Source: an uncultured Alphaproteobacteria bacterium (GTDB taxonomy: Bacteria; Pseudomonadota; Alphaproteobacteria; Rs-D84). Taken from it: a DNA stretch of 61,258 nucleotides. How positions within the stretch are numbered: the first letter of the stretch is position 1; each line of letters begins with the position of its first letter. A program made the position numbers and the translations under genes. The notes beneath the pieces were generated by a model. The model worked only from the letters and a program-made list of their open reading frames with translations. It did no database searches and was not told where the DNA came from. This document shows positions 1 through 61,258 of this stretch, piece by piece. Location: assembly GCA_937888635.1 (NCBI GenBank), contig CALARG010000021.1, positions 1 to 61,258 of the forward strand, given 5' to 3'.

Positions 1-545
1 TCAATAACATCAACCACGCCACGGAAATCAGATTCTGCACCAATTGGGAAATTCACGACCAACGGATTCGCCCCCAAACGTTCACGAATCATATCAACGC
101 AGCGGAAGAAATTACCCCCAATACGGTCCATCTTATTAATAAAACAAATACGTGGAACCGCATAACGGTCTGCCTGACGCCATACCGTTTCCGTCTGTGG
201 TTGCACACCAGATACAGATTCAAAAACCGCAACCGCGCCGTCCAATACACGCAGCGAACGTTCTACTTCCATTGTAAAGTCCACGTGTCCCGGTGTATCA
301 ATCAAGTTAATGCGATGATCACGCCAGAAGCATGTTGTTGCCGCGGACGTAATTGTAATACCACGTTCTTGTTCCTGGGCCATCCAGTCCATGGTTGCGC
401 CACCATCGTGCACTTCACCAATTTTGTATGTTTTACCCGTATAGAACAAGATACGTTCAGAAGTTGTTGTTTTACCCGCGTCAATATGGGCCATAATGCC
501 GATATTGCGGTACATATGTAAAGGTGCGGTTTTTCCGACTGACAT
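1..545 (-). CDS. fusA: Elongation factor G, N-terminal GTPase domain (partial, continues past window start)
   Basis: Minus-strand frame from ATG at 543-545 reads [37 protein letters not shown]...DTPGHVDF...NKMDR (G1-G4 motifs). Lies downstream of rpsL-rpsG as in the str operon. Absent from the ORF track because it is open at the edge. Confidence 0.93.
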
Positions 546-572
546 TGTATCTTTCCTTTGCCTTTGTATTTA

Positions 573-1046
573 TTACCAACGGAAGTGAGCAAACGCCTTG
601 TTCGCTTCTGCCATTCTGTGTGTATCCAGTTTCTTTTTAAATGCGCCACCCTGGCCATTCAATGCATCACGCAATTCTGCGAACACGCGGTCTGTCATAT
701 TGCGTTCACCGCGTTTACGCGCGAACATAATCGCCCAACGAATCGCCAATGTCTGCTGACGCGCAGGACGCACATCACATGGAACCTGATATGTCGCACC
801 ACCAACACGGCGACCTTTTACTTCTACAGATGGTTTCAACGCATCAATCGCTTCCAAGAAAGCCGCTAATTCATCACCGTCTTTGGCAACAGATTTTAAC
901 TTTTCCATTGCACCATAAACAATATTTTCGGCAACTTCTTTTTTACCATCCCACATAACATTATTAATAAATTTTGCAACAACCAGATTGTTATATTTTG
1001 AATCTGGCAAGATTTCACGTTTTGTTGCAGCCTTACGTCTTGACAT
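573..1046 (-). CDS. rpsG: 30S ribosomal protein S7
   Basis: Translation [20 protein letters not shown]... is the typical S7 N-terminus. Start trimmed to Met8 of the ORF (ATG 1044-1046). Confidence 0.95.
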
Positions 1047-1123
1047 TTTATTTTTTCCTTTTGTCACTTCACCTGTTATTCAACAGATTACTCACGCACA
1101 TTATATGCGTGCGGTTAACTTAA

Positions 1124-1495
1124 TTATTTCTTTGTTTTGGCACCGTACAAAGAACGACCCTGCTTTCTTGCATCAACACCCTTGGTATCTAATACACCAC
1201 GGATGATATGATACTTCACACCCGGCAAGTCCTTTACACGACCACCACGAATCATAACGACACTATGTTCCTGCAGGTTATGACCTTCCCCAGGGATATA
1301 AGCAGTTACTTCGCGGCCGTTCGCCAGTTTTACACGGGCAACCTTACGCTGCGCCGAGTTAGGTTTTTTCGGTGTTGTCGTATAAACACGTGTGCAAACA
1401 CCACGTTTCTGTGGGTTTTCCATCATGTCAGGCGCAGTGCTTTTCACCACGACTTTTTTACGAGGTTTCCGAATCAGTTGGTTTACTGTTGGCAT
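1124..1495 (-). CDS. rpsL: 30S ribosomal protein S12
   Basis: [14 protein letters not shown]...[14 protein letters not shown]...[15 protein letters not shown] is canonical S12. Confidence 0.97.
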
Positions 1496-1647
1496 TCAAA
1501 ATCTCTTTGTTTTTTTCTACCTGTTTTACTCTGCACAAAAGCCACCTATCAGACTTATTTCAACGACTTAACGCCGGATTATAACTCTGAAACATTAGGC
1601 GGTTTCCTGTGTTCATTACTCTCCTTAATTACACGGAAAGCGAACAC

Positions 1648-1676
1648 ACTATAATCGCCCCACCCCAAATTGTCAA
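1648..1676 (-). promoter_or_regulatory. Sigma70-type promoter of the rpsL operon
   Basis: Minus strand reads TTGACA (1671-1676), a 17-nt spacer, then TATAGT (1648-1653), about 150 nt upstream of the rpsL ATG. Confidence 0.55.
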
Positions 1677-1782
1677 GGAAAATCTGGGATAAAATCTTAA
1701 CAAAATCGCTTGAAACCTGCGTATTTTTAGGAATTTAGAGAAATTACAAATTTGACAAATTTAATACCCGTACAAACAATAT

Positions 1783-1806
1783 AAAACCCGCCAAACAGCG
1801 GGTTTA
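1783..1806 (-). terminator. Rho-independent terminator after OMP gene 1812-2561
   Basis: Stem AAACCCGC/GCGGGTTT followed by a T-rich run on the minus strand. Confidence 0.6.
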
Positions 1807-1811
1807 CAATA

Positions 1812-2561
1812 TCAGAAATCTGCTCCAAAAACAAATCCAAACACCATTGGCGCACTATCAAAACTGTGCACAACATCTTTGGCCGCGTACACCCCCACAT
1901 ACTTGGTTGTATCCAGATTATAGTTCGCACCAACCTTGACCCGCAGTTGTTCCCCATCATAGTAATCATCAAACAGATCAAAATCAAACATCAGGTCCCC
2001 AACCAAATTCCAATTATCATTCAGTATATACTGTCCCTGAACACCAACGCTCATCGCCCATGCATCAAAGGTATCTTGTGGCAAATCATCATTTAAATAA
2101 TCAACTTGCACAATCCCAACAACGGTCCAATCATCTGTCATACGCCCAACACGCGCCCCCACCGTCCAATTATACGCAACCGTCTGTAAATTTTCACGCG
2201 TATCATAAATTTGTTTTACATCACCATAAACCTCGGCGTGTAATTCATTTTCACGCCACAAATCCCAATCAAACCCAAATTCTAAATCATTCCACGCCCA
2301 CTTTCCAAACTCTGGATTATCTGATGAATCATATGAACCACTTGTTGCCACGCTAATTGCAAAATCATCAGAAACACCATATCCAAATTCATCAGCCATA
2401 ACAAAACGGTCAAATTTAGAATTAGCCTCTATCGGTGTAAACAAGTTATAAAACCGTCCCTGGGCCGGCCTATATAATGGATTGCCGTTTATAATATTAG
2501 TCGCATTTGCTGCTGACATCAAACAAACCAACGCCCCCACAGAAACAATTAAAGTCTTCAT
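1812..2561 (-). CDS. Outer-membrane beta-barrel protein, paralogue A (unknown family)
   Basis: Signal peptide MKTLIVSVGALVCLMSAANA, alternating amphipathic strands rich in Gly/Tyr/Asp/Trp, C-terminal ...FVFGADF. Start trimmed to Met24 (2559-2561). Confidence 0.7.
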   Translation of the reverse strand: MKTLIVSVGALVCLMSAANATNIINGNPLYRPAQGRFYNLFTPIEANSKFDRFVMADEFGYGVSDDFAISVATSGSYDSSDNPEFGKWAWNDLEFGFDWDLWRENELHAEVYGDVKQIYDTRENLQTVAYNWTVGARVGRMTDDWTVVGIVQVDYLNDDLPQDTFDAWAMSVGVQGQYILNDNWNLVGDLMFDFDLFDDYYDGEQLRVKVGANYNLDTTKYVGVYAAKDVVHSFDSAPMVFGFVFGADF

Positions 2562-2627
2562 ATTTTCTCTCCTCTTTCGCATATGAATTGTAAAAAATAT
2601 GAAAACAGATATAAACAGGAACAAATT

Positions 2628-2660
2628 CAAAAAAAATCCCCCAAACGGGGGATTTCTTTT
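2628..2660 (-). terminator. Rho-independent terminator after OMP gene 2673-3461
   Basis: AATCCCCC-AAAC-GGGGGATT hairpin with a T-run on the minus strand. Confidence 0.7.
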
Positions 2661-2672
2661 GTTTTTAATTTA

Positions 2673-3461
2673 TTAAAATTCAATCCCAAAGTTCACACCA
2701 AATCCAAAACCATCAACCCATTCCCAATCGCCTTCTGCAACATGGGACATTTCCTTTGTAATATATGCACCAATAAATTTGGTTTCATCAATATTATAAT
2801 TTGCACCAAATGCAAAATCCCACGCCCCCAAATTCAATTTCCACATATCTCCATCAATCCACGCGGTATATTCCGCCGCACCAACCAGGTTCCAAGAATC
2901 ATTAATCACATACTGACCATCAACACCAAAACGCATCAGATGCAACCCACCATCACGTTCATCCCAGTTAAAAGATTCAGTCCCAATGTAATCAAACATC
3001 ACATGGCCCGCAATCGTAAATCCGGCACCAACATATCCACCACGAACGCCAATGGTCCAATTATACAACGTCGTGTCTTTATCCATAAAGGATGCATGAT
3101 CCCCCCATACTGGTGCAACAGAATAAGAGGCCAATAAATCCGCCTTCCACGCACCTTGATCTAACATACGATAATTAATCCCCAACGACAACGTATTCCA
3201 CGACATAGAATCAAACCAATCCGCCTGACCCGCAGACGTACCAACAACAACCGCCATATCTTCGGTAATACCATATCCAAACTCTTCATACAGCCCTACT
3301 TCATCAATTGCCTTGGTATGCGAACCAACAGATGTCACACTATAAAAATGCCCTGCCCCCGGACGCCACAATGGATTCCCATCAATAATATTTGCCGCAT
3401 GCGCGCCTGAAATTGCAAAAAAAGCCAACAAAGAAGTCAAAGTCAATTTTTTCATAATCAT
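2673..3461 (-). CDS. Outer-membrane beta-barrel protein, paralogue B
   Basis: Signal peptide MIMKKLTLTSLLAFFAISGAHA. Shares ANIIxGNPLxRPxxGxFY, EFGYGxxxD and C-terminal F with the upstream paralogue. Ends GVNFGIEF. Confidence 0.7.
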   Translation of the reverse strand: MIMKKLTLTSLLAFFAISGAHAANIIDGNPLWRPGAGHFYSVTSVGSHTKAIDEVGLYEEFGYGITEDMAVVVGTSAGQADWFDSMSWNTLSLGINYRMLDQGAWKADLLASYSVAPVWGDHASFMDKDTTLYNWTIGVRGGYVGAGFTIAGHVMFDYIGTESFNWDERDGGLHLMRFGVDGQYVINDSWNLVGAAEYTAWIDGDMWKLNLGAWDFAFGANYNIDETKFIGAYITKEMSHVAEGDWEWVDGFGFGVNFGIEF

Positions 3462-3785
3462 TCCTTTCGTTTAAGGTTAAACACCAGATTACATTTCCGG
3501 TCATATAACATTTTATCAGGCATAAAATCCCAACCGCAAGGTCAAAGATTTTTGCAAAACCACCCATTTTATGATACAGTCCTGCGCATATACGAATCGT
3601 ATTTTCAACAAATCGTTTTATCAAACGCCCGCCCAAAGGGCGTTTTAGCACATTTGTTATAATTCGTTATAATTTTTAATAATTATTAAAAACAACTAAA
3701 TGCCGATTTTCTAAAATAAATTTAAAAAAATTTTTTCGCTAAACACGCACAAGATAAAATTAAAAGATAATAACACAGATAAACA

Positions 3786-3855
3786 GGCTAGTAATGACAT
3801 AACACACAAACACTACACTAGCGCGCCAACAACAATCAGATACGCCATTAGCATC
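3786..3855. repeat. Degenerate copy of the GTAGTGTACA..ACGCTAC hairpin-repeat family, abutting the mltG stop
   Basis: The segment ...actacactagcgcgccaacaacaatcagatacgccattagcatc aligns with 30045-30089 (gctacacgagcgagccaacaacaagcagatatgccattagattt). Confidence 0.35.
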
Positions 3856-4872
3856 TTACTTTTTGTTTTTTATTTTACGCCACGCATTATGATTTTTTTT
3901 ATGCTCTTCATAGTCCCGCGAAAACCTGTGCCCGCCCTTGCCATCCGCAACAAAGAACAAGAAATTTGTTTCCGCCGGATTCAAGACCGCCCGAATCGCA
4001 CTTTGCCCAACATTTGCGATTGGCGCCGGTGGCAGGCCCGCATTACGATATGTATTATATGGACTGTCAATTTTTAGATGTCCCCGCAACAGTGGCGCAC
4101 CCTGCATATCCCCCAAACCATTTGTCAGTGCATAAACCACCGTCGGGTCGGCCTGCAACCGCATCCCCCGGTTCAGGCGATTTAAATACACACTGGCGAC
4201 AATTGGCATTTCACGCGCCAACGGCGTTTCCTTTTGAACAATTGACGCCAGTGTTATAACTTCATTCCACGATTTCAAAGGTTTTGGCAACCGACGACTG
4301 GTTTTATTCCAGGCATCCCCAATCCCCTGCATTTTTTTTCGTGCCAACTCTAACACTGCCAACCGGCGCGTACCACGTGCCACCGTATATGTATCTGGAA
4401 AAATCTGACCATCTTTTAAATTACAAACTGGGGCGATATTTCCCGCCTCGCATTCAACCGCACCGGTCAAGGCCGCAGATTGCAACAACAGTTTTTTTAT
4501 CTGTTGCACCGTCAGCCCTTCGGGAATAACGATTGTCGTTGATGCCACACGACCATTTGCAAACATATCTGCAATACGCCACGCACTGGCACCATTTGGA
4601 ATATCATATTGGCCACTTTGTATTTTTCCACCCATCAAACGAACAGATGTTTTAAAGACCTGATCTGAATCTATCAACTTTTGCTGTACCAGACGATTCG
4701 CAACACCTGATACAGTATCCCCACGACTAATATTAAAAACAACTGGCGCGCGCACTGTTGAATGCACCATGAACATATAAAACATTGCGCACACAACAAT
4801 TAACAATGGCGCCACAATCATTTGAATTAAAACACGTGTTGGAAAAAATTTTCTTATCCTGGGCATAACCAT
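3856..4872 (-). CDS. mltG: Endolytic murein transglycosylase MltG (YceG-like)
   Basis: N-terminal TM helix, then a YceG domain (...IPEGLTVQQI..., ...ASIVQKET..., ...LQADPTVVYA..., ...SPYNTYRNAGLPPAPIANVG...). Position after fabF is conserved. Start at Met26/Met28 of the ORF is uncertain. Confidence 0.85.
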   Translation of the reverse strand: MVMPRIRKFFPTRVLIQMIVAPLLIVVCAMFYMFMVHSTVRAPVVFNISRGDTVSGVANRLVQQKLIDSDQVFKTSVRLMGGKIQSGQYDIPNGASAWRIADMFANGRVASTTIVIPEGLTVQQIKKLLLQSAALTGAVECEAGNIAPVCNLKDGQIFPDTYTVARGTRRLAVLELARKKMQGIGDAWNKTSRRLPKPLKSWNEVITLASIVQKETPLAREMPIVASVYLNRLNRGMRLQADPTVVYALTNGLGDMQGAPLLRGHLKIDSPYNTYRNAGLPPAPIANVGQSAIRAVLNPAETNFLFFVADGKGGHRFSRDYEEHKKNHNAWRKIKNKK

Positions 4873-4921
4873 AAAATTATTACAAATAAAAAATAATTTG
4901 CAAACAACAAAAACAGCCCTA

Positions 4922-4950
4922 TTGACAAACAAAATTTTATACAGCATATT
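4922..4950 (+). promoter_or_regulatory. Putative sigma70 promoter for the ACP-like gene
   Basis: TTGACA (4922-4927), 17 nt, CATATT (4945-4950). AGGAAG SD lies before the ATG at 4980. Confidence 0.45.
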
Positions 4951-4979
4951 TTATACATAACAAACCATAGGAAGAAAAT

Positions 4980-5297
4980 ATGACAACATATGAAATCGTC
5001 CGTGACACAATCGTCAAGAAAGGCTATATGTCAAAAAATTCTATTAACCAAAACACAAACCTGTTTGAACATATGGGACCAATAGCAATACTGGAAATCG
5101 TATCAGAATTACAAGAAATGCTGAACACCCCAATCCAGGAAAAATATTTTGACAATGTAAAGACTGTTCGCGACCTGGTACGCGCATATCAGGCACAATC
5201 CCGCGCAAACCTGAACCAGGATTTAAAATTGACATACCAGCAACTGCGTACGCTGGTCCCCGTCCGTGCGAAACAAGCAAACTTTCGCACCCGCTAA
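4980..5297 (+). CDS. Acyl-carrier-protein-like paralogue lacking the phosphopantetheine-attachment serine
   Basis: Aligns with the window's own AcpP (MTTYEIVRDTIV.. vs [12 protein letters not shown]..; FEHMGPIAILEIVSEL vs [16 protein letters not shown]). DSL is replaced by PIA. Has an extra basic ~30-aa tail. Confidence 0.6.
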   Translation: MTTYEIVRDTIVKKGYMSKNSINQNTNLFEHMGPIAILEIVSELQEMLNTPIQEKYFDNVKTVRDLVRAYQAQSRANLNQDLKLTYQQLRTLVPVRAKQANFRTR

Positions 5298-5299
5298 AT

Positions 5300-5330
5300 A
5301 AAACCCCGCCAACCGGCGGGATTATTTCTC
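5300..5330 (+). terminator. Rho-independent terminator
   Basis: CCCGCC-AACC-GGCGGG followed by ATTATTTCTC. Confidence 0.6.
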
Positions 5331-5340
5331 ACTTGTCCGC

Positions 5341-5369
5341 TTGACAAATTTTAATTTTTGTGCTATATA
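5341..5369 (+). promoter_or_regulatory. Sigma70 promoter with extended -10
   Basis: TTGACA (5341-5346), 17 nt, TGcTATATA (-10 hexamer at 5364-5369). Confidence 0.55.
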
Positions 5370-5410
5370 TAAAATATAAGTAATTAAAAATACAATCAAA
5401 GGACAAAAAA

Positions 5411-5953
5411 ATGGCAAACTATGAAATTAACGACATCTACGATATTGCTACTGCATTTATTATGGACAAAAATACGAAAATTGATTTTGACCAAGATGTT
5501 GAAAAAGACAAAATTTGTTATAAATTCACCAGACACGGTCTGACCGACACCCCATATTGCCTGTGCATTTCTGCAACACGCAAGGCACCAACATGGCATC
5601 AAGAAGCCAGCGCGCACCCAATGTCTGATGGTCGCATACACACAGAAAAAAGAAAATTCAAAAAAAAGAATTACGGCACAATTACCCTGTCCGCCGAAAA
5701 AGAATATCGCATCTGTGGCGAACCAACAAAAATTAATGATAAATTATTAACCTACACAACAAAACACGAAGTTGGCAGCGCACTGGACAAAGGCCAAAGC
5801 GACATGAATCGTTTCCTGACGCGTATAAAGTCACGAAAATTCTTTAATCTGCTGGATTTGGCAGAAAAGCGCATTTCCGGTCAAATCAAGACAACCGATA
5901 ATTCAAAACAAATCTTTGACATGATTTATCGCCTGAAAGAAAACACAAAGTAA
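5411..5953 (+). CDS. Hypothetical protein (180 aa), no family recognised
   Basis: Long ORF with its own promoter and terminator. Lys-rich, no signal peptide. Confidence 0.55.
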   Translation: MANYEINDIYDIATAFIMDKNTKIDFDQDVEKDKICYKFTRHGLTDTPYCLCISATRKAPTWHQEASAHPMSDGRIHTEKRKFKKKNYGTITLSAEKEYRICGEPTKINDKLLTYTTKHEVGSALDKGQSDMNRFLTRIKSRKFFNLLDLAEKRISGQIKTTDNSKQIFDMIYRLKENTK

Positions 5954-5954
5954 G

Positions 5955-5990
5955 AAAAAATCCCCCAGAATTTCTGGGGGATTAAAAATT
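5955..5990. terminator. Bidirectional terminator between 5411-5953 (+) and fabF (-)
   Basis: TCCCCCA-GAATTTC-TGGGGGA flanked by an A-run and a T-run. Confidence 0.65.
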
Positions 5991-5999
5991 TATGCCATT

Positions 6000-7250
6000 T
6001 TATTTAATTTTCTTCAGAACAACCGATGCATTTGTCCCGCCAAATCCAAACGAATTACTTAACGCAACATCAACCTGGCGTTCTTTGGCCACATGTGGCA
6101 CCAAATCAAAATCACCAACCGCATCTTCTGGGTCATCTAAATTAATTGTCGGTGGCACAACACCATCACGAATCGCCAGCGCACAGAAAATTGTTTCCAC
6201 GGCACCCGCGGCACCCAACAAATGCCCTGTCATTGATTTCGTAGACGACATAGACACCGGCACACCTGCAAATAAATTCTGCACCGCCGCCAATTCGCCA
6301 ACATCACCCAAACCTGTTGATGTTCCATGGGCATTAATATAATCAACATCCGCCGGATTCAGCCCCGCGTCTTTTAACGCAGATTGCATTGCACGCATAC
6401 CACCTTCGCCATTTGGGGCGGGCGCAGTAATATGATACGCATCACCCGACATGCCGTATCCAGCAACCTCGGCATAGATTTTTGCACCACGCGCAACCGC
6501 GTGTTCATATTCTTCCAGAACCAACACACCGGCACCTTCGGCCATAATAAATCCATCGCGATTTTTATCCCATGGGCGCGATGCGCGTTCTGGCTCATCA
6601 TTGCGTGTACTTAATGCGCGCATTGCCGAAAATCCTGCCAGACCGATACGCCCAACCGCACCTTCGGTACCACCGCACACCATAATGTCTGCATCACCAT
6701 ATTTAATCATACGCGCAGCCTCGCCAATTGAATGCGCACCGGTCGCACACGCCGTCACCACAGAAATATTTGGCCCCTGCAAACCATACTTGATTGAAAT
6801 ATTGCCCGCTGCCATATTAATAATACCTTTTGGGATAAAGAACGGACTGACACGACGCGGTCCACCATCATGCAATTCAATACAATTATCATATATCGTA
6901 TTCAGCCCACCAATACCACTGCCGATTGAAACACCAATACGCGTCTTGTCCCCTGTATAGTTATCCAGCCCCGCATCCTTAATCGCTTCGTCCGCTGCAA
7001 CCAATCCATACAAAATACACCTATCTAACTTGCGCTGTTCACGTGGTTCCACAACCGCATCAAAATTACATTGACCGTCCGCAGTTCCAACTTGTGGAAT
7101 ACCTGCAATTTGCGATGCCAAATCTGACACTTCAAAAGAATCAATTTTACGCACACCCGATTTACCGGCCAAAATATTTTTCCACGCATGTTCAACCCCC
7201 GTTCCCACAGGCGATACAATACCCATACCGGTAATAACAACTCTTTTCAT
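6000..7250 (-). CDS. fabF: 3-oxoacyl-ACP synthase II
   Basis: MKRVVITGMGIVSPVG..., active-site context VVTACATGAHSIG, HGTSTxxGD and C-terminal SNSFGFGGTNASVV. Confidence 0.95.
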   Translation of the reverse strand: MKRVVITGMGIVSPVGTGVEHAWKNILAGKSGVRKIDSFEVSDLASQIAGIPQVGTADGQCNFDAVVEPREQRKLDRCILYGLVAADEAIKDAGLDNYTGDKTRIGVSIGSGIGGLNTIYDNCIELHDGGPRRVSPFFIPKGIINMAAGNISIKYGLQGPNISVVTACATGAHSIGEAARMIKYGDADIMVCGGTEGAVGRIGLAGFSAMRALSTRNDEPERASRPWDKNRDGFIMAEGAGVLVLEEYEHAVARGAKIYAEVAGYGMSGDAYHITAPAPNGEGGMRAMQSALKDAGLNPADVDYINAHGTSTGLGDVGELAAVQNLFAGVPVSMSSTKSMTGHLLGAAGAVETIFCALAIRDGVVPPTINLDDPEDAVGDFDLVPHVAKERQVDVALSNSFGFGGTNASVVLKKIK

Positions 7251-7330
7251 AATTTATATTCCTTTATAAGATTATACATAAACTAACATACGCAGATATA
7301 ATAAACATTTTTGCATCAAAATACAGTAAA

Positions 7331-7362
7331 AAAATCCGTCGGCACACACGCACCGACGGATA
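7331..7362 (-). terminator. Hairpin terminator/attenuator between acpP and fabF
   Basis: TCCGTCGG ... CCGACGGA stem followed by T7 on the minus strand. Confidence 0.65.
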
Positions 7363-7387
7363 CAGAATATTTCAAAGAAACATAAAA

Positions 7388-7624
7388 TTAGTTTTTCTTG
7401 TTTTCTTCAATATATTTAACTGCATCACCAACTTTTTCCAATTTAGCAGCTGCATCGTCTGGAATAGTGATATCAAATTCTTTTTCAACTTCCATAACGA
7501 ATTCAACAACATCCAAAGAATCTGCACCCAAATCATTAACGAATGCTGCTTCTTCTGTAACTTTTTCTTCTGGCACACCCAGTTTTTCAGCTACGATTTT
7601 TTTTACTTTTTCAAAAGTTGTCAT
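7388..7624 (-). CDS. acpP: Acyl carrier protein
   Basis: 78 aa with the [11 protein letters not shown] motif containing the attachment serine. Confidence 0.95.
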
Positions 7625-7749
7625 ATTTTTTTCCTTTGTTTTTGTTAAATTGTTTGGTCCATACCATGACCGTTGTTGTACTGTACGCTATCATTTTATG
7701 ACCTATGTGTCAAGAATTTATAACAAACGATAACAAACTTGACAAAAAA

Positions 7750-8760
7750 TCAATACAGATTTTCTGCAAACATATCATCCAATAACCCATTCAAATTATT
7801 ACGAAATTCTTCTCTGTCAGATGCCCACACAACCTGGCGCATTAAAAATTTATAAACATCATCCATTGTTAAATTTGGGATTCCCGCATCACACGCAACG
7901 CGTCGCCACGCAGTTCGCGGGTCAATTAAGTGCACACCGCCACGCCCTGGGAATACCCAGTGTCCATCCTGTGGCATATCCTGCAACAAAACAATCGCCC
8001 GATCTGACAATGGACGCCCATCCCACATATCATGATTAAAATCCAAATCTTCCCACGCCATAGAAAATATTTTTGAACGCGGTGCGAAACCATAAATCAG
8101 CATATAAAACGCCGAACGCAAAATCAAATCTGGCACCCTATCAATCGCCGCAACCAGGCGATAAAATCCCGCACGATTTAGTGGGCGTATACGGCGGTTT
8201 TGCTGGATTTTTTCTAGCCCAACCACCGGGTTCGTTTTCACATACCCCATTTCCATTGCATAGTTAAAAACACTTTGCATAAATTCTTGCATACGACCTG
8301 CGATTGCACGTCCAGAAATACTTGCAATAACATTTTTTACATCTTCTGATTTAATATCAGCAATCTTTTTTTCAAACAAAGATTCCAAATGCCGATTTAC
8401 CGCCCGCACCAATTTTGCATGCGAATCTTCACCACGCCGAACCTTGTTCTGCAAATACAAATCCAAGAATTGTTTAAACGTTATCTTCTTGCGACGAATC
8501 GGGGGCTTTTTCATCGCAGCATCCAAAATATCTGGCACTGCACTGCGCGCATCTTCTATATCCACCTGGGGATAATTTCCGATTAAAATCCGTTTATCCT
8601 TGCCATGTACGCGTTTTCGCACAAAGAAAGTTTTTATTCCACGACTGGTCACATACATACGCAAACGCGGTTCTGAAATATCCTGGACGACATCAAATCC
8701 CTTGGCCGGCGCCGGCAAGTTGTCCAAGATATACGGATTAAAATAGAATTGGTGCGCCAT
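7750..8760 (-). CDS. P4-type integrase-like protein with an apparently degenerate catalytic site
   Basis: Arm-binding (DUF4102-like) N-terminus (LPAPAKGFDVVQD...RLRMYVTSRGIKTFFVRKR...IGNYPQVDIEDAR), a core-binding region, and box I Arg (GFAPRSKIFSMAWEDLDF). The HxxR box reads TMDDVYKFL, and no C-terminal H...Y nucleophile segment is visible. Confidence 0.7.
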   Translation of the reverse strand: MAHQFYFNPYILDNLPAPAKGFDVVQDISEPRLRMYVTSRGIKTFFVRKRVHGKDKRILIGNYPQVDIEDARSAVPDILDAAMKKPPIRRKKITFKQFLDLYLQNKVRRGEDSHAKLVRAVNRHLESLFEKKIADIKSEDVKNVIASISGRAIAGRMQEFMQSVFNYAMEMGYVKTNPVVGLEKIQQNRRIRPLNRAGFYRLVAAIDRVPDLILRSAFYMLIYGFAPRSKIFSMAWEDLDFNHDMWDGRPLSDRAIVLLQDMPQDGHWVFPGRGGVHLIDPRTAWRRVACDAGIPNLTMDDVYKFLMRQVVWASDREEFRNNLNGLLDDMFAENLY

Positions 8761-8782
8761 ATCGGCCCCCTTTTTTTTATTT

Positions 8783-9151
8783 TTATTTTACATTTTGGAA
8801 TTTCTTATCCCAAAATTCAGCCAGCGCATTTTGCACTGCTTTTAATTCATCATGCTGCTTCCAATACCTATCATGCTGAAAACCACGCGGACAGACCCCA
8901 TCACAAACACCGCCAAAAAACTCTTCACAATAGTGTGCACTATAAACCGGACGAAACAATCTTTGTTCACCTGTTTTTTCTTTATGAATACATTTGATAT
9001 CTACACCATCGCACTTTTCAGAAATCTGTTTATGACGAAAGTCCCGCTCTCCACGCAATAACTTGGCCTTTTTGCGCAGATTCCAATATTCATTCCAATC
9101 TGCAACCATCTGATTAAACGGTGTTTCAACAATATAACTATATAAACTCAT
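8783..9151 (-). CDS. Hypothetical Cys-containing protein (122 aa)
   Basis: ORF between lepA and the integrase-like gene, 19-22 nt gaps. No family recognised. Confidence 0.45.
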   Translation of the reverse strand: MSLYSYIVETPFNQMVADWNEYWNLRKKAKLLRGERDFRHKQISEKCDGVDIKCIHKEKTGEQRLFRPVYSAHYCEEFFGGVCDGVCPRGFQHDRYWKQHDELKAVQNALAEFWDKKFQNVK

Positions 9152-9170
9152 ATCTATTTACCTTTATTTT

Positions 9171-10964
9171 TTACGATACTTTTAACGCATTAATAAACGC
9201 AGACTGCGGAATTTCCACATTCCCGAACGAGCGCATACGCTTCTTACCCTCTTTCTGCTTTTCCAACAGTTTACGTTTTCTTGTAATATCCCCCCCATAG
9301 CACTTTGCAGTCACATCCTTGCGATATGCTGCAATCGTCTCTCTGGCAATAATCTTTCCGCCAATTGCTGCCTGCAGCGGAATTTTAAACTGATGCCGTG
9401 GAATCAGGTCTTTTAATTTTTCTACAATCTGACGCCCGCGTTTTTCTGCAAACGACCGATGGCACATAAAAGACAACGGCTCTACATTTTCTTCATTAAC
9501 CAGAATATTAACCTTGACCAAATCAGATGCCTGATATCCGTACACTACATAGTCAAACGACGCATACCCCGACGAAATTGATTTGACCCTGTCATAGAAA
9601 TCAAACACAATTTCTGCCAACGGCAATTGATAGACCAACACCGCACGATTACCTACATAGGAAATATTTTCCTGAACCCCGCGTCGTTCCGAACACAGCG
9701 ACATAATTCCGCCCATATATTTGTCCGGCATCATAATTGTTGCACGCACCCATGGTTCTTCTATTGATTCAATCTTAGTAGGCTCTGGCATATCGGCTGG
9801 GTTTTCTAAATCAATCACCGATCCATCGCGCAGATGAATTTTATACAGCACACTGGGCACCGTATTAATCAGATTCAAATTAAATTCGCGCGCCAGTCGT
9901 TCACTAATAATCTCCATATGCAACAGCCCCAAGAACCCGCATCGCAATCCGAATCCCAACGCCGAAGACTTTTCCACTGTAAACATAAACGACGCGTCAT
10001 TTAACGCTAACTTTTCTGCACTTTCGCGAAATGTCGGATAATCATCCGCCTCAACCGGAAAGAAAGACGAAAACACCACCGGCACAGACGGCTTAAACCC
10101 TGGCAACATCTGGGCATTATCACTGCGCGCATCAATAATTGTATCCCCCACCTTACAGTCATGAATTGTCTTCATTCCCGTAATGATAAAACCAATTTCC
10201 CCTGTATACAGTGTATCTACATTAACCATCTTTGGGGTAAAGTATCCGATTTTATCAACCACATATTCGGCACCCGTTGCCATAAACTTAATCTTCTGGC
10301 CACGGTTTAACGTCCCATCAACAACCCGCACCAGAATAACAACCCCCAAATAAGAATCATACCAAGAATCAACCAACAACGCACGCGTTGACGCATTTTC
10401 ATCCCCATGTGGCGCCGGCAACTTGTTCACAATTTCTTCCAGCAATTCTGGCACACCGTCGCCGGTCTTGCCCGACACCGCCAGCGCATCATTCGCATCC
10501 AGCCCGATAACATCTGCAATTTGTTCACGGGTGCCTTGAACATCACTGGACGGCAAATCAATCTTGTTCAGCACCGGCAGCATTTCCAAATCATTATCCA
10601 ACGCCAGGTACGCATTTGCCAATGTCTGCGCCTGCACACCCTGGGTTGCATCCACCAACACCAACGCCCCTTCGCACGCCGCCAGCGATCGCGACACTTC
10701 GTATGAAAAGTCCACATGTCCCGGCGTATCCATCAGGTTTAATTGATATTCTTCGCCATTTTTCGCCTTGTAATTCAGTCGCACAGTCTGCGCCTTAATC
10801 GTAATACCGCGTTCGCGTTCAATATCCATAGAATCCAGAACCTGGGCCTTCATTTCACGCGATTGCAGACCACCTGTGAATTCAATCAACCTGTCCGACA
10901 GCGTTGATTTCCCGTGATCAATATGTGCAACGATTGAAAAATTACGAATATTAGACTGTTTCAT
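9171..10964 (-). CDS. lepA: Translation elongation factor 4 (LepA)
   Basis: [40 protein letters not shown] and the LepA C-terminal domain. Start trimmed to Met10. Confidence 0.95.
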
Positions 10965-11029
10965 ACAAATACACCTATGCTTGTACCGCATATACTAGTA
11001 TAGTATTGCCGCATTCGCAAGGTGAAATT

Positions 11030-11437
11030 TTACAAAGTTTTTTCCATAAATCTGTCTGCACTGATTTGCTGATAGCCATTTTTCACATAGAAATTTTTGG
11101 CCTGTTGTGTTGCCCGCGATTGCAGCAAAATACGCCTGGCCCCGTGATTACGGGCATAATCTTCATACGCACGTAACAAAGCCGTACCAATTCCCTGGCG
11201 ATGATATTTTTTATCAACATAGATTCGCGTGACCCGTCCCATATCGCGCACCATATAGCCCAATACAAATCCCCGCACACAACCATTATTTTCAGACACA
11301 AATAATGTCTGTCCGTCTTTATTTACCGAATCGCGCAGCGTATAGTAAATCAAATCCGCATCACCGACCGAAGTATTCGCCACACTATAACATATAACGC
11401 GCATTTGGTCGCTAACATTTTCAATCTGCTTAATCAT
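11030..11437 (-). CDS. GNAT-family N-acetyltransferase
   Basis: Motif A HRQGIGTALL plus NFYVKNGY. Overlaps the rbfA stop by 8 nt. Confidence 0.8.
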   Translation of the reverse strand: MIKQIENVSDQMRVICYSVANTSVGDADLIYYTLRDSVNKDGQTLFVSENNGCVRGFVLGYMVRDMGRVTRIYVDKKYHRQGIGTALLRAYEDYARNHGARRILLQSRATQQAKNFYVKNGYQQISADRFMEKTL

Positions 11438-11792
11438 TACCCGTATCCAAATTACTTAACAATTCATCTATCCGTGCGGCTTTTTCCAATGTATCATCAT
11501 ATGTAAATTTGATATCAGGCACATATTTCTGATTCATACGCGCGGCCAGTTCATATCGCACCATACGCGTTATTGAATCCAAACGCTGTTGCACCGCAGT
11601 AATATCATCATTACGGGTATAGTAAAACAATCGTACAAATTGCAACCCGCCATGTGCCACACTGCCAACCAGCGACACCCCAGAAACAAGTGCATCTTCG
11701 CCCCAATTATCGCGCAATATTTCCGCAACAATCGTTTGCACTTTGGCTGCGATTCTTTCGCCACGATTAGAATTAAATTGTCTTTTTGCCAT
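11430..11792 (-). CDS. rbfA: Ribosome-binding factor A
   Basis: Size and N-terminus (RGERIAAKVQTIVAEIL) are typical of RbfA. Confidence 0.85.
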   Translation of the reverse strand: MAKRQFNSNRGERIAAKVQTIVAEILRDNWGEDALVSGVSLVGSVAHGGLQFVRLFYYTRNDDITAVQQRLDSITRMVRYELAARMNQKYVPDIKFTYDDTLEKAARIDELLSNLDTGND

Positions 11793-11881
11793 TTTTTATA
11801 TCTTTTTTGCGTTATAACAATTGTAAATTAATATTTTATATTTTACAATCAAGTAAATTTTTTGAAAAACAAGGGTCGGGA

Positions 11882-12457
11882 ATGAAATTTTCAGAATTTA
11901 TATTACAGAAATCCGAATCGCGTGGCTATTCATGGTTGGTTTTTTTCTTAACAATATGCGAATCCATATTTTTATTTATCCCACCCGAAGTCTTTATGAC
12001 CCCACCGATTATTGCGAACAAGCGGCGCGCCCTGCCCATAACAATCGCGGCATCCCTGGGGTCAATCGTTGGTGGTGCAATTGCATATATGATCGGATTG
12101 TGGCTGTATGATTCTGTTGGGGTATGGTTAATTGAAACATTTTCAAATCCAGAATTAATTGAAACCGCGATTAAGCCAATGTTTAACAAATACGGAATAA
12201 TGATAATTGTACTGACGGCGGTCACCCCAATACCTTATAAACTATTGGCAATATGGTTGGGCTTTATCGGATATCCAATGTTGCTGTTTTTGGCGGTATC
12301 GGCCATATTCCGCACCGGCCGCTTTGCAATAATTGCAACATTACTGTATTTTTTCCAAGAACGGGCAAACGCAATTGTAAACAAATACTTCTGGCCATTA
12401 ACAATTTGCGCAATCGTCGCCGCCGTACTAGGGATTGGTCTGATAAGCCTGTTTTAA
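11882..12457 (+). CDS. YqaA/DedA-type (SNARE-associated) inner-membrane protein
   Basis: Multi-TM protein. ...CESIFLFIPPEVFMTP...GGAIAYMIG is typical of the YqaA family. Start trimmed to ATG 11882. Confidence 0.7.
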   Translation: MKFSEFILQKSESRGYSWLVFFLTICESIFLFIPPEVFMTPPIIANKRRALPITIAASLGSIVGGAIAYMIGLWLYDSVGVWLIETFSNPELIETAIKPMFNKYGIMIIVLTAVTPIPYKLLAIWLGFIGYPMLLFLAVSAIFRTGRFAIIATLLYFFQERANAIVNKYFWPLTICAIVAAVLGIGLISLF

Positions 12458-12473
12458 AAAGCAACCACCCCCT

Positions 12474-12547
12474 GTCATCCCGCCGCACACCACGGAACCC
12501 AGGAATAGTATCATCTGTCATCCCGCGGCTTGACCACGGGCCCCAGG
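12474..12547. repeat. Two REP-like palindromic units (GTCATCCCGnGG...CCACGGGnCCCAGG)
   Basis: Units at 12474-12503 and 12517-12547. The second is the inverted partner of 12882-12912. Confidence 0.6.
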
Positions 12548-12554
12548 TTTATCC

Positions 12555-12869
12555 TTATAACAAATTATTCAAATCTTCATACAAATCACGCCATTGTGGG
12601 TTAAAATTTTCTATCAAATCCTTTTTCCAATTCCTTTGCCATTCTTTTAAACGCTTCTCATGACGTATTGCACGGTTTACATCCGTAAATCGCTCAAAGT
12701 AAACTAATTTATCAACATTATACCTGCTGGTAAATCCAGGCAACAAATGATTTTTATGTTCAAAAACACGTTGTGCTAAATTACTGGTAAACCCAACATA
12801 CAGCGTTCCATTCCTGGAACTGGCCATAATATAAACATAGTAATACTTTTCTGCTGTCCACATAAACAT
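12555..12869 (-). CDS. GIY-YIG nuclease-superfamily protein (small stand-alone URI domain)
   Basis: YYVYIMASSRNGTLYVGFTSNLAQRVFEHK...RHEKRLKEW. The N-terminal ORF extension runs into the repeat and is probably not translated. Confidence 0.85.
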   Translation of the reverse strand: MFMWTAEKYYYVYIMASSRNGTLYVGFTSNLAQRVFEHKNHLLPGFTSRYNVDKLVYFERFTDVNRAIRHEKRLKEWQRNWKKDLIENFNPQWRDLYEDLNNLL

Positions 12870-12881
12870 CAGAATACATAA

Positions 12882-12912
12882 CCTGGGTCCCGTGGTCAAG
12901 CCACGGGATGAC
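12882..12912. repeat. REP-like unit, inverted copy of 12517-12547
   Basis: Its reverse complement differs from 12517-12547 at 2 of 31 positions. Confidence 0.6.
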
Positions 12913-12954
12913 AATTTTCTGAATAAAAATTTCAAACAAAACAAAAAGAAAACT

Positions 12955-12983
12955 CAAACAAAAAACCGGGCACACACCCGGTT
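12955..12983 (-). terminator. Rho-independent terminator after fibre gene P1
   Basis: ACCGGG-CACACA-CCCGGT with T6 on the minus strand. Confidence 0.65.
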
Positions 12984-13002
12984 TATATATTCATTTGAAA
13001 TG

Positions 13003-14250
13003 TTATTTAACAATAGATTCCCATTTCAAACCTTTAGTTGCATTATCATATACCAATGCACATGTTGCAGTACCATTTTCACAAGCTTCAGGCACATTCA
13101 TCTTTGCAACCGGTGTTAACGCTGCACGTGATACAGAAATTACACCATCCACTTCCGAAACAGCAGATACATATTCACCTGCGACAGCAGTATCTGCCTT
13201 ATCTAAAGCTTCAATTTTTGATTTTGCATCTGCTTTTGCATCAGCCAAAGCTTGGTCTGCTTTTGATTTTGCATCTGCCGCTGCAGTAGAAATCGCTTCA
13301 GACTTTGCCGTTGCAATTGCTGTATTCATACCTGTTGTATTAGTATAATTCTTCAACTGCTCAGTAGTAAACGACTTCGCATTTGATTCCGCTGTATTCG
13401 CCTTTGATGCCGCATCTGTCGCTGCCGCTGCTTGTGCATTTGCAATTGCGGTTGCAACATCTGTCGCGCCATCCGCTAATGTACCAATTTTATTATCAAT
13501 CTGCTTTGAAACTGAATTATCACCAGTATTTAATGCGTCAATCTGTCCCTGCAATTCCGTTTTTGCTGCACTAACCTGACTGGTCGTCTCTCCCTTTGCC
13601 GCTGCAACCGCTTCAGACTTTGCCGTTGCAATATCACCAGTCAAAGTTGTTTTTTGCGAGGCCAACTCTTCCTTGGTTGCAGAATTTGTTTCCAAGTTCG
13701 CAACATCTAATTTTAAACCAGCAACATCTTGCTTTGTCCCTGACAACGCATTGGTAATTCTGGTATCAACATCGTTCGTCATGACTTCCAGCTTATTTTT
13801 TACATACCCTGCTACAGCCGCGGTTGTCGGCGCAACTGTTGAAGTATCATTCTTGTTTTCTCCATTCTCATTAATTTGCCCAACCAAATCACCCGTGGTC
13901 ACAGAAACTTTACCATCTGTTTCTGACACTGTCTTAACATATTTACCATCTGCAACAGTAATCGTATCAACATCTAACCCTTGAACAGCCGCAGCAATTT
14001 GTGTTGAAATAGAACCATTTGCACCACCAATCGCAGCAACATCCGCTTGCAATTTCGTAATATCGCCCTGATTCTTTGTGTTATCAGTTTCCAAACTTGT
14101 AACACGTGTGTTCATTGCATTATTATACCCTGTTGCTGTTGCTTCTGCTGCCTGCTTCGCTTTATCAACATAGTCTGTTGATGCGATATCCGCGTTTGCT
14201 GCGGTAACCGCCATCATCGCAACCAAAGATGCTGTTAAGATTTTTTTCAT
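13003..14250 (-). CDS. Secreted fibre-like protein P1 (415 aa), tail-fibre-type modules
   Basis: Signal peptide MKKILTASLVAMMAVTAANA, then DIASTDYVD. Ala/Thr/Lys-rich rod. C-terminal cap ...CENGTATCALVYDNATKGLKWESIVK. Confidence 0.8.
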   Translation of the reverse strand: MKKILTASLVAMMAVTAANADIASTDYVDKAKQAAEATATGYNNAMNTRVTSLETDNTKNQGDITKLQADVAAIGGANGSISTQIAAAVQGLDVDTITVADGKYVKTVSETDGKVSVTTGDLVGQINENGENKNDTSTVAPTTAAVAGYVKNKLEVMTNDVDTRITNALSGTKQDVAGLKLDVANLETNSATKEELASQKTTLTGDIATAKSEAVAAAKGETTSQVSAAKTELQGQIDALNTGDNSVSKQIDNKIGTLADGATDVATAIANAQAAAATDAASKANTAESNAKSFTTEQLKNYTNTTGMNTAIATAKSEAISTAAADAKSKADQALADAKADAKSKIEALDKADTAVAGEYVSAVSEVDGVISVSRAALTPVAKMNVPEACENGTATCALVYDNATKGLKWESIVK

Positions 14251-14305
14251 GTTTTCCTTCCTTTCTTTTTGTTTGTTTTGTTTATTCTCTCATTTGATAT
14301 GATTT

Positions 14306-14335
14306 ATTTTATCATAAAATGCGAATCGCTGTCTA
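14306..14335 (-). promoter_or_regulatory. Putative promoter of P1 with a GANTC palindrome in the spacer
   Basis: Minus strand reads TAGACA-gCGATTCGcattttaTGa-TAAAAT (18-nt spacer, extended -10). GCGAaTCGC lies at 14321-14329. Confidence 0.45.
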
Positions 14336-14347
14336 TAATAAAATTTC

Positions 14348-16024
14348 CTATTCCGTACGACCGGCAATATCTTCCCATGCATATTCATAGGTCACCTTGC
14401 CATCGACAGTAATTTTCTTGGCCGTTAATACAAATGTACCTTCGGCGTTTTCTGATGTTGGCGCCTGAATTGCCCCCGCCAGCAACGAATTAACATCCGA
14501 CGCCAATTGATCTGCACCAACTGCATTTTTCGCAATTGTATTCGCCGTCACGGCACCAGCAGCAATATTTCCTTCTAGCACTGCCCCCGTTGCCAAATTT
14601 CCTGCCTCAACCGCACTTTCACCAATCTTACCCTTGACGATTGCGCCATCTGCAATTTTATCCTTTGTCACCGCATTATTGGCAATCTTACCTTCTGTTA
14701 CTGCATTATTGGCAATCTTACCTTCTGTTACGGCCGCATCTGCCAATTGTGCAGTTCCAATTCCATTGTCCACAATTGAAACAACACCATTTGCAATAAC
14801 AATAACGCCTTCTTGCCCGGTCAGACTAACCTGTTTTGCATCCAATGCCGCCTGCAAACCGTCAACTTTTTCAATTGACAATGTTGGAATATCCGATTCT
14901 GCCAACTCTGCCCGTGACACAGTAATAACACCGTTTTCCTGGGATACCGCTGTTACGAACTGACCAGTTGTTGTCCCATCCGCAACATCCAATCCACCCA
15001 ATGCCTCTTGGATAGAATTTTCAACAGATCCAACCGTCGCGGCAGTATCATTCAACAAAGCAATTGCCGCCTTGTTATCATTAATCTGCGCAGTCAAGTT
15101 CTTAATAGAACCTTCTGCATTTTCCCCACCTTCTAAAATCGCGATAGTATCTGCATTTGCCTTGACCTGCGCATCCAATTTAATCGTTGCCGCTTTTAGT
15201 CCCGTTTGTTCATTCAAATAATTTGTACCCGAATATGTCACACCGGTCACATCCGCTGCATTTGCCTTTAGATCAATTTCACCCTGCAATTGCGTATCTG
15301 CTGCCTCGCGCGCAGATTTTTCTGCTGCGATTGCATCCGCATTTGTTTTAACCGCACCTGCTGCCAATTCAGAAACCTTGGAATCTGCATAGTTTTGCGC
15401 TGTTTTTAAAACACCAGTCTCGGCATTATTAATCGCCGCAATCGCAGATTCATTTGCCGCGACCTTAGCATCAGTTGCATCCAGCGCAGTTTTATCCGCC
15501 TTTGTCCCCAAGGCAGATTCAACTGTCACCCCATCACCCAGACCACCAATAGTTTCTTTGATATCCGCAACATTCGTCTTCAATGTAGAAACATCACCCT
15601 GCAAGGTTGCAACACCACCTGTCAAAATTCCAACCGCATTCTCGGCAATTTTAACCGTTGCCGCATACGATGGATAGTGTTCATTTTCCGTCCCTTCTGC
15701 AGGCGCAACAACAGCACCATTTGCGTCTGTCTTAACCAAATTAGCCTTTACCTGTTGGTCTGCAACCGCTGCATTAACCGCCGCATAAATATCAGCCGCC
15801 GTCACCAGGTTTGTCCCCTGTTCAGATACAGCACCTGTTTCAACAGACACAATATTATTTTCAATCTTTACCGGCCCAGTTGCGGTCATTTTTGTTTGCA
15901 CATCCGCCAATTCTGTTTTCAAAACATCATTTAAATATTCAGTTGAAACAACGGCTGCATCTGCAACACCCGCAGACACCAGCCCCAACAGTACAGAAAA
16001 AATACCCGCAGTTAATTTTCTCAT
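14348..16024 (-). CDS. Secreted fibre-like protein P2 (558 aa)
   Basis: Signal peptide MRKLTAGIFSVLLGLVSAGVADA, then AVVSTEYLNDV. Eight decapeptide repeats (xxAVTxGKIA). Cap ...GTFVLTAKKITVDGKVTYEYAWEDI. Confidence 0.8.
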   Translation of the reverse strand: MRKLTAGIFSVLLGLVSAGVADAAVVSTEYLNDVLKTELADVQTKMTATGPVKIENNIVSVETGAVSEQGTNLVTAADIYAAVNAAVADQQVKANLVKTDANGAVVAPAEGTENEHYPSYAATVKIAENAVGILTGGVATLQGDVSTLKTNVADIKETIGGLGDGVTVESALGTKADKTALDATDAKVAANESAIAAINNAETGVLKTAQNYADSKVSELAAGAVKTNADAIAAEKSAREAADTQLQGEIDLKANAADVTGVTYSGTNYLNEQTGLKAATIKLDAQVKANADTIAILEGGENAEGSIKNLTAQINDNKAAIALLNDTAATVGSVENSIQEALGGLDVADGTTTGQFVTAVSQENGVITVSRAELAESDIPTLSIEKVDGLQAALDAKQVSLTGQEGVIVIANGVVSIVDNGIGTAQLADAAVTEGKIANNAVTEGKIANNAVTKDKIADGAIVKGKIGESAVEAGNLATGAVLEGNIAAGAVTANTIAKNAVGADQLASDVNSLLAGAIQAPTSENAEGTFVLTAKKITVDGKVTYEYAWEDIAGRTE

Positions 16025-16054
16025 AATATTCCCTTCCTTTCTTTCGTATGGTAC

Positions 16055-16084
16055 ATTATATCATATTTGCCCGAATCGTGTAAA
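16055..16084 (-). promoter_or_regulatory. Putative promoter of P2 with a GANTC motif in the spacer
   Basis: Minus strand reads TTTACA-CGATTCGggcaaataTGa-TATAAT (18-nt spacer). Confidence 0.5.
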
Positions 16085-16111
16085 GACCAAAAAAAACACT
16101 TCTATATTTTT

Positions 16112-16144
16112 ATAAAAAAAACAGGGGCATTTTTTGCCCCTGTG
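16112..16144 (-). terminator. Rho-independent terminator after P3
   Basis: ACAGGGGCA-TTTTT-TGCCCCTGT with T8 on the minus strand. Confidence 0.7.
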
Positions 16145-16161
16145 TATTAGTCAAAAAATAA

Positions 16162-17094
16162 TTATAACGATAAAGCCAATTCCATCCAATATGGATCACC
16201 ATTCTGATCAACTGACAAAACACATTTTGCATGTGCACAATTTGTACCTGGTTTTGGAACCGCATAACCTTCAACTGTTTTTTTTGCAGTATTAGCGACC
16301 GACCCTTCTTCGGTATCAGCAGCATTCAATGTCGCAATTGCACCCTGATTGGTAACCGCAATTTCATTTGTCTTTGCCAAACCTTTTTCTGTATCGTTCA
16401 CAGCGTTTGTCAAATTCGTTAAATCAGTTGCCGATGCCTTGGTTGCGATATCCGCTTTATTCTGCGCAATATCTGCTTTGACCTGTGTATCATCATAGGT
16501 TGCAGCACTCTGCGCTTCTGTAATCATTTGAACAACTGTTTTATCCGCTGGGACATCACCAATTGTTGTTTTATCAGCCTTTCCACCCAACGCAGTTTCT
16601 AAGTCCTGAACCTGTGACTGCTGAATAACAGCATTTGCAATAGAATGTGCAACCGAACCACTTTCTGTCGCCGCGCCGTTCAATTTGGTAATCGCATTTT
16701 CATTTGCAGTAATTTTTAAGTCCTGCGCCTCATCAACTTCTGCCTGGGCTGTTTTAACTGCATTTATCTGCTGTTTAACAGAACCATCTTTATTTTCGTC
16801 ACCTGTCAATGTTGCAATAGAATTTTGAATATTTTGCATGTCTTCAGACCCAACCACACCTTCGGTCTTGGTATCCAATGCCTTAATCGCAGTCGCCACA
16901 TCAGAATAGGTAGCAGACCCAACTGTAAATCCACCCTGTGGAATTGTACCAACCTTGGTATCAACAACACCAACCTTTGCATCAACATAGCCCGTTGATG
17001 CAACGCTGATTGGGTCCGCTGCGTTTGCCGCACCTGCAACACTCATCAGGATTGCCGCCATAACACCACCAAACATAATATTTTTAATTTTCAT
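16162..17094 (-). CDS. Secreted fibre-like protein P3 (310 aa)
   Basis: Start trimmed to MKIKNIMFGGVMAAILMSVAGAANA (SD GAAAGGAA upstream), then VASTGYVDAKV. Cap ...TNCAHAKCVLSVDQNGDPYWMELALSL. Confidence 0.8.
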   Translation of the reverse strand: MKIKNIMFGGVMAAILMSVAGAANAADPISVASTGYVDAKVGVVDTKVGTIPQGGFTVGSATYSDVATAIKALDTKTEGVVGSEDMQNIQNSIATLTGDENKDGSVKQQINAVKTAQAEVDEAQDLKITANENAITKLNGAATESGSVAHSIANAVIQQSQVQDLETALGGKADKTTIGDVPADKTVVQMITEAQSAATYDDTQVKADIAQNKADIATKASATDLTNLTNAVNDTEKGLAKTNEIAVTNQGAIATLNAADTEEGSVANTAKKTVEGYAVPKPGTNCAHAKCVLSVDQNGDPYWMELALSL

Positions 17095-17170
17095 TATTAT
17101 TTCCTTTCTTTTCTTTCGTTTTTTATTTTTAAATGCCACCCCAAAATATTATGGGGTGACACTATTTATA

Positions 17171-18211
17171 TTAATTTGCAGCTGGCTTAATCGCATTGTC
17201 ACCATTCAATGTGATTTCATTACCGTCTTTGTCCAAAATCTTAATTGGCGCATATGATACAGCACCCGTTGCATCAAAATTCACCAGATATGTGCCCGCC
17301 GTAGTCACAACAGAAACCTTTTTAGCAATTTCTGCTGCATTATCTGCAATCCCCTGGGTATTTGTAGCAATCGCAGCAACTTTATCTGAATCAACACCTG
17401 AATTAACCGCCTTCATCTGTGTCTCATCCAACTTTGCCTGATAATTTTCGCTCAAATTCAAATTATCAATCGCTGTCTGAACATCATCTGCCGTCTGATA
17501 ACCTTTACCCTGCAATTCGGTTTCATCAACATATTTGCCATTTGCCAAGGCATCAGCAATAGACTTTGCAACCGAACCTTCTGTTTGCGCATCTGCATTC
17601 AATTTTGCGATACCCTCCGTATTACCCTTAACATCCTGCATCAGGGTTGCAATACCTTGGCTGCCGTTTCCACCACTCAAAGTATTAATCGCCGCGGTAT
17701 TCGCCTGAATATCAGATTCAGCTTCGGTCATACGTGTTGTCAAACCCGAAATATCTTCCTTGTTGGTTGTAATTTGAGCAACCGCCTCAGAATCAATCCC
17801 AGAATTAATTGCCGCCTGTTGTTCAGTCGTCAATGTATCCTGCTTACCTGCCAAGGCTTCCTGAACAGTAATATCTTCGCCCTGTTCATTCTGCAATGTC
17901 CCAATTTTCTGATCCAAGGCATCCGACACAGACACTACATTGCCTTCTGCGTCAACACCAATCTTCTGCTCCAACGCCTCTACAGATTGTTTTGTTGCCA
18001 ACGATGACAGGTCAACATTCGCAGAAATTGTTGTTGTGCCATCTGCCTGTTCTGCAATATCAATCCCCTGCCCTTCGGTCAATTTTGCCTGCAATTTTGC
18101 ATCAGCATAGTCTTTTGAAATCAAAGACACATCTGCCGCAACCGCTGCCCCACATACGGTCGCAAATACTGCCGCCGCAAAACCAGAAAACATAATATTT
18201 TTTACTTTCAT
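17171..18211 (-). CDS. Secreted fibre-like protein P4 (346 aa)
   Basis: Signal peptide MKVKNIMFSGFAAAVFATVCGAAVA, then LISKDYADAKL. Cap ...AGTYLVNFDATGAVSYAPIKIL. Confidence 0.8.
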   Translation of the reverse strand: MKVKNIMFSGFAAAVFATVCGAAVAADVSLISKDYADAKLQAKLTEGQGIDIAEQADGTTTISANVDLSSLATKQSVEALEQKIGVDAEGNVVSVSDALDQKIGTLQNEQGEDITVQEALAGKQDTLTTEQQAAINSGIDSEAVAQITTNKEDISGLTTRMTEAESDIQANTAAINTLSGGNGSQGIATLMQDVKGNTEGIAKLNADAQTEGSVAKSIADALANGKYVDETELQGKGYQTADDVQTAIDNLNLSENYQAKLDETQMKAVNSGVDSDKVAAIATNTQGIADNAAEIAKKVSVVTTAGTYLVNFDATGAVSYAPIKILDKDGNEITLNGDNAIKPAAN

Positions 18212-18248
18212 TTTTTCCTTCCTTTCCTTTTTTAATCTTTTGAATTTT

Positions 18249-19436
18249 TTACTTCAAAATCTCTACTGACAACCATGTCACATTACCTTCTGCATCAACA
18301 GACATCAGCAATGTTTCACCCGCCGCAGGCGTCCGGCCAGCAATCTTGTCCATTGTGACTGCCTTGGCATCAATATCTGCTGTTGCAACCATATCCTTGA
18401 ATGCCAACGCTTTTAAATCTGCAGTATTTGCCTTCTTGGCCAATTCCGCATTAACAGTCTCCGTTTTTGCATAAGACCCTAATTCTGACTTGGTCGCCAA
18501 ATCAGCAGTTGCCGTTGTAATTGCACCTTGAACCTGTTGTGCTGTTTGATAGCCTGCGGCCTCTAATGTATCAACGCGACCTTCAACCGCATCAACCGTT
18601 TCAATTGTTGCGTATGTCTTGGCAACATCTTCAGACTTTGCATAACTGCTCAGATCAATATTAGAAGAATCAATAACCGCCTGGTCAATCTTGGCATTCA
18701 AATCAGTAACCGCCGTTTCCAACGCAGACTTATCCGCCTTAGTTGCAATTGCCGCCTTGTTATCTGCAACATCCTTTAACAAACCAGAATCCGCCGAACC
18801 AACAACATTTGTTATCTGTTGTGTCACCTGCTGTTCTGTCACATATGTTTCTGATGCTGTTTTTTGCGTCACATATGTATTCTGGGCATCAGTTTTGGTC
18901 AGATAATTATTTGATATATTTTGTTCCAAATTCTGAATCGTTTCTGCCGATACCTTCTTTGCCAATTCTTCATCAACATATGATTTTTCTGCCAAGCCTT
19001 CCACCGATGGGATTTCTGGCTTGTCCGACAAACTGTTATATGAACCCGTTGTCGCCACTTCAGACAACCCCGAAATATTTTCCACCGCCAACGGATTTTC
19101 AGCCGTAATCACATCCTGCTTGCCCGCCATTTCCGAGTGCAACTCATTAATCGCCGGAATTGCCAGTTTTGCCTCTGTGTCTAACTGAATCCAGTTGTCA
19201 TCAGCATCTCTGCTATTCAACATATCACGCAACACAACCTGATTCTCAAAAAGCTGATTATCGTTTGTGTTCATGGTTCTGCTCATAGGCGTAGTTGTGC
19301 TATCAACATAGTCTATAACCTCAAAAAACAAATCATCTACATACTCTTCACTTGCGTAATTTTCCGCTGAATATGCCACATTAGACAATGCAACAAAAAT
19401 ACAAAACGGCAGCAAAAAAGATGTTTTCCTTGTCAT
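18249..19436 (-). CDS. Secreted fibre-like protein P5 (395 aa)
   Basis: Signal peptide MTRKTSFLLPFCIFVALSNVAYS, then YASEEYVDD. Contains VATTGSYNSLSDKPEIPS. Cap ...AGETLLMSVDAEGNVTWLSVEILK. Confidence 0.8.
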   Translation of the reverse strand: MTRKTSFLLPFCIFVALSNVAYSAENYASEEYVDDLFFEVIDYVDSTTTPMSRTMNTNDNQLFENQVVLRDMLNSRDADDNWIQLDTEAKLAIPAINELHSEMAGKQDVITAENPLAVENISGLSEVATTGSYNSLSDKPEIPSVEGLAEKSYVDEELAKKVSAETIQNLEQNISNNYLTKTDAQNTYVTQKTASETYVTEQQVTQQITNVVGSADSGLLKDVADNKAAIATKADKSALETAVTDLNAKIDQAVIDSSNIDLSSYAKSEDVAKTYATIETVDAVEGRVDTLEAAGYQTAQQVQGAITTATADLATKSELGSYAKTETVNAELAKKANTADLKALAFKDMVATADIDAKAVTMDKIAGRTPAAGETLLMSVDAEGNVTWLSVEILK

Positions 19437-19498
19437 TTTTCTTCTCTTATCAATATTTATATTAATTCCCAGCTGTACTATTAATTTAAATCACAACC

Positions 19499-21826
19499 CT
19501 ATATTTCAGGAACAGTACCACCAGAACTGCCACCAACAATGTCACTGGTCAATTTCCATGAATACGAACACTTCTTACTGGTACATGTTGCTGACAACAA
19601 ATATTTTCCAGTCCCTGGATTTTCTGGCGTCGCCATATAGCCTGCCAAATCATCCTGACTCGCAAAACCTTCTGTCGCTGTTGTAATTGCATTTTGAACA
19701 TCGGTTGATGTCTGATAACCAGCATTTTTCAAGTTGGTTATTTCGGTCGTGTTACCATTAACCAATGCCTGCAGGGCATCCAACGCAGATGTCGTTGCAT
19801 ATCCTGACAAATCAACACTACCACCCGATGCAGCACCTGCAATCTTCTCGTCAACTTCTGCCTTGGTATAAACATTTGATGTTTTTGCATATTCTGCCAA
19901 TGAATCAGAAACCGCCTTCAATGCAGTTGCCGTCGCATAGTCACCCGACGCCTGTTTGTTGGCAATTTGCGCTTCTAAATTCGTACGCAGGGTCTCCAAT
20001 TCTTCACTTGTCACCAAATCATTCAACGCGCTTGCATCTGCCTTGGTTGCCAATTCTGCTTTGGTCGCCAGATTTGCCGTTGATGGAATTTCCGACTTGG
20101 TCGCATAATCATCCAACGCCGCACTGGTAATATACCCTGCATCATTTGTAAACACAGAAACATCAGTTGGCACAGTTGGAATCAAGGCCTTGACCCCATT
20201 AATCGCCGCAGTTAATTCCGCATCAGACGCATAGGTATCACCTAAATTATTAATTGCTGTCTGCAATGCAGTCACAGTCGCAACATCTGCCTTGCCTGAC
20301 TGCAAATCAGAAATCGCGGCATTAATTCCTGCCAGATCTGCTTCTTCTAAATAATCGCCCGCATCTTGCTTTGCTGCGATTTTATCTTCTAATGCCTGCA
20401 ATTCTGCACTGGTCGCCAATCCCGCAATTGATGGGATTTCCGGTTTATCCGACAAACTGTTATATGAACCCGTTGTTGCGACTGCCGCCAAATCACCTGT
20501 CTTGGCATAATCGGCCAACTCGGCCTTGGTTGCCAAATCTGCCGTTGCTGTCGTAATTGCACCCTGAACATCTGTTGATGTCTGATAACCAGCACTCTTT
20601 ATCGCGTTAATCTCAGACGCATTCCCACTCACTAACAGCTGCAGGGCCTCCAAGTCAGATGTTTTTGCATATCCGGACAAATCAATCTGACCTCCCGAAA
20701 CCGCATCTGCAATCTTCTGATCAACTTCTGCCTTGGTATAAGAATCACCCTTTAAATCTGCCAACGAATCAGAAACCGCCTTCAACGCAGTCGCCGTCGC
20801 ATAGTCACCCGACGCCTGTTTGTTGGCAATTTGCGCTTCTAAATTCGTACGCAGGGTCGCCAATTCTTCACTTGTCACCAAATCATTCAACGCGCTCGCA
20901 TCTGCCTTGGTTTCCAATTCTGCCTTGGTCGCTAAATTCGCTGTTGATGGAATATCTGTCAACTTGGCATAACCATCCAAACTTGGGATTTGAATTGCCA
21001 AAATCGCATTCTGTAATCTGGTTTCAACTTCACTCAATTCACCCTTTGTTGAATAAGTATTCCCCAAATTATTAATCGCTGTCTGCAATGCTGTGACCGT
21101 GCTTGCATCTGCCTTGTCAGATTCCAGTGCATTAACCGCATTCTGCAATTCCGCCAAATCAGATTCTTCTAAATAATCACCTTTATCCTGCTTTTCTGCG
21201 ATTGCGGCTTCCAATGTTGTCTTTAATGTATTTAACGCACTTGCATTTGCCTTCAGCAACAATTTCGCATCCACATCATCAACCGTTGCATACTGACTCA
21301 AATCAATCGCCTTGACCGCAGCATCCACCACACCAATCGCATCTCGCAAATCCTGTTCAGTCGCATTCAATTCGCTTTTCTTCGCATAATCCGCACTAAT
21401 CGTCGCAACCGACGCCTGCAAACTTTCAATCGCAGCCTTATCCGCACCACCTGTTTGCAAAGTCTCTACTGTATTTTTTAATTCCTGCAATTGCGCCGCT
21501 GTCGCATAATCACCCGCCGCATGCTTGGCTGAAATTTCTGCCTGCAACGCCCTTTCCAAGGCCGCCAAATCACTATGCGTTGCAAAATTCTTAAAATCAG
21601 GCATATCATGCTTTAACAAGAAGTTTGAAACATCCAGTGTTGACTTAACAACATTATCGGAAATTTCAATCCCTTCACCCGCGGTCAGGACATTTTGTTT
21701 CTGCGCCAAAGCATCATCAACATAAGTTTTACTGGCCAGATTAACAGTCGCCGCACTTGCCACACCGGCAACCGACGCCAAGATCGTTGCCATAACACCA
21801 GAAAATACAATATTATTAATTCTCAT
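19499..21826 (-). CDS. Secreted fibre-like protein P6 (775 aa), internally duplicated
   Basis: Signal peptide MRINNIVFSGVMATILASVAGVASA, then LASKTYVDDAL. Contains TTGSYNSLSDKPEIPS and VFTNDAGYITS. ~290-aa internal duplication. Cap ...GKYLLSATCTSKKCSYSWKL. Confidence 0.85.
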   Translation of the reverse strand: MRINNIVFSGVMATILASVAGVASAATVNLASKTYVDDALAQKQNVLTAGEGIEISDNVVKSTLDVSNFLLKHDMPDFKNFATHSDLAALERALQAEISAKHAAGDYATAAQLQELKNTVETLQTGGADKAAIESLQASVATISADYAKKSELNATEQDLRDAIGVVDAAVKAIDLSQYATVDDVDAKLLLKANASALNTLKTTLEAAIAEKQDKGDYLEESDLAELQNAVNALESDKADASTVTALQTAINNLGNTYSTKGELSEVETRLQNAILAIQIPSLDGYAKLTDIPSTANLATKAELETKADASALNDLVTSEELATLRTNLEAQIANKQASGDYATATALKAVSDSLADLKGDSYTKAEVDQKIADAVSGGQIDLSGYAKTSDLEALQLLVSGNASEINAIKSAGYQTSTDVQGAITTATADLATKAELADYAKTGDLAAVATTGSYNSLSDKPEIPSIAGLATSAELQALEDKIAAKQDAGDYLEEADLAGINAAISDLQSGKADVATVTALQTAINNLGDTYASDAELTAAINGVKALIPTVPTDVSVFTNDAGYITSAALDDYATKSEIPSTANLATKAELATKADASALNDLVTSEELETLRTNLEAQIANKQASGDYATATALKAVSDSLAEYAKTSNVYTKAEVDEKIAGAASGGSVDLSGYATTSALDALQALVNGNTTEITNLKNAGYQTSTDVQNAITTATEGFASQDDLAGYMATPENPGTGKYLLSATCTSKKCSYSWKLTSDIVGGSSGGTVPEI

Positions 21827-21850
21827 CTCTTCCTTCCTTTTAGCAACCTG

Positions 21851-22756
21851 TTAGTCAACCAGAACATCAACCCATTCCATTTTACCTTCTGCATTTTTCT
21901 GCAACATCAAGAAACCATTCTCGCCCACAGCTTCAGCCGCACCACCAAAATTCAGTTTGTCAGCACCGACAGAATCATCTGGAATTTCATAATCTAACAA
22001 AGCCTCGTTAACTGTTTCTTCAACGACCAAATTAACCGTCTCTTCTACAATAGGCACAACATCATCTTTCTTGGCATAATCACCCAACAAAGTATCCGTT
22101 TCTTCCTTGGTATAGTATTTATCCTGAACCCCATCCAAGGCCGCCTGCAACGCATCAATTTCTGCCATACCCACAAAGTCAGTTGCCAAATCATAAACCA
22201 TAACATCTTCGCCCTGCACAACCGTCAGAACACCATCTGCATATTCAACCGTTGTTGAACCGCCTGTTATCTGTGATAAATCTGCCGCCAACGCATCAAC
22301 ATCCAACTTAATCGCATCTAACTGTTCGGAAACACTTTCACCATTTTCACTAAAACCAACAAAGCTTTCCAGTTCTTCTACACGTTCGCGCAAATCGTTA
22401 CCTGAACTGCCCGCACCTGGCTTATTCGCCCCAGAAATTGAAGACCCACCACTAATCGCACTGGACCCAGACAAGTATTTACCAATTGACAAACGCGGCG
22501 TTGACGCTGCACGCGTTGAGCCCGAGCGGGTCGCCCCCGTATTTGCACCTGCAACATTATTCACGCGCATTGACCCCGCACGCACAGAATTAATTGCACC
22601 ACCATCCGACTTGGCCGCCGCCGCGCCAGATGCACTGGTATATGTTCCTGCCCCGCCCAGCGCACGCACCGAAGACGCACCAAAAGAAGGCATCGCCACA
22701 GATGCACACAACACACAAACGATTGACAGCGTTGATATTTTCAGTTCATTTCTCAT
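21851..22756 (-). CDS. Secreted fibre-like protein P7 (301 aa) with a Gly/Ser/Ala/Arg-rich N-terminal region
   Basis: Signal peptide MRNELKISTLSIVCVLCASVAMPSFG, low-complexity region (SVRAGSMRV..TRSGSTRAAS), then a coiled segment. Cap ...GENGFLMLQKNAEGKMEWVDVLVD. Confidence 0.75.
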   Translation of the reverse strand: MRNELKISTLSIVCVLCASVAMPSFGASSVRALGGAGTYTSASGAAAAKSDGGAINSVRAGSMRVNNVAGANTGATRSGSTRAASTPRLSIGKYLSGSSAISGGSSISGANKPGAGSSGNDLRERVEELESFVGFSENGESVSEQLDAIKLDVDALAADLSQITGGSTTVEYADGVLTVVQGEDVMVYDLATDFVGMAEIDALQAALDGVQDKYYTKEETDTLLGDYAKKDDVVPIVEETVNLVVEETVNEALLDYEIPDDSVGADKLNFGGAAEAVGENGFLMLQKNAEGKMEWVDVLVD

Positions 22757-22781
22757 ATTGCATTCTCTCTACTTGTTTTCA

Positions 22782-22811
22782 ATTTTATCACAATCAGCGA
22801 ATCGGGGTCAA
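22782..22811 (-). promoter_or_regulatory. Putative promoter of P7 (and probably P6-P4) with a GANTC motif in the spacer
   Basis: Minus strand reads TTGACC-cCGATTCGctgattgTGa-TAAAAT (18-nt spacer, extended -10). Confidence 0.5.
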
Positions 22812-22840
22812 CCCTCTTTTTTGACACTTTTTCTATTTTT

Positions 22841-23521
22841 TTAGAAATCGTATCTTACCCCAACAGAAAATGAATTATTTATAATCATATCCACATCTGT
22901 TTTCAGCCAATATCCACCGGAATACGCAACACCTTCTGCCTTGACATCTGGCCCAAACAAGAACGACAATCTATAACGAAAATCCAAACTTACACTGTCT
23001 GTTAATTTATGCGAATAACCTGCCATCAAATCAAACTTTGGCGAAACAGTGCGTTTATCCGAATCAAATGTATACCAGCTTAAATCAACCTTTGGAATTG
23101 CGATTCCCAAACCACCGCCAACATAGGCATTATTTGCGAAATCATACATCATATTAACCGACAAATATGGTATAGTTAATTTAAAATCTGCACCATAACC
23201 ACTGTCTGTAAACTGCCCGATTAAGCCACCTTCTACTTCACCACGCCAATTTGCATTTGCTACATGCCCAACCGCCAAAGAACCACCAAAAACAGGCTCA
23301 AACGAAAAACTCTCAGATTTGCCATCTATCTCCAAATCATCAGACGAGTATTTATTCTTCCAACTAAGCAGTGACATTTCGCCACGAACAACACCATACC
23401 ACGCACCATTCAACCAATGCGATGGCGCATTATCCACCGGCCTTACCACAGAATACTTTGGCGCAGAAAACGCCGGTACAGTTAACATTGCCAATACTGC
23501 AAAAGATACAATTTTTTTCAT
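22841..23521 (-). CDS. Small outer-membrane beta-barrel protein (Omp25/OMP_b-brl-like)
   Basis: Start trimmed to MKKIVSFAVLAMLTVPAFSA. Alternating beta-strand pattern and terminal ...FSVGVRYDF. First gene of the fibre locus. Confidence 0.75.
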   Translation of the reverse strand: MKKIVSFAVLAMLTVPAFSAPKYSVVRPVDNAPSHWLNGAWYGVVRGEMSLLSWKNKYSSDDLEIDGKSESFSFEPVFGGSLAVGHVANANWRGEVEGGLIGQFTDSGYGADFKLTIPYLSVNMMYDFANNAYVGGGLGIAIPKVDLSWYTFDSDKRTVSPKFDLMAGYSHKLTDSVSLDFRYRLSFLFGPDVKAEGVAYSGGYWLKTDVDMIINNSFSVGVRYDF

Positions 23522-23587
23522 AATTACCCCTTTTCCTTTTTTCCTAAGTATATCACAAAACGCACACACAACCAAACACAAAAACAT

Positions 23588-23616
23588 TTGACCGCATATA
23601 ATTTTTTTTCTATATT
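23588..23616 (+). promoter_or_regulatory. Putative ftsE promoter (transcript possibly leaderless)
   Basis: TTGACC (23588-23593), 17 nt, TATATT (23611-23616). The ATG begins 7 nt after the -10 and no SD is present. Confidence 0.45.
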
Positions 23617-23622
23617 CCAACC

Positions 23623-24417
23623 ATGGAAGACAGGACAGCAATATCATTTGCAAATGTGGCCGCCCGTTATGACGGAACGCCCGATATCTTAACCGATGTT
23701 TCATTTAACATCAGCGGTGGTGGTTTTTACTTTTTATCTGGCGCATCTGGCGCGGGAAAAACCACATTACTAAGATTAATATATCAATTACACAAACCAC
23801 ACCGTGGCCAGATAAAGTTATTTGGAAAAACAACAAATGACATGTCGCGCAACGAAATAAACAAATTACGCCAGAAAATGGCAATTGTCTTCCAAGAATA
23901 CTCATTACTATCCCATATGTCCGTATTTGATAACATCGCCCTGCCCCTGCGCGTTCGTGGCATACCAGAGGCTAAGATAAAAAAACTGGTGGCCAAGGTT
24001 CTAGATTGGGTCGGCCTGGGCAAATACGCCGACGCAAACCCCAAATCATTGTCCGGCGGGCAACAACAACGCGTATCTGTTGCACGCGCTATTATTGTTC
24101 AGCCTGCTATTTTACTGGCCGACGAACCGACCGGTAATTTAGATGACGAAAACGCATCACGCCTGATGGAATTATTTATCCAAATGAACAAAATGTTTGG
24201 CACAACAATTATTTTGGCCACGCACAGTAAAAAGTTAATGGAAACATACAAATTCCCAGTTATTCGTGTTGATAACCATCGGGTCGTTTTTACCGGCAAA
24301 TCCGCACCATCTGAACCCAAGACTGATTCAGAACCTAAGAAAGTATGGCGTGGTCCAAAGCCACAAAATTATTTCACAGAATTATCTAAACAATTTGACG
24401 ATATTGGGAACGCATAA
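23623..24417 (+). CDS. ftsE: Cell-division ABC transporter ATPase FtsE
   Basis: Walker A GASGAGKTTLL, signature LSGGQQQRV, Walker B ILLADEPTGNLD. Confidence 0.9.
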   Translation: MEDRTAISFANVAARYDGTPDILTDVSFNISGGGFYFLSGASGAGKTTLLRLIYQLHKPHRGQIKLFGKTTNDMSRNEINKLRQKMAIVFQEYSLLSHMSVFDNIALPLRVRGIPEAKIKKLVAKVLDWVGLGKYADANPKSLSGGQQQRVSVARAIIVQPAILLADEPTGNLDDENASRLMELFIQMNKMFGTTIILATHSKKLMETYKFPVIRVDNHRVVFTGKSAPSEPKTDSEPKKVWRGPKPQNYFTELSKQFDDIGNA

Positions 24418-24419
24418 AT

Positions 24420-25262
24420 ATGATTAAGAAACCAACTGTATTTTCACTTGTCCGCGATCAATCTTTGTTTATGACAATAATAATGTCACTGCTGACATTT
24501 TTATCTGTTTTGGCACTGGGGGTCGCGCTGTCAATCGGTACTGGCGTTATCCGCTGGAACAATCAATGGGAACTGTTCGCCACGGTCCAGGTCACAGACC
24601 CGTCTAAATCAGACACCACAAAAAAAGTAATTGCGAATAATTCTGATAAAATTGAGTCCGCCACACAAATCAGCACATCCGAAATGACAGACTTAATGTC
24701 CCCATGGCTGTCAGGCAACAACAATGTACTGAAAAACTATCTGCCCCAAATGTGGGAAATTCAGTTTAAATCCCCCGACGCGATGCAGGAATTTGCAAAA
24801 CAAATTTCAAAATCTGCACGTTTTCTGCCACATGCTGACGCATTAAAATCGTCAACTTCGTCTGGTATGCAAATGATATTGATGGCATCATTAATATTGG
24901 CAATGATACTGGCCACAATTGGCATCTGTATTTCATATATTGCACGCAACACGGCAATGTTGCACCGTCGCGAATTGGAAATACTGAATCAAATTGGCGC
25001 ATCCGACAACTTTATCGCACGCCAAATGCAAATAATTGTCGCCAAAATATCCATGACCGCAACATGCATTGGTTTTATTGTTGCATGCCCAATTATATTA
25101 TTAGTTCAGTCCGCCGCACACAGCGCGCGCGTTGGCCTGATGGCAACAATTGGCCTGACCAGTGGCGGTTGGATGACATTAATATTATTACCAATTGCGA
25201 TTGTAATTTTTGCAATTATCGTCACCCGCCACACAACAATTAAAATATTAAAAAACAGTTAA
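24420..25262 (+). CDS. ftsX: Cell-division permease FtsX-like
   Basis: Follows ftsE by 2 nt. One N-terminal TM, a periplasmic loop and three C-terminal TMs. Confidence 0.8.
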   Translation: MIKKPTVFSLVRDQSLFMTIIMSLLTFLSVLALGVALSIGTGVIRWNNQWELFATVQVTDPSKSDTTKKVIANNSDKIESATQISTSEMTDLMSPWLSGNNNVLKNYLPQMWEIQFKSPDAMQEFAKQISKSARFLPHADALKSSTSSGMQMILMASLILAMILATIGICISYIARNTAMLHRRELEILNQIGASDNFIARQMQIIVAKISMTATCIGFIVACPIILLVQSAAHSARVGLMATIGLTSGGWMTLILLPIAIVIFAIIVTRHTTIKILKNS

Positions 25263-25265
25263 CAA

Positions 25266-25781
25266 ATGTTAAGACGTCTGCTGACACCAACATTTTTAAT
25301 ATTCAGCGCATTCATACTGGGCGGCATGGTATTTAAATCCACCGCCCCGATTCAGTGTGGAACAATTCTGCCAAACGACAGCATATTTGTTCTGACCGGC
25401 GACGAACGCCGCATACCATTCGCCATGCGCAAAATGCGTGAATTTCCCAATGCAGACCTGTATATAATCGGCGCCGGCGCCCAGGGAAAAATAGACATTG
25501 CCCGCCCTGCAATAATTGAATCAAAATCAAAATCCACATACCAAAACGCATTGGCAATACGGGACATCGCACAAATTCGCGACCTGAAACGCGTGGTAAT
25601 CATCACAACCGAAGATCATATGAACCGCGCAAAATACCTGGTGCAATCCGAATTACCTGACACAGAAATAATTGCATGTCCTGCAATTTTAACCGGCATG
25701 CCCCCAGCAAAAAGACTTGAAAGATGGGCAACCGAATATATAAAATACATCGTCACGATGATTGGAATCAAAGAAAGTTAA
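25266..25781 (+). CDS. YdcF/SanA (DUF218) family protein
   Basis: N-terminal TM. ...FVLTGDERRI...STYQNALAI...VVIITTEDHMNRA is typical of DUF218. Confidence 0.7.
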   Translation: MLRRLLTPTFLIFSAFILGGMVFKSTAPIQCGTILPNDSIFVLTGDERRIPFAMRKMREFPNADLYIIGAGAQGKIDIARPAIIESKSKSTYQNALAIRDIAQIRDLKRVVIITTEDHMNRAKYLVQSELPDTEIIACPAILTGMPPAKRLERWATEYIKYIVTMIGIKES

Positions 25782-25795
25782 GCAAAGGAAAGAAA

Positions 25796-26503
25796 ATGTT
25801 CAGAACAATACTGTTTAAAATTGCATTACCTATATATTTTGTACTGTGGTCACCACTGTTGCTGATTGGATTGGTATCACGCAAATTATCACGCAAGTTC
25901 GTATTTGCAGACGCAGCCGGCGTTTTGGTCTTGGCACGTTTGATATGCGGAATAAAGTATAATGTACATTACCCACAAACCGAAGAAGACGGCATTCCAA
26001 CAATGCCCGACGGGAACAAACGTCTGGACGGCAAATCAATTATCGCCGCCAAACACATGTCTATTTTGGAAATTGCGGTTATATCACGCGTTGTTCCAAA
26101 TTCATTTTTCATTATGAAGCGCGAACTGCTGTGGATTCCAATCTATGGTTGGGCATTTTGGCGCTGTGGCATGTTGGGTGTAAATCGCGCACGCGGCAAG
26201 ACAAACATGAAGAAATTAGCCGACGATGTTGAAAAACGCGTTTTAAATGGTGGCACCCTGGTAATCTTTCCCGAAGGCACACGTGCAAAACCCGGCGAAA
26301 GAATCCCATTAAAACGCGGCCTGCTGTTATTGGCACACACATTGAAATTGCCAATTCTGCCTGTTGGCACAGATGCAGGTTTATATTGGCCAAAGCACGG
26401 CCGTATGCATTCTGGTACGGCAAATGTATGGTTTGAACCACTGTTGCCATGCAACGCATCACTGGACGAAATCAGCACGGCCATCAACCGCCACAGTGCA
26501 TAA
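25796..26503 (+). CDS. plsC: 1-acyl-sn-glycerol-3-phosphate acyltransferase
   Basis: Acyltransferase blocks (AAKHMSILE = HxxxxD-type box region; FPEGTR). Start trimmed to MFRTILFKI (ATG 25796). Confidence 0.85.
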   Translation: MFRTILFKIALPIYFVLWSPLLLIGLVSRKLSRKFVFADAAGVLVLARLICGIKYNVHYPQTEEDGIPTMPDGNKRLDGKSIIAAKHMSILEIAVISRVVPNSFFIMKRELLWIPIYGWAFWRCGMLGVNRARGKTNMKKLADDVEKRVLNGGTLVIFPEGTRAKPGERIPLKRGLLLLAHTLKLPILPVGTDAGLYWPKHGRMHSGTANVWFEPLLPCNASLDEISTAINRHSA

Positions 26504-26508
26504 AACAC

Positions 26509-26534
26509 ATTCCCGCCCCGGCGGGATTTTTATT
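26509..26534 (+). terminator. Rho-independent terminator after plsC
   Basis: TCCCGC-CCCG-GCGGGA followed by TTTTTATT. Confidence 0.7.
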
Positions 26535-26564
26535 ACCCTTTTGCAAAGATAAATAAAAGTTTAT

Positions 26565-26958
26565 GTTAGTTGTTAGTGTAAGTTGTAAGTGGTCTGTGTT
26601 GGAAATAAATTAAGAACTTTCGTCATTCCCGCAAATGCGGGAATCCACTGCGTTGCAGACATTTTTTCGGTCCCTGCGGGGTAATGGATACCGGCCTGCG
26701 CCGGCATGACAAGTTTTTTGTTTCTTCAATTTTATGCTAAGATAAATAAAAGTTTAGTTGAGTAATTTTTTACAAAAATGTTTTGCATTTTTGTCATTAC
26801 CGCGCAGGCGGTAATAGGGTCTTTAATACCGCGCGCAACGTGCGCCAAATAAGTATTTCAAAAATTTTTAGTCCCTATTCCTGCCTACGCAGGAATGACA
26901 ATATTTTATATATTTTTTTGCCGATACTAACCACTTACAACTTACACTAACAACTAAC
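26565..26958. mobile_element. MITE-like non-coding element with perfect 28-bp terminal inverted repeats
   Basis: GTTAGTTGTTAGTGTAAGTTGTAAGTGG at 26565-26592 is the exact reverse complement of 26931-26958. The interior contains four GTCAT..stem-loop..GGGAC palindromic units and an internal direct repeat AAGATAAATAAAAGTTTA (26545 and 26739). Confidence 0.6.
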
Positions 26959-26961
26959 CAC

Positions 26962-26988
26962 AAAAAATCCCCCACTTGGGGGGATTTT
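26962..26988. terminator. Bidirectional terminator (serves gene 26989-27747)
   Basis: ATCCCCC-ACTT-GGGGGGAT flanked by A6 and T6. Confidence 0.7.
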
Positions 26989-27747
26989 TTATCGCCTGTT
27001 ATCCTGATACTGCCGTTCTTTCTGTTGCGCCTCTTCATACCCTTTACGAATTCCTGCCTGCAAAACATCTAAGCATTTCTGAAATCTCTTTTTCTTACCC
27101 AAATCTTTATATTGAGAACATTTATATTTATCGCCCGCATCATCCACTTCATCAACTTCTGTTTTTCCAGAACTAGACAACATAACCGAAAAATCCTTTG
27201 CCAACTGCTTGCGCAATTCGGTCGTCAAATTTGCACCATTATTTGACGAATTATAAATTGTCGTCAAATTTCCATTCAAACATTCAAAAACCTTTAATGT
27301 TGATATTTCGCGATTACAATCATAAACACCCGCCATATGAATATTAGGATTACCTGATTCAAAACGCTCGCTGCCCCCTGATGAAGAAGACGAACCGCCA
27401 CTTGACCCAGATGATGCGCCCTTGGCCTCTAACGAAGTGGTTAAAATCGCCTTTTCCAGTTGCGTTTTCAATCTGCGCAACATAGATTCCATTTGTTCAT
27501 ATTGCTTATACATCTGTTGTGTAATAACCGTTGTCTTCATCGCAATAACATCACGCATCAGTCCCTTGTCCGCGCCAGATGGATTTTTCGTATTTCCGAT
27601 ATTATATGCATGCGTTGAACACAGTGCCAATTCCGCCACAATCATATCATTATCGTCGTTATCACAACCATTTTCCGCGGCAACCACCGGCACAGTCAGC
27701 AATGCCAGAACCGAAAAACCAACCAAGATATTTTTTACTTTTTTCAT
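26989..27747 (-). CDS. Secreted Cys-containing protein (252 aa), unknown family
   Basis: Signal peptide MKKVKNILVGFSVLALLTVPVVAA, a Ser/Gly linker and 7 Cys. Motif LCSTHAYNIGNT is shared with 42716-43630. Confidence 0.6.
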   Translation of the reverse strand: MKKVKNILVGFSVLALLTVPVVAAENGCDNDDNDMIVAELALCSTHAYNIGNTKNPSGADKGLMRDVIAMKTTVITQQMYKQYEQMESMLRRLKTQLEKAILTTSLEAKGASSGSSGGSSSSSGGSERFESGNPNIHMAGVYDCNREISTLKVFECLNGNLTTIYNSSNNGANLTTELRKQLAKDFSVMLSSSGKTEVDEVDDAGDKYKCSQYKDLGKKKRFQKCLDVLQAGIRKGYEEAQQKERQYQDNRR

Positions 27748-27767
27748 TATTTATTCTTTACCAACAA

Positions 27768-29918
27768 TTAAAACCCAATCTTCCTTATACACTCACCATT
27801 AGAGTTCATAGTACCATCATGCCAAATTGACTGACAATCGCACGCCCCATTAGTCCATTTACCACCACTGTTCTCACAGGCAGATCTTCGCGCCCCCCCT
27901 TCAACAGCTGATGTTAATACGTCCTTCTTTATACACCGACCCGCAACTTGATAAGAATCATCCCCGCACATACAATATGCATCATAATTATTCGATACCC
28001 ATGTTCCGCCACTATTCTTACAATCATTCACCGTCTGTGCAGTCGCAGCAACCGCTGCCCCCTCTGCGGTAATCGTAGTTTTCTCTTTACGTTTTATCAC
28101 CTTTCCATCTGTCGCATCATACCCACAGCGATCCCCATAAACACGACAACGTTTTTCTGTCTCGGACCATTCAACACGACACCCAGATTCAATCACTAAA
28201 TACTGGGCGGCGCCATCCCGTACCAGCGCATTGTCTTTCTTGTATCCTTCACACCCCTCTTTGGTACTGATTGAACCAACATATTCTGACAGACCCGTTT
28301 CCACCCATCCCACAGAATAACTAAGCGCACCACCGGTCACAAACTCGCGCTCCAGTGCCTTGGTCGTGGTACAAATCGTCTTGGGCAGTTTTTTTGTCTT
28401 AACCGCATTCATCAGACGCTGATAAGAATCTTCGTTAACTGCGCAATACTTTAATCTGTCAATATCCGTATTTCCACCCTGAACATAGCGATTACTAATC
28501 GCAAATTCTGGTGCATCCTGGGCAATAATGCGTTCCAGGGTATCTAAATCCAATGTTGCACCATTACGACTGCTGCGACGACCAAATATCGCAATAGATT
28601 CCAACGCCGATGTTGCACATCCAACACGAACCAGTTTATCACCATCATCGGCCTCGTTAATCCATTCACGCAAAACCACATCCCGATCTGTACCTGTGCC
28701 ACCAATCAATTCTGTCAATGTACAACGCGAATCATCCTGGGGCGGTACGACCATCCCGGGCGTACATTCCATTCCACCTTTGACCGCACCAACCGCAATT
28801 TTATCACCGTCTTTCTTTACATATATCGCACCCTTGACGGAACGACCATTTTTACATGTGTCCTCGGTATAATGACCTTCTTGGTGTTTCCCGCCTGATG
28901 TATCTGTGGTACACATAAACTTGCCCCACTGATTACAGGCGCCACTTAACATCATAATAACATCCGAAACATCCGCACCAACCGCCAACGCCATTTCCAG
29001 ACCTTCGTAGGCCTCGTCTACAATCGCATCATACGGGTCAAAGAATCCCATTGCCTTTTGCTTGAAAATTTTCACGCGTTTTGGACCCGAACAGTTATTT
29101 CCACGCGTATCACAGCCTGCATATGTAAAGATATCTTGCATTGTTGCATTCAGTGTTTTTAACGCAACCTCGGCATTTTCAATTTTAGTTAAAATCTGAC
29201 CTGAAATTTGATTGCGCATCAAAACATCCGCAGAAACACCCTTCTCTATCGCCTCTGCCTGGGCATCACTAACATTTGACAAACTCTGCGACGCTGCCGC
29301 CTGGGCCTGTGCCTGGGCGGTTGCCGCGGCCGCCGCCTGGGCCTGCGCCTGGGCTGCTAATGCTTTTTGTTCATCCAGTGCCGCCTGCATTTGCTGCATC
29401 TGTTGTGCGTTTTGCTGTTGCATTTCATATTGCATCTGCTGCATTTGTTGCTGCATCTGCTGCATCTGGGCACTGTTCTGTGCTGCTGCCGCCTGGGCCG
29501 CTGCATTTTGCGCCGCCAACTGCTGTTGCTGTACCTTGGCATTTGCATCGGCCACAATTTGTGCAGATATATAATCCACTAAATCATTGCCATGCTTTTT
29601 ACATGTATCATTACTGTTAACGCACCCCTCAACAATCGTTCGCGCAATATCCATCGTTGTACATCCCGCACACTTTGGCTGTGCACAACGCAAAATCAGC
29701 GAATTACAATTACCAAAATCCGCCTTTGGCTTTTGCCCAACCGCACCAGTTGCCTGGGTACGACTGTTCATTATTTGATTCCAATTATTATTATTTGTTG
29801 CACCACTGTCCCCATTCCATGCGGTCAAATTACTGCCCGCAGTTGTTGCAACATTCGCACCCGCGACGCCCGGCATCGCGCACAAAACCAACAATAAAAA
29901 AGACGTCAGCAATTTCAT
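27768..29918 (-). CDS. Large secreted Cys-rich protein (716 aa) with a Gln/Ala-rich low-complexity segment
   Basis: Signal peptide MKLLTSFLLLVLCAMPGVAGA, a Q/A tract (QQMQQQMQQMQYEMQQQNAQQMQQMQ..AQAQAQAAAA), and C-terminal Cys-rich modules (CKNSGGTW..CMCGDDSYQVAGRC; CENSGGKW..CDC..GEC). Confidence 0.7.
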   Translation of the reverse strand: MKLLTSFLLLVLCAMPGVAGANVATTAGSNLTAWNGDSGATNNNNWNQIMNSRTQATGAVGQKPKADFGNCNSLILRCAQPKCAGCTTMDIARTIVEGCVNSNDTCKKHGNDLVDYISAQIVADANAKVQQQQLAAQNAAAQAAAAQNSAQMQQMQQQMQQMQYEMQQQNAQQMQQMQAALDEQKALAAQAQAQAAAAATAQAQAQAAASQSLSNVSDAQAEAIEKGVSADVLMRNQISGQILTKIENAEVALKTLNATMQDIFTYAGCDTRGNNCSGPKRVKIFKQKAMGFFDPYDAIVDEAYEGLEMALAVGADVSDVIMMLSGACNQWGKFMCTTDTSGGKHQEGHYTEDTCKNGRSVKGAIYVKKDGDKIAVGAVKGGMECTPGMVVPPQDDSRCTLTELIGGTGTDRDVVLREWINEADDGDKLVRVGCATSALESIAIFGRRSSRNGATLDLDTLERIIAQDAPEFAISNRYVQGGNTDIDRLKYCAVNEDSYQRLMNAVKTKKLPKTICTTTKALEREFVTGGALSYSVGWVETGLSEYVGSISTKEGCEGYKKDNALVRDGAAQYLVIESGCRVEWSETEKRCRVYGDRCGYDATDGKVIKRKEKTTITAEGAAVAATAQTVNDCKNSGGTWVSNNYDAYCMCGDDSYQVAGRCIKKDVLTSAVEGGARRSACENSGGKWTNGACDCQSIWHDGTMNSNGECIRKIGF

Positions 29919-30005
29919 ACTCTCTCTATTACACCAATTCTAACACAAAAAGGAAATATATAAAAGTTATTTTTTCACACCCCTGCAACAAAAAAAAAGA
30001 CAATG

Positions 30006-30089
30006 ACATAGATGCGCAGTTGTTGGCAAGCGTAGTGTACATAACGCTACACGAGCGAGCCAACAACAAGCAGATATGCCATTAGATTT
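30006..30089. repeat. Hairpin repeat: conserved core GTAGTGTACATAACGCTAC inside a 9-bp perfect outer stem, plus an 18-mer AGATATGCCATTAGATTT abutting a stop codon
   Basis: Outer stem GTTGTTGGC (30019-30027) / GCCAACAAC (30059-30067), core 30032-30050, 18-mer 30072-30089. Confidence 0.6.
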
Positions 30090-30502
30090 TATTTTTTGCA
30101 CCAAGGTTGACGACGACCACCACTATACCTGCGCGCTAACTTTTCACGCACCAAAACTTCACCAACATCGCGCCCATCGGGCAAAATCGCATTTGCATCA
30201 ATCCGCCCCAGATATTTATCGTCTTTGATATTTTCCAGTTCTATTTTCGCACCGCGTGGCAATAATTTTTCCAACCGCCCGCGCGCACGACGCGCCATCT
30301 TTGATTCAGACGCACATTCACCATTCATCTCGGGCGTATCAACATTTATCAGACGAACACGCACGGTTATATCAACCCCATCGGCAACACCAACACGCGC
30401 TGCAAATGTATCACCATCCAGAACATAGTCCACCACCGCCGGCACCGCATAAGACGCCCAACATACAAACACCCCGAAAATCGCAACCACCAGATGTTTC
30501 AT
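30089..30502 (-). CDS. Secreted staphylococcal-nuclease-like (thermonuclease) protein
   Basis: Signal peptide MKHLVVAIFGVFVCWASYA. DGDTF...VRLINVDTPE...KYLGRI are SNase-fold motifs. Its ATG directly abuts the tolB stop (TAAATG). Confidence 0.8.
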   Translation of the reverse strand: MKHLVVAIFGVFVCWASYAVPAVVDYVLDGDTFAARVGVADGVDITVRVRLINVDTPEMNGECASESKMARRARGRLEKLLPRGAKIELENIKDDKYLGRIDANAILPDGRDVGEVLVREKLARRYSGGRRQPWCKK

Positions 30503-31819
30503 TTACGGCAACTTTGGCGACCATGTTGGTTCGGTCCCGTTTACACCATCAGGCAATTCAATATCATAGAAATTCTGACCTGTTATATCAACACTGCGAA
30601 TATGGCTGATACGATCAATGCCATCTAAATGTTTTTCCGTTTCATAGTAAACAATGCGACGCGACCCCGGTGCCCAAGATGGCGCCTCCATAAACCAGCC
30701 ACCCGCTAAAATCTTTTCATTGCGACCCAGCGGGTCCATAATACCAACATAGAATGTATCATCCGCAATTTTTGTAAAGGCAATAAATTGACCATCTGGC
30801 GACCATGCCGGCGTTGCATAGCGCCCAGAACCATATGTTATGCGTTCAACTTCGCCTGTCTCTAAATCCAAAATATGAATCTGCTGCCGCCCTGAACGGT
30901 CTGAATTAAATGCCATCTTTTTACCATCTGGGGAATAAGAAGGACTGGTATTAATAGAATTACCAAATGTCAATTGGCGCAATTCATTTGTTTCCAGATT
31001 AAATTCATAAATATGTGTAATACCATTTTTCACCAAGGATATCGCCACACGCGACCCATCCGGCGAGAAACGCGGCGCAAAGTTCATTCCACCAAACTGC
31101 CCCAGACGACGCTGTTCCCCAGTGTCCAGATTCAAACTCCACACCATTGGATCATCATTATAATAAGACAAGAAAACAATAGACTGCATATTTGGCGAAA
31201 AGTGCGGCGACATAACCATCGCACCCGCATCTGACAGATATCGCATACCTGCCCCGTCTTGATCCATAATCGCCAACCGCTTTACACGATTTGACATATC
31301 GCCCGTTTCTGCAATAAACACAATCTGCGTATCAAAATAACCAATTTCACCAGTCAACCGTTCATAAATCGCATCGGCCATAATATGCGCCAGACGACGC
31401 GCTGTCTTGCGCGTTGCAACCAGGGATTGCGCCTCTATCTGTTCACGCCCGTTAACATCCCAGACAAAGAAATCCAATTTATACCGGTTATCAGATTCCG
31501 CCGTCAATTTTGCCTGAACCAAGACCTGGGTTTTTATCGCCGCCCACGACTTAAAGGTCGGCATTGCATGCATCTTGACATATTCCGGAAAGGCATCGTG
31601 ATTTACAATACGAAACAACCCCGTACTTTTTAAATCATTTTCAACCACCCCACGCATCATTGACGCAACCTTGGCCGGGACATCGTCGCCCACCTCAAAC
31701 TTCTGAACTGCGATTGAAATCGGTTCGGCCGCACCGGCAATAATATCAACCTTTAATTCAGCACGCGCCGGCATTGCAACCACCAACGCAACCAACGCCG
31801 CAAAAACATGTCTCAGCAT
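30503..31819 (-). CDS. tolB: Tol-Pal system periplasmic beta-propeller protein TolB
   Basis: Signal peptide MLRHVFAALVALVVAMPARA, TolB N-domain, and repeated ..SPxxSPDGxxxAF.. propeller blades. Start trimmed to Met32. Confidence 0.9.
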   Translation of the reverse strand: MLRHVFAALVALVVAMPARAELKVDIIAGAAEPISIAVQKFEVGDDVPAKVASMMRGVVENDLKSTGLFRIVNHDAFPEYVKMHAMPTFKSWAAIKTQVLVQAKLTAESDNRYKLDFFVWDVNGREQIEAQSLVATRKTARRLAHIMADAIYERLTGEIGYFDTQIVFIAETGDMSNRVKRLAIMDQDGAGMRYLSDAGAMVMSPHFSPNMQSIVFLSYYNDDPMVWSLNLDTGEQRRLGQFGGMNFAPRFSPDGSRVAISLVKNGITHIYEFNLETNELRQLTFGNSINTSPSYSPDGKKMAFNSDRSGRQQIHILDLETGEVERITYGSGRYATPAWSPDGQFIAFTKIADDTFYVGIMDPLGRNEKILAGGWFMEAPSWAPGSRRIVYYETEKHLDGIDRISHIRSVDITGQNFYDIELPDGVNGTEPTWSPKLP

Positions 31820-31953
31820 ATTTGGTCCTTTCCTTTTATATACACAAGCAATTTTAAACACACATTTAAGAAAAATCAAACCAAATGACACACAATACAC
31901 CCGACCACACACCCGCCATCACAGCCGCAAATACAAGCGTATTTATATTTGTA

Positions 31954-31989
31954 TTGACAAATGTATTTACAATGGTATAGTTCATTGTA
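31954..31989 (+). promoter_or_regulatory. Promoter with an overlapping 7-bp inverted repeat (candidate operator) upstream of the BrnA-like gene
   Basis: TTGACA (31954-31959), 16 nt, TATAGT (31976-31981). TACAATG (31968-31974) / CATTGTA (31983-31989) bracket the -10. Confidence 0.45.
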
Positions 31990-32008
31990 ATTACCGCTGT
32001 ATTGCGGT

Positions 32009-32251
32009 ATGTATGGAGGTGCGTATATGCCAAATGTTATGCAACAATTATTTGTAATGAATATGGAATCCTTGCTGCGCGAATATGCTGCGTACAAGGC
32101 TTTTAATAAATCTGATTGCGTAATCAACATGCGCATTCCGCGCCCTATTCTGGACAAGATAAAAGAACTGGCTGAAACCCAGCATGTCCCATATCAGTCA
32201 TTGATATCATCTGTTTTGTATTCCCTGGCCAACCTGGACGATAAAAAATAA
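32009..32251 (+). CDS. CopG/RHH BrnA-like antitoxin-family protein
   Basis: C-terminal ...INMRIPRPILDKIKELAETQHVPYQSLISSVLYSLA resembles the BrnA family. The start may be Met7 (32027). Confidence 0.6.
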   Translation: MYGGAYMPNVMQQLFVMNMESLLREYAAYKAFNKSDCVINMRIPRPILDKIKELAETQHVPYQSLISSVLYSLANLDDKK

Positions 32252-32276
32252 CCACAAAAAAACTGAGAGAGACACC

Positions 32277-33212
32277 ATGCCCGCGCCATCAAAACCAGAA
32301 ATCTTTGCAACACTAAATGCAAAACGCATAAAAACAGACGACCAATTAACCCTGTTTCCTGAAACACATCCCCACAACACATGCAACGAATATTGGCTGT
32401 ATTCTGACCTGCATAATTTGTATGGCGAAATACTATTTCCCACCCAGCCTTCATTCAGCGCACACATATGGCAAAACATGGTTATGCCCAGCACCCCAGA
32501 ACCAACACGCGCATTCCCAAAACTGCAACCAACAAATATAGAATTTTACAACAACCACATTGCATTGATTACCCATCCATACACACTGGACAACCGTCAC
32601 TTCAAAAGTTCCAAAGACTTTAAATTATCCCGCTATGCATGTTGGTGTATGTCGCGCAGTAATCCAAACATGATTTTTTCGCGAACATATTTTATTGCAC
32701 CAATAATTGACCCACACATGTCTTTTGAACAAATGAACGCATACTGCTATCAATTTGCACGCATACATTTACGCGAACAACTGTCACGCCAAGAAAAAAT
32801 TATAAACGCAATCGCATACAAAAACAAAATAGACTTTAATGAATTCAGACGCATTAACCGCGCCGCATTGTTTGCCGACCACAGCAAATCACACATCGCC
32901 GCACGAAACGATTTTTACATATCACGCAACACACCACTGGCCGACCACATGGGCGCCGCAACATTATACACCCGCACCCAGGCACTAGAAAACGCAATCG
33001 CGAAAATAAATCACACCCAGCCGATTAATTCTAGAAAAATTCTGGAAATCATATTCACCGAACTAGACAACGCGCGAATCAATATGACAAAAAATCTACA
33101 CATCCGACCAGAAGATGACATATCCCGAATTCCCGTTCAAAAAACACAATCACTGTTAATGCAAACCGAACGTGACTTTATAAACAAATATGCACATCAA
33201 AAAATGAGATAA
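32277..33212 (+). CDS. DinD/RhuM-like protein (311 aa)
   Basis: KLSRYACWCMSRSNPNMIFSRTYFIA and LADHMGAATLYTRTQ resemble E. coli DinD segments LSRYACYLVVQNGDP..GQTYFA and LDHMGSTELAANLF (recalled from memory). Confidence 0.5.
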   Translation: MPAPSKPEIFATLNAKRIKTDDQLTLFPETHPHNTCNEYWLYSDLHNLYGEILFPTQPSFSAHIWQNMVMPSTPEPTRAFPKLQPTNIEFYNNHIALITHPYTLDNRHFKSSKDFKLSRYACWCMSRSNPNMIFSRTYFIAPIIDPHMSFEQMNAYCYQFARIHLREQLSRQEKIINAIAYKNKIDFNEFRRINRAALFADHSKSHIAARNDFYISRNTPLADHMGAATLYTRTQALENAIAKINHTQPINSRKILEIIFTELDNARINMTKNLHIRPEDDISRIPVQKTQSLLMQTERDFINKYAHQKMR

Positions 33213-33217
33213 TAAAA

Positions 33218-33248
33218 AGAACCGGCACATTTGCCGGTTTTTTATTTT
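33218..33248. terminator. Bidirectional terminator
   Basis: ACCGGCA-CATT-TGCCGGT followed by T6. Confidence 0.7.
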
Positions 33249-33619
33249 TGTTTTACAAAAGATTCTAACTTTTTACCACGCGCCAACTGTTTTACAACAT
33301 TGCAACTTTCGTCAATCACAACAACATCACCCGAATCCACAACCACAACATTGTCCCGCATACCACGAACCATCTGCTTTACACCATTCTTGTTCACAAA
33401 TATAACATCATGCCCAGACGCAGACGGTTGCGCACTTAGCACAAACAAAGTATCACGCCATGCACTGGCATCTTGTTGCACAGTTCTGACCTTGTCGTCC
33501 TCAAAATCTGCCACACGCGCACTGGGATTACCGACCATAAAACTGCCCGCTGCACGCCCCACAATCGCCAAGCAAAAACCAAATAAAAAATAGTTTAACT
33601 TATCTTTTTTCAAACTCAT
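33242..33619 (-). CDS. Small membrane-anchored hypothetical protein (125 aa)
   Basis: Start trimmed to MSLKKDKLNYFLFGFCLAIVGRAAG (one TM). No family recognised. Confidence 0.45.
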   Translation of the reverse strand: MSLKKDKLNYFLFGFCLAIVGRAAGSFMVGNPSARVADFEDDKVRTVQQDASAWRDTLFVLSAQPSASGHDVIFVNKNGVKQMVRGMRDNVVVVDSGDVVVIDESCNVVKQLARGKKLESFVKQK

Positions 33620-33738
33620 GTTATATATCCTTATATTTTTTACCGAAAAAAATGCCAGCCTATAATATATAAAAAATAAACCAATGCAACAAAAAACGCC
33701 ACAACAGGTGGCGTTTCCTAGGGCCATATAAACAAGAC

Positions 33739-34872
33739 CTAAAACCAACTTTTTTTATCAGACTTCATTTCTGCAAATTCAGCCAAGATCTTCTTTTGTT
33801 TATCCGTTAACTTTGTTGGGATTTTAATCGCAATATCTATGTACAAATCCCCATATGCCCCCGCACGACGAACCGATGGCATACCATGCCCACGCACACG
33901 CAACTTTTCGCCAACCTGGGTACCGGCTGGAACTTTGACTGATAATTTCTTCTCATCAATTGTTTCAACTTCAATCTCGCCCCCCAGGGCCAGTGTTGTA
34001 AACGGAACATCCATACGCATAACCAGATCGTTTCCCTGACGCTCAAAGCGTTTATCTGGACGAATCCGCACATCTAAATAGAAATCACCTGCCGGTGCAC
34101 CGTTTGACCCCGCCTCGCCCTGACCGGCCAGACGCAGACGCGCGCCATCTTCAATACCCGCGGGAATCTTTACCTCTAATGTGCGCTGTTTATGCTGTGT
34201 CCCTGTACCATCACACGCGCTGCATTTTTTACTAATCTTTCTGCCTAAACCATTACATTCTGGACACGGCGTCTCCATCGCAAAGAACCCCTGGCGCGTA
34301 TGCACAAATCCACTGCCCCCACAACGCGAACAGACCGGCGCCGGCTTGCCATCGGCCGTACCATGCCCATGACATTTTTCACATTCTACATTACTGGAAA
34401 ACTTAACCGTATGCGTTTTGCCAAAATAAGCATCTTTTAAATCAATAACAACTTCGTCTAATAAATCACGTCCACCGCGCTGTTGCGCCGCGCGCCCAGA
34501 CGCACCACCGCCAAAGTCGCCAAATCCAAATCCACGCATAGCCTCGCGCAGAATGTCTTCCATACCTGCGCCACCACCCATATTAAAGTGAAACGCGCCA
34601 TCACCGAATGGATTACCACCACCAAAGCCAGCACCCGCCCCATTACCATTTGCAAATGCCGCATCACCGAATCGGTCATAGGCCGCGCGCTTTTGCGGGT
34701 CTTTTAGAATATCAAACGCATTATTAACTTCCTTGAACTTTTCTTCTGCATCTTTATTATCTGGATTTCTGTCTGGATGATATTTCATCACCAACTTATG
34801 ATACGCCTTTTTAATATCAGCATCTGACGCATCACGGGCCACGCCCAAGACTTCGTACGGGTTTTTATTCAT
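33739..34872 (-). CDS. dnaJ: Chaperone DnaJ
   Basis: J-domain with HPD (KYHPDRNP), a G/F region and four CxxCxGxG zinc-finger repeats. Confidence 0.95.
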
Positions 34873-35006
34873 CGTTATTTTCCATATGGTTTGTTGTTAA
34901 CAAATATATAGTCGCCCACAACAAAAATTCAACCCCAAAATAAGATTTAGGCAGAAATTCTTTGGGCTTGCACAAAATTCAAAAATGTTTTAATAATAAT
35001 ATCACT

Positions 35007-36986
35007 ATGACAGAGAAGAAAACGAACACATATGACGCATCCGACATTCAGGTGTTGGAAGGACTGGAACCCGTACGCCTGCGCCCTGGAATGTATATCG
35101 GTGGCACAGACGAAAAGGCATGGCACCACCTGCCAATTGAAATAATGGACAATTCTATTGACGAAGCCGTCGCCGGCTTTGCCAAGAAAATAACCGTAAA
35201 TTTAATTGATTCCAAAACAATTGAAATCGCAGACGACGGACGCGGCATTCCTGTTGACGAACACCCAAAATACCCTGGCAAATCCGCCTTAGAGGTTATT
35301 TTAACCACCCTGCATTCTGGGGGTAAATTTAATAATAATGTTTACAAAACCAGTGGTGGCTTGCACGGTGTAGGGTCGGCTGTTGTTAATGCCCTGTCAT
35401 CAGAAATGATTGTTGATATTGCGCGCGATGGCTATAACTGGCACCAAACATTTTCGCGTGGCCTGACCACATCACCAATGACCCGCGGGGATGCAACAAA
35501 AAACCATGGCACCAAAATTCGCTTTACAATTGATGATGAAATATTCGGCACAAATGCAACCTTTAAACCGGTCAAGATTTACCGCATGGCCCGTGCCAAG
35601 GCATTCCTGTCCCGTGGCGTAAAAATTGATTGGCATTGCAATCCCGAATTATTAACCGAAGACATGAATATCCCTGCCACAACAACATTTTATTATCCAA
35701 ATGGTGTTGCAGACTTCCTGGCAGAAAAGACAGATTCAAAACCACGCATTTTGCCACGCATTTTCAGTGGCAGCGTTGATTTCCCCGATGACTGTGGGCG
35801 CGTTGAATGGGCGTTGACATTTTTAACCGATGAAAATGGCGCCGCATCTGATGACGGATTCTTTTCATCATATTGCAACACAATTGCAACAATTGACGGT
35901 GGCACACACGAAACTGGCTTTAAATCCGCAATTACCAAGGGGATTAAGGCATATGGCGAAAAAATAAACAACAAAGCCGCCGCATCAATCATTGGCGAAG
36001 ATGTATTTGATTCTGTCGCCGCAATCGTATCTGTATTTTACAAAACGCCACAATTTTTGGGCCAGACCAAAGAAAAACTGTCCAACCCAGAAATTGCCCG
36101 TTTCACAGAAAATGCGTTGCGTGACCCATGGGAAATGTTTTTGGCATCTGACCCAAAGACTGCAAACGCATTGCTGGAATTTGTAATTAATCTGGCAAAC
36201 GCGCGCATTAAAACGAAACAGGTCAAAGATGTCGCCCGCAAAACACCAACAAAACGCATTCGTATGCCTGCAAAATTGGCCGATTGTTCCAAGCATGGTA
36301 TTGCCGGCACAGAATTATTTATTGTAGAGGGCGAATCGGCAGGCGGAACCGCAAAACAGGCACGCGACCGCGCAACCCAGGCAATCATGCCCCTGCGAGG
36401 CAAGGTTTTAAATGTTATATCAAATTCCGATGAACGATTCGGCAACAACCGCGAATTAAATGACCTGATTGATATCATTGGTGCAGGCACCGCCAAAGAT
36501 TGGAACGAAGACAAATTGCGTTATGAAAAAATTATTGTCATGACCGATGCCGACGTTGACGGCAGCCACATTGCATCACTGTTGATGGCATTCTTTTATC
36601 AATTCATGCCCCAACTAATTTATGGCGGACATTTATATTTATCGTGCCCACCATTGTATAAATTAACCTGTGGCACCGAATCAATTTATGTTGACACCGA
36701 CGAAGAACTGGAAAATCTGAAATCTACAAAATACAAAAACAAACGCGTTGAAATATCACGATTCAAAGGACTGGGTGAAATGATGCCCAATCAACTAAAA
36801 GAAACCACCATGTCCCCAAAAACGCGGCGTTTAATACGCGTAGATTTACCCCCACGCACCGAAGAAGGGGCCGAAGACACCGAAAAAACGCGCACAATCG
36901 TATCTGAACTGATGGGCAAAAAACCAGAATTCCGTTTCAAATTCATAACTGAACACGCCCAATTCGTCAAAGATTTATTTGTATAA
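35007..36986 (+). CDS. parE: DNA topoisomerase IV subunit B
   Basis: GHKL ATPase (LEGLEPVRLRPGMYIGGTDE..DNSIDEA..DDGRGIP), Toprim EGESAGG and DADVDGSHI. The ~659-aa length and lack of the GyrB insertion favour ParE over GyrB. Confidence 0.85.
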   Translation: MTEKKTNTYDASDIQVLEGLEPVRLRPGMYIGGTDEKAWHHLPIEIMDNSIDEAVAGFAKKITVNLIDSKTIEIADDGRGIPVDEHPKYPGKSALEVILTTLHSGGKFNNNVYKTSGGLHGVGSAVVNALSSEMIVDIARDGYNWHQTFSRGLTTSPMTRGDATKNHGTKIRFTIDDEIFGTNATFKPVKIYRMARAKAFLSRGVKIDWHCNPELLTEDMNIPATTTFYYPNGVADFLAEKTDSKPRILPRIFSGSVDFPDDCGRVEWALTFLTDENGAASDDGFFSSYCNTIATIDGGTHETGFKSAITKGIKAYGEKINNKAAASIIGEDVFDSVAAIVSVFYKTPQFLGQTKEKLSNPEIARFTENALRDPWEMFLASDPKTANALLEFVINLANARIKTKQVKDVARKTPTKRIRMPAKLADCSKHGIAGTELFIVEGESAGGTAKQARDRATQAIMPLRGKVLNVISNSDERFGNNRELNDLIDIIGAGTAKDWNEDKLRYEKIIVMTDADVDGSHIASLLMAFFYQFMPQLIYGGHLYLSCPPLYKLTCGTESIYVDTDEELENLKSTKYKNKRVEISRFKGLGEMMPNQLKETTMSPKTRRLIRVDLPPRTEEGAEDTEKTRTIVSELMGKKPEFRFKFITEHAQFVKDLFV

Positions 36987-36989
36987 CAA

Positions 36990-37019
36990 AAAAAACACCG
37001 ATTTTTTCGGTGTTTTTTA
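36990..37019 (+). terminator. Rho-independent terminator after parE
   Basis: ACACCGA-TTTTT-TCGGTGT followed by T6. Confidence 0.75.
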
Positions 37020-37095
37020 TATACTTTTTATTGACAATTTCTTTTTATGTACTAATATAAACATATAACAATATTAAAACCACAAAGGATAAACT

Positions 37096-37623
37096 ATGGG
37101 AATTTTTGACATTTTTAACCAAAAAACAGAAAAAGCCAGCGAACAACCCGCGGTTGAACAGACACAAAAGCCAGAAATATCACCAAACCATATCAGCAAA
37201 AAGAAAAAGAACACATATGTTATTACATACAATGTAATGGCTGATATCAAACTGTTTGGTATGTGCCCCACAACACCATTACCTGTAATTGAAATTAACG
37301 GTGTAAAGCAAGACACGACATCTGGCGGATTTACCAAAGGTATAAAATTCCCTAACCCATGTGCAAACGACATGGTACGCAGCCACGATATCTTGCGCGA
37401 AATTATGGGCGAACGCATTTCTGCAACAATTATTGAATATCTGGACAAAGACACCGGCAAACCCGTTGTCCAGGTCTATCCCGAAGGCTGGTATGTATTT
37501 GACAACTATGGCCCAGATTATATGACCCGCCTGAACCATGCATCACGCCGCGATTTAAAACACCAATTAAAAATACGCGACAATATGATAAACGAATATA
37601 TTGCGCGTCAACAGGTGCGATAA
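37096..37623 (+). CDS. Hypothetical protein (175 aa)
   Basis: ORF with an upstream TTGACA-16-TAATAT promoter and a downstream terminator. No family recognised. Confidence 0.5.
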   Translation: MGIFDIFNQKTEKASEQPAVEQTQKPEISPNHISKKKKNTYVITYNVMADIKLFGMCPTTPLPVIEINGVKQDTTSGGFTKGIKFPNPCANDMVRSHDILREIMGERISATIIEYLDKDTGKPVVQVYPEGWYVFDNYGPDYMTRLNHASRRDLKHQLKIRDNMINEYIARQQVR

Positions 37624-37627
37624 CCAG

Positions 37628-37661
37628 CAAAAAAAAACCGGCAATTGCCGGTTTTTTTTAT
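37628..37661. terminator. Bidirectional terminator (perfect 16-bp palindrome)
   Basis: ACCGGCAATTGCCGGT flanked by A9 and T8. Confidence 0.75.
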
Positions 37662-39904
37662 TGACCTGATACCTTTGTGCATACCCCATTCGCCAATTCA
37701 TAACCTGAACGACATTGACATACACCATATGAATCACGTTCCTCAGACGCCTCATTACATTTCTTCAGACACGAACTGCCCCATATTTCATACCCTGTAT
37801 TACATTTACAGTGCGTATTAACATACCCATTACTGCCAGCAGTTCCTGTTGCCTGCATGTATGTTGAATTTTCCGGGCACAGCAATGACTGATAGAACAT
37901 TTGCGAAATATTTTGTATACACTTAGATTCCTCGCGCACAGAACAACTAGATGCATCCTGGGCAAACACCGCATACGCACATGTCAGCGCCACATTACGA
38001 CATGCCCCCGCCAGAACCTTTTGTATACTGCCCACACTGGCATTTGACGACCAAGTATTCACCTGGGTCACCTGTTCGTTATAGCAATCTGCCACATCAA
38101 CAATACAACTGGACGCGTACTCTGATATAATCTTGCTTTGCGCAGCACGAATATTAACCATTGCACGTTGAACATAATTTACAACAACATCATTAAATTT
38201 TATATACCGCCCCTCTGAATCATATGTATACGCCTGACACTTATCCAATACTGCACGACACAAACCACTATCTGTCACCTTTTGCCCTGTTCCAATCTTT
38301 TGCAATAAATACTTTGCCGTACATTTACCATCACCCGTATCTGCATTTGACGACACAGCCTTACAATTTTCGGTATTTATCGTTATCTCTTCTGCACCAT
38401 CCAAGAAATCTTTATCAATACTGGCATTGTTATAATTCTGCATAAAATCCAATATATCTGCTGTACGCCGTCCCAATACAACCTGACCATTTTCATCAAT
38501 ATAAGTTTTTGTCGGATCAACACACTTAAAGTACTTTTCACCGCAAACCATTTCATCAGTCATACATGCCTCTAATGCGGCGATGCACCCCTTGGCATCA
38601 TACATATTTTTATTTTGCAACACTGCCAGACGCGCCTTTTGCAACATACGATTCGCACTGCCCACATTTGAGATTAATGTCTCGTTCATTTTTTTCAGGC
38701 CATTTGCATACGCCACACAATCCTTGTCAATCGCCAGGTCATAATTCCCTGTAATTTGCGCAATGGTTGAGCCCGCTTCCTTACATTGATTTAACACTGT
38801 ATTGCAACGCTTTTTCGCCGCCCTGTATAATTCTGCCCCACGCAGGTTTGAAAAACTGCCCGTATTACCAGTACCCAAGAAATCTATATTAAATATATCC
38901 GTACTGTCTGACGAAAAATCCAAATCAATATCCAAACCAAAACTATCTGATTCTGTAAATGTCGCAGTATTAGAAACAGGGTCACGAATCAATTCTTCAA
39001 TCTGTTCCAGCATATTGCGTGTCTGCGATGTGTCCGTTGTCCCAGACAAAGCTTCTTCCGCCTCAGTCTCGGTCAAAATCGCACGAATTTCATCTGCAGA
39101 CAAACCAACATAACGAATGCGCTGCGCAACCTCATTCAACTGATTATTCGCATCCTTGACCGCTTCTTCAACCTTGGCATACTGACTTAAGTTTGACGAA
39201 CATGAACAGCGCCCCTGATTCGCATCAATAACCTTGCAAAACTGATCCATACAGTCATTATATTGTTCCTGACATGACTTATTCAGCGTAGCCGTCTGTT
39301 CCAGACGCGTTGTCGCCTCCGCAATCGTTTCTGCGGTCACCTCTTTGGCTGCGCGTGAATGTACACTGCGAACCTGTTCATCTATATTAGACCCCGTCTG
39401 CATCCCCGTGTCACCAATTGTGGCACGCCCACCAACCTCAGCCGTGCTGGGACGCAGCACCACCCCCGCCCGACGAACGGTCGGATTTGCATTGATACTG
39501 GCATCTGACACGCGTTTATTGCGCCCAACTGTACTTACCGCCTCAGCCAAATTACTGCGGGCTGCATTATTTGATTTTACACCCGACCGCGCAACAACCC
39601 CCGTTGCCACCTGTTGGGGTTTATCTTTTTTAACCTCAGGCACACCGGCAAAAACACGCGATACCGCACTGCGCACTGGCATGGCCGATAAATCTTCTGT
39701 ACTTTTTGTATTTTTTTCCGCCTGACCCGTATTAACAACACGTGTCGCCACACGCGATACAGTCCCCCGACCAGCATCCACATCCGCATTCGCGCCCCCA
39801 CCATTATCCAGGGACGGCAAAACACGCGAAACAGCGCCATCGGCACCAAATGCACCGGGCGCAAACAATAACACACTGAAAAAACATAAAACCAGTTTTT
39901 TCAT
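37658..39904 (-). CDS. Large secreted Cys-rich protein (748 aa) with C-terminal EGF-like signatures
   Basis: Signal peptide MKKLVLCFFSVLLFAPGAFG, an Arg/Ser/Val-rich N-region, >40 Cys. CKCNTGYEIWGSSC and CQCRSGYELANGVC fit C-x-C-x2-[GP]-[FYW]-x4-8-C. Confidence 0.7.
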   Translation of the reverse strand: MKKLVLCFFSVLLFAPGAFGADGAVSRVLPSLDNGGGANADVDAGRGTVSRVATRVVNTGQAEKNTKSTEDLSAMPVRSAVSRVFAGVPEVKKDKPQQVATGVVARSGVKSNNAARSNLAEAVSTVGRNKRVSDASINANPTVRRAGVVLRPSTAEVGGRATIGDTGMQTGSNIDEQVRSVHSRAAKEVTAETIAEATTRLEQTATLNKSCQEQYNDCMDQFCKVIDANQGRCSCSSNLSQYAKVEEAVKDANNQLNEVAQRIRYVGLSADEIRAILTETEAEEALSGTTDTSQTRNMLEQIEELIRDPVSNTATFTESDSFGLDIDLDFSSDSTDIFNIDFLGTGNTGSFSNLRGAELYRAAKKRCNTVLNQCKEAGSTIAQITGNYDLAIDKDCVAYANGLKKMNETLISNVGSANRMLQKARLAVLQNKNMYDAKGCIAALEACMTDEMVCGEKYFKCVDPTKTYIDENGQVVLGRRTADILDFMQNYNNASIDKDFLDGAEEITINTENCKAVSSNADTGDGKCTAKYLLQKIGTGQKVTDSGLCRAVLDKCQAYTYDSEGRYIKFNDVVVNYVQRAMVNIRAAQSKIISEYASSCIVDVADCYNEQVTQVNTWSSNASVGSIQKVLAGACRNVALTCAYAVFAQDASSCSVREESKCIQNISQMFYQSLLCPENSTYMQATGTAGSNGYVNTHCKCNTGYEIWGSSCLKKCNEASEERDSYGVCQCRSGYELANGVCTKVSGQ

Positions 39905-39971
39905 TTTCTCCTAAACATTATATCACAAAAATGATATATTTTCATTAACATAATCTGTACCCAAAACCCAA

Positions 39972-41258
39972 TTATTTGCATTCTTCTGTTAACTGTTTAA
40001 TCTGTGCCGCCAAAACCAAATCAGATGCAACATTCTTTTCAATTTGTTTGATTGCATACAAAACTGTTGCATGATCACGACCACCAACAAAATTACCAAT
40101 TTCTGACAAAGACAACTGTGTCGCACCCTTTAAAACAACCATCATAATCTGACGTGCCAAAACCAAATTGCGGCTGCGACCTGTGCCACAAACTGCATCA
40201 TAAGACACACCCAATTTTTCACACATCATTTTAACCATCGCAACCGGTGTTTTTACAGTTTGCAAAGAATCTGCCAACAAACGTGTTGCAATTGCCATAT
40301 CAACACTTGTGCCCATCAGTTCAGCATATGTCTTGATTTTTGTTGCGATACCTGCCAGCAAATGACCATCATTTGCAATACGCCCCGCCAAGGTATCTGC
40401 AACATCAGATTTCACACCTGCGCGTTTCAACAAAACAGATTTTACATGTGTGTTTGGCGCAACAACATCTGCAACCAATCCTGATGCCATCAGGCTTTGT
40501 GCACGACGATCAAAACCTGTCAAATTGCCTGGCATTGCATTTGCAGTCAGAACAACATTCTTGCCAGCATTACGCAAATCAACAATCAATTGAATAAATT
40601 CTTCTGTTGTTGCCTTTTTACCTGACAGGGCCTGAACATCATCCAAGATAAAGGTATCGCAATTGCGACAGAAATCCTTGAACGCAAAAACATTGTGTTC
40701 TTTCAAACTGCGTGCAAATTCAGAAACAAATTGTGCGCCACTCATCTTAACAACTTTTGATGTTGCTGCCCCTGCGATACATTCTGTCAACAAAGATTTA
40801 CCACAACCTGCCGCACCATAAATAAACAGCGGGGAAAAAGGAACCGAACCCGCTGCGACTTTTTTACATGCAGATACAACAAACAAATTTTCATCTGAAC
40901 AAACAAAAGAATCAAATGCAACCGATGTGGCTGTTGCTTTTTCAGCCGCTGGCGCATATGCCTGTGCACGATTGTCATTTGCAACCGGTGCCGCAACTGT
41001 CTGTTTGGCAGACGCAACAACAACAGACGCATTCAGACCAAATTCCGCCGCAACTGCTGCAATTGTCCCCATATGAACACTGTTGATAAAATCTGCTGAA
41101 AACTGATTCTGTGCACCCAAAACCAAAGTTCCATCAACAACATCAAAAGCCAGTGGTGCAATCCAAGAAGTATAAGACGCTGCATCAATTTTCGCGGCAA
41201 TGGCCCCCTTGATTGTTTCCAGGTTAGTCATTTGAATTTTTGCCGCTGTTGTCTGCAT
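39972..41258 (-). CDS. dnaA: Chromosomal replication initiator DnaA
   Basis: Domain I (SYTSWIAPL), an AAA+ core (Walker A GAAGCGKS; box VII), and C-terminal DNA-binding ...GGRDHATVLYAIKQIE. Start trimmed to Met28. Confidence 0.9.
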   Translation of the reverse strand: MQTTAAKIQMTNLETIKGAIAAKIDAASYTSWIAPLAFDVVDGTLVLGAQNQFSADFINSVHMGTIAAVAAEFGLNASVVVASAKQTVAAPVANDNRAQAYAPAAEKATATSVAFDSFVCSDENLFVVSACKKVAAGSVPFSPLFIYGAAGCGKSLLTECIAGAATSKVVKMSGAQFVSEFARSLKEHNVFAFKDFCRNCDTFILDDVQALSGKKATTEEFIQLIVDLRNAGKNVVLTANAMPGNLTGFDRRAQSLMASGLVADVVAPNTHVKSVLLKRAGVKSDVADTLAGRIANDGHLLAGIATKIKTYAELMGTSVDMAIATRLLADSLQTVKTPVAMVKMMCEKLGVSYDAVCGTGRSRNLVLARQIMMVVLKGATQLSLSEIGNFVGGRDHATVLYAIKQIEKNVASDLVLAAQIKQLTEECK

Positions 41259-41617
41259 GCCGTTTTCTCCTTTTTCCTTCCTTTCAAAAGAGTTTCCTGC
41301 CCGAACAAGGTTGTAAAAACCACCCACACAAAACACCATTTTTCAATTGAATCACGGTATTTTATATTGCCCTACTTTAAACTCTCTCGCGCCATTAATG
41401 TTTTTTGGATTAATTTTATTTTAGACATTTAAAATAAAACCAATCCTGTTTTTTTGATTACCTTTTTCTCGTTTTGGATACGACAGATAAGTTAAAATAT
41501 TATTTTCCATTTACAAGCAAATCTTGCCCCAAAATTTCACTTTTATTTTTTGACAACGATTCGTTTTTTTGCCTATTTTCTGCCCTTTGTATATACACTG
41601 TATAGACAATTTTTTTA

Positions 41618-42649
41618 TCACACACGAACATACCCGCCATCAACTTTTCGCACTAAACCTTGCAATTCTAAAACAACCAATTCAGATTTAATTTCCGAAA
41701 CAGATTTTTTGACAAGTTCTGCCAATACAGATTCTGACACCGGAATCATCCCTAATGCGTCAATCAGATTATTTTCCGCATCAACTTTTTTTGATATTTT
41801 TTGTTGTTTTTTATCCGCATCAAAAAAATCCATCAGTCCCATACACAGATGCGCCTGTCCATCCCGAATCAATGAATTTGGTCCCAACGCGCGCAAATCT
41901 GCGGGGTGTGACGGAATCGCCCAAACATCGCGCCCCATTTCAATTGCGAATCGGGCGGTTGTCATTGATCCCGACTTTAAATCAGCCTCGCCCAAAATCA
42001 ATTTTTCCCCCAAACCTGCGACTAACTTGTTTCTTTGCACAAAGTTTGTGGCAACCGGCACAAATCCAACGGGCATTTCACTAACAACCGCGCCACGCGC
42101 CAATATTTCATGGTATAACGATTCGTTTTCCATTGGCCAGACATAGTCCACCCCACCCGCCAGCACAGCAATCGTCACGGCATTCGCCCCACTGCGCAAC
42201 GCACCACGATGTGCTGCCGTATCTGTCCCAATTGCCATACCAGACACAACCGCATAATTATTTTCTGCAAACCCTTGGGCAATATCTGCAACAAAACCCA
42301 TGCCCACCGCTGTTGCGTGACGCGTTCCAACAATTGATACCATCGGTCTGTTTAATACATCTAGATTCCCACGCACAGATATAATCGGCGGATGATTTTT
42401 GACCGCACGCAAATTTTTCGGATACCGTGTGTCTGTATCATCTATATAATATATATGTTGCGCATGCGCCGATTCCATTTCACGCAAAACAGAATCGCGA
42501 TGCGCGGAATCTGGGTTTAAAAATTCAACCACTGCCCCCGGCGCACCAAAACGACGCAACAAATCGTTATATCGCGCTGGTCCAATCCCCGGTGTTCGCA
42601 ATATCAATAACTTATTAAATATATCTGACATGACAACACTATAGGACAA
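41618..42649 (-). CDS. dprA: DNA-processing protein DprA (Smf)
   Basis: GIGPARYNDLL..., Rossmann core ...VSGMAIGTDTAAHRGAL... Confidence 0.88.
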   Translation of the reverse strand: MSYSVVMSDIFNKLLILRTPGIGPARYNDLLRRFGAPGAVVEFLNPDSAHRDSVLREMESAHAQHIYYIDDTDTRYPKNLRAVKNHPPIISVRGNLDVLNRPMVSIVGTRHATAVGMGFVADIAQGFAENNYAVVSGMAIGTDTAAHRGALRSGANAVTIAVLAGGVDYVWPMENESLYHEILARGAVVSEMPVGFVPVATNFVQRNKLVAGLGEKLILGEADLKSGSMTTARFAIEMGRDVWAIPSHPADLRALGPNSLIRDGQAHLCMGLMDFFDADKKQQKISKKVDAENNLIDALGMIPVSESVLAELVKKSVSEIKSELVVLELQGLVRKVDGGYVRV

Positions 42650-42668
42650 ACGAAAAAAATATTTCCAT

Positions 42669-42696
42669 TAAAAAATCCCGCAACGCGGGATTTTAA
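42669..42696 (-). terminator. Rho-independent terminator after 42716-43630
   Basis: ATCCCGC-AAC-GCGGGAT with a T-run on the minus strand. Confidence 0.7.
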
Positions 42697-42715
42697 TTTA
42701 TTATTAATGATGACC

Positions 42716-43630
42716 CTAGACCGCCAAATCAAACAGTCCCTTAAATTCATCACACATACTCTTTAATTCTACATCATCGGCATTTGCCACATGATCTTTT
42801 GCACATTCTGTTTTCAGTACCTTTAAATTAGTAATGAACTTTTTATAATCTGATTCATTATCCTTTTTCAGCACCGCCAACTGTGAACGCAACAACTGAT
42901 CACCTTCTAATGCCTTTTGTCCCTGAACAGAACCACCAATCATCTTATTACCAAATAATTCCATCGCACCAACACCAACACCGGCACCAAGAACTGCGCC
43001 ACCAACCGTTGCCCATGTGCGTGCAGACTTTTTCGCATCCAAAATACGCTTTTTCAACACATCATAGTCCGCCCATGAACCACATGCGATATTATGCCCC
43101 CATTCAAAATACTTACTTGGCACATCTGAAACACCAATCTTTGAATCATTAGATTTCAATTCAACCTTAACAAAACATGTATTATTTTCTGGGTTTTCAA
43201 TATCTTCAACCATTGTTGAATAATTATTTATATTGCTGTAACGCGATGCCCAAACAAAAGTATTTCCAATACCAATATTATTAGCGATACATGCACCTTT
43301 TTCCTTTTCACGCATATCTTTTTTCTGCGCAGAAATCATTTCTTCAGGATTTACCGCCAAATCTGCATTGATGTTATCATTAACATTATTATCAACCTTT
43401 GTACTAGATTTCTGAACAACCGCCGTTTCCGGTGCCAATGTTGCCGTCGCAGAAATTTGATTTTTTGATGCAACACCTGCGCGTTCTTGATTTAGCTGTG
43501 GCGGTGTGGCATTTATCATTTTACTTGCCATTGAAGCACGCCCACGCCCCTGTGCTGGTGCCCCATATGGTGCCGCCCCTGCAGAAAACGCAATTGCCGA
43601 CAAAATAACAACAGAAATAACTTTCTTCAT
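42716..43630 (-). CDS. Secreted protein (304 aa) with a Gly-rich hydrophobic segment, unknown family
   Basis: Signal peptide MKKVISVVILSAIAFSAGAA. Motif ACIANNIGIGNT and hydrophobic segment WATVGGAVLGAGVGVGAMELFG. Confidence 0.6.
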   Translation of the reverse strand: MKKVISVVILSAIAFSAGAAPYGAPAQGRGRASMASKMINATPPQLNQERAGVASKNQISATATLAPETAVVQKSSTKVDNNVNDNINADLAVNPEEMISAQKKDMREKEKGACIANNIGIGNTFVWASRYSNINNYSTMVEDIENPENNTCFVKVELKSNDSKIGVSDVPSKYFEWGHNIACGSWADYDVLKKRILDAKKSARTWATVGGAVLGAGVGVGAMELFGNKMIGGSVQGQKALEGDQLLRSQLAVLKKDNESDYKKFITNLKVLKTECAKDHVANADDVELKSMCDEFKGLFDLAV

Positions 43631-43699
43631 TCTCTAATCCCTTTGATTCTTTCCCCTGTATTATATCACAAAATCATTCAAAAATAAAGTACAAATAAT

Positions 43700-43722
43700 A
43701 AAAGACGGGGCATTGCCCCGCA
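43700..43722 (-). terminator. Rho-independent terminator after plsY
   Basis: CGGGGC-ATT-GCCCCG with a T-rich tail on the minus strand. Confidence 0.6.
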
Positions 43723-43724
43723 TT

Positions 43725-44312
43725 TTATTTTTTCCACTTCCATTCAATTTTTGATTCATGCCCCGAAATCAATCTGGAAATATTTGCCTTGTGCCGCCAC
43801 ATGCACAATAATCCAATTGCCAGGAACGCAAACCCAACCTGCATTGAAATCGCAAACCCCAAAACCGGGATTAAACAAAATACGATTACCGCCCCAAAAG
43901 AAGACATCCCTGATGTCAATGCAACCAACAACCATTCAATTCCACAAATCGCAAAAGACAGCGGACTGACCGCCAACAGCACACCAAACAGTGATGAAAT
44001 CCCCTTACCTCCTTTGAATCGCAACCATATCGGATAGCAATGTCCAACAATTGCGGCAAACCCGCACCACGCGCCAAATGCTTCGCCTGCGACATATTTA
44101 CCGACAAACACGGCGGCAATTGCCTTGGCCATATCCAACAACCAAACCAGACCCGCCATACGCAATCCGCCAACACGCATAACATTTGTTGCGCCAATAT
44201 TACCACTGCCAACCTGACGCAAATCCCCCTTGCCCGCCAATTTTGTCAGGATTAATCCCATTGGCACACTGCCCAATAAATAAGATACAATAATTGCAAT
44301 TAAGTAAATCAT
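43725..44312 (-). CDS. plsY: Glycerol-3-phosphate acyltransferase PlsY
   Basis: YLLGSVPMGLILTKL...GSGNIGATNV...KGGKG are PlsY motifs. Confidence 0.92.
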   Translation of the reverse strand: MIYLIAIIVSYLLGSVPMGLILTKLAGKGDLRQVGSGNIGATNVMRVGGLRMAGLVWLLDMAKAIAAVFVGKYVAGEAFGAWCGFAAIVGHCYPIWLRFKGGKGISSLFGVLLAVSPLSFAICGIEWLLVALTSGMSSFGAVIVFCLIPVLGFAISMQVGFAFLAIGLLCMWRHKANISRLISGHESKIEWKWKK

Positions 44313-44385
44313 GTTATTTTTCCTTGATTTTGTGTTTGTTTTTTATAAAATAGCAAAATCAAAACAAAAATAAAAGGAAAATAAA

Positions 44386-44646
44386 GTGGCAAATCATAAG
44401 TCATCTGAAAAAAGAATTTTGGTAACGGCCAAGAAAAACGCAATCAATACATCACGTCGCAGTGTTGTTAAAACTGCAACTAAAAAGGCATTGGTTGCAA
44501 TTGAATCTGGCGACAAAGCGGCTGCAACAACTGCGGCCCGCAACGCAGAAAGCAAGATTATGAAATCTGCTGGCAAAATCATGCCTAAAAAACGCGCTGC
44601 ACGCAAAATTTCGCGTTTGGCGAAAAAAGTTGCTAAAATGGCTTAA
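44386..44646 (+). CDS. rpsT: 30S ribosomal protein S20 (GTG start)
   Basis: MANHKSSEKRILVTAKKNAINTSRRS... is typical S20. Confidence 0.93.
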   Translation: MANHKSSEKRILVTAKKNAINTSRRSVVKTATKKALVAIESGDKAAATTAARNAESKIMKSAGKIMPKKRAARKISRLAKKVAKMA

Positions 44647-44664
44647 TTCCATTTCAGAAAATTT

Positions 44665-44689
44665 AAATCCCCCGATTGGGGGATTTTTA
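44665..44689 (+). terminator. Rho-independent terminator after rpsT
   Basis: AATCCCCC-GATT-GGGGGATT followed by TTT. Confidence 0.75.
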
Positions 44690-44714
44690 ATATCAAAAAA
44701 ATTAAATTATTATC

Positions 44715-44741
44715 ATAAAAAAAACGGGGCATCGCCCCGTA
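44715..44741 (-). terminator. Rho-independent terminator after 44747-45106
   Basis: ACGGGGC-ATC-GCCCCGT with T8 on the minus strand. Confidence 0.7.
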
Positions 44742-44746
44742 TTTAT

Positions 44747-45106
44747 TTAAAAGAAATTTTGAACACAATCCAAGGAACCACCTTCACCGATCATGCTCAT
44801 AAAAATACTTAAAAGCGTACCAATACCGAACAGCAAGAAAAAGCCAATCAACATACCAACACCTTTTTCCTTAACCTCTTTTACAACATCTACGGATTTA
44901 CCACCTGAAATATATCCCCATGCCCATCCTGCAATTGTCACACCCGCACCAATAAAGGCCAACATTTGCAACAATTCAAATATAGAACCAAACTCCGCGC
45001 CCATTTTGCACAAAGCATCCTTCATATTACTATCCAAAGCCATAGCAGGCGCAGATGCCATGATACCAACAATTGCAAAATTTAATTTTTTAATCAGTTT
45101 TTTCAT
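44747..45106 (-). CDS. Small exported two-TM protein with VirB2/TrbC-pilin-like topology (function uncertain)
   Basis: Start trimmed to MKKLIKKLNFAIVGIMASAPAMA. Mature part has two hydrophobic helices separated by a charged loop (SGGKSVDVVKEVKEKG). No other T4SS genes are nearby. Confidence 0.35.
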   Translation of the reverse strand: MKKLIKKLNFAIVGIMASAPAMALDSNMKDALCKMGAEFGSIFELLQMLAFIGAGVTIAGWAWGYISGGKSVDVVKEVKEKGVGMLIGFFLLFGIGTLLSIFMSMIGEGGSLDCVQNFF

Positions 45107-45175
45107 ATAAAACCCCTTTATCCTTTTCCATAATCTTATCACAAAAAACACATTATTTCAAATAATATTAATAAT

Positions 45176-45198
45176 AAAAAACCCGCCATTTGGCGGGA
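45176..45198 (-). terminator. Rho-independent terminator after the lipoprotein gene
   Basis: CCCGCC-ATTT-GGCGGG with a T-run on the minus strand. Confidence 0.65.
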
Positions 45199-45203
45199 TA
45201 GAT

Positions 45204-45560
45204 TTATTTTACAAAAACATATTTCTTTTTTGTTGCACATTTATTGCACTTTGCACATTTTGGTGCATCTGCCACTGTCGCAGCCGCCGGCACCAAAATC
45301 TGGCGTGCATTTGTTGATGCAACACCCATATTATCGCGCAAATATAAATCACGACACATTGTATTGCGATAAACAATCTTTTTATCCGTATTCAGCGAAC
45401 GAATATCATCAGAATAATGGCGACCGCGTTCCGCCGCATAGAAAATACAATCTTCGCCATCTTGGGTATAACGAACACCGCCCTTGTAATAATCAAAATA
45501 TGTTGAACAGCCTGTCAAAACCGCCAAACCAAACAACGCAAACAAAGTCTTTTTCATCAC
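45204..45560 (-). CDS. Lipoprotein (118 aa), unknown function
   Basis: Lipobox LAVLTGC after MMKKTLFALFG. Confidence 0.6.
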   Translation of the reverse strand: MMKKTLFALFGLAVLTGCSTYFDYYKGGVRYTQDGEDCIFYAAERGRHYSDDIRSLNTDKKIVYRNTMCRDLYLRDNMGVASTNARQILVPAAATVADAPKCAKCNKCATKKKYVFVK

Positions 45561-45707
45561 TTACACCTTTTATGTAAAACTGTGCGTTCTCTGCCCGTCC
45601 CCCGATTCGGCTTAATTGTTGCACAAATCCGCGCCCTGTCAAGATTTTGTATTAAAAAACCAAAAAAACATGCTATAATTCAACCAAAGAAAAAAAAGGA
45701 AAGTCTG

Positions 45708-46652
45708 ATGACATATACTGAATTGGGACTGGTTAATACAAACGAAATGTTTCGTGATGCAATCGCACGCAACTACGCCGTACCTGCATTTAACTTCTAT
45801 AACATGGAAACATTACAGGCGATTTTAAACGCCGCCCGCATCACACACAGCCCCATCATATTGGCGGTATCTGAATCTGCATTAAAATATATGGGCGCAG
45901 ATATGCTGGCTGGAATGATACGCGGTGCAAACATTTCGCCCGACGATAAAATTGCACTGCACCTGGATCACGGAACCAGTTTTGACGCATGTGCACGCGC
46001 GATTGAAATCGGATTTTCATCCGTCATGATTGATGCCAGCAAATTACCATTTGACGAAAATGCCACACTTTCACGCCGCGTCGCAGAATACGCCCATAAA
46101 TATAATGTATCGGTTGAAGCAGAACTGGGGTTACTGGCGGGAATAGAAGATGAAAACACAAAATCTGATTTTTCCAGTTATACAAATCCATCAGATGTTG
46201 AAAAATTTGTAAACGCAACTGGCATTGATTCACTGGCAATCGCAATCGGCACCAGTCACGGCGCATACAAACGCAAAAAAGAAGACGAAGAACTGCGTTT
46301 TGACATACTGGCCAATGTTGCCACGCGCCTGCCCGGTTTTCCTTTGGTATTACATGGCGCATCAAACATACCACAAAAACTAATAACAACAATTAATGAA
46401 TTTGGTGGCAAATTATCTGGCGCGCGTGGTATTGATGAAATCCAACTGCGCCGTGCAACAAAAATGAATATATGTAAAATAAATGTAGACAGTGACCTGC
46501 GCCTGGGCTTTACCGCCGCAGTACGCAAATCATTATATGAAAAGCCGGAAAACTTTAACCCACGTGAATTCTTATCCCCCGCCCGCGACACCATGACCCA
46601 AATATGCATTGATGAAATCCGCAATATCATGGGATCCGAAGACAAAATTTAA
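45708..46652 (+). CDS. fba: Class II fructose-bisphosphate aldolase
   Basis: YAVPAFNF.., HLDHG, SVMIDAS, VEAELG, GTSHGAY motifs. Start trimmed to MTYTELG (ATG 45708). TGcTATAAT lies at 45671-45679. Confidence 0.92.
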   Translation: MTYTELGLVNTNEMFRDAIARNYAVPAFNFYNMETLQAILNAARITHSPIILAVSESALKYMGADMLAGMIRGANISPDDKIALHLDHGTSFDACARAIEIGFSSVMIDASKLPFDENATLSRRVAEYAHKYNVSVEAELGLLAGIEDENTKSDFSSYTNPSDVEKFVNATGIDSLAIAIGTSHGAYKRKKEDEELRFDILANVATRLPGFPLVLHGASNIPQKLITTINEFGGKLSGARGIDEIQLRRATKMNICKINVDSDLRLGFTAAVRKSLYEKPENFNPREFLSPARDTMTQICIDEIRNIMGSEDKI

Positions 46653-46820
46653 AAATTAAAGATAATGGTATAGATATGGACAGTGCCGTCCCCGTAGTGT
46701 ACAAACGCTACATTAGTCCCTTGCAAGGCGTTTAAATAAATTAGAATGGTTTAGATATGTAAAAATCCGTTGGCGTAGTGTACATAACGCTACATGAGCC
46801 AACGGATTTTCGCATAGATG
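46652..46820. repeat. Two copies of the hairpin-repeat family between fba and trxB
   Basis: 46652-46706 is identical over 55 nt to 60829-60883. The second copy has a 10-bp outer stem ATCCGTTGGC (46765-46774) / GCCAACGGAT (46798-46807) around core 46775-46793 plus ATGA. Confidence 0.65.
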
Positions 46821-46825
46821 AACTA

Positions 46826-47725
46826 TTATAATTTATTTAAAAATGCGACAGCGTCCATTCCCACTTCACACCCCGTCCCCACTGCGGTGGCAATTTGCAT
46901 CTTCAGCCCACTGCGAACATCGCCGGCAACAAACATACCAGATGGCAACGCATCGGGTGCCAGACGTCCCAGCGCATCGCGCACAATATCTTCGGTTAAA
47001 AAGTCTGTATTGGCTTCGTGTCCAATTGCAACAAAAACACCATCAACAACCAATTCTGTGCCATCTGTTGTGGTCACAATTAATTCACCATCTGCCGAAT
47101 CTGGCTTTTCTGCAATTTTTGCCAATTCTGTATTAAACAGGCATTCTATGTTATCGCGCGCCGCAACGCGTTCACGCAATACGGCCTCGGCCCGGGTAAA
47201 GGCATCTTTGCGATAAACAATTTTAACTGTTTTTGCCAAATCCGCCAGGTATAACGCATCGTTCAGCGCACTGTTTCCCCCACCTAAAACGATAACTGTT
47301 TTACCACTGTAAAAGAATCCATCACATGTCGCACAATATGAAACACCACGCCCCATTAATTCGCGCGCACCTGCGACCTCTAATCTTCGTGGCGACGCAC
47401 CGGTTGCAACAATAACTGTGCGGCTGGTAAATTCACTGCCATCATCACAGGTGATAACAAATCCATTTTCCGAATCGCCCGAAACATTTGTCGCAGACAA
47501 AAATTCTACCTGGGCACCAAATGTTTCACACTGTTTCTTCATAAATTGCGCCAATTCCAAACCACTGCCGGCCCAACCCGGATAATTTTCCAACACCGCA
47601 ATTCCTGCGGTCTGACCGCCCAATCTGTCACCGCCCAGAACCAATGTCTTTTTATTTGCACGCGCTGTATATAATGCCGCCGTCAATCCTGCCGGTCCCG
47701 AGCCCAATATAATAACATCATACAT
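46826..47725 (-). CDS. trxB: Thioredoxin reductase
   Basis: GSGPAG FAD motif and redox CATCDG. Start trimmed to MYDVIILG. Confidence 0.93.
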   Translation of the reverse strand: MYDVIILGSGPAGLTAALYTARANKKTLVLGGDRLGGQTAGIAVLENYPGWAGSGLELAQFMKKQCETFGAQVEFLSATNVSGDSENGFVITCDDGSEFTSRTVIVATGASPRRLEVAGARELMGRGVSYCATCDGFFYSGKTVIVLGGGNSALNDALYLADLAKTVKIVYRKDAFTRAEAVLRERVAARDNIECLFNTELAKIAEKPDSADGELIVTTTDGTELVVDGVFVAIGHEANTDFLTEDIVRDALGRLAPDALPSGMFVAGDVRSGLKMQIATAVGTGCEVGMDAVAFLNKL

Positions 47726-47956
47726 GACAACCTTCCTTTTCTTGTTTGGCCACACGATACAAAATACGCACTAAATATGCAAATGAAATCGTTGCATTTA
47801 AGATATGATTAATTTATAATCCAATCAATATGACAATGAAATTTTCATTTTTCAGTCGCACTTCATCCCCGTTGGGGGAATAATTTGTCACACAGATATT
47901 TTTAAATTCAAAATTTCAAAAACAACACTTCAATTATTAAAGAAAGGTAAGACATA

Positions 47957-49234
47957 ATGCTTGATATAAAATTCATTCGTGAAAATCCAGATGCCGTAAA
48001 ACGCGCATGCGAATTAAAAGGCTTTACAGATTACACCGACCAGATTCTGGAACTGGACGCACGCGTTCGCGAACTAAAAACAGTTACCCAGTCCAAGACC
48101 GCAGAAAAAAATAAAATCACACGTGAAATTCCAACCGCCACGGACAAGGCACCACTGATTGCTGCGTCCAAGGCAATTGCAAACGAAATCGCAAATGACA
48201 TGGCGGAACTGGATGAAAAAGAAAAACAATTAACAGACCTGCTGCACCGCGTACCACAAATTCCATCTGATGCGGCACCAATCGGCCGTGACGACACCGA
48301 AAATGTTGAGGTTCGCCGCGTTGGCACACCACGCGAATTTGATTTCACACCACGCCCCCAGTGGGATTTACTGGAAATGAACGGATGGTGGAAACCTGAA
48401 AAAATCGCATCTATCTGTGGCACACGCACATACGCCCTGTTTGGCGAAGCCGCCGAATTAGAACTGGCAATTGAAACATATGTTTTGCAAAAATTAATGG
48501 GCAAAGGCTTCACATTCGTCAGCTGTCCATCAATCACAAAACCCCAAACAATCTTTAACGCAGGCCACTTTATGGGTACCGACCCATCTGTTATGGCAAA
48601 CGATGTATTTATGTTAACTGATACAGACCGTTGCCTGGCGGGCACCGCAGAAATTATCTTAAATTGCCTGCACAGTGACGAAGTCCTGAACGAAAAAGAT
48701 TTACCGATAAAGTATGCAGGTTTCTCGCCCTGTTTCCGCAAAGAAGCCGGCGCCGCCGGTCGTGACACCCGCGGAATCGTGCGTATACATCAATTTAACA
48801 AGGTTGAACAATACATATACTGCACCCCTGAACAGTCAGACGAAATGCACGAACATCTGTTGAACAACCTGTGCGAAGTTATGGAAGACCTGGAATTACC
48901 ATACCGCGTTATTGCCGCCTGCACAGGTGACATGGGCTTTAACAAAGTAAAAATGAACGATGTAGAAGCATGGTTCCCCAGCGAAGGCGCATATCGCGAA
49001 CTGGGCTCTTGTTCATCAATTGGACAATTCCAGGCCCGCCGCACAAACACACGCTATCGCGACAAAAACGGCAACATGCAATTCTGCGCAACATTGAATA
49101 ACACAGGTATTGCCCTGCCCCGCGCAATTGTACCGGTAATTGAAAACCACCAAAACCCAGACGGGTCAATTAATATCCCCAAAAAACTGCAACCACTGAT
49201 GGGTGGCCGCACAAAAATTGGTGGTAAACACTAA
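47957..49234 (+). CDS. serS: Seryl-tRNA synthetase
   Basis: MLDIKFIRENPD..., coiled-coil arm, class II motifs (FRKEAGAAGRDTRGIVRIHQF; GTGIALPR). Confidence 0.96.
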   Translation: MLDIKFIRENPDAVKRACELKGFTDYTDQILELDARVRELKTVTQSKTAEKNKITREIPTATDKAPLIAASKAIANEIANDMAELDEKEKQLTDLLHRVPQIPSDAAPIGRDDTENVEVRRVGTPREFDFTPRPQWDLLEMNGWWKPEKIASICGTRTYALFGEAAELELAIETYVLQKLMGKGFTFVSCPSITKPQTIFNAGHFMGTDPSVMANDVFMLTDTDRCLAGTAEIILNCLHSDEVLNEKDLPIKYAGFSPCFRKEAGAAGRDTRGIVRIHQFNKVEQYIYCTPEQSDEMHEHLLNNLCEVMEDLELPYRVIAACTGDMGFNKVKMNDVEAWFPSEGAYRELGSCSSIGQFQARRTNTRYRDKNGNMQFCATLNNTGIALPRAIVPVIENHQNPDGSINIPKKLQPLMGGRTKIGGKH

Positions 49235-49235
49235 A

Positions 49236-49266
49236 AGAAAAAAACGCCCAAACGGGCGTTTTTTTA
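49236..49266. terminator. Bidirectional terminator
   Basis: ACGCCC-AAAC-GGGCGT flanked by A7 and T7. Confidence 0.75.
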
Positions 49267-49821
49267 ATGCGCAAATGTTCGCTTGATACCCTTCCACATT
49301 TCCCACACCGCCATATTACTTTTTTTAGAATATTTTTTACTTTCTATTCTTTCACGCATTGCGAAAATTTTGTTTGCGATTTTATCCGCTTCTGCAACTT
49401 CGGCCTTGTCTTTGCTGGTGCGCTTATACTCCCATTCTTGAACCAGCGCCAACAAATCCCTCAGCAATTCGCGCGCAACAGAACCACGACTATGCATAAA
49501 TAATGGATATGCCTTTAACTCAACCTCGTGCGCGGGGCCACCCACTATATACGCAACCGCCTTTCTGTCTTTTGACTTAAATCCACCCTGTTTCTGATAA
49601 TCGCGAATTCTTTTTTCCCATTCCTGCTCGGTATTGGCGCGTGAAAAATAATCCTGTGGTCTGTTTGCCACATTCTTCAAATATACCTGTGCACGCCCCG
49701 CTTTGTAATGGTTTGTTTTATCTAAATTCTTCCAAACCACGGCCAACTCTTCACGCGCCATTACCAAAATATCACGCAAAGATATCTTAATCGCCCGATA
49801 GACTCTTGATGCATCCGCCAT
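49264..49821 (-). CDS. Hypothetical helical protein, tandem paralogue A (185 aa)
   Basis: SD AAGGTG. Weak shared motifs with the two upstream genes (VYRAIK / VYLAIK; NRPQDY / KRPRVALEAY / DNPRQYADY). Confidence 0.5.
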   Translation of the reverse strand: MADASRVYRAIKISLRDILVMAREELAVVWKNLDKTNHYKAGRAQVYLKNVANRPQDYFSRANTEQEWEKRIRDYQKQGGFKSKDRKAVAYIVGGPAHEVELKAYPLFMHSRGSVARELLRDLLALVQEWEYKRTSKDKAEVAEADKIANKIFAMRERIESKKYSKKSNMAVWEMWKGIKRTFAH

Positions 49822-49839
49822 AACTACACCTTTTTTTAT

Positions 49840-50295
49840 TTAGCGTTGAAAAAACTTCTGTGCCAATTTTTTAAATGGACGCGCAATCGGATTTGAATTT
49901 TCCAATTCCAACTGATTGTTCAAGCGCTTTGATTCTGCGATAATCTTTTGCGCCTGCTTATCATTCTTTTCACCCGTCATCCAATGATCAATATATACAG
50001 AAATATTATGGAATTGAACATACAAATCATGATCACAACTGGCGCCTAAAATCCCCTCAACATCATCTATTATCTTATCAGAAATAGATTTTTTTCCGCC
50101 TTTATCCTTATATGCCTCTAATGCGACCCGCGGTCTTTTTATAATAATGTCTATATTTTCCATTGACTTTTTTACCATTGCCTGACTTTTTGGCAAAGAA
50201 CGTTTTGCCAACGATTTTTCTGACAACCCCTTTAATGCTGTAAATGCTGACTTGATTGCCAAATAAACTTCTGCATCTGAAAAATTATTACTCAT
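49840..50295 (-). CDS. Hypothetical helical protein, tandem paralogue B (151 aa)
   Basis: Start trimmed to MSNNFSD (SD AAGGAG 6 nt upstream). TGaTATAAT promoter lies right after the upstream terminator. Confidence 0.5.
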   Translation of the reverse strand: MSNNFSDAEVYLAIKSAFTALKGLSEKSLAKRSLPKSQAMVKKSMENIDIIIKRPRVALEAYKDKGGKKSISDKIIDDVEGILGASCDHDLYVQFHNISVYIDHWMTGEKNDKQAQKIIAESKRLNNQLELENSNPIARPFKKLAQKFFQR

Positions 50296-50323
50296 TTCAA
50301 ACTCCTTTTTCTGCAATTATATC

Positions 50324-50352
50324 ATAAAAAACGCCCAATTGGGCGTTTTTTG
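50324..50352 (-). terminator. Rho-independent terminator after paralogue C
   Basis: ACGCCC-AATT-GGGCGT with T-runs on both strands. Confidence 0.7.
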
Positions 50353-50353
50353 T

Positions 50354-50794
50354 TTATTTTTGTTTTACCTTTACCGCAAATGCTTCTGGTGACTTGAACG
50401 GAAAGATTAAATCTTTTAAGAAATTTGTTGAATTTTTATATTCAATTACCTTCAATACTTCTAATAAAACTTTTTGTGCCTCTTCCCGTTCCCAAGAATA
50501 TTGGCTGCTTAATTTGCCCATATTCCACAACACCTTGTTATACAGCAGAAAAGCACTATTATCCCTTGTTCCTGCCATAAATCCATCAACAACCGCATGC
50601 GATTCCAAGCCCGCCTTTACACGCACATTATAATCCGCATACTGTCTTGGATTATCCGAAATTGTCTGAACCGTCCTAATCGCATCAGATATATCTTTTT
50701 GAATATATTTATCCTTAGCGGTCTCGGCGCGTTTTTTCAGATACACAATACACTGTTTAAAAAACTTTTCTAATGTTTTGTCATAATCAATCAT
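50354..50794 (-). CDS. Hypothetical helical protein, tandem paralogue C (146 aa)
   Basis: Start trimmed to MIDYDK (SD GGAGA 5 nt upstream). TATAAT at 50825-50830 on the minus strand. Confidence 0.5.
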   Translation of the reverse strand: MIDYDKTLEKFFKQCIVYLKKRAETAKDKYIQKDISDAIRTVQTISDNPRQYADYNVRVKAGLESHAVVDGFMAGTRDNSAFLLYNKVLWNMGKLSSQYSWEREEAQKVLLEVLKVIEYKNSTNFLKDLIFPFKSPEAFAVKVKQK

Positions 50795-50932
50795 TTTGCT
50801 CTCCATTTTTTCATTACACAATATATTATAGACAAATTTTTCAAAATGTCAATATTTTACATAAAAAAAGTTGAAAATTCATATTTTTAGTTATACCCTA
50901 TACCCGATAAACAAAAATATGGGGTTTAAATT

Positions 50933-52765
50933 ATGAAAATTCGCAACATTGCAATTATTGCGCACGTTGACCATGGCAAAACAACATTGGTTGACAATAT
51001 GTTAAAACAGGCCGGCACCTTCCGTGACAACGAACGCATTGACGAACGCGTCATGGACAGTGGCGATATTGAACGCGAACGCGGCATTACCATTTCTGCC
51101 AAGCCTACATCAATTCAGTGGGGCGAATACAAAATTAATATCGTTGACACACCCGGGCACGCAGACTTTGGTGGCGAAGTTGAACGAATCTTATCCATGG
51201 TTGATGGTGTTGTCCTGTTGGTTGACAGTGCCGAAGGCCCCCTGCCCCAGACTAAATTCGTATTGTCCAAGGCCCTAAAACTGGGGCTACGCCCAATCGT
51301 ATGTATTAACAAGGTCGACCGCGCAGACGCACGCCCTGACGAAGTCTTAACCGAAACATTTGATTTATTTGATAAACTGGGCGCGACCGATTCCCAACTG
51401 GATTTCCCATATTTATATTCTGTTGGCCGTGATGGCTGGGCGGTGCGCGACCTGAACGATGAACGCAAAGACCTGACCCCATTGTTCCAACTAATTGTTG
51501 ACCATGTCCCGGCCCCTGATTGCAACGGCAGCCGTTGTCAACTGAACGCACCATTTACAATGCTGGCCACCACACTGGAAGCAGATCCATATGTCGGCCG
51601 TATTCTGACTGGCAAAATTGAATCTGGTACTGTTCGCGTTGGCCAATCGGTCAAGGCAATAAATCGCAACGGCGAATTTATTGAAAACGCCAAGATTACA
51701 AAAATCATTGAACATCGTGGCATTGAAAAGGTTTCCCGCGACACAGCATCTGCGGGTGACATCGTTGTCGTCGCCGGCTTTTCCAAGGCAACCGTGGCAG
51801 ACACCCTGTGCGATCCATCGATCACCGAACCGATTCCTGCAATGCCAATTGACCCACCAACCCTGACAATGACATTTTTTGTAAACACATCACCTTTGGC
51901 GGGTAAATCTGGCAAGAAATTAACATCACGCATGATTGGCGAAAGATTATTTAAAGAAGCCGAAACAAACATCGCATTAAAGGTTGAACAAAGTGAAAAC
52001 AACGAAGCGTTTGAAGTTTCTGGTCGTGGCGAATTGCAGTTGGGTATTTTAATTGAAACAATGCGTCGCGAAGGCTTTGAATTATCTGTATCACGCCCAC
52101 GCGTTGTAATGCAGACAAATGAAAATGGCGAAAAACTGGAACCAATAGAAGATGTCGTAATTGATGTTGACGACGAATTCAGCGGTGTTGTAATTGAAAA
52201 AATGACCAAGCGCAAGGCAACAATCACCGAAATGAAGGCATCAGGGGCTGGCAAAACACGCATTGTATTTTCTGCCCCATCACGCGGATTGATTGGATAC
52301 CTGTCTGAATTTCGCACTGACACGCGTGGCACCGGCATTATGAACCGCGTATTTGATAAATACGACACATACCGTGGCGCGATTCAGCAATATCGCCCCG
52401 GCGTTTTGGTATCAATGGAAAAAGGCGCGGCCGCAACATATGCACTGTTTAACTTGCAACCACGCGGCACACTGTTCATTGACCCCCAGACCGAGGTTTA
52501 TTCCGGTATGATTATCGGTGAACACAGCAAAGAAAATGATTTAGAAGTTAACCCAATCAAGGGCAAAGAATTAACAAACATGCGTTCAGTCACAGCCGAT
52601 GAAAAATTATTCTTGGCACCACCGCGTCGCATTTCACTAGAAGAAGCCCTGTCCTATATCTTGGACGATGAATTGGTTGAAATCACACCTGATACGATTC
52701 GTCTGCGCAAAAAAGAACTGGACAGCAACACCCGTAAAAAATTAAAGAAGCATACAGAAGAATAA
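50933..52765 (+). CDS. typA: Translational GTPase TypA/BipA
   Basis: [32 protein letters not shown] and the BipA C-terminal domain. Confidence 0.95.
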
Positions 52766-52792
52766 AAAAATCCCCCACCAGGGGATTTTTTT
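52764..52792 (+). terminator. Rho-independent terminator after typA
   Basis: ATCCCC-CACCA-GGGGAT followed by T7. Confidence 0.7.
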
Positions 52793-52943
52793 GTTGTAAG
52801 TGTAAGTTGCAAGTGGCCAGTATCGGCAAAAAACACCACACACCATCACCCCCAATTCTGCCCGTCATACCGGCGACGGCCGGTATCCATTGCCCCGCAG
52901 GGACCAACACTAACCACTTACAACTTGCAATACAACTTACAAC
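52793..52943. mobile_element. Short MITE-like element related to 26565-26958
   Basis: Imperfect GTAAGT-rich inverted ends (GTTGTAAGTGTAAGTTGCAAGTGG / CCACTTACAACTTGCAATACAACTTACAAC). Sub-terminal CCAGTATCGGCAAAAAA matches the inverse of 26920-26935. The interior unit GTCATACCGGC..GCCGGTATCCATTGCCCCGCAGGGAC is the inverse of 26671-26710. Confidence 0.55.
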
Positions 52944-52944
52944 T

Positions 52945-52971
52945 AAAAAAAATTCCCCCAAACGGGGGAAG
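52945..52971 (-). terminator. Rho-independent terminator after dnaN
   Basis: TTCCCCC-AAAC-GGGGGAA with T8 on the minus strand. Confidence 0.7.
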
Positions 52972-52973
52972 TA

Positions 52974-54092
52974 TTACATCCTCATTGGCATCAAAACATA
53001 CAGCGCGTCTGTATCTTTATCAACCGAGTTTATTTTTGTTGGTGCCAATGGATCCTGCATTTCCATCTGGAATTTTTCACCTTCTACCTGGCCTGCAACA
53101 TCCAACAAGAACTTTACATTAAACACAACTGTAAACGAACTGTCGCCATTGTATTCAATATCTAATTCCTGGGTTGCAGTTCCTGCATCTGGACTGGACG
53201 CATTAATAACCAACTTGTTCATACTGAATGTCAACTGAACAGATTTTGTTTTATCAACACTGGCAACCGAAACCAAGTCAACTGCATTAATAAACTGTTT
53301 TCTGTCCAGAATTGCAATCTTGTCATTACCCTTTGGAATAACAACGCGATAGTTTGGATATTGTGCATCAACCAATTTACTGGTCAATGTTGCAGAACCA
53401 ACTGTGAAACGCGCCTTGGTATCTGACAATTCAACCATAACATCATCAACATTGGCATCTTCTAACAATTTTGACAATTCACCAATCACACGACGTGGCA
53501 AAATAACCGATGGCATTTCTGCACTGCCCACCGGTGCAGGCATCGCACACAACGCCATACGCTGGGCATCTGTTGCAACCGCAGTCAGTTTTTTCGCATC
53601 GCCTTCATCTGCGATATGAAAATAAATCCCCCCCAAATGATAGCGCACATCATCTGTTGGAATTGCAAACTTTGTCTGATTAATCAGATGCGCCAAATCC
53701 CCCGTTGTCATCTGGAATTTAGTTGTCAAATTACTGCCCGCCATTGCTGGGAAATTTTCTGCCGGCAATGTTGGCAAACGAAATACCGCACGTCCACTGG
53801 ACACAACCAACTGGTCCCCAGACTGTTTAAAAGAAATTTCTGCATCATCTGGCAATTTACGAACAATATCATACAACATCTGAACTGGCACAGTAATCTT
53901 GCCCCCCAGTGTGATATCTGCCGCCACATGTTCAACCAATTCCAAATCTACATTGGTTGCCGACAATATTAAATCATCTGCTGCTTCTATTTTAACATTC
54001 ATCAAAATTGGCAATGTTGCGCGCTTTTCTACAATAGACTGCATATGCCCCAGCGCACGTATCAATACCTGACGAAACACTGAAAATTCCAT
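52974..54092 (-). CDS. dnaN: DNA polymerase III beta sliding clamp
   Basis: 372 aa. MEFSVFRQVLIRALGHMQSIVEKRATLPIL... and C-terminal ...YVLMPMRM are typical of DnaN. Confidence 0.93.
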   Translation of the reverse strand: MEFSVFRQVLIRALGHMQSIVEKRATLPILMNVKIEAADDLILSATNVDLELVEHVAADITLGGKITVPVQMLYDIVRKLPDDAEISFKQSGDQLVVSSGRAVFRLPTLPAENFPAMAGSNLTTKFQMTTGDLAHLINQTKFAIPTDDVRYHLGGIYFHIADEGDAKKLTAVATDAQRMALCAMPAPVGSAEMPSVILPRRVIGELSKLLEDANVDDVMVELSDTKARFTVGSATLTSKLVDAQYPNYRVVIPKGNDKIAILDRKQFINAVDLVSVASVDKTKSVQLTFSMNKLVINASSPDAGTATQELDIEYNGDSSFTVVFNVKFLLDVAGQVEGEKFQMEMQDPLAPTKINSVDKDTDALYVLMPMRM

Positions 54093-54146
54093 AATACTAC
54101 TCCTGTTTCCTTATAAAATTTGTGTGACCTACACTCTTTTACCCCA

Positions 54147-54176
54147 ACTTTACCAAAAAACCCCGATTCGGTGCAA
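54147..54176 (-). promoter_or_regulatory. Putative dnaN promoter with a GANTC palindrome in the spacer
   Basis: Minus strand reads TTGCAC-CGAATCGgggttttttgg-TAAAGT (18-nt spacer). CCGAtTCGG spans 54163-54171. Confidence 0.5.
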
Positions 54177-54211
54177 GACCAAAAGCACCCCAAACATCAC
54201 AATACAAAATT

Positions 54212-54970
54212 TTATTTACTAAGGATTTTTTCCAGCCGCGCGCGCAACTTTTTTATATCGTCATATTTTGCAAATTTACCCTTTTCTGCGATTGAAATAT
54301 CACCACTTTCTTCTGACACAATCAATACAGTCGCACCGGACACCTCGCTAATCCCCAGGGCCGCGCGATGTCGCGTTCCATATTTCCAATTCAGATTATT
54401 CTGCGACAATGGCAAAATTGCCCCTGCATACGCAATGCGACCATTTTTAATAATAACCGCCCCATCATGCAACGGTGTTTTGTTAAAGAATATTGTCAGC
54501 AACAATTCACTGCTGATTTTTGCATCAATTGCAATCCCTTTCTTTTCAATCGCACTTTCATCCAAAGAACTGGGGAAAACAATCAATGCCCCCGTATGCT
54601 TTTGCGACATATATTCAACCGCCGACACGATTGCGTCCAAGCCCTTGGTATTTTTTGTTGTCACGCCACCCCGTCTAAAGATACGACGCCACTGTTCAAC
54701 ATTTCCCATCAGCGCCATAAACTTGCGCAATTCCGGCTGAAAAACAACAATCAAACTTAACGACAGGAACAACGCCGTCCAATGCAAGAATGTTGCTAAT
54801 AAATCTAAATGCGCCCAAGACAACACAAAACTAAGCACCCACAGCGCCGCCAACCCCAACAATCCACGCACCAATTTTTCCGACTGGGTATTTTGAATAA
54901 AACTGCGATAAAAGACCCACATCAAACCAACAATAATCACAATTTGAATTAAATCAACCCAGCCAAACAT
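54212..54970 (-). CDS. cdaA: Diadenylate cyclase CdaA (membrane-anchored DAC domain)
   Basis: Three N-terminal TM helices. DAC motifs TPLHDGAVII and GTRHRAALG. Confidence 0.88.
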   Translation of the reverse strand: MFGWVDLIQIVIIVGLMWVFYRSFIQNTQSEKLVRGLLGLAALWVLSFVLSWAHLDLLATFLHWTALFLSLSLIVVFQPELRKFMALMGNVEQWRRIFRRGGVTTKNTKGLDAIVSAVEYMSQKHTGALIVFPSSLDESAIEKKGIAIDAKISSELLLTIFFNKTPLHDGAVIIKNGRIAYAGAILPLSQNNLNWKYGTRHRAALGISEVSGATVLIVSEESGDISIAEKGKFAKYDDIKKLRARLEKILSK

Positions 54971-54988
54971 TTACACTTCCCCTTTTTT

Positions 54989-57049
54989 TTATAAAATTGT
55001 ATCAATCAGTTCACCAATTGGCATCGCCATCCATTCTGGATCATCGCGTCGCAATGGCGCGCCGCGTTCCATTGCGGTTTCACACGGATTGCTGTCCGCC
55101 AACCAATTTTCTAATAAATCCCCTGCGACCAGGCCAATTCCCGCACCCGCAACCAAACTGATACCACCTGTAAATGGCGCCAACAATAACCCCAAACCTG
55201 TTGCAGACGCAACCTTGCCCGCCATGGCGGCACCACTAATTTTCACATCAGGCTGGGCCAAACTGCCAGTTAAACTGACCGAATTTACAACATTACCGGT
55301 CAAAGACAATTTCAGTCCACGCACCGGCACCGTTGTCAATGCCAATTTCATTTCTTCATCACCCAAATTCAAGCCCCCAACCAATCGCAAATTTATGGCA
55401 TTTGTTTCAACTGCAAAACCATTTTGTGTTTCAAACATACCGTCACGCAAATTTACATTCAACGCAACACACGATATCTTTATCTGATTGTATTTCTTTT
55501 CTGAACTGAACAGGTCTTGAATCCCGTGTCGCAGCGATGTCAGAAAATCAGTTCCATACATATACGCCACCAACGCAGAATGTGCATACCCCGCCCCACT
55601 GGACCAAACACGCACAGGCCCGGTAATTGTCTGCATAACCTGTGATAAATTTTTACCATTTGCCTGAACATAAAACTCTAAATCCATTGGCAAATCAGAC
55701 AAGAAATCATTTTTATCAATTTCACTTAAAATTTCCCCAACAGACACTTTTTCACCACGCGCTGCCGCACGCAACCAAACATGTCCGTTATCTTCTATAT
55801 CGCCATCTATGCCAATTTGAATATCGCCATCCGCAATACCTGTTTTAATATCAATGCGCGCATGATTATCAATAACATTCATATCCAATTTCAGATTTTT
55901 TAAATCCAATTCGCGATACATCACCAAACGCCCGATATTAAGATTCAAATCCACCTGTCTATCAATAAATTCATCTGCGAATAATGGAATACCTTTAAAC
56001 ACATTTAATTTTTTCTTGCCCCGCACGCGCGCCCTGCCATACATTTCTGGGAACAACTGCGGCAAATTCACCACCGGCGAATCAACATTTAATTTCACCA
56101 CCATATTTTTTTTACCCCAATCCAACTCGCCCGACACAGAAAAGTCCGTATCACGCACCCAGACCGAAGATTTACGCAACACAACTTTTTTTCTGTCCAG
56201 CCCACCTGCAACATTCAAACGCACCGCCGGCACACCTGACAAATCCCAATTAAATATACGTCCAAATTTTTGCGCATCTGGGACATCACCCTTTATCTTA
56301 AAATCTATTGGCAACTTGCTGGTCCCTTCCAGCGCAACATTTGCAATTAATGCCTCGCCCCCCGTTGACAACGCAATTTGCATCGGATAAATTTTTCGCG
56401 CCGCATTATATTCTGAAAAAGACACAATAAACGGCAAAACATCATCCCCAGATTTTATCCACCCCGAATATTCACGCGCATCTTTATGCGGCATTAAACG
56501 AATATTAAATCCCGCCAATTTATACACATCACCCAAGAAATTAAGGTTTAATTTTTTCACCTCAACCCCGCCCAACCCTGCATCTTTGAACGGGTATTTT
56601 TCCTGAACCTGGGCAACATTTTCATCAGATTTTTTTTCTTTTACTATTTTTTCCAGCGAATATTTACCATCACTGTTTTTTTCAATATTTATATCTGCAT
56701 CATACACACGCACATTCTGAATTGTCGGTCTGTCGCGCAACAAAGACACCAGATTTAAACGCACATCAATTTTTTCTGCACTGAACGCGTACTTACTTTT
56801 TGCCCATGTGGCATTTGGTATACGCACCAGATTTAACTCAACCCGCGGTCGCAATGAAAACTTCCACGACACCGCACCATCAATTTGAACCGGCATACCT
56901 GTTGCATCCCGCAACACAGAAACCAAATTTCCACGCAAAGTCTCCAAATTTACCTGACTTAACGCCACCACAATCGCCACAACCAGCCCGACAAGAAACA
57001 GTCCGGCAATTCGCAACATTGACACAAAGATATTTTTCCTAACTCTCAT
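54989..57049 (-). CDS. AsmA-family outer-membrane biogenesis protein
   Basis: N-terminal TM anchor, a long beta-rich periplasmic domain and an AsmA-like C-terminal region. Its start overlaps the upstream stop (TAATG). Confidence 0.8.
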   Translation of the reverse strand: MRVRKNIFVSMLRIAGLFLVGLVVAIVVALSQVNLETLRGNLVSVLRDATGMPVQIDGAVSWKFSLRPRVELNLVRIPNATWAKSKYAFSAEKIDVRLNLVSLLRDRPTIQNVRVYDADINIEKNSDGKYSLEKIVKEKKSDENVAQVQEKYPFKDAGLGGVEVKKLNLNFLGDVYKLAGFNIRLMPHKDAREYSGWIKSGDDVLPFIVSFSEYNAARKIYPMQIALSTGGEALIANVALEGTSKLPIDFKIKGDVPDAQKFGRIFNWDLSGVPAVRLNVAGGLDRKKVVLRKSSVWVRDTDFSVSGELDWGKKNMVVKLNVDSPVVNLPQLFPEMYGRARVRGKKKLNVFKGIPLFADEFIDRQVDLNLNIGRLVMYRELDLKNLKLDMNVIDNHARIDIKTGIADGDIQIGIDGDIEDNGHVWLRAAARGEKVSVGEILSEIDKNDFLSDLPMDLEFYVQANGKNLSQVMQTITGPVRVWSSGAGYAHSALVAYMYGTDFLTSLRHGIQDLFSSEKKYNQIKISCVALNVNLRDGMFETQNGFAVETNAINLRLVGGLNLGDEEMKLALTTVPVRGLKLSLTGNVVNSVSLTGSLAQPDVKISGAAMAGKVASATGLGLLLAPFTGGISLVAGAGIGLVAGDLLENWLADSNPCETAMERGAPLRRDDPEWMAMPIGELIDTIL

Positions 57050-58020
57050 TATGGCAATTTAAGTTCTAAAAATTTCATTACCGACAACATAAAGTCCGGC
57101 ACCGTTGCACGCAAGGTAATCATACGCCCTGTTGTTGGGTGCTGAAATGTTAACTTATACGCAAACAAAAACAAGTTGTTTGTTTTCAACAATGTGCCCA
57201 ACGCACCGTCCACATCTTGTCGTCCACCATACAATGCATCACCAACAATCGGCGCATTCAGCGATAATGCACTGTGCAGTCGCAACTGATGCGTACGCCC
57301 TGTCTTTGGCGAAAACCGCACCCATGACACACAGCCTGCGGCCCCGCCCAATACAGAATATTCTGTTATCGCACGCTGTGGCCGCGGCCCCGTACCATTA
57401 TTTAAACGCGCTGGACTGTCAAAAACCTGACCTTTTAACATAAAGTTATCAATCACACCATGCTTTGGATTAACATCACCACACAGCAAGGCCAAATATT
57501 CCTTGTGTGCATTTTTCGTTTGAAATTGCGTGGCCAAACTTTGCGCGGCGCGTTGCGTTTTCGCAACAACTAATAAACCACTGGTCTCTCTATCCAGGCG
57601 ATGAACCAACGCAATCTTATCGTACGGAAACAGTGCCGCCGCCATTTTATCCACAGATTTACGAATTCCTGTCCCACCTTGGACCGCCAAACCGGCCGGC
57701 TTGTTAAACACAACAACATCCGGGTCATTATGCACAATACATTTACGCAACCCTTCTAAATCTTCCAACGAAAAATGTTCACCACTTTCCGTTTTCTTTG
57801 GGCGCGCCTGGGCATATCCTGATATAGTTGGTGGCACACGCACCGCATCACCTGTACGCAGTATTTCCTGGCCACGAACCCGTTTTGAATTTACGCGTAT
57901 TTGACCACCACGACACAGTTTGTAAAATTCACGCTGTGGCATTGATGGAAAATGTCGCAAGAACCAACGCAACAATCGCGTTCCGTCTTCTACCTTGGAA
58001 ACCTCAATAAAATCTGCCAT
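57049..58020 (-). CDS. RluA-family 23S rRNA pseudouridine synthase (RluC/RluD-like)
   Basis: S4 domain followed by the catalytic HRLDRETSGLLVVAK. Start trimmed to MADFIEV. Confidence 0.85.
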   Translation of the reverse strand: MADFIEVSKVEDGTRLLRWFLRHFPSMPQREFYKLCRGGQIRVNSKRVRGQEILRTGDAVRVPPTISGYAQARPKKTESGEHFSLEDLEGLRKCIVHNDPDVVVFNKPAGLAVQGGTGIRKSVDKMAAALFPYDKIALVHRLDRETSGLLVVAKTQRAAQSLATQFQTKNAHKEYLALLCGDVNPKHGVIDNFMLKGQVFDSPARLNNGTGPRPQRAITEYSVLGGAAGCVSWVRFSPKTGRTHQLRLHSALSLNAPIVGDALYGGRQDVDGALGTLLKTNNLFLFAYKLTFQHPTTGRMITLRATVPDFMLSVMKFLELKLP

Positions 58021-58047
58021 ACCTACCCCACTTGGCACAGAATAAAA

Positions 58048-58512
58048 TTATTCACCAAAAACGATTTGAACGCTGTTCGTTCCGTTTGTACCCTTGCAAT
58101 CACCTGTTGCACCACCTTGCTTGCCATCAGACAACTGATACCCAACAGAATCAGACCATGCCTTGGCGACCAGCGATTCGCATTCAGATTGCCCCAAACC
58201 ATTAATTGTCACAATAAACTGACGGGGATTAGATGGGTCAACCGCCAATTCATACTTACCCCCATATGGGTTCTGATTACTCATACCAATTGCACCAAAA
58301 ATAGTCGTCCCATTCATATTTGAAAAATCATCGTATTCGCCGTGAATATTGCGCACCATAGTCACCATTTGCACAACCTGATCATTTACACTGGTCAATT
58401 TTTGTGTACGCATTGCAGTTGCAATCATACCAATCGCACCGACGGTGATAACCCCCATAATTGCCAGCACCCCCAGCATTTCAATCATTGAACGACCTGA
58501 TTCTTGATTCAT
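58048..58512 (-). CDS. Type IV pilin-like protein (prepilin leader)
   Basis: MNQESG|RSMIEMLGVLAIMGVITVG: Gly(-1), Glu(+5), a hydrophobic alpha1 helix, and a C-terminal Cys pair (SEC...GDC). Confidence 0.7.
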   Translation of the reverse strand: MNQESGRSMIEMLGVLAIMGVITVGAIGMIATAMRTQKLTSVNDQVVQMVTMVRNIHGEYDDFSNMNGTTIFGAIGMSNQNPYGGKYELAVDPSNPRQFIVTINGLGQSECESLVAKAWSDSVGYQLSDGKQGGATGDCKGTNGTNSVQIVFGE

Positions 58513-58563
58513 TGAAAAACCTCTTATTTGCTATTTACTAATTAATATTCTATCATAAAGATT

Positions 58564-59991
58564 ATGAATATTCAATTTTCTGATTTAATAGAAAACGCAC
58601 CACACGCCCCCGGCGTGTATCGCATGTACGACAGTGAAAACAACCTGTTATATGTAGGCAAGGCAAAAAATCTGTCCAATCGTCTGAAACAATACCTGGA
58701 CATTACCAAACTGGAACCGCATAAACAGGTTATGCGCACATTGGTCACGCGTGTTGAATGGGAAATTGTTCCAACCGAATCAGACGCGCTTATCCGCGAA
58801 CAAGAACTAATAAAAACACAGCGACCGAAATACAACATTATGCTGACCGACGGCAAAATGTATCCAATGCTGGCCCTGACATCTGGGCCATTTCCCCGCC
58901 TGTTAAAATTTCGCGGTCGCATAAACCAGCGTCGCGATGTATACGGCCCCTACCCTTCTGTTTCCAGTCTGAACGAAACAATTAAAACCATACAAAAGGT
59001 CTGCCAGATTCGCACCTGTACAGACACACAAATGCGCAACAGAACGCGTCCATGCCTGTTGCACCAAATCGGCCGATGCAGCGCACCATGTTGCAATCCT
59101 GACAAACAAAAATACGCAGATTCCGTGCGTATAGCGCGCAAAATCTTAACCGGTGACAGCGCGCCTGTAATATCAGACCTGACCCAGCAAATGAAGACAT
59201 TCGCACAAAATATGGACTATGAATCCGCCGCAATAATTCGCGATAAAATTTCTGCAATCACACACACTTCAAATCGCGGAAACGCCAAAAAGCATGCGTA
59301 TACACCGAATTTAAACTGGGACAAAAATGTGTCTGAATTGGAAAAATGGTTGAACATAAAAATAAACCTGGCTGGTGTATTTGATAATTCACACCTGTTT
59401 GGCAAACAACCTGTTGGCGCAATGATAACATTTGGACATGACGGTTTTGAAAAATCCGGATACAGACATTTTAAATTGCACGACAAATCACGCGCCGGCA
59501 ACGATATTGCAATGATGTCAGAATTTGTAAAACGTGCAACCGAACGCGGTCCAAAACTGGATTTGATAATTGTTGACGGTGGCATGGCGCAATGGAATAT
59601 CGCCAAACGCGCCGCCGGCAACATACCCGTCTTTGGTGTCACCAAGGGGGCCGTCCGCGATGGCGACGAACACTTTATTCTGCCAGACGGCACAATTTAT
59701 CACGACCTGCCCAAGGATTCGGCATTATTTTTAATGCTGCGCACCGTCCGTGACGAAGCGCACCGCTTTGTAATCACATACCACCGCACACTGCGCGCAA
59801 AACAAATGACCGCATCTGTCCTGGATGAAATAGATGGTATTGGCCACGCACGCAAACGCGCCCTGTTGCAACATTTTGGCACACCGCGCGCAATAATTGA
59901 TGCCGACCTGAACGCATTAAAGCATGTCCCCGGCCTTGGGGATAATATCGCAGAAAAAATATATGCCCATTTCCATTCAGAAGTGATATAA
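58564..59991 (+). CDS. uvrC: Excinuclease ABC subunit C (unusually short, 475 aa)
   Basis: GIY-YIG (GVYRMYDSENNLLYVGKAKNL), a Cys cluster, UVR domain (YESAAIIRDKISAI), endonuclease domain and C-terminal (HhH)2 (IDGIGHARKRALLQHFG). Confidence 0.88.
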   Translation: MNIQFSDLIENAPHAPGVYRMYDSENNLLYVGKAKNLSNRLKQYLDITKLEPHKQVMRTLVTRVEWEIVPTESDALIREQELIKTQRPKYNIMLTDGKMYPMLALTSGPFPRLLKFRGRINQRRDVYGPYPSVSSLNETIKTIQKVCQIRTCTDTQMRNRTRPCLLHQIGRCSAPCCNPDKQKYADSVRIARKILTGDSAPVISDLTQQMKTFAQNMDYESAAIIRDKISAITHTSNRGNAKKHAYTPNLNWDKNVSELEKWLNIKINLAGVFDNSHLFGKQPVGAMITFGHDGFEKSGYRHFKLHDKSRAGNDIAMMSEFVKRATERGPKLDLIIVDGGMAQWNIAKRAAGNIPVFGVTKGAVRDGDEHFILPDGTIYHDLPKDSALFLMLRTVRDEAHRFVITYHRTLRAKQMTASVLDEIDGIGHARKRALLQHFGTPRAIIDADLNALKHVPGLGDNIAEKIYAHFHSEVI

Positions 59992-60034
59992 TATAAGCAA
60001 TTCATATACAATATACAACCTAAGGAGAAAGCAT

Positions 60035-60634
60035 ATGAAGTTCTTTGTAAATTTCTTGTCTGCATTTCGGATTGCTGCATCATTTGCAATAATTCCGACA
60101 TTAATGTTCCAAATGTATTGGACAACATTTATCCTGTACACATTGGCGGCAATGTCAGACTGGTTTGACGGCTACCTGGCACGCAAATACAATGTTTGCA
60201 CAAAAATCGGTGGTGTAATGGATCACATTGGTGACAAACTATTGGTTGTTAACACATTAATTATGTTAACTGTTATGATGCCGGTATGGTTTGTTGTGGT
60301 TCCAGTTATCATAATGATTGCACGCGAACTGTATATTTCTGGCCTGCGTGAATTTCTGGGCACACAAAAGATTGAAATGCCTGTCCCTAAGGCACGCTTT
60401 TCCATGGGCAAAATTAAAACGACATTGCAAATGATTTCAATTGCGGCATTTTTATTAATCTTTGCCATCGGCACATTAATCAAGCCCGACACCGACAGCC
60501 GTATATTAATGTACATGATTTACGCATTACCACAAATTGGCATTTATGGTCTGTGGCTGTCACTGGTTGCATCTTTATGGTCCGCAACCCAATACACCAA
60601 GACATTCCTGGGACACATGAAAAAGATTAAATAA
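60035..60634 (+). CDS. pgsA: CDP-diacylglycerol--glycerol-3-phosphate 3-phosphatidyltransferase
   Basis: CDP-alcohol phosphatidyltransferase motif DWFDGYLARKYNVCTKIGGVMDHIGDK. Follows uvrC as in many proteobacteria. Confidence 0.9.
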   Translation: MKFFVNFLSAFRIAASFAIIPTLMFQMYWTTFILYTLAAMSDWFDGYLARKYNVCTKIGGVMDHIGDKLLVVNTLIMLTVMMPVWFVVVPVIIMIARELYISGLREFLGTQKIEMPVPKARFSMGKIKTTLQMISIAAFLLIFAIGTLIKPDTDSRILMYMIYALPQIGIYGLWLSLVASLWSATQYTKTFLGHMKKIK

Positions 60635-60649
60635 AAACCACATATAAAA

Positions 60650-60677
60650 CAAATCCCCCACCTGGGGGATTTTTAAT
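60650..60677 (+). terminator. Rho-independent terminator after pgsA
   Basis: ATCCCC-CACCTG-GGGGAT followed by TTTTT. Confidence 0.7.
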
Positions 60678-60789
60678 ATCATTCAACCAAATGCCACACC
60701 ATTCACAGAGAAAATATTTTTTATTGAAAAAGAATTAGAATGATTCAAATAAAAATAAACAGACATTCTCAAAACGTCACCTCCACACA

Positions 60790-61023
60790 GCATAACAAAC
60801 GCTACACGTGCCCCCCCTGCAGCGGGGTAAAATTAAAGATAATGGTATAGATATGGACAGTGCCGTCCCCGTAGTGTACAAACCGCTATATGAGATTCCA
60901 CCCCACCCCTTGCAACGGGATAAAATTAAAGATAATGGCGTAGATAAAGTGAATGGGGGAATCGTAGTGTACAAACGCTACATGAGATTCCCCCATTCGC
61001 TTTAGATATGCCATTAGATTTAA
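60790..61023. repeat. Tandem (~93-bp period) array of the hairpin-repeat family
   Basis: Partial core at 60791-60808 and full cores at 60871-60893 and 60964-60985. Second unit has a 13-bp outer stem GAATGGGGGAATC (60951-60963) / GATTCCCCCATTC (60986-60998). 18-mer AGATATGCCATTAGATTT at 61004-61021. Confidence 0.65.
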
Positions 61024-61025
61024 TT

Positions 61026-61258
61026 TTAGTTCAGCGGGGCACCCCAATGCTGCTGAATACTGCGTTCCATATCCATTGGGCTAATCAGAACCTGAGGAGT
61101 TAAGATAACAACCAAGACTTCACGACTGGCCGATGTCTCGCGCGAACCGGACAATGCCATAAAGTCTGGGTCCCCCAGGCCATAACGCGTATCCGAACCT
61201 TTCTGTTTTTCAAAGCCTGATACAACCAACATCTGACCCGATTCCATAATAACTTCTT
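61026..61258 (-). CDS. C-terminal end of a secretin-family protein (partial, N-terminus beyond window end)
   Basis: The frame is open to the window edge. ...ESGQMLVVSGFE...YGLGDPDFMALSG...REVLVVILTPQVL matches the secretin C-terminal pattern (dG.t.vigGl ... P.LGDiP.LG ... ELli.iTP.i). Confidence 0.45.
   Translation of the reverse strand, partial: EVIMESGQMLVVSGFEKQKGSDTRYGLGDPDFMALSGSRETSASREVLVVILTPQVLISPMDMERSIQQHWGAPLN

Follow-up and report, generated by a model that had tools for sequence, protein, structure and literature searches.

Bacteriophage T4 fibritin (gp wac), a coiled coil in segments that ends in a foldon at the C-terminus, is a part of the virion that is assembled in the cytoplasm and has no signal peptide. 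The mosaic adhesive trimer (MAT) fibres of Bdellovibrio bacteriovorus have a conserved beta-rich N-domain of ~130 aa directly after the signal peptide and then a stalk of the beta-helix or prism type. Their C-terminal tips are globular and diverse (S74 protease/chaperone, TNF-like, lectin or beta-sandwich), and six tip structures were reported (PMC10769870). The locus described here lies in a stretch of 61,258 nucleotides, analysed as a whole (the window), from an uncultured gut alphaproteobacterium with a small genome that belongs to the Candidatus Enterousia group of order Rs-D84. Candidatus Enterousia genomes are smaller than 1 Mb, the bacteria have no flagella, respiration or standard transporters, and their predicted lifestyle is dependent on partner cells (PMC12306168).

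We consider it fairly likely that the locus is a conserved chromosomal feature of the Enterousia / Rs-D84 lineage that codes for a repertoire of rod-shaped fibres, exported by Sec and fibritin-like in layout, together with a small outer-membrane barrel. The seven rod proteins (P7 to P1) are probably cell-surface fibres of the organism. The features of the locus are the following.

22841-23521, minus strand: small outer-membrane beta-barrel of the OmpA/Opa/Omp25 type, 226 aa, first gene of the locus
22782-22811: promoter-like site upstream of P7, resembling the P2 site (consensus match only)
21851-22756, minus strand: P7, 301 aa, the fibre gene that always adjoins the barrel, with conserved position
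19499-21826, minus strand: P6, 775 aa, the longest fibre, with a C-terminal CTSKKC...W end
18249-19436, minus strand: P5, 395 aa, fibre
17171-18211, minus strand: P4, 346 aa, fibre
16162-17094, minus strand: P3, 310 aa, fibre
16121-16143, minus strand: terminator-like hairpin and T-run after P3, 9-bp stem with 6 GC pairs, T8 (consensus match only)
16055-16084, minus strand: promoter-like site upstream of P2, TTTACA-18-TATAAT, 11/12 positions, with a TG extension (consensus match only)
14348-16024, minus strand: P2, 558 aa, fibre
14306-14335: promoter-like site upstream of P1, resembling the P2 site (consensus match only)
13003-14250, minus strand: P1, 415 aa, fibre
12963-12984, minus strand: terminator-like hairpin following P1, where the locus ends (consensus match only)

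The eight consecutive minus-strand ORFs, one for the barrel and seven for the fibres, are present at the coordinates given in the original prediction. A mechanical ORF list starts two of them further upstream (P3 with GTG at 17139 and the barrel with ATG at 23704); the shorter starts (17094 and 23521, respectively) are matched by orthologues and have GGA-rich ribosome-binding sites upstream. The ORFs are real genes and not chance occurrences, since their layout is kept in dozens of genomes and their dN/dS is below 1. The gene order is FtsX-FtsE, the barrel, a P7-like gene, one to eight further fibre genes and DedA-RbfA-LepA. In each contig of sufficient length from 31 species-level genomes the locus occupies a single chromosomal position; in a distant relative it is smaller and rearranged, and the copy number and lengths of the fibres differ between species. 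Both flanks are made of housekeeping genes in all syntenic loci. No prophage context was found in any syntenic locus examined and no member of the fibre family in 2.9 million viral contigs, in agreement with the claim that a phage particle context is missing. Judging from its sequence, the fibre locus is probably composed of several transcription units rather than one operon.

The barrel matches Pfam OMP_b-brl (PF13505; 1.9e-7, 31.8 bits) above the curated gathering cut-off of 28.7, has a signal peptide and terminates in ...VGVRYDF with an aromatic last residue, which bears out its description as Omp25-like. PF13505, in some cases joined by OmpA_membrane and Opacity, is annotated in its homologues, whose names are 'porin family protein' or 'opacity protein-like surface antigen'. 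It is found directly after FtsE in every locus where the FtsE end is present, and a promoter-like site (consensus match only) lies between the barrel and P7. The barrel gene could be no more than an adjacent gene for a major outer-membrane protein. Against the surface-fibre reading, no path for the fibres through the outer membrane is apparent, and the 8-stranded type of barrel (OmpA and Opa families) is too small for a translocator role.

No relative of the seven fibres was found in Pfam or NCBIfam, which includes the absence of any match to flagellin, S-layer, trimeric autotransporter adhesin, RTX, autotransporter or S74 families, and PDB sequence searches with the seven gave no match. The fibre family, which the original prediction did not recognise as described, is previously undescribed. 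It is restricted to the Candidatus Enterousia / Rs-D84 lineage, and the repertoire had rightly been called lineage-specific: all its named or titled matches, which are a minority of the matches, belong to Candidatus Enterousia, Alphaproteobacteria or Pseudomonadota gut MAGs.

Signal peptides were assessed by a heuristic that considers the n-region, the h-region and a small-x-small site. By this heuristic the proposed Sec signals are present in all seven fibres, which have K/R in residues 1-8, small-x-small sites, a hydrophobic core with a mean Kyte-Doolittle value of 2.25-2.87 over 10 residues and no later transmembrane segment, and Sec-type N-termini are likewise found in orthologues of the seven from four other genomes. 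The signal peptides are position-specific, conserved to an unusual degree and rather long (h-regions of ~13-17 residues), so that they could act as uncleaved membrane anchors. An S-x-x-Y-V-D motif follows within the first 4-15 residues past the predicted cleavage site in P1-P6 and is absent from P7. The composition is as predicted, rich in Ala (12-19%) and Thr (6-13%), and the only Cys residues of the mature proteins are a C-terminal pair in each of P1, P3 and P6. Each of the modules quoted in the original prediction was recovered by regular expression in at least two paralogues or more than once in the same one: LNxxAxTEGSVA in P3 (twice) and P4, LTxGxGIxI in P4 and P6, GYQTxxxVQxAI in P4, P5 and P6 (twice), and AVTxxKIA in P2 (three times) and P5. 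Stalk modules recur among paralogues at the nucleotide level too. The C-terminus is a beta-hairpin of ~20 residues in which a single Trp is conserved (replaced by Tyr in P4) and which the Cys pair precedes in P1, P3 and P6. Among 138 representative relatives, a signal-like N-terminus was found in 132, the N motif in 119, the Trp hairpin in 108 and the Cys pair in 112.

The AF2 models of P3 and P7, whose overall confidence is low (mean pLDDT of 56.7 and 50.4, respectively), have helical segments broken by loops, and their best-predicted part is the C-terminal hairpin (pLDDT 70-81). A hydrophobic periodicity of 3.5 residues is enriched in the fibres, with 12-29% of windows exceeding the 95th percentile of shuffles. 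Foldseek searches with these models of low overall confidence gave no match. Neither Pfam nor the AF2 models of P3 and P7 revealed a globular tip or lectin-like domain. Adhesins usually have a globular tip domain, and its lack in the fibres was counted against the surface-fibre reading.

P7 has a signal peptide followed by a Gly/Ser/Ala-rich N-region predicted to be disordered, helices, a small sheet and the C-terminal hairpin. Two motifs of the N-region, ASSVRxLGGxGTY and (P)RLSIGKYL, are invariant alignment columns; in the AF2 model residues 27-121 have a pLDDT below 50 and the hairpin (282-287/293-298) one of 72-77. P6 contains an internal duplication (~870 bp; 19637-20116 versus 20507-20980) and shares YNSLSDKPEIPS and GYQT modules with P5, which also carries an AVTMDKIA module and the end LLMSVDAEGNVTWLSVEILK. 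The signal peptides of P4 and P3 are 56% identical. In P3, which has 526 representative relatives, the orthologue alignment shows a conserved signal peptide and ISVASTGYVD, a mosaic helical stalk (helices begin at residue 35 in the AF2 model) and a conserved GYAVPKPGxNCxxxKCVLSVDxxGxPYWMELAL end. P2 features tandem AVTEGKIANN repeats (30-bp repeat, 14652-14731). The signal peptide and DIAST.YV of P1 are invariant across species and its body is replaced between close strains; its C-terminal end is CENGTATCALVYDNATKGLKWESIVK.

The alignments show both ends of the fibres conserved and the middle mosaic; it is the stalk that varies and not a tip. Relative to a close strain (LepA 99% and FtsE 98% identical), dN/dS is 0.006-0.063 for the flanking genes, 0.07 for the barrel and 0.09-0.37 for fibres P7, P6, P5, P4 and P2. 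The body of P1 and the middle of P3 have no nucleotide match in that strain but their 5′ ends do. The flanking genes evolve much more slowly than the fibres, and whole stalk cassettes are swapped out between close strains. In the mechanism that we propose, the fibres would be exported by Sec and their signal peptide cut. The C-terminal hairpin, in some fibres stabilised by a disulfide, would nucleate an oligomer, probably a trimer, in the manner of a foldon, and the conserved N-terminal end would retain the rod on the envelope. After passage across the outer membrane, the stalks would stand out from the cell and form a fibrillar coat or serve as fibres for attachment. Stalk diversity may arise by cassette exchange among paralogues, strains and phages, with retention of the conserved 5′ and 3′ ends.

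The same variability could be read otherwise, in that the rods would form an antigenically variable protective coat that replaces capsule, O-antigen or S-layer in a minimal cell and would not be specific adhesins, stalk variation then serving escape from phages, protist grazers or host antibodies. The variable stalk between two conserved ends, the failure to find a globular tip or lectin-like domain, the copy number and lengths that vary between species and the raised dN/dS all fit this possibility, which we hold to be tentative and clearly less likely than the reading given above. Nothing separates a coat from an adhesive role, however, and the two are compatible, while the predicted dependence on partner cells (PMC12306168) calls for structures of attachment, and neither pili nor flagella have been reported.

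A further alternative, which we judge improbable, is that the fibres stay periplasmic as structural elements of the envelope, namely coiled-coil spacers or filaments, for which Lpp and the periplasmic CrvA are comparison cases. It draws on the coiled-coil-like content of the proteins and on their Sec signals, for which no outer-membrane secretion partner could be recognised. An N-terminal peptidoglycan tether could exist as in the alanyl-aspartyl-linked outer-membrane proteins of Brucella and Agrobacterium, since alphaproteobacterial outer-membrane proteins are linked to peptidoglycan via an N-terminal Ala-Asp motif (PMC10787603) and the mature N-termini given by the predicted cleavage sites are A-D in P3 and P4 and D in P1. 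However, the A-D start is absent from P5, P6 and P7, and many relatives begin with AAISVAS or AVQIAS. Cassette replacement, modules in common with phage receptor-binding proteins and variation in number and length between close species would be unexpected for periplasmic structural proteins, and at 300-775 residues the rods would by far exceed the width of the periplasm.

The relationship of the fibres to phages is partial. The original prediction regarded their modules as typical of phage tail fibres, which stands for P2 and P3. Residues ~312-545 of P2, in its C-terminal part, match phage genes annotated as tail fiber, minor tail protein or host specificity protein J (tblastn) and P2 matches PHROG 892 (tail fiber; 1.1e-9), while P3 residues 91-212 are 43% identical to P0055, a prophage tail-module protein. 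The likeness to tail fibre, J-like and minor tail proteins resides in the AVTxxKIA-repeat region of P2 and in the YDDTQVKADI and LNGxAxTxGSVA modules of P3 (30-51% identity). P6 matches only PHROGs of unknown function (PHROG 30808, 1.8e-12, and PHROG 7927, 2.8e-8) and no cultured phage, and for P1, P4, P5 and P7 no significant match to phage proteins was found. The sharing with phage proteins is confined to stalk modules of P2, P3 and P6 and both fibre ends are lineage-specific; the phage-type relatives lack a signal peptide and the hairpin. Of the original idea of a derivation from tail-fibre parts, it stands that some stalk modules are common to phage fibres. Phage tail fibres further differ in that the proteins described here share only stalk parts with them, lack a tail-module context and carry signal peptides. 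The stalk modules that also occur in tail fibre, minor tail and host specificity J proteins might evoke another idea, in which the fibres are domesticated from a phage-derived particle (a tailocin, a gene transfer agent or a prophage) with its remaining genes at some other place in the genome. This idea is very improbable and already largely refuted: all fibres have signal-type N-termini, which are missing from cytoplasm-assembled virion fibres and from the phage-type relatives, housekeeping genes flank the locus in every genome examined, no family member was found in viral contigs, and genomes below 1 Mb offer scarcely any space for the genes of such a particle (PMC12306168).

When the preferred reading of a surface-fibre repertoire is set against known systems, the fibres resemble trimeric autotransporter adhesins (type Vc) as Sec-dependent, coiled-coil-rich, repetitive rods of diderm bacteria whose place would be the surface. 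They differ by the lack of a YadA-type C-terminal anchor (4 strands per chain) and of head, neck or stalk Pfam domains, and a separate small OmpA/Opa-type barrel is found here where trimeric autotransporters have a fused 12-stranded trimeric anchor. Identity with this class was rejected: no Pfam match at E ≤ 1 to a YadA-type anchor or an autotransporter barrel exists in any of the seven, as originally claimed, and the C-termini are acidic/polar after a two-strand hairpin. With T4 fibritin the fibres would share, going by the models of low confidence for P3 and P7, helical segments with short loops and a Trp-containing beta-hairpin of ~20-27 residues at the extreme C-terminus. There is no detectable sequence relationship and the fibres have signal peptides, unlike fibritin. 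A profile test showed no likeness of the hairpin to the T4 foldon, the foldon scoring -0.4 bits against the hairpin HMM when shuffles reach 5.2, and Pfam Fibritin_C has no match in the seven fibres. As modelled, the fibre layout appears closer to T4 fibritin than to beta-helical tail fibres.

The resemblance to the fibres of predatory bacteria, suggested at the outset, holds in concept only, since neither the beta-rich N-domain of ~130 residues nor variable globular tips are present. No Peptidase_S74 or other domain match indicative of MAT-type tips was found, nor a PDB match, although the PDB should include six MAT tips. In P1-P6 about ten conserved residues (S-x-x-Y-V-D) are followed by variable sequence, which sets them apart from the MAT description, and P7 has the disordered Gly/Ser/Ala-rich region in place of the N-domain. 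The stalks here are predicted to be mainly helical and are the variable part, whereas the C-terminus is a small conserved hairpin. The fibre genes are in tandem at one fixed locus, while for MAT genes no single syntenic locus with a barrel gene at its head is described. On this comparison the fibres are analogous to Bdellovibrio MAT and not members of the MAT family: both are multi-copy bacterial repertoires of phage-fibre-like mosaic rods with signal peptides, in which one conserved end would hold the fibre to the cell and diversification affects another part.

All eight genes described in the original prediction are present as consecutive ORFs on the minus strand. They span ~10.5 kb, with intergenic gaps of 24–137 bp:

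22841-23521 (-), barrel, outer-membrane protein of 226 aa, first gene of the locus
21851-22756 (-), fibre P7
19499-21826 (-), fibre P6
18249-19436 (-), fibre P5
17171-18211 (-), fibre P4
16162-17094 (-), fibre P3
14348-16024 (-), fibre P2
13003-14250 (-), fibre P1

The starts at 17094 (P3) and 23521 (barrel) are the shorter ones; they are common to the orthologues and have GGA-rich ribosome-binding sites upstream. Terminator-like hairpins were found 3′ of P3 and 3′ of P1, and promoter-like sites 5′ of P7 (between the barrel gene and P7), P2 and P1, all as consensus matches only. The hairpin after P3 and the three promoter-like sites speak against a single operon and suggest that the locus is expressed as several transcription units. 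The barrel gene product has a Pfam OMP_b-brl hit that exceeds the curated cut-off. PF13505 is also the domain of its 111 relatives, some with OmpA_membrane or Opacity in addition; their names are “porin family protein” or “opacity protein-like surface antigen”. The product is thus identified as a small barrel of the OmpA/Opa/Omp25 type. OmpA/Opa-type barrels lack the size for fibre translocation.

The position of the locus is fixed. All sufficiently long contigs have the gene order FtsX-FtsE (divergent), barrel, P7-like gene, one to eight further fibres and DedA-RbfA-(acetyltransferase)-LepA, and the P7-like gene adjoins the barrel gene universally in the related loci. With one genome taken per species, a scan yielded 31 loci, all in metagenome-assembled genomes (MAGs) of animal or human gut origin that are labeled ‘Candidatus Enterousia sp.’ or ‘Alphaproteobacteria bacterium’. 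In a more distant relative the locus is smaller and rearranged, and consists of the barrel, a P7-like gene and two more members of the family. Several related genomes encode, between FtsE and the barrel, a ~134-aa protein that has an OmpA_C-like (peptidoglycan-binding) domain (3010-3411 in locus L003, 6524-6928 in L007, 8638-9042 in L040); it is not found in the window. The remainder of the window codes for housekeeping functions (dnaA, gyrB, dnaN, dnaJ, tolB, fabF, serS, typA, asmA). No capsid, terminase, tape-measure or lysis gene lies near the fibre locus, and scans with N- and C-terminal patterns specific to the family identified no relative among 2.9 million viral contigs, which argues against a prophage setting.

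The two ends of the fibres are conserved across paralogues and species while the middle is variable. The Sec-type signal peptides that had been proposed for all seven proteins were scored by a simple heuristic (basic n-region, hydrophobic core, small-x-small site and no further hydrophobic segment), which is satisfied by the seven fibres and by their orthologues in four other genomes. These signal peptides are position-specific within the locus and their conservation is unusually high: the P1 signal peptide together with the residues after it, MKKILTASLVAMMAVTAANA-DIAST.YV, is identical across genomes in which the remaining part of P1 is 31–49% identical in partial alignments. A motif [AS]-[ST]-x-x-Y-[VLA]-[DN] is found a few residues past the predicted cleavage site of P1 to P6. 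P7 has in its place a Gly/Ser/Ala-rich region, predicted to be disordered, with the invariant sequences ASSVRxLGGxGTY and (P)RLSIGKYL. At the other end all seven fibres have in common the pattern G-x-[YFL]-h-L-x-h-x3-5-G-x3-8-W-x-x-h, defined from the hairpin alignment. AlphaFold2 (AF2) models it as a β-hairpin, which in both P3 and P7 is better predicted than any other part (pLDDT 70–81). Cysteines of the mature chains are limited to a C-terminal pair, found in P1, P3 and P6, and this restriction fits an oxidising, extracytoplasmic location. Inspection of the sequences by eye showed that none of the type IV prepilin leader, lipobox, sortase, PEP-CTERM and T9SS C-terminal signals fits. An N-terminal Ala-Asp, considered as a site of peptidoglycan linkage, is not general among family members, which makes such a linkage less likely.

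Searched exhaustively by profile, 1.84 billion representative proteins contained 526 relatives at E ≤ 1e-3, of which 207 reached E ≤ 1e-10. A signal-like N-terminus is present in 132 of the 138 relatives examined, the N motif in 119 and the Trp hairpin in 108, and 112 of 138 family representatives have the C-terminal Cys pair. The seven fibres have no match in Pfam or NCBIfam and no sequence relative among solved structures in either single-sequence or profile searches, so that they do not fall into a known family. PDB searches by sequence and profile with P1, P2, P5, P6 and two alignments used as profiles (A1, of P3, and A2, a further fibre alignment) gave chance matches only. Confidence is low for the AF2 models of P3 and P7 as monomers, and the best hit of these models in Foldseek searches of PDB and BFVD had E = 0.88. 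The fibres are a coherent family of modest size that has no name. Both the family and its locus are undescribed and lineage-specific.

The AF2 models of the stalks consist of helical segments with loops between them, a hydrophobic periodicity of 3.5 residues is enriched in them, and the fibre proteins are predicted to be rod-like. The recurrent modules listed in the original prediction were all found; several of them recur among paralogues even at the nucleotide level, and P6 has an internal duplication of ~870 bp. The proposal that these modules are of phage-fibre type holds for part of the material only. Residues 312–545 of P2 (the AVTxxKIA repeats) match PHROG tail-fibre families as well as tail fiber, host specificity J and minor tail genes of cultured phages (30–51% identity). 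Residues 91–212 of P3 are 43% identical to P0055, a protein of 424 residues from a prophage tail module with a tape-measure gene, two reverse transcriptases of diversity-generating retroelements (DGRs) and a lysin. P6 has hits to two PHROGs, both of unknown function, and none in cultured phages. The phage-type relatives have neither the signal peptide nor the Trp hairpin, which indicates that the stalk modules were drawn from the phage fibre pool and that the ends were supplied by the bacterial lineage. In the prophage encoding P0055 (L005/L006, 1-21275) the tail module carries a bAvd-like gene in addition to the two reverse-transcriptase genes, and these genes are together read as DGRs. Related fibre modules may thus be diversified by DGRs in phages and by cassette replacement in Enterousia.

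No other part of the neighbourhood evolves nearly as fast as the fibre locus. We compared it to locus L001 of a close strain (backbone nucleotide identity ~87%; amino-acid identity 99% for LepA and 98% for FtsE). The dN/dS ratio is 0.006–0.063 for the flanking genes, 0.07 for the barrel, 0.09 for P7, 0.15 for P5 and P6, 0.23 for P4 and 0.37 for P2. Values below 1 imply that the genes are functional, and their gradient points to selection on the fibres that is relaxed or diversifying. Three segments find no nucleotide match in L001: the P1 body (13003-14160), the P3 middle (16345-16967) and a part of P2 (14960-15248); the 5′ ends of these three genes do match. One module of the window's P4 corresponds to a segment within P3 of L001. 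This pattern is one of cassettes being replaced while the conserved gene ends are kept. Complete loci have two to nine fibre genes, the P7-like one included, depending on the species, and fibre length also varies by species (289–841 residues for the P7-like proteins).

The sole inverted repeat flanking a fibre gene is a 19-nt A-rich sequence (12933-12951 and 14262-14280, 89% complementary) that brackets P1 almost exactly. It is of low complexity, and the orientation of P1 does not differ among the related loci, so that it is probably a chance occurrence; phase variation by an invertible element was rejected for lack of support. Directly downstream of P1 is an ORF with a GIY-YIG domain, also found in L001 (Pfam GIY-YIG) and missing from the related loci L002 and L003. 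A 94%-complementary, GC-rich repeat of 34 nt surrounds most of this ORF, its right arm lying within the 5′ end of the coding sequence. The ORF and its repeat look like a small mobile or homing insertion. Other features of the window are:

12555-12944 (-), GIY-YIG-domain ORF
12516-12549 and 12880-12913, arms of the 34-nt inverted repeat
7750-8760 (-), 336-aa protein with Arm-DNA-bind_3 and Phage_int_M/SAM-like domains
1812-2630 (-) and 2673-3461 (-), tandem ORFs with signal-like N-termini and C-terminal ends ...FGADF and ...FGIEF
37658-39904 (-), 27768-29918 (-), 26989-27747 (-) and 42716-43630 (-), four further orphan proteins with a signal peptide and no Pfam match
39972-41339 (-), dnaA
34962-36986 (+), gyrB
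52974-54092 (-), dnaN, named from the N- and C-terminal sequence of its protein only

No tyrosine-recombinase catalytic domain was detected in the 336-aa protein, nor was evidence found linking its gene to the fibre locus. The gene occupies the same site, after LepA and before acpP-fabF, in all loci with gene calls that far (L001–L004, L041), which marks it as a fixed part of the chromosome rather than the integrase of a prophage. The tandem ORFs look like further outer-membrane barrels and have no Pfam match at 1e-5. The four orphans represent a second class of lineage-specific exported proteins; those of 748 and 716 aa are rich in Cys and have low-complexity N-regions and EGF-like Cys-rich C-terminal ends. 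BLAST detected no significant similarity of the four to P7 or to one another, bar a weak match between the 716- and 748-aa proteins; an N-terminal sorting motif common to P7 and these proteins was likewise not significant by BLAST. GC skew is negative in all 2-kb bins of the window and the cumulative skew declines monotonically across dnaA and its surroundings, with no turning point. Either the origin of replication lies away from dnaA here or the skew mainly reflects a strong minus-strand coding bias.

Enterousia belongs to the order Rs-D84, which is widespread in ruminant, horse, bird, termite and human guts (PMC12306168). MAGs of this order were obtained from rumen fluid by size and density fractionation enriching small cells (PMC8992543) and have been reported from termite guts. 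The genomes, mostly <1 Mb, lack flagella, respiration and standard nutrient transporters, on account of which these bacteria are predicted to be obligate symbionts or parasites living off other cells (PMC12306168). This main genomic description of Enterousia contains neither the word “adhesin” nor the word “surface” (PMC12306168). The fibre locus would represent more than 1% of such a genome. We propose that the fibres are exported by Sec with cleavage of the signal peptide, and that they would oligomerise, most likely as trimers like the phage modules they contain, with nucleation by the C-terminal hairpin. The conserved N-terminal end would retain them at the envelope and the rods would project from the surface as attachment fibres or a fibrillar coat. 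A periplasmic structural role is an alternative; the fast cassette-type evolution and the modules common to phage receptor-binding proteins argue against it and for exposure to the outside. Surface display could go further in several respects. The conserved, short N-terminal peptide of P1 to P6 may dock on a base formed by the barrel, of 8-stranded type, and the P7 region with the invariant motifs ASSVRxLGGxGTY and RLSIGKYL. Display may be independent of the type V, chaperone-usher and type IV pilus machineries. The rods may attach Enterousia to the partner cells on which it is predicted to depend, and exchange of stalk cassettes with gut phages may alter their specificity, with the gene ends, conserved at 5′ and 3′, serving as anchors for recombination. 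That all these parts hold jointly, making the locus a hitherto unrecognized fibre-display system of ultra-small diderm bacteria, we regard as improbable.

The closest concept is the repertoire of mosaic adhesive trimer (MAT) fibres of Bdellovibrio bacteriovorus, which combine a signal peptide, one conserved end and mosaic trimeric fibres on the predator surface (PMC10769870). The likeness to predatory bacteria that had been put forward therefore stands as a concept but not as membership: the Enterousia fibres lack the β-rich N-domain of ~130 residues and the variable globular tips that define MAT fibres, and their stalk type also differs. The interpretation of the locus in the original prediction is partly supported. 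Trimeric autotransporters are excluded by the lack of a YadA-type anchor and of any TAA domain. The predicted layout resembles that of T4 fibritin, an analogy of layout only; homology of the C-terminal hairpin to the foldon was rejected, as the T4 foldon had a lower score than shuffled sequences against an HMM built from 34 hairpins. The Enterousia proteins belong to a kind already known, bacterial exported fibres built from phage-fibre modules. Their share of the genome (>1%), constant position and fastest evolution in the neighbourhood make the locus the most concrete candidate so far for a cell-contact or surface-coat apparatus of Enterousia. It sharpens a question shared with MAT fibres, namely how Sec-exported fibres reach the outer membrane and stay there without a known secretion system. 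It provides a second, independent case after MAT of exported fibres made by bacteria from the phage fibre module pool, with a layout that is new relative to MAT (helical stalks, a minimal hairpin cap and variability located in the stalks), and gains added weight from the universal, hypervariable nature of the locus in a minimal, partner-dependent organism.

What the first reader, a model, noticed from the sequence alone, without database searches (positions are those of the whole stretch)
13003..22756. Conserved end-caps with variable rods: shared N-terminal S-x-x-Y-V-D start and a ~25-aa C-terminal G-x-[YFL]-[LV]-[LM]...G...W motif
SEEN: directly after the signal peptide, six of seven proteins start the same way: P1 DIASTDYVDKA, P2 AVVSTEYLNDV, P3 VASTGYVDAKV, P4 LISKDYADAKL, P5 YASEEYVDDLF, P6 LASKTYVDDAL. 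All seven end with a similar small beta-hairpin-like cap: P1 CENGTATCALVYDNATKGLKWESIVK; P2 GTFVLTAKKITVDGKVTYEYAWEDI; P3 CAHAKCVLSVDQNGDPYWMELAL; P4 GTYLVNFDATGAVSYAPIKIL; P5 GETLLMSVDAEGNVTWLSVEILK; P6 GKYLLSATCTSKKCSYSWKL; P7 NGFLMLQKNAEGKMEWVDVLVD. Three caps (P1, P3, P6) carry a Cys pair (C-x4-6-C) and the others none, suggesting two sub-types. Approximate cap DNA coordinates: 13003-13095, 14348-14440, 16162-16254, 17171-17290, 18249-18341, 19499-19620, 21851-21943. INFERENCE: the architecture is modular. A common base and a common tip, sorting or anchoring element flank interchangeable rod cassettes. The cap could be a trimerisation/foldon tip, an OM-anchoring element that docks to the barrel, or an export signal.
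Basis: seen in the sequence. Interest (0 to 1): 0.7.

Follow-up and report, generated by a model that had tools for sequence, protein, structure and literature searches.

The report
Secreted fibre proteins with conserved ends
Seven neighbouring genes of a tiny-genome gut bacterium encode exported, rod-shaped fibre proteins that share a short start motif known to begin three-stranded coiled coils and a small hairpin at the tail, while the rods between are swapped between strains; this is a new, unannotated protein family of a familiar general kind, and its anchoring and function are still unknown.

Summary
All quoted peptides are present. Six of seven proteins carry [ST]xx[YF][VLAT][DNEQ] within a few residues of the signal-peptide cleavage site (chance about 4e-12).

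The seven tails alone are statistically weak. Profiles built from orthologues in 35 related species connect all seven (E 1e-13 to 1.6e-3, each above column-shuffled controls).

- **Start motif.** It matches the beta-layer or short-neck motif 'AATKAYVDKAI', which begins trimeric coiled coils in trimeric autotransporters and phage tail fibres.
- **Cap.** AlphaFold2 predicts a C-terminal beta-hairpin for P3 and P7. It resembles the T4 fibritin foldon by eye, but every sequence test for homology failed.
- **Rods.** They are segmented helices with beta-layers and phage tail-fibre repeats. They are replaced or recombined between close strains while the ends persist.
- **Locus.** The order 8-strand barrel, then a P7-type fibre with its own invariant N-region, then further fibres, is conserved across order Rs-D84 (Ca. 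Enterousia; genomes under 1 Mb, partner-dependent).
- **Known families.** No Pfam, NCBIfam or PDB family matches.

Best reading: Sec-exported homotrimeric, fibritin-like fibres whose two ends are trimer-registering clamps, probably a variable surface coat or adhesins. Outer-membrane passage and anchoring are unresolved. This is a new variant of a known kind.

The parts
22841..23521 (-). 8-strand outer-membrane beta-barrel gene (Omp25/OmpA-like, 226 aa with signal peptide). It is the first gene of the conserved locus.
   Evidence: Pfam PF13505 OMP_b-brl, E 2e-7. Eight amphipathic strands and a terminal F can be read from the sequence. It lies at the head of the fibre cluster in the related loci that extend downstream, of the 35 GTDB loci found with it and in others.
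21851..22756 (-). P7, the base-type fibre. It consists of a signal peptide, a roughly 95-aa low-complexity N-region with three invariant motifs, helices with a small beta-meander, and a Cys-free hairpin cap.
   Evidence: This type is the first gene after the barrel in 28 loci. A profile of the family finds 1084 clusters (50% identity) at E<=1e-3 and none in IMG/VR.
22640..22678 (-). P7 N-region motif 1, ASSVRALGGAGTY, directly after the signal peptide.
   Evidence: Invariant A1 V4 R5 G8 G9 G11 T12 in a 32-sequence alignment.
22562..22588 (-). P7 N-region motif 2, SVRAGSMRV.
   Evidence: Conserved R.GS.R across 28 species.
22472..22501 (-). P7 N-region motif 3, TPRLSIGKYL.
   Evidence: Invariant R62 L63 S64 G66 K67 Y68 L69.
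21854..21919 (-). P7 cap, NGFLMLQKNAEGKMEWVDVLVD.
   Evidence: AF2 predicts strands FLMLQK and MEWVDV, pLDDT 66-75. hhalign gives E 1e-4 to the P3-type.
19499..21826 (-). P6, a 775-aa fibre. Its rod contains an internal duplication of about 290 aa and many beta-layer motifs.
   Evidence: Direct repeats 19637-20116 and 20507-20980 at 75-91% identity. There are 13 loose and 5 strict beta-layer motifs against 0.4 and 0.06 in shuffles. PHROG 30808 matches at E 2e-12.
21707..21739 (-). P6 N-motif, LASKTYVDDAL.
19550..19609 (-). P6 cap, GKYLLSATCTSKKCSYSWKL. The Cys pair lies in the hairpin loop, and a 16-aa tail follows.
   Evidence: The only profile link is to the P2-type, E 1.6e-3.
18249..19436 (-). 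P5, a 395-aa fibre that shares rod modules with P6.
   Evidence: Shared DNA segments 18494-18557 and 18991-19067 match P6 at 72-82%.
19326..19358 (-). P5 N-motif, YASEEYVDDLF.
18252..18320 (-). P5 cap, GETLLMSVDAEGNVTWLSVEILK.
   Evidence: Leave-one-out HMM gives 10.7 bits with 0 of 1000 shuffles reaching it. hhalign to the P3-type gives E 2e-5.
17171..18211 (-). P4, a 346-aa fibre.
18092..18124 (-). P4 N-motif, LISKDYADAKL.
17234..17296 (-). P4 cap, GTYLVNFDATGAVSYAPIKIL. Y stands in place of W, and a 20-aa tail follows.
   Evidence: hhalign gives E 7e-5 to the P7-type caps of other genera and 3e-4 to the P5-type.
16162..17094 (-). P3, a 310-aa fibre whose real start is MKIKNIMF.
   Evidence: The AF2 model has mean pLDDT 73 and shows ten helical segments plus a terminal hairpin.
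16972..17004 (-). P3 N-motif, VASTGYVDAKV.
   Evidence: S8, Y11 and V12 are invariant in a 53-sequence alignment.
16171..16239 (-). P3 cap, CAHAKCVLSVDQNGDPYWMELAL. The Cys pair precedes strand 1.
   Evidence: AF2 predicts strands CVLSV and PYWME. W278 is invariant, and P257, C261, C266 and L268 are at least 90% conserved.
14348..16024 (-). P2, a 558-aa fibre.
   Evidence: A promoter-like site lies at 16084-16055.
15923..15955 (-). P2 N-motif, AVVSTEYLNDV.
14507..14716 (-). P2 rod module of seven 10-residue repeats (I-x-x-G-A-V-T-x-x-K), of phage tail-fibre type.
   Evidence: PHROG 892 'tail fiber protein' matches at E 1e-9. tblastn to phage tail fibre and host-specificity protein J gives 33-51% identity.
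14366..14440 (-). P2 cap, GTFVLTAKKITVDGKVTYEYAWEDI.
   Evidence: An external profile gives 11.7 bits at the C-end with 0 of 2000 shuffles reaching it. hhalign to the P1-type gives E 2e-6.
13003..14250 (-). P1, a 415-aa fibre with hydrophobic periodicity of 3.65 (hendecad-like).
14158..14190 (-). P1 N-motif, DIASTDYVDKA.
13006..13083 (-). P1 cap, CENGTATCALVYDNATKGLKWESIVK.
   Evidence: An external profile gives 23.3 bits at the C-end with 0 of 2000 shuffles reaching it. hhalign to the P3-type gives E 1e-13.
16121..16143 (-). Intrinsic-terminator-like hairpin after P3.
   Evidence: A 9-bp stem with 6 GC pairs, followed by a T-run.
12963..12984 (-). Intrinsic-terminator-like hairpin after P1, marking the end of the cluster.

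Best explanation
P1-P7 belong to one unannotated family of Sec-exported, probably homotrimeric fibre proteins. The family is found in the genome-reduced, partner-dependent gut Alphaproteobacteria of order Rs-D84 (Ca. Enterousia and relatives).

Each mature chain begins almost directly with a beta-layer or short-neck motif, [IV]-A-S-[KT]-x-Y-V-D-x-[KQ]-[VL]. In known structures this motif crosses three chains and starts a trimeric coiled coil. Each chain ends with a 20-25-residue beta-hairpin of the form G-x-[YFC]-[VL]-[LM]...G...W-x-[VI], optionally disulfide-stapled.

I infer that the hairpin works like the fibritin foldon. It would act as a C-terminal clamp that nucleates and registers the trimer once the last residues leave the Sec channel. 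The two conserved ends would therefore be folding and assembly elements that any rod needs.

The rods between them are free to vary. They are segmented alpha and alpha/beta coiled coils with phage tail-fibre-like repeats. They are duplicated, exchanged between paralogues and replaced between strains.

The P7-type is the ancestral, always-present member. Its invariant N-terminal region (SVRxLGGxGTY / RxGSxR / PRLSIGKYL) is the best candidate for the element that fixes fibres to the envelope. The likely biological role is a variable surface fibre coat used for attachment to partner cells or for evading phage or immune recognition.

Shown here:
- sequence conservation of the two ends;
- the match of the start motif to the beta-layer motif;
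- the predicted hairpin;
- modular rod exchange;
- locus conservation.

Inferred, not shown:
- trimer state;
- the foldon-like role of the cap;
- surface location;
- the anchoring role of the P7 N-region.
For: **Export.** All seven proteins have typical n/h/c signal peptides with AXA-like sites (read from the sequence).

**N-motif.**
- It is non-random (about 4e-12) and specific to the N-end.
- It sits 3-5 residues after the predicted cleavage site.
- It matches 'AATKAYVDKAI' of the S. pyogenes prophage tail-fibre hyaluronidase 2C3F, which Hartmann et al. 2016 list as a beta-to-coiled-coil beta-layer and TAA short-neck homologue. It also fits their consensus [aliphatic]-A-T-K-[polar]-[DE] (PMC4786415).
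- Further beta-layer motifs fill the rods of P6 (13 against 0.4 expected) and P5.

**Rods.**
- AF2 predicts segmented helices.
- Hydrophobic periodicity of 3.3-3.65 lies above shuffles.
- P2 repeats match phage tail-fibre families.

**Caps.**
- AF2 predicts a beta-hairpin in both a Cys-type cap (P3) and a Cys-free cap (P7).
- W is at least 90% conserved.
- All seven caps are linked by profile-profile scores above controls.
- In an iterative search, 43 of 45 matches end within 30 aa of the C-terminus, and no decoy was recruited.

**Modularity.**

**Locus and family.**
- The locus is conserved in the related loci that extend downstream, of 35 GTDB species found, and in metagenome contigs.
- The P7-type family is large and absent from IMG/VR.

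**Lifestyle and precedent.**
- Rs-D84 genomes are under 1 Mb and lack the TCA cycle, respiration and flagella. The authors predict an obligate symbiont or parasite lifestyle (PMC12306168).
- Bdellovibrio MAT fibres are a precedent for signal-peptide-bearing, phage-like trimeric surface fibres in a diderm (PMC10769870).
Against: - No trimer was modelled or measured, because only monomer AF2 was available. The P7 model is poor (mean pLDDT 52), and the N-terminal residues of P3 are low-confidence.
- Foldon homology failed every test:
  - no foldon-bearing chain appeared at E<=10 in the PDB;
  - hhalign probability was 0.4%;
  - the caps hit no Pfam family consistently (at most 2 of 80 caps per family; no Fibritin_C among those listed);
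  - the foldon scores no better than 5-12% of its own shuffles.
- Foldseek found nothing significant.
- No route across the outer membrane is evident. The fibres have no TAA anchor, no lipobox and no secretion genes in the window. Surface exposure is therefore an inference from hypervariability.
- The six non-P7 fibres have no obvious anchoring segment at all.
- The barrel's adjacency may only reflect the strong synteny of these small genomes.
Confidence: 0.55

Rival explanations
1. The cap is the cell-proximal end. It docks the fibre to the outer membrane, for example to loops or turns of the adjacent 8-strand barrel. The N-terminal beta-layer end would then point outwards, as in the C-terminal-anchor logic of trimeric autotransporters.
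For: The cap is conserved across paralogues and species while the rods vary, as expected for a part that contacts a conserved partner. The barrel gene heads every locus. Disulfide-stapled variants suggest a rigid docking knob.
Against: - The barrel has only about 8 strands and cannot accommodate passenger chains.
- Many caps are followed by variable acidic tails of 5-20 residues, which is unlike an interface.
- The one fibre type that is universally present next to the barrel is distinguished by its N-terminal region, not by its cap.
- Barrel adjacency lies within a generally syntenic region.
Confidence: 0.13
2. The conserved ends are complementary connectors. The N-terminal beta-layer of one trimer plugs onto the hairpin cap of another, so a P7-type base carries the other fibres end to end. 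This would resemble the gp34-gp37 segments of the T4 long tail fibre.
For: - Six fibres have essentially no N-terminal segment other than the motif.
- Only the P7-type has a distinct N-terminal region.
- Minimal loci contain the barrel and a P7-type fibre only (L032, L033, L035).
- All fibres keep the same two ends whatever the rod.
Against: This is pure inference, and no interaction was tested. Both ends are fully explained as intramolecular trimer-folding elements. End-to-end joints in phage fibres use larger domains.
Confidence: 0.1
3. The proteins are periplasmic or envelope-internal coiled-coil struts or tethers, or are simply released, and are not surface adhesins. On this view the rods vary because coiled-coil sequence is weakly constrained.
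For: No outer-membrane secretion or anchoring device was found. Sec export alone delivers proteins to the periplasm. Disulfides form there.
Against: - The rods are 300-750 residues long and vary in length between strains.
- Whole rods are replaced between strains whose neighbouring genes are 86-97% identical. That indicates recombination-driven diversification, not drift.
- The rods contain phage receptor-binding-fibre-like repeats.
Confidence: 0.12
4. The end similarity is compositional or due to chance, or the genes are remnants of a prophage or tailocin tail-fibre module.
For: A window-only leave-one-out test of the caps is mostly non-significant. Parts of the P2 and P6 rods hit phage families.
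Against: - The N-motif has P of about 4e-12.
- Profile links lie above controls, and no decoys were recruited.
- The caps occupy a fixed C-terminal position in more than 90 proteins.
- All the proteins have signal peptides.
- The locus is chromosomal, syntenic across the order and free of phage structural genes.
- The P7-type is absent from IMG/VR.
- P3 has no match in 50,697 phage records.
Confidence: 0.03

Closest known systems
Bacteriophage T4 fibritin (wac) with its C-terminal foldon
   Same: It is a long segmented coiled-coil rod that ends in a beta-hairpin element of about 27 residues. A Pro-containing extended segment precedes the hairpin, and an aromatic residue and a Trp lie in the two strands. 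Compare [23 protein letters not shown] (recalled from memory) with GYAVPKPG..CVLSVDQNGDPYWMEL and GENGFLMLQKNAEGKMEWVDV. The conserved terminal element serves assembly rather than specificity.
   Different: There is no detectable sequence homology. The window proteins carry Sec signal peptides and are chromosomal cellular genes. Their caps may carry disulfides and trailing tails. Their N-end is a beta-layer rather than a virion-attachment domain.
Trimeric autotransporter adhesin stalks and alpha/beta coiled coils (Hartmann et al. 2016, PMC4786415), including the S. pyogenes prophage tail-fibre hyaluronidase HylP1 (2C3F)
   Same: The beta-layer or short-neck motif is shared: 'AATKAYVDKAI' against 'IASKAYVDAKV'. 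Repeated [YL]-A-T-K-x-[DE]-[LIV] beta-layers occur in the P5 and P6 rods. The proteins have signal peptides and a fibrous, modular, recombining architecture.
   Different: There is no C-terminal YadA-type 4-strand membrane anchor and no head or neck domains. In the window proteins the beta-layer forms the very N-terminus of the mature protein instead of joining two domains.
Bdellovibrio bacteriovorus MAT (mosaic adhesive trimer) fibres (PMC10769870)
   Same: These are signal-peptide-bearing, phage-tail-fibre-like trimeric fibres encoded by a multigene family in a diderm that depends on other cells. Their architecture is mosaic, with one conserved end. The means of anchoring to the cell surface is likewise unknown.
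   Different: MAT proteins have a conserved beta-rich N-domain of about 130 aa and variable globular tips, some with S74 chaperone-protease domains. In the window family the conserved parts are a roughly 10-residue motif and a roughly 22-residue hairpin, variability lies in the rods, and no S74 domain is detected.
Omp25/Omp31/OmpA-like 8-strand barrels of Alphaproteobacteria (Pfam PF13505)
   Same: The gene at the head of the locus matches this family.
   Different: No link between such barrels and fibre display is known. The barrel is not part of the end-cap family itself.

Membership tests
T4 fibritin / foldon (Pfam Fibritin_C) | Sequence match to the foldon or Fibritin_C profile | tested here: not met
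   There was no Pfam hit for the full proteins at E<=1 or for 80 caps at E<=10. A cap profile searched against the PDB, which holds many foldon fusions, returned no foldon chain at E<=10. hhalign probability was 0.4%. The foldon scores within the top 5-12% of its own shuffles only.
T4 fibritin / foldon (Pfam Fibritin_C) | C-terminal beta-hairpin that follows a segmented coiled-coil rod | tested here: met
   The AF2 monomer models of P3 (strands 266-270 and 276-280 of the mature chain) and P7 (256-261 and 267-272) show a terminal hairpin after multiple helical segments. This is a prediction only.
T4 fibritin / foldon (Pfam Fibritin_C) | The hairpin forms a trimeric beta-propeller that nucleates trimerisation | not testable with these tools
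   No multimer prediction or experiment was available.
Trimeric autotransporter adhesins (type Vc) | C-terminal YadA-like 4-strand membrane anchor | tested here: not met
   There was no YadA_anchor or any other Pfam or NCBIfam hit. The C-terminus is a 20-26-residue hairpin with or without a short tail.
Trimeric autotransporter adhesins (type Vc) | Coiled-coil stalk with beta-layer or neck connectors | tested here: met
   The motif comparison is with PMC4786415. Predicted helices are, and periodicity is.
alpha/beta coiled coil beta-layer motif (Hartmann 2016) | Sequence consensus [aliphatic]-A-T-K-[polar]-[DE], or the short-neck form AATKAYVDKAI, at the start of a coiled-coil segment | tested here: met
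   The family N-end consensus is [IVL]-A-S-[KT]-x-Y-V-D-x-[KQ]-[VL]. Strict-consensus matches number 5 in P6 and 2 in P5, against no more than 0.06 expected.
alpha/beta coiled coil beta-layer motif (Hartmann 2016) | Three chains cross to form the triangular beta-layer in a trimer | not testable with these tools
   Only monomer models were available. The first 9 residues of P3 have low confidence.
Bdellovibrio MAT fibres | Conserved beta-rich domain of about 130 aa immediately after the signal peptide | tested here: not met
   In P1-P6 the motif lies 3-8 residues after the cleavage site. The P7 N-region is predicted to be disordered.
Bdellovibrio MAT fibres | Variable globular C-terminal tip, often with a Peptidase_S74 chaperone | tested here: not met
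   No S74 or other domain was detected. The C-end is the conserved hairpin.
Phage tail fibres | Encoded within a virion or tail gene module and lacking a Sec signal peptide | tested here: not met
   The neighbours are housekeeping genes. All seven proteins have signal peptides. The P7-type is absent from IMG/VR. Only rod segments of P2 and P6 match phage families.
OMP C-terminal beta-signal or other known sorting domains | Terminal aromatic residue or strand motif at the extreme C-terminus, or a match to a known sorting-domain model | tested here: not met
   The caps end in K, D or L, or are followed by variable tails. Profile searches found no hit.

The most novel reading that the evidence does not exclude
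The barrel plus P7-type pair is a previously unrecognised way of displaying trimeric fibres on a diderm surface without a type V anchor. The invariant P7 N-region (SVRxLGGxGTY / RxGSxR / PRLSIGKYL) would fix a base fibre to the envelope. The shared beta-layer N-ends and hairpin caps of the other paralogues would act as universal plug-and-socket connectors. Interchangeable rod cassettes could then be mounted on the base end to end, giving a cellular analogue of the segmented phage long tail fibre, used by a partner-dependent bacterium with a genome under 1 Mb.
Probability: 0.12. Interest if true: 0.8.

Novelty: new variant of a known kind. Interest (0 to 1): 0.5.

Why it matters
Rs-D84 / Ca. 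Enterousia bacteria are common in animal and human guts. Their genomes are under 1 Mb, and they are thought to live off other cells, yet nothing is known about how they make contact.

This locus takes about 1% of such a genome. It is conserved across the order and encodes a recombining repertoire of exported fibres with no annotation in Pfam, NCBIfam or the PDB. It is therefore the obvious candidate for their attachment or surface-variation apparatus.

The two tiny conserved ends define a family signature (N-end [IV]AS[KT]xYVD; C-end GxΦ[VL]L...G...WxV). That signature can be turned into profiles for annotating hundreds of 'hypothetical proteins'.

If the cap trimerises as proposed, it would be a second, disulfide-stabilisable natural alternative to the foldon for protein engineering.

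The unresolved questions are how anchor-less trimeric fibres cross and hold on to an outer membrane. Bdellovibrio MAT fibres share the anchoring gap.

Tried and rejected
**Tests that were negative or uninformative**
- Foldon homology was negative in four tests: a PDB profile search, hhalign, a Pfam scan of 80 caps, and an HMM score against shuffles.
- Foldseek of the P3 model against the PDB and BFVD found nothing at E<=0.001. This is expected for an elongated monomer model.
- The barrel profile against the PDB returned only spurious antibody hits.
- The P7 N-region profile hits no other window protein, including the VSRV-repeat protein at 37658-39904.

**Tests limited by the method**
- A cap-profile search of the 5.8-billion-protein database failed for technical reasons. 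A cap alignment could not seed a viral-contig scan either.
- The leave-one-out HMM using only the seven window caps lacked power.
- Iterative HMM search from single caps linked only P1 with P3. Profile-profile comparison was needed to join the rest.

**Ideas considered and dropped**
- Flagellin-like idea, in which the rod folds back so that the N-strand and C-hairpin form one domain. It could not be tested: the models' coordinates and contacts were not available, so N-to-C contact was not examined. The secondary structure shows a linear series of helical segments.
- Peptidoglycan linkage through an N-terminal Ala-Asp, as in Brucella OMPs (PMC10787603). Only 2 of about 76 predicted mature N-termini start with AD.
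- Lipoprotein anchoring. None of the seven proteins has a lipobox (read from the sequence).
- RNA elements. There are no tRNA or Rfam hits in the window.

Full report
**1. What is there**

The region holds seven co-oriented minus-strand genes, P1 to P7, separated by 24-137 nt. A gene for an 8-strand outer-membrane barrel lies upstream of them (22841-23521; Pfam OMP_b-brl, E 2e-7). Terminator-like hairpins follow P3 and P1. Promoter-like sites precede P7, P2 and P1.

None of the seven proteins matches any Pfam or NCBIfam model. P2 and P6, the two searched directly, have no meaningful solved relative. Only rod segments match phage families: P2 residues 406-540, and P6 residues 341-478.

All seven proteins begin with a classical signal peptide.

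Cluster names and the GTDB scan identify the organism as an uncultured gut alphaproteobacterium of the Ca. Enterousia / Rs-D84 group. That lineage has genomes under 1 Mb and lacks the TCA cycle, respiration and flagella. It is predicted to depend on other cells (PMC12306168).

**2. Check of the observation**

*N-motif.*
- The pattern [ST]xx[YF][VLAT][DNEQ] occurs once per protein in P1-P6, at residues 24-33.
- It does not occur at the N-end of P7. Its one match beyond residue 50 in 2715 scanned positions is TVEYAD at P7 residue 169.
- Six of seven having it by chance has a probability of about 4e-12.

*Caps.*
- With the seven window sequences alone, a leave-one-out HMM is significant only for P5.
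- A profile built from caps of other genomes finds P1 (23 bits), P2 (12 bits) and P3 (59 bits) exactly at their C-termini. None of 2000 shuffles reached these scores.
- Profile-profile comparison of orthologue groups links all seven caps at E 1e-13 to 1.6e-3. Every link scored above 15 column-shuffled controls.
- Iterative searches recruited no reversed or shuffled decoy.
- P6 is the weakest member, with one link to the P2-type.

*Correction.* The proposed two sub-types based on Cys content need revision. In P1 and P3 the Cys pair lies just before strand 1. In P6 it bridges the hairpin loop, and the P6 cap is otherwise of the Cys-free P2 kind.

**3. The family beyond the window**

A search with P3 returned 216 proteins. 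Many share the same signal peptide classes, the N-motif, unrelated rods and the cap.

Thirty-five GTDB species carry the locus, as do metagenome contigs. Its order is FtsEX (divergent), barrel, P7-type fibre, two to six further fibres, DedA, RbfA, LepA.

Signal-peptide classes mark orthologous fibre types across genera: MKKDLKIST.., MKIKNIAFSG.., MKKLTAGIF.. and MKRLTSILA...

The P7-type is always the first gene after the barrel. In some lineages it is the only fibre (L032, L033, L035). It lacks the N-motif. Instead it has a low-complexity region of about 95 residues with three invariant motifs: A.SVR.LGG.GTY, R.GS.R and PRLSIGKYL.

A P7-type profile finds 1084 clusters (50% identity) at E<=1e-3 and 175 at E<=1e-30. 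Nearly all of the listed members end in a hairpin-cap variant. None was found in IMG/VR.

**4. What the two ends are**

*The N-motif.* The family consensus is A-[DSE]-[IVL]-A-S-[KT]-x-Y-V-D-x-[KQ]-[VL]. It lies 3-5 residues after the predicted cleavage site.

Hartmann et al. (2016) describe beta-layers, in which three residues per chain leave the helix and cross at the trimer axis. Their consensus is [aliphatic]-A-T-K-[polar]-[DE]. They list 'AATKAYVDKAI' of the S. pyogenes prophage tail-fibre hyaluronidase (2C3F) as a beta-to-coiled-coil transition and a TAA short-neck homologue (PMC4786415). The match to 'IASKAYVDAKV' is nearly exact.

Strict beta-layer motifs also recur inside the P6 rod (5 against 0.06 expected) and the P5 rod (2 against 0.02 expected). 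The conserved start is therefore best read as a known structural element that opens a trimeric coiled coil.

*The cap.* AlphaFold2 models were made of mature P3 (53-sequence alignment, mean pLDDT 73) and mature P7 (32 sequences, mean pLDDT 52). Both place a two-stranded beta-hairpin at the C-end:
- P3: CVLSV and PYWME.
- P7: FLMLQK and MEWVDV.

In both models the hairpin follows a series of helical segments. Trp is at least 90% conserved.

By eye the element resembles the T4 fibritin foldon: a Pro-containing extended segment, then a hairpin with an aromatic residue in strand 1 and a Trp in strand 2. Every homology test was negative, and Foldseek was uninformative. I therefore claim functional analogy as an inference and do not claim membership.

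**5. The rods and modularity**

The rods are predicted to be helical and segmented. Their hydrophobic periodicities are 3.3-3.65.
- P2 carries seven 10-residue repeats of phage tail-fibre or host-specificity-J type.
- P6 contains an internal duplication of about 290 residues.
- P6 shares modules with P5.

Between species, the ends are usually better conserved than the middles. Between close strains, the changes are abrupt:
- Against L005, proteins P7, P6, P5 and P4 are 86-94% identical overall. The P3 rod drops to 35% while its cap stays at 91%. P1 is replaced altogether.
- L008 joins a P5-type N-end to a P3-type Cys cap.
- L040, whose P7 is 97% identical, has only four further fibres. One is a 147-residue mini-fibre built from a P3-type N-end, a P2-like rod fragment and a P2-type cap.
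- All cap sub-types occur on P7-type N-ends.

It points to recombination rather than drift.

**6. How it most likely works**

*Shown:* an order-wide, unannotated family of signal-peptide-bearing fibrous proteins with two short conserved ends and exchangeable rods.

*Inferred, in order:*
1. The chains are exported by Sec.
2. The C-terminal hairpin, the last part to emerge, associates three chains and sets their register, as the foldon does for fibritin.
3. The coiled coil zips towards the N-terminus, where the beta-layer closes the trimer.
4. Both ends are therefore generic assembly elements that any rod needs. This would explain why they survive rod replacement.

Three observations suggest surface fibres used for contact or antigenic variation:
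- the hypervariable, phage-fibre-like rods;
- the partner-dependent lifestyle;
- the share of a genome under 1 Mb devoted to the locus (about 1%).

Bdellovibrio MAT fibres are a precedent for signal-peptide-bearing, phage-like trimeric surface fibres whose surface attachment is unknown (PMC10769870).

*Main gap:* no route across the outer membrane and no anchor is visible. The fibres have no TAA anchor and no lipobox. The barrel has only 8 strands, and its adjacency could reflect general synteny. The invariant P7 N-region is the best candidate anchor, but this is untested.

**7. Rivals**

| Rival | Estimated probability |
|---|---|
| Cap as cell-proximal docking knob | 0.13 |
| Plug-and-socket, end-to-end assembly on a P7 base | 0.10 |
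| Periplasmic struts or released proteins | 0.12 |
| Chance similarity or prophage remnant | 0.03, effectively refuted |

The tests that would separate them are multimer predictions and simple biochemistry on the natural mini-fibre. Neither could be run here.

**8. Verdict**

- The modular interpretation is supported.
- The N-motif is a known motif in a new setting.
- The cap is a new short element, foldon-like in predicted shape but not demonstrably homologous.
- The assembly is best classed as a new variant of a known kind (trimeric coiled-coil fibres).
- Interest is moderate, because it gives a concrete handle on the cell-contact biology of a widespread, uncultured, genome-reduced gut lineage.

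Noticed in passing
window 26989-27747, 27768-29918 and 37658-39904 (all minus strand): Three further signal-peptide-bearing, Cys-rich proteins (252, 716 and 748 aa); the two larger ones were scanned and have no Pfam family, the 252-aa one was not scanned. The 716-aa protein has a long Q/A-rich stretch. The 748-aa protein has VSRV-like Arg repeats near its N-end and EGF-like Cys spacing at its C-end. The P7 N-region profile does not hit them.
   Followed up: partly
L001, L003, L009-L026, L037, L038 (e.g. L003:12872-13750); absent from the window: Other genera carry an additional last fibre type. Its C-end is a different conserved motif, [IV]-P-[VI]-G-S-x-T-x-x-T-x-x-A-x-I-W-[IV]-E, in place of the hairpin cap. 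In L035 this end sits on a P7-type N-region.
   Followed up: no
L040:14343-14786: A natural 147-aa mini-fibre in a strain whose P7 is 97% identical to the window's. It consists of a P3-type signal peptide and N-motif, about 60 aa of P2-like rod, and a P2-type cap. It is an ideal minimal construct for structural work. The same strain has only four fibres after P7.
   Followed up: partly
window 12555-12944 (minus strand): A GIY-YIG nuclease gene lies between the P1 terminator and the DedA-family gene. L040 has a GIY-YIG gene at the same spot. It may be relevant to recombination at the locus, or it may be a selfish insert.
   Followed up: no
window 7750-8760 and 8783-9151 (minus strand): A tyrosine-integrase-like gene (336 aa), preceded by small Cys-containing ORFs, lies downstream of lepA. 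The arrangement is syntenic in many of the related loci examined (Arm-DNA-bind_3/Phage_int hits in L001, L003 and L040). It therefore looks like a fixed remnant rather than an active element.
   Followed up: partly
window 19637-20116 versus 20507-20980; 18494-18557 and 18991-19067 versus P6: P6 contains an internal tandem duplication of about 870 nt (75-91% identity). It also shares 64-77-nt segments with P5 (72-82% identity). This shows that rod modules duplicate and move between paralogues within one genome.
   Followed up: partly
window 17017-17094, 18134-18211, 21749-21826: The signal-peptide coding regions of P3, P4 and P6 are 65-74% identical at the DNA level. Signal-peptide classes are conserved across genera, which is unusual for signal peptides. 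It suggests either extra function or a role as recombination anchors.
   Followed up: no
L001:6549-6953, L003:5274-5678, L046:7638-8042, L047:7658-8071: In other genera a small OmpA-family gene (PF00691, 134-137 aa) sits divergently between ftsE and the barrel gene. The window has no such gene there. Instead, the long form of the barrel ORF overlaps the ftsE start.
   Followed up: no

Follow-up and report, generated by a model that had tools for sequence, protein, structure and literature searches.

CGAWTCG, a promoter heptamer at a fixed position in Enterousia-like gut alphaproteobacteria, compared with the CcrM/GcrA system

Related sites in described systems

The closest described counterpart of the element considered here is the CcrM/GcrA system of Caulobacter, where GcrA prefers sites of the form YGAKTCK or YGAKTCG (Haakonsen 2015, PMC4647560; Wu 2023, PMC9976885) and uses single monomer sites lying in the spacer between -35 and -10 or just past the TSS, the site classes being centred at -20 +/- 1 or -30 +/- 2, or located from +2 to +30 (PMC4647560, PMC9976885). 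The gcrA/ccrM module is often missing from reduced alphaproteobacterial lineages (PMC3885167). The DNA analysed in this work (61,258 nucleotides, hereafter the window) derives from a Candidatus Enterousia-like gut alphaproteobacterium of the order Rs-D84, and the genome of the Enterousia lineage is reduced to about 0.9 Mb (PMC12306168). The heptamer CGAWTCG occurring in its promoters shares with CcrM/GcrA an alphaproteobacterial host, a GANTC core, a fit to YGAKTCK/YGAKTCG, which had been proposed for it and which holds on one strand, and a single site per promoter; also in common are the location of sites in the spacer or just past the TSS, their presence in a subset of sigma70 promoters and their association with replication genes, the dnaA region included. 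The two differ in that CGAWTCG is a true palindrome with strict C and G flanks and exclusively W at its centre, TGATTCG being depleted, whereas in CcrM/GcrA the central N is free with K preferred, good sites there including GAGTC ones, e.g., TGAGTCG; CGASTCG is here depleted. The predicted centre of the spacer sites, at -26/-27 when the TSS is presumed to lie 7 nt after the -10, falls between the -20 +/- 1 and -30 +/- 2 classes, roughly on the other face of the helix. Moreover, the enrichment here is genome-wide, coding sequence included, and is accompanied by purged half-sites, with generic GANTC free of intergenic bias; to our knowledge, coding enrichment and half-site purging have no precedent in CcrM organisms.

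Other systems offer partial parallels. The Dam/GATC switches of Gammaproteobacteria, acting on pap pili with Lrp and on agn43 with OxyR, are likewise located in regulatory regions of surface adhesins or fibres, and GATC also clusters at dnaA and oriC; they nonetheless involve another motif, another phylum and several GATC sites overlapping those of a competing regulator, in contrast to the single site in fixed register found here. Odd-length palindromes with a degenerate centre are also targets of type II enzymes (HinfI, GANTC; TfiI, GAWTC; RsrII, CGGWCCG), and a palindrome of 7 bp that is strict apart from its central W has the form usual for type II targets, whether of methylation or of restriction, rather than that of an HTH operator. 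Restriction targets are normally under-represented, whereas CGAWTCG is not avoided and exceeds its expected frequency more than any other 7-mer. As in Dcm/Vsr repair (CCWGG in E. coli), a palindrome is over-represented and its near-cognate neighbours are depleted, but the depletion extends here beyond deamination products, C>A being affected as much as C>T and C>G being neutral. MerR-type promoters also hold a cis-element within an over-long spacer (here conserved at 18 nt); their dyads of about 18-20 bp, however, fill a spacer of 19-20 bp, as opposed to the 7 bp found here, and species devoid of the heptamer keep the 18 nt. A literature search for the heptamer, or for an enzyme of CGAWTCG specificity, returned nothing relevant.

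Heptamer-bearing promoters and their conservation

CGAWTCG is a real, selected promoter element, located at a fixed position in a subset of promoters. The original prediction had placed it in three promoters of fibre-like surface protein genes, P1, P2 and P7, all of which lie where it had put them, with minus-strand sequences identical to those it had quoted.

P1 promoter, 14306-14335, minus strand: TAGACA-g-CGATTCG-cattttaTGa-TAAAAT, heptamer at 14322-14328
P2 promoter, 16055-16084, minus strand: TTTACA-CGATTCG-ggcaaataTGa-TATAAT, heptamer at 16072-16078
P7 promoter, 22782-22811, minus strand: TTGACC-c-CGATTCG-ctgattgTGa-TAAAAT, heptamer at 22798-22804
Seven paralogous fibre-like genes, 13003..22756, minus strand: 21851-22756, 19499-21826, 18249-19436, 17171-18211, 16162-17139, 14348-16024 and 13003-14250

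The predicted layout (-35, 0-1 nt, CGATTCG, 10-11 nt, TGnTAnAAT, with a spacer of 18 nt) is common to the three promoters, which constitute the top three sigma70 consensus matches within 11-24 kb, each with the TG of an extended -10. They are alike only in -35, heptamer and -10, the remainder being dissimilar. Downstream of P1 is the gene of a 415-aa surface protein (14250 to 13003) followed by a terminator (12984-12963); P2, with a terminator ahead of it (16143-16121), precedes the gene of a 558-aa surface protein (16024 to 14348), and P7 precedes a surface-protein unit of five genes (22756 to 16162). The fibre-like proteins are secreted, Ala/Thr-rich and mostly helical, with signal peptides and repeats visible in their translations. 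They had no match in Pfam or NCBIfam, and an AlphaFold model of one of them suggests mostly long helices at low confidence (pLDDT 54); among the matches listed, the 380 homologues were all 'hypothetical' and the full-length ones came from the Enterousia clade. Nothing in the fibre promoters pointed to phase variation.

The heptamer of P1 is kept in L004, L006 and L019, that of P2 in 12 species, and that of P7 in 42 of 42 orthologous promoters, i.e., those of the first gene in the fibre cluster. In the latter the heptamer is constant although the 3-7 nt following it are variable, and its register moves by 1 bp within a spacer that remains 18 nt long. Three species (L020, L036 and L045) retain the P2 promoter, its 18-nt spacer included, with a mutated heptamer, and the heptamer is therefore not a core promoter element. 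Nor is it confined to the fibre genes, to which the prediction had tied it, as dnaN, a lipoprotein gene, the suf operon and the region upstream of dnaA are also marked. Its other intergenic sites in the window are the following.

Intergenic heptamer, 3593-3599, minus strand: 132 nt upstream of a gene (3461 to 2673), overlying the -35 position of a candidate TATCAT -10, placed by eye
Heptamer near rbfA, 11914-11920, minus strand: about 120 nt upstream of rbfA (11792 to 11430), with TATAAA/ATATAA 10-11 nt on
Block upstream of dnaA, 41545-41605, strand not assigned: TTGACAa-CGATTCG-T7...GTATATAC, heptamer at 41557-41563
Lipoprotein gene promoter, 45575-45650, minus strand: TTGACA-N16-(TGc)AACAAT-N5-CGAATCG, gene 45560 to 45204
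dnaN promoter, 54141-54176, minus strand: cTTGCAC-CGAATCG-N11-(TGg)TAAAGT, heptamer at 54164-54170, driving dnaN (54092 to 52974)

The dnaN heptamer, which relative to transcription has the opposite central base from P1, P2 and P7, is present in 22 of 22 orthologues, the most distant species included. Located about 220 nt from dnaA (39972-41339, minus strand), the dnaA-upstream block keeps its heptamer in L033 and in 9 of the 9 metagenome loci that could be evaluated, where DnaA identity is 58-87%, and the position of its plus-strand -10 varies between loci. In the lipoprotein promoter the heptamer (45603-45609) covers roughly +1 to +7 relative to the predicted TSS, and the block cccCGATTCG-N7-8-ATTGTTGCACAAA is common to more than 10 species. 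The heptamer at 11914-11920 may fall in the 5' end of a plus-strand ORF with a VTT domain. The window gave no match when scanned for Rfam families and tRNAs. In a hold-out of 10 kb the sole intergenic heptamer was CGAATCG-N11-TGgTATACT, upstream of the suf operon.

The window holds 23 copies of CGAWTCG; dinucleotide shuffles gave 6.78 +/- 2.74, and none of the 100 reached 23. Eight copies are fully intergenic (3593, 11914, 14322, 16072, 22798, 41557, 45603 and 54164) where 0.25-0.34 are expected (Poisson P = 3e-9), and they comprise all four of the further non-coding copies originally reported. The intergenic enrichment that had been anticipated holds in the window for CGAWTCG (1.12/kb vs. 0.30/kb in coding sequence) and fails for generic GANTC (2.61/kb vs. 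2.83/kb); in the relatives (80 species, 1.45 Mb in total) the corresponding values for CGAWTCG are 0.74/kb and 0.21/kb. Copies in promoter register, dnaN included, number four, against 0.007 by chance in about 35 intergenic promoters. The suggested positional bias was recovered in 81 sequences, with 60 cases in which a -10 lies 10-11 nt 3' of the heptamer, 51 of these having an extended -10 TG, and about 2-8 cases at most other spacings; in the same sequences a -35-like hexamer precedes the heptamer by 0-1 nt in 74 instances. Secondary peaks of the spacing appear only at 19 nt (P7-type sites, opposite strand) and at 4-6 nt, the latter having been considered as a separate '-20' class and rejected as mostly an artefact of TATGAT, which in these very promoters overlaps the extended -10. 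About 10 other strong extended -10 promoters of the window have no heptamer, and 4 of about 12-15 strong ones carry it. The observation is overall stronger than originally stated.

Genome-wide enrichment and sequence specificity

Among the 80 related species the heptamer tops the list of over-represented 7-mers, with 404 copies against 160 expected (z = 19) and values of 2.5-2.8 times expectation; an independent 90 kb set repeats the enrichment. In coding sequence it was found 264 times against 97 +/- 10 under synonymous shuffling, an excess of about 2.7-fold seen in five of the six frame/orientation classes. A codon-pair artefact was rejected in view of this spread over the classes and of the coupled flanks, which cover three codons. 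Coding copies turn over fast, each of 151 positions being occupied in less than 20% of the orthologues. The word being enriched genome-wide, something therefore recognises CGAWTCG everywhere, as an enzyme would.

The specificity is narrow, with only W at the centre and strictly C and G as flanks on both sides. The half-sites CGAWTC[A/T] and [A/T]GAWTCG are reduced to 0.35-0.54 with row totals unaltered; of the one-off neighbours AGAWTCG stands at 0.48 and TGAWTCG at 0.44, C>G is neutral, and transitions at inner positions are not depleted. VSP-type repair was rejected as the cause of half-site depletion, since AGAWTCG is as reduced as TGAWTCG. TGATTCG, the best GcrA site of Caulobacter, is reduced to 0.44, and CGASTCG (CGAGTCG/CGACTCG) was seen 6 times against 15-16 expected in the relatives, with no copy in the window. 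GAGTC/GACTC is scarce, with 4 copies in the window; a PleI/MlyI-like restriction system was considered as the cause and rejected, GAG/CTC being avoided about 5-fold in general; GAGTC fits the order-2/3 Markov expectation (252 vs. 300 and 272).

Possible readings of the heptamer

By analogy, we tentatively favour the view that CGAWTCG is a methylation-type cis-element and that sigma70 promoters are where it is read, much as in the CcrM/GcrA system of Caulobacter, to which it may belong; we regard this as plausible, if slightly short of probable. The data show that the heptamer exists, where it is located, that it is conserved, that only some promoters carry it and that it is enriched genome-wide at the DNA level, while its methylation, the proteins that would write and read it, and whether they would activate or repress are what we infer. 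The heptamer would constitute a lineage-wide cis-regulatory word of the Enterousia/Rs-D84 clade, written most likely by an adenine methyltransferase of GANTC/GAWTC type (CcrM-, HinfI- or TfiI-like) whose specificity would have widened to the 7-bp palindrome, and recognised at promoters by a small monomer that associates with sigma70 and acts in a GcrA-like manner. Two sets of promoters would respond, the first with a single copy set against the -35 hexamer in the 18-nt spacer and centred near -26/-27, the second with the heptamer at about +1 to +7. Passage of the replication fork would leave the site hemimethylated, and the firing of the promoters would be coupled to replication state, the target genes being the three fibre-like surface protein units, dnaN, the lipoprotein gene, the suf operon and the block upstream of dnaA. 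The epigenetic or cell-cycle control originally suggested is partly supported, and a link to replication or the cell cycle fits the occurrence of the heptamer at dnaN and upstream of dnaA. It counts against this explanation that the promoters do not have the look of activator dependence, since they are near-consensus with an extended -10. The reduced genome of a lineage whose reduced relatives among the Alphaproteobacteria tend to lack gcrA/ccrM, the departures from Caulobacter in specificity and site centre, the lack of intergenic enrichment of generic GANTC, and the coding enrichment with purged half-sites also weigh against it.

No ccrM and no gcrA turned up in the DNA searched, which comprised the window, 93 related loci and the 10 kb past the right end and amounts to less than 10% of the genome of about 0.9 Mb. 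The search for a CcrM-type beta-class N6-adenine methyltransferase consisted of tblastn with residues 16-151 of 6PBD, a scan for the DPPY motif, Pfam on about 50 proteins of the window and a walk along both sides of the contig. The window, the 93 related loci and the 10 kb right flank contained no DPPY methyltransferase motif, and the GcrA (PF07750) DNA-binding domain of 7YE1 had no match in the window or in the 93 related loci. At less than 10% of the genome, the missing ccrM, gcrA and DPPY motif represent weak evidence against the CcrM/GcrA-like explanation. A more far-reaching possibility, rather unlikely, is that the Rs-D84/Enterousia order possesses a hitherto undescribed 7-bp-specific epigenetic system on CGAWTCG, evolved from CcrM/GcrA or replacing it, which would gate a surface-coat, replication and Fe-S regulon in fixed register and in addition shape the genome. 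Full sites would then pile up opportunistically in genes and half-sites would be purged, implying either a repair drive or another function acting genome-wide, for which no counterpart has been described.

The W-only centre and strict flanks, unlike CcrM/GcrA, together with the fixed register, the strict conservation and the presence in a promoter subset only, would suit an operator of a clade-specific regulator unrelated to methylation, an operator for another regulator being the alternative raised in the original prediction. The regulator could be a small repressor that occupies the spacer of otherwise strong promoters and controls a surface-protein, replication and Fe-S regulon. Such a regulator would have to work with 7 bp, very short for a lone sequence-specific factor, and with a central base in either orientation to transcription, that of dnaN being opposite to the fibre promoters. 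Near-consensus promoters lend themselves to repression, and the window and the 93 related loci (part of the less than 10% of the genome covered) yielded no methyltransferase; the 2.7-fold coding excess in nearly all frames, the turnover and the half-site depletion are nevertheless unexpected for a transcription-factor site, and we consider the operator unlikely.

The DNA-level enrichment, the half-sites at 0.35-0.54 with unaltered row totals and the quick turnover of the 151 coding positions speak instead for a methyltransferase target with a mainly genome-wide role (strand discrimination, replication or chromosome maintenance, or a restriction-modification or repair system driving sequence evolution), whose promoter copies would be secondary, with methylation tuning the spacer DNA directly and no GcrA-like reader. 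The absolute conservation in fixed register over dozens of species is left unexplained by such a role alone, which makes it improbable in our judgement. The W-centred palindromic 7-mer has the form of a type II recognition site and heptamers are found at dnaA and dnaN, but restriction targets are usually avoided whereas the heptamer is enriched, and its neighbour spectrum, with C>A as reduced as C>T, is unlike that of deamination (VSP) repair. Finally, a core element (an extended -35/spacer) for the RNA polymerase or sigma70 of the lineage, or a heritage of duplicated fibre promoters, is very unlikely and as a core element largely refuted: although the heptamer adjoins the -35 in all cases and the three fibre genes are paralogous, about 10 equally strong promoters lack it, P2 without it is still promoter-like in three species, it also occurs at about +1 and in the unrelated dnaN and suf promoters, P1, P2 and P7 are dissimilar outside -35, heptamer and -10, and it is enriched within genes.

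Enterousia/Rs-D84 are uncultured gut bacteria with reduced genomes whose regulation is almost unstudied, and CGAWTCG provides a first handle on it: it defines a computable regulon in which dnaN and the dnaA region are linked with the secreted, fibre-like coat of the surface, and predicts a specific methylation motif. If the heptamer is read by a GcrA-like factor, as we tentatively favour, the CcrM/GcrA paradigm would reach a deep, reduced lineage with changed specificity; otherwise, a GANTC-containing promoter word would have arisen independently. A puzzle of its own is why the word should be enriched across the genome and its half-sites purged, which may point to an undescribed sequence-specific process of maintenance or repair.

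Replication arms were considered as the reason why the central base switches along the window and were rejected, the GC skew being negative throughout with no switch. A cluster of heptamers in four rumen-lineage loci, considered as a possible origin, was found to lie inside fba, on conserved E-S, D-S and R-F dipeptides.

Promoters of the fibre-like genes

The "fibre genes" of the window are seven tandem paralogues (13003..22756) encoding secreted, Ala/Thr/Asp-rich products, for which no Pfam or NCBIfam match was obtained. Among the matches listed, their homologues (n = 380) are "hypothetical" throughout and full-length ones occur within the Enterousia clade only. A single-sequence AlphaFold model was poor (pLDDT 54) and consisted mostly of long helices; the putative identity as fibre-like surface proteins is plausible. 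Three promoters of these genes carry the heptamer CGAWTCG, and their positions and sequences are exactly those of the original prediction. No other sequences within 11-24 kb match the sigma70 consensus as well, and all three combine an extended -10 with a spacer of 18 nt:

14335-14306, minus strand: P1, TAGACA-g-CGATTCG-cattttaTGa-TAAAAT
16084-16055, minus strand: P2, TTTACA-CGATTCG-ggcaaataTGa-TATAAT
22811-22782, minus strand: P7, TTGACC-c-CGATTCG-ctgattgTGa-TAAAAT
16143-16121: intrinsic terminator
12984-12963: intrinsic terminator

Promoters and terminators together delimit three transcription units, of five genes (P7), one gene (P2) and one gene (P1). Several of the paralogues have in common N-terminal signal peptides and a short C-terminal two-cysteine motif (e.g., ...C.....C...W); the 558-aa member contains a 30-bp tandem repeat (14652-14731), the 10-residue unit of which matches NNAVTEGKIA repeats in translation.

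With the neighbouring FtsE protein as query, 80 related loci were retrieved (FtsE identity 73-98%), and every one of them stems from a gut or rumen MAG that bears the label Candidatus Enterousia or "Alphaproteobacteria bacterium". Enterousia is placed in the uncultured order Rs-D84; genome sizes are 0.75-1.0 Mb (PMC12306168). When the distance of every heptamer to -10-like hexamers was tabulated over the window and these loci (1.45 Mb pooled), a sharp peak appeared at 10-11 nt (n = 60, 51 with the extended -10 TG), a -35-like hexamer lay 0-1 nt 5' of the heptamer in 74 cases, and the central base on the promoter strand was T in 54 of 60. The heptamer was present at the P7-type promoter in 42/42 species, at the dnaN promoter in 22/22 and at the P2-type promoter in 12/33, most of the remaining species having no promoter of their own there. 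In the promoter footprints the 3-7 nt 3' of the heptamer vary freely while the heptamer itself is invariant, and in one sub-clade it lies 1 nt nearer the -35 and 1 nt farther from the -10, so that the 18-nt spacer is kept. The lipoprotein-gene promoter (window site 45603) shows a conserved second arrangement, TTGACA-N16-TGcAACAAT-N5-8-CGAATCG, with the heptamer at a predicted ~+1 to +7. In a hold-out of 10 kb of new sequence past the right end, the sole intergenic heptamer (CGAATCG-N11-TGgTATACT) stands in a promoter 35 nt upstream of the suf operon. As judged from comparative sequence, the heptamer is under selection and holds a fixed position as a promoter element.

Abundance of the heptamer and its variants

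The window contains 23 copies of CGAWTCG, where dinucleotide shuffles give 6.8 ± 2.7. The intergenic excess suggested earlier was borne out by an exhaustive count (8 fully intergenic copies vs. 0.25-0.34 expected, P = 3e-9), and four copies (P1, P2, P7 and dnaN) stand in the fixed promoter register, where ~0.007 would be expected by chance. Generic GANTC, for which coding and intergenic DNA were also to be compared, had no intergenic bias. In the pooled data no other 7-mer comes near the heptamer in over-representation (404 vs. 160 expected from a maximal-order Markov model; z = 19), the strong coupling of the two flanks of C-GAWTC-G being expressed in the same figures, and it also ranks first among the 64 NNNWNNN palindromes; intergenic DNA holds 0.74 copies per kb and coding DNA 0.21. 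The enrichment was repeated in an independent 90-kb set. Within genes it is 2.7-fold (264 vs. 97 ± 10 in synonymous-codon shuffles) and seen in five of six frame/orientation classes; these copies arise opportunistically on E-S, D-S and R-F/I dipeptides, and the 151 positions, each occupied in <20% of orthologous contexts, indicate no positional conservation.

In the pooled loci the half-sites CGAWTC[A/T] and [A/T]GAWTCG are reduced to 0.35-0.54 (2-3-fold depleted), neither CGAWTCC nor GGAWTCG departs from expectation, and the totals per row (C-GAWTC-N) are at background level, as if half-sites had been turned into full sites. Deamination repair was rejected as the source of the depletion, as the neighbour spectrum does not fit. 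GAWTC outnumbers GASTC in the window by 168 to 4; the near absence of GAGTC/GACTC is accounted for by GAG/CTC alone, which is avoided 5-fold in general (6812 observed vs. 36480 zero-order and 16624 first-order expectation, window and 80 loci), and is not site-specific. In the same data AG/CT is likewise avoided and GATC is reduced to 0.34 of dinucleotide expectation. In four distant rumen lineages (L064, L072, L076, L079) the heptamer is 6-10-fold enriched (12-18 copies per 20 kb), with occasional tandem or overlapping copies such as CGAATCGCGAATCG, vs. 2-3-fold in most Enterousia loci.

Comparison with CcrM and GcrA

The observation behind the original prediction was confirmed and generalised (80 loci, hold-out), while its interpretation, epigenetic or cell-cycle control of the fibre genes or an operator for another regulator, is partly supported. 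GcrA prefers the methylated site TGATTCG, more broadly YGAKTCK, with sites clustering near -20 and +2 to +30 (Haakonsen et al., PMC4647560); its DNA-binding domain binds as a monomer between the -35 and the -10, with site centres at -20 ± 1 and -30 ± 2 (Wu et al., PMC9976885). The heptamer likewise has a GANTC core, fits YGAKTCK on one strand, stands singly in the spacer or just past the predicted TSS, marks a subset of promoters only and is tied to the dnaA region. The best-supported mechanism is that the heptamer works like a promoter word of GcrA/CcrM type, a reading that we hold tentatively and with family membership putative.

The differences are several. The free central base, a defining CcrM/GcrA feature, was not found on testing, the centre being strictly W (CGASTCG 6 vs. 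16 expected); both the C and G flanks are obligatory, the GcrA-preferred TGATTCG is depleted and the heptamer centre is predicted at -26/-27. Generic GANTC has no intergenic bias here, and the heptamer is enriched inside genes, which is not known from CcrM organisms. A methylation-independent regulator is conceivable, though unlikely; a methyltransferase that acts chiefly genome-wide and has no reader of its own is similarly doubtful, set beside the fixed spacing at promoters. Neither a beta-class methyltransferase nor GcrA is encoded in the window, 93 related loci and the right flank, which cover <10% of the ~0.9-Mb genome (DPPY/GcrA motifs, Pfam, and tblastn queries checked against PDB 6PBD and 7YE1). 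Lineages acquire or lose gcrA and ccrM as a pair, which is absent mainly from reduced obligate symbionts (PMC3885167); the presence of these genes here is not to be assumed.

A core-promoter element or shared ancestry is largely refuted and highly improbable. Outside the -35, heptamer and -10, P1, P2 and P7 have no sequence in common and are therefore not duplicated DNA. The heptamer is not a core promoter element; it is missing from ~10 further strong promoters of the window that have an extended -10 and spacers of 16-17 nt, and in three P2 orthologues it alone has diverged, the -35, the extended -10 and the 18-nt spacing being retained:

L020, ~17098, minus strand: P2 orthologue with CAATTAG
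L036, ~17262, minus strand: P2 orthologue with AACATAG
L045, ~20570, minus strand: P2 orthologue with AACTATG

These are natural "mutants", usable for expression comparison.

The dnaA region and other gene content

Upstream of dnaA (41545-41605) lies a non-coding block in which TTGACAA-CGATTCG is followed by a T-run and by GTATATAC, a perfect palindrome. In a metagenome scan anchored on DnaA, it was kept in 9/9 evaluable loci (L084-L092), down to 58% DnaA identity, and it is also present in L033, one of the 80 loci; the -10 position is not conserved and no obvious promoter was found on either strand. GC skew is strongly and uniformly negative across the whole 61 kb (-0.13 to -0.32), and as no switch occurs despite the presence of dnaA and dnaN, the replication origin is probably not adjacent to dnaA.

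The window is ordinary chromosome; its genes include rpsG, fabF, mltG/yceG, lepA, rbfA, ftsE, tolB, dnaJ, gyrB/parE, dnaA, dprA, plsY, a class-II aldolase gene, a trxB-like gene, serS, typA, dnaN, uvrC and others, and no tRNA was found anywhere in it. The aldolase gene (45582-46652, plus strand) clearly belongs to the class-II fructose-bisphosphate aldolase family (PF01116, E = 6e-93); Rs-D84 genomes are described as having no fructose-bisphosphate aldolase (PMC12306168), and the gene may be another family member or have been overlooked in that survey. An ORF at 7750-8760 (minus strand) with phage-integrase arm-binding and central domains, and no catalytic-domain match, may be an integrase remnant. 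Just past the right end of the window, in its flank (L097:10905-13550), are genes for a secretin and a TcpQ-like protein, which, taken with dprA (41618-42649), may point to a type IV pilus or a DNA-uptake apparatus in this reduced genome.
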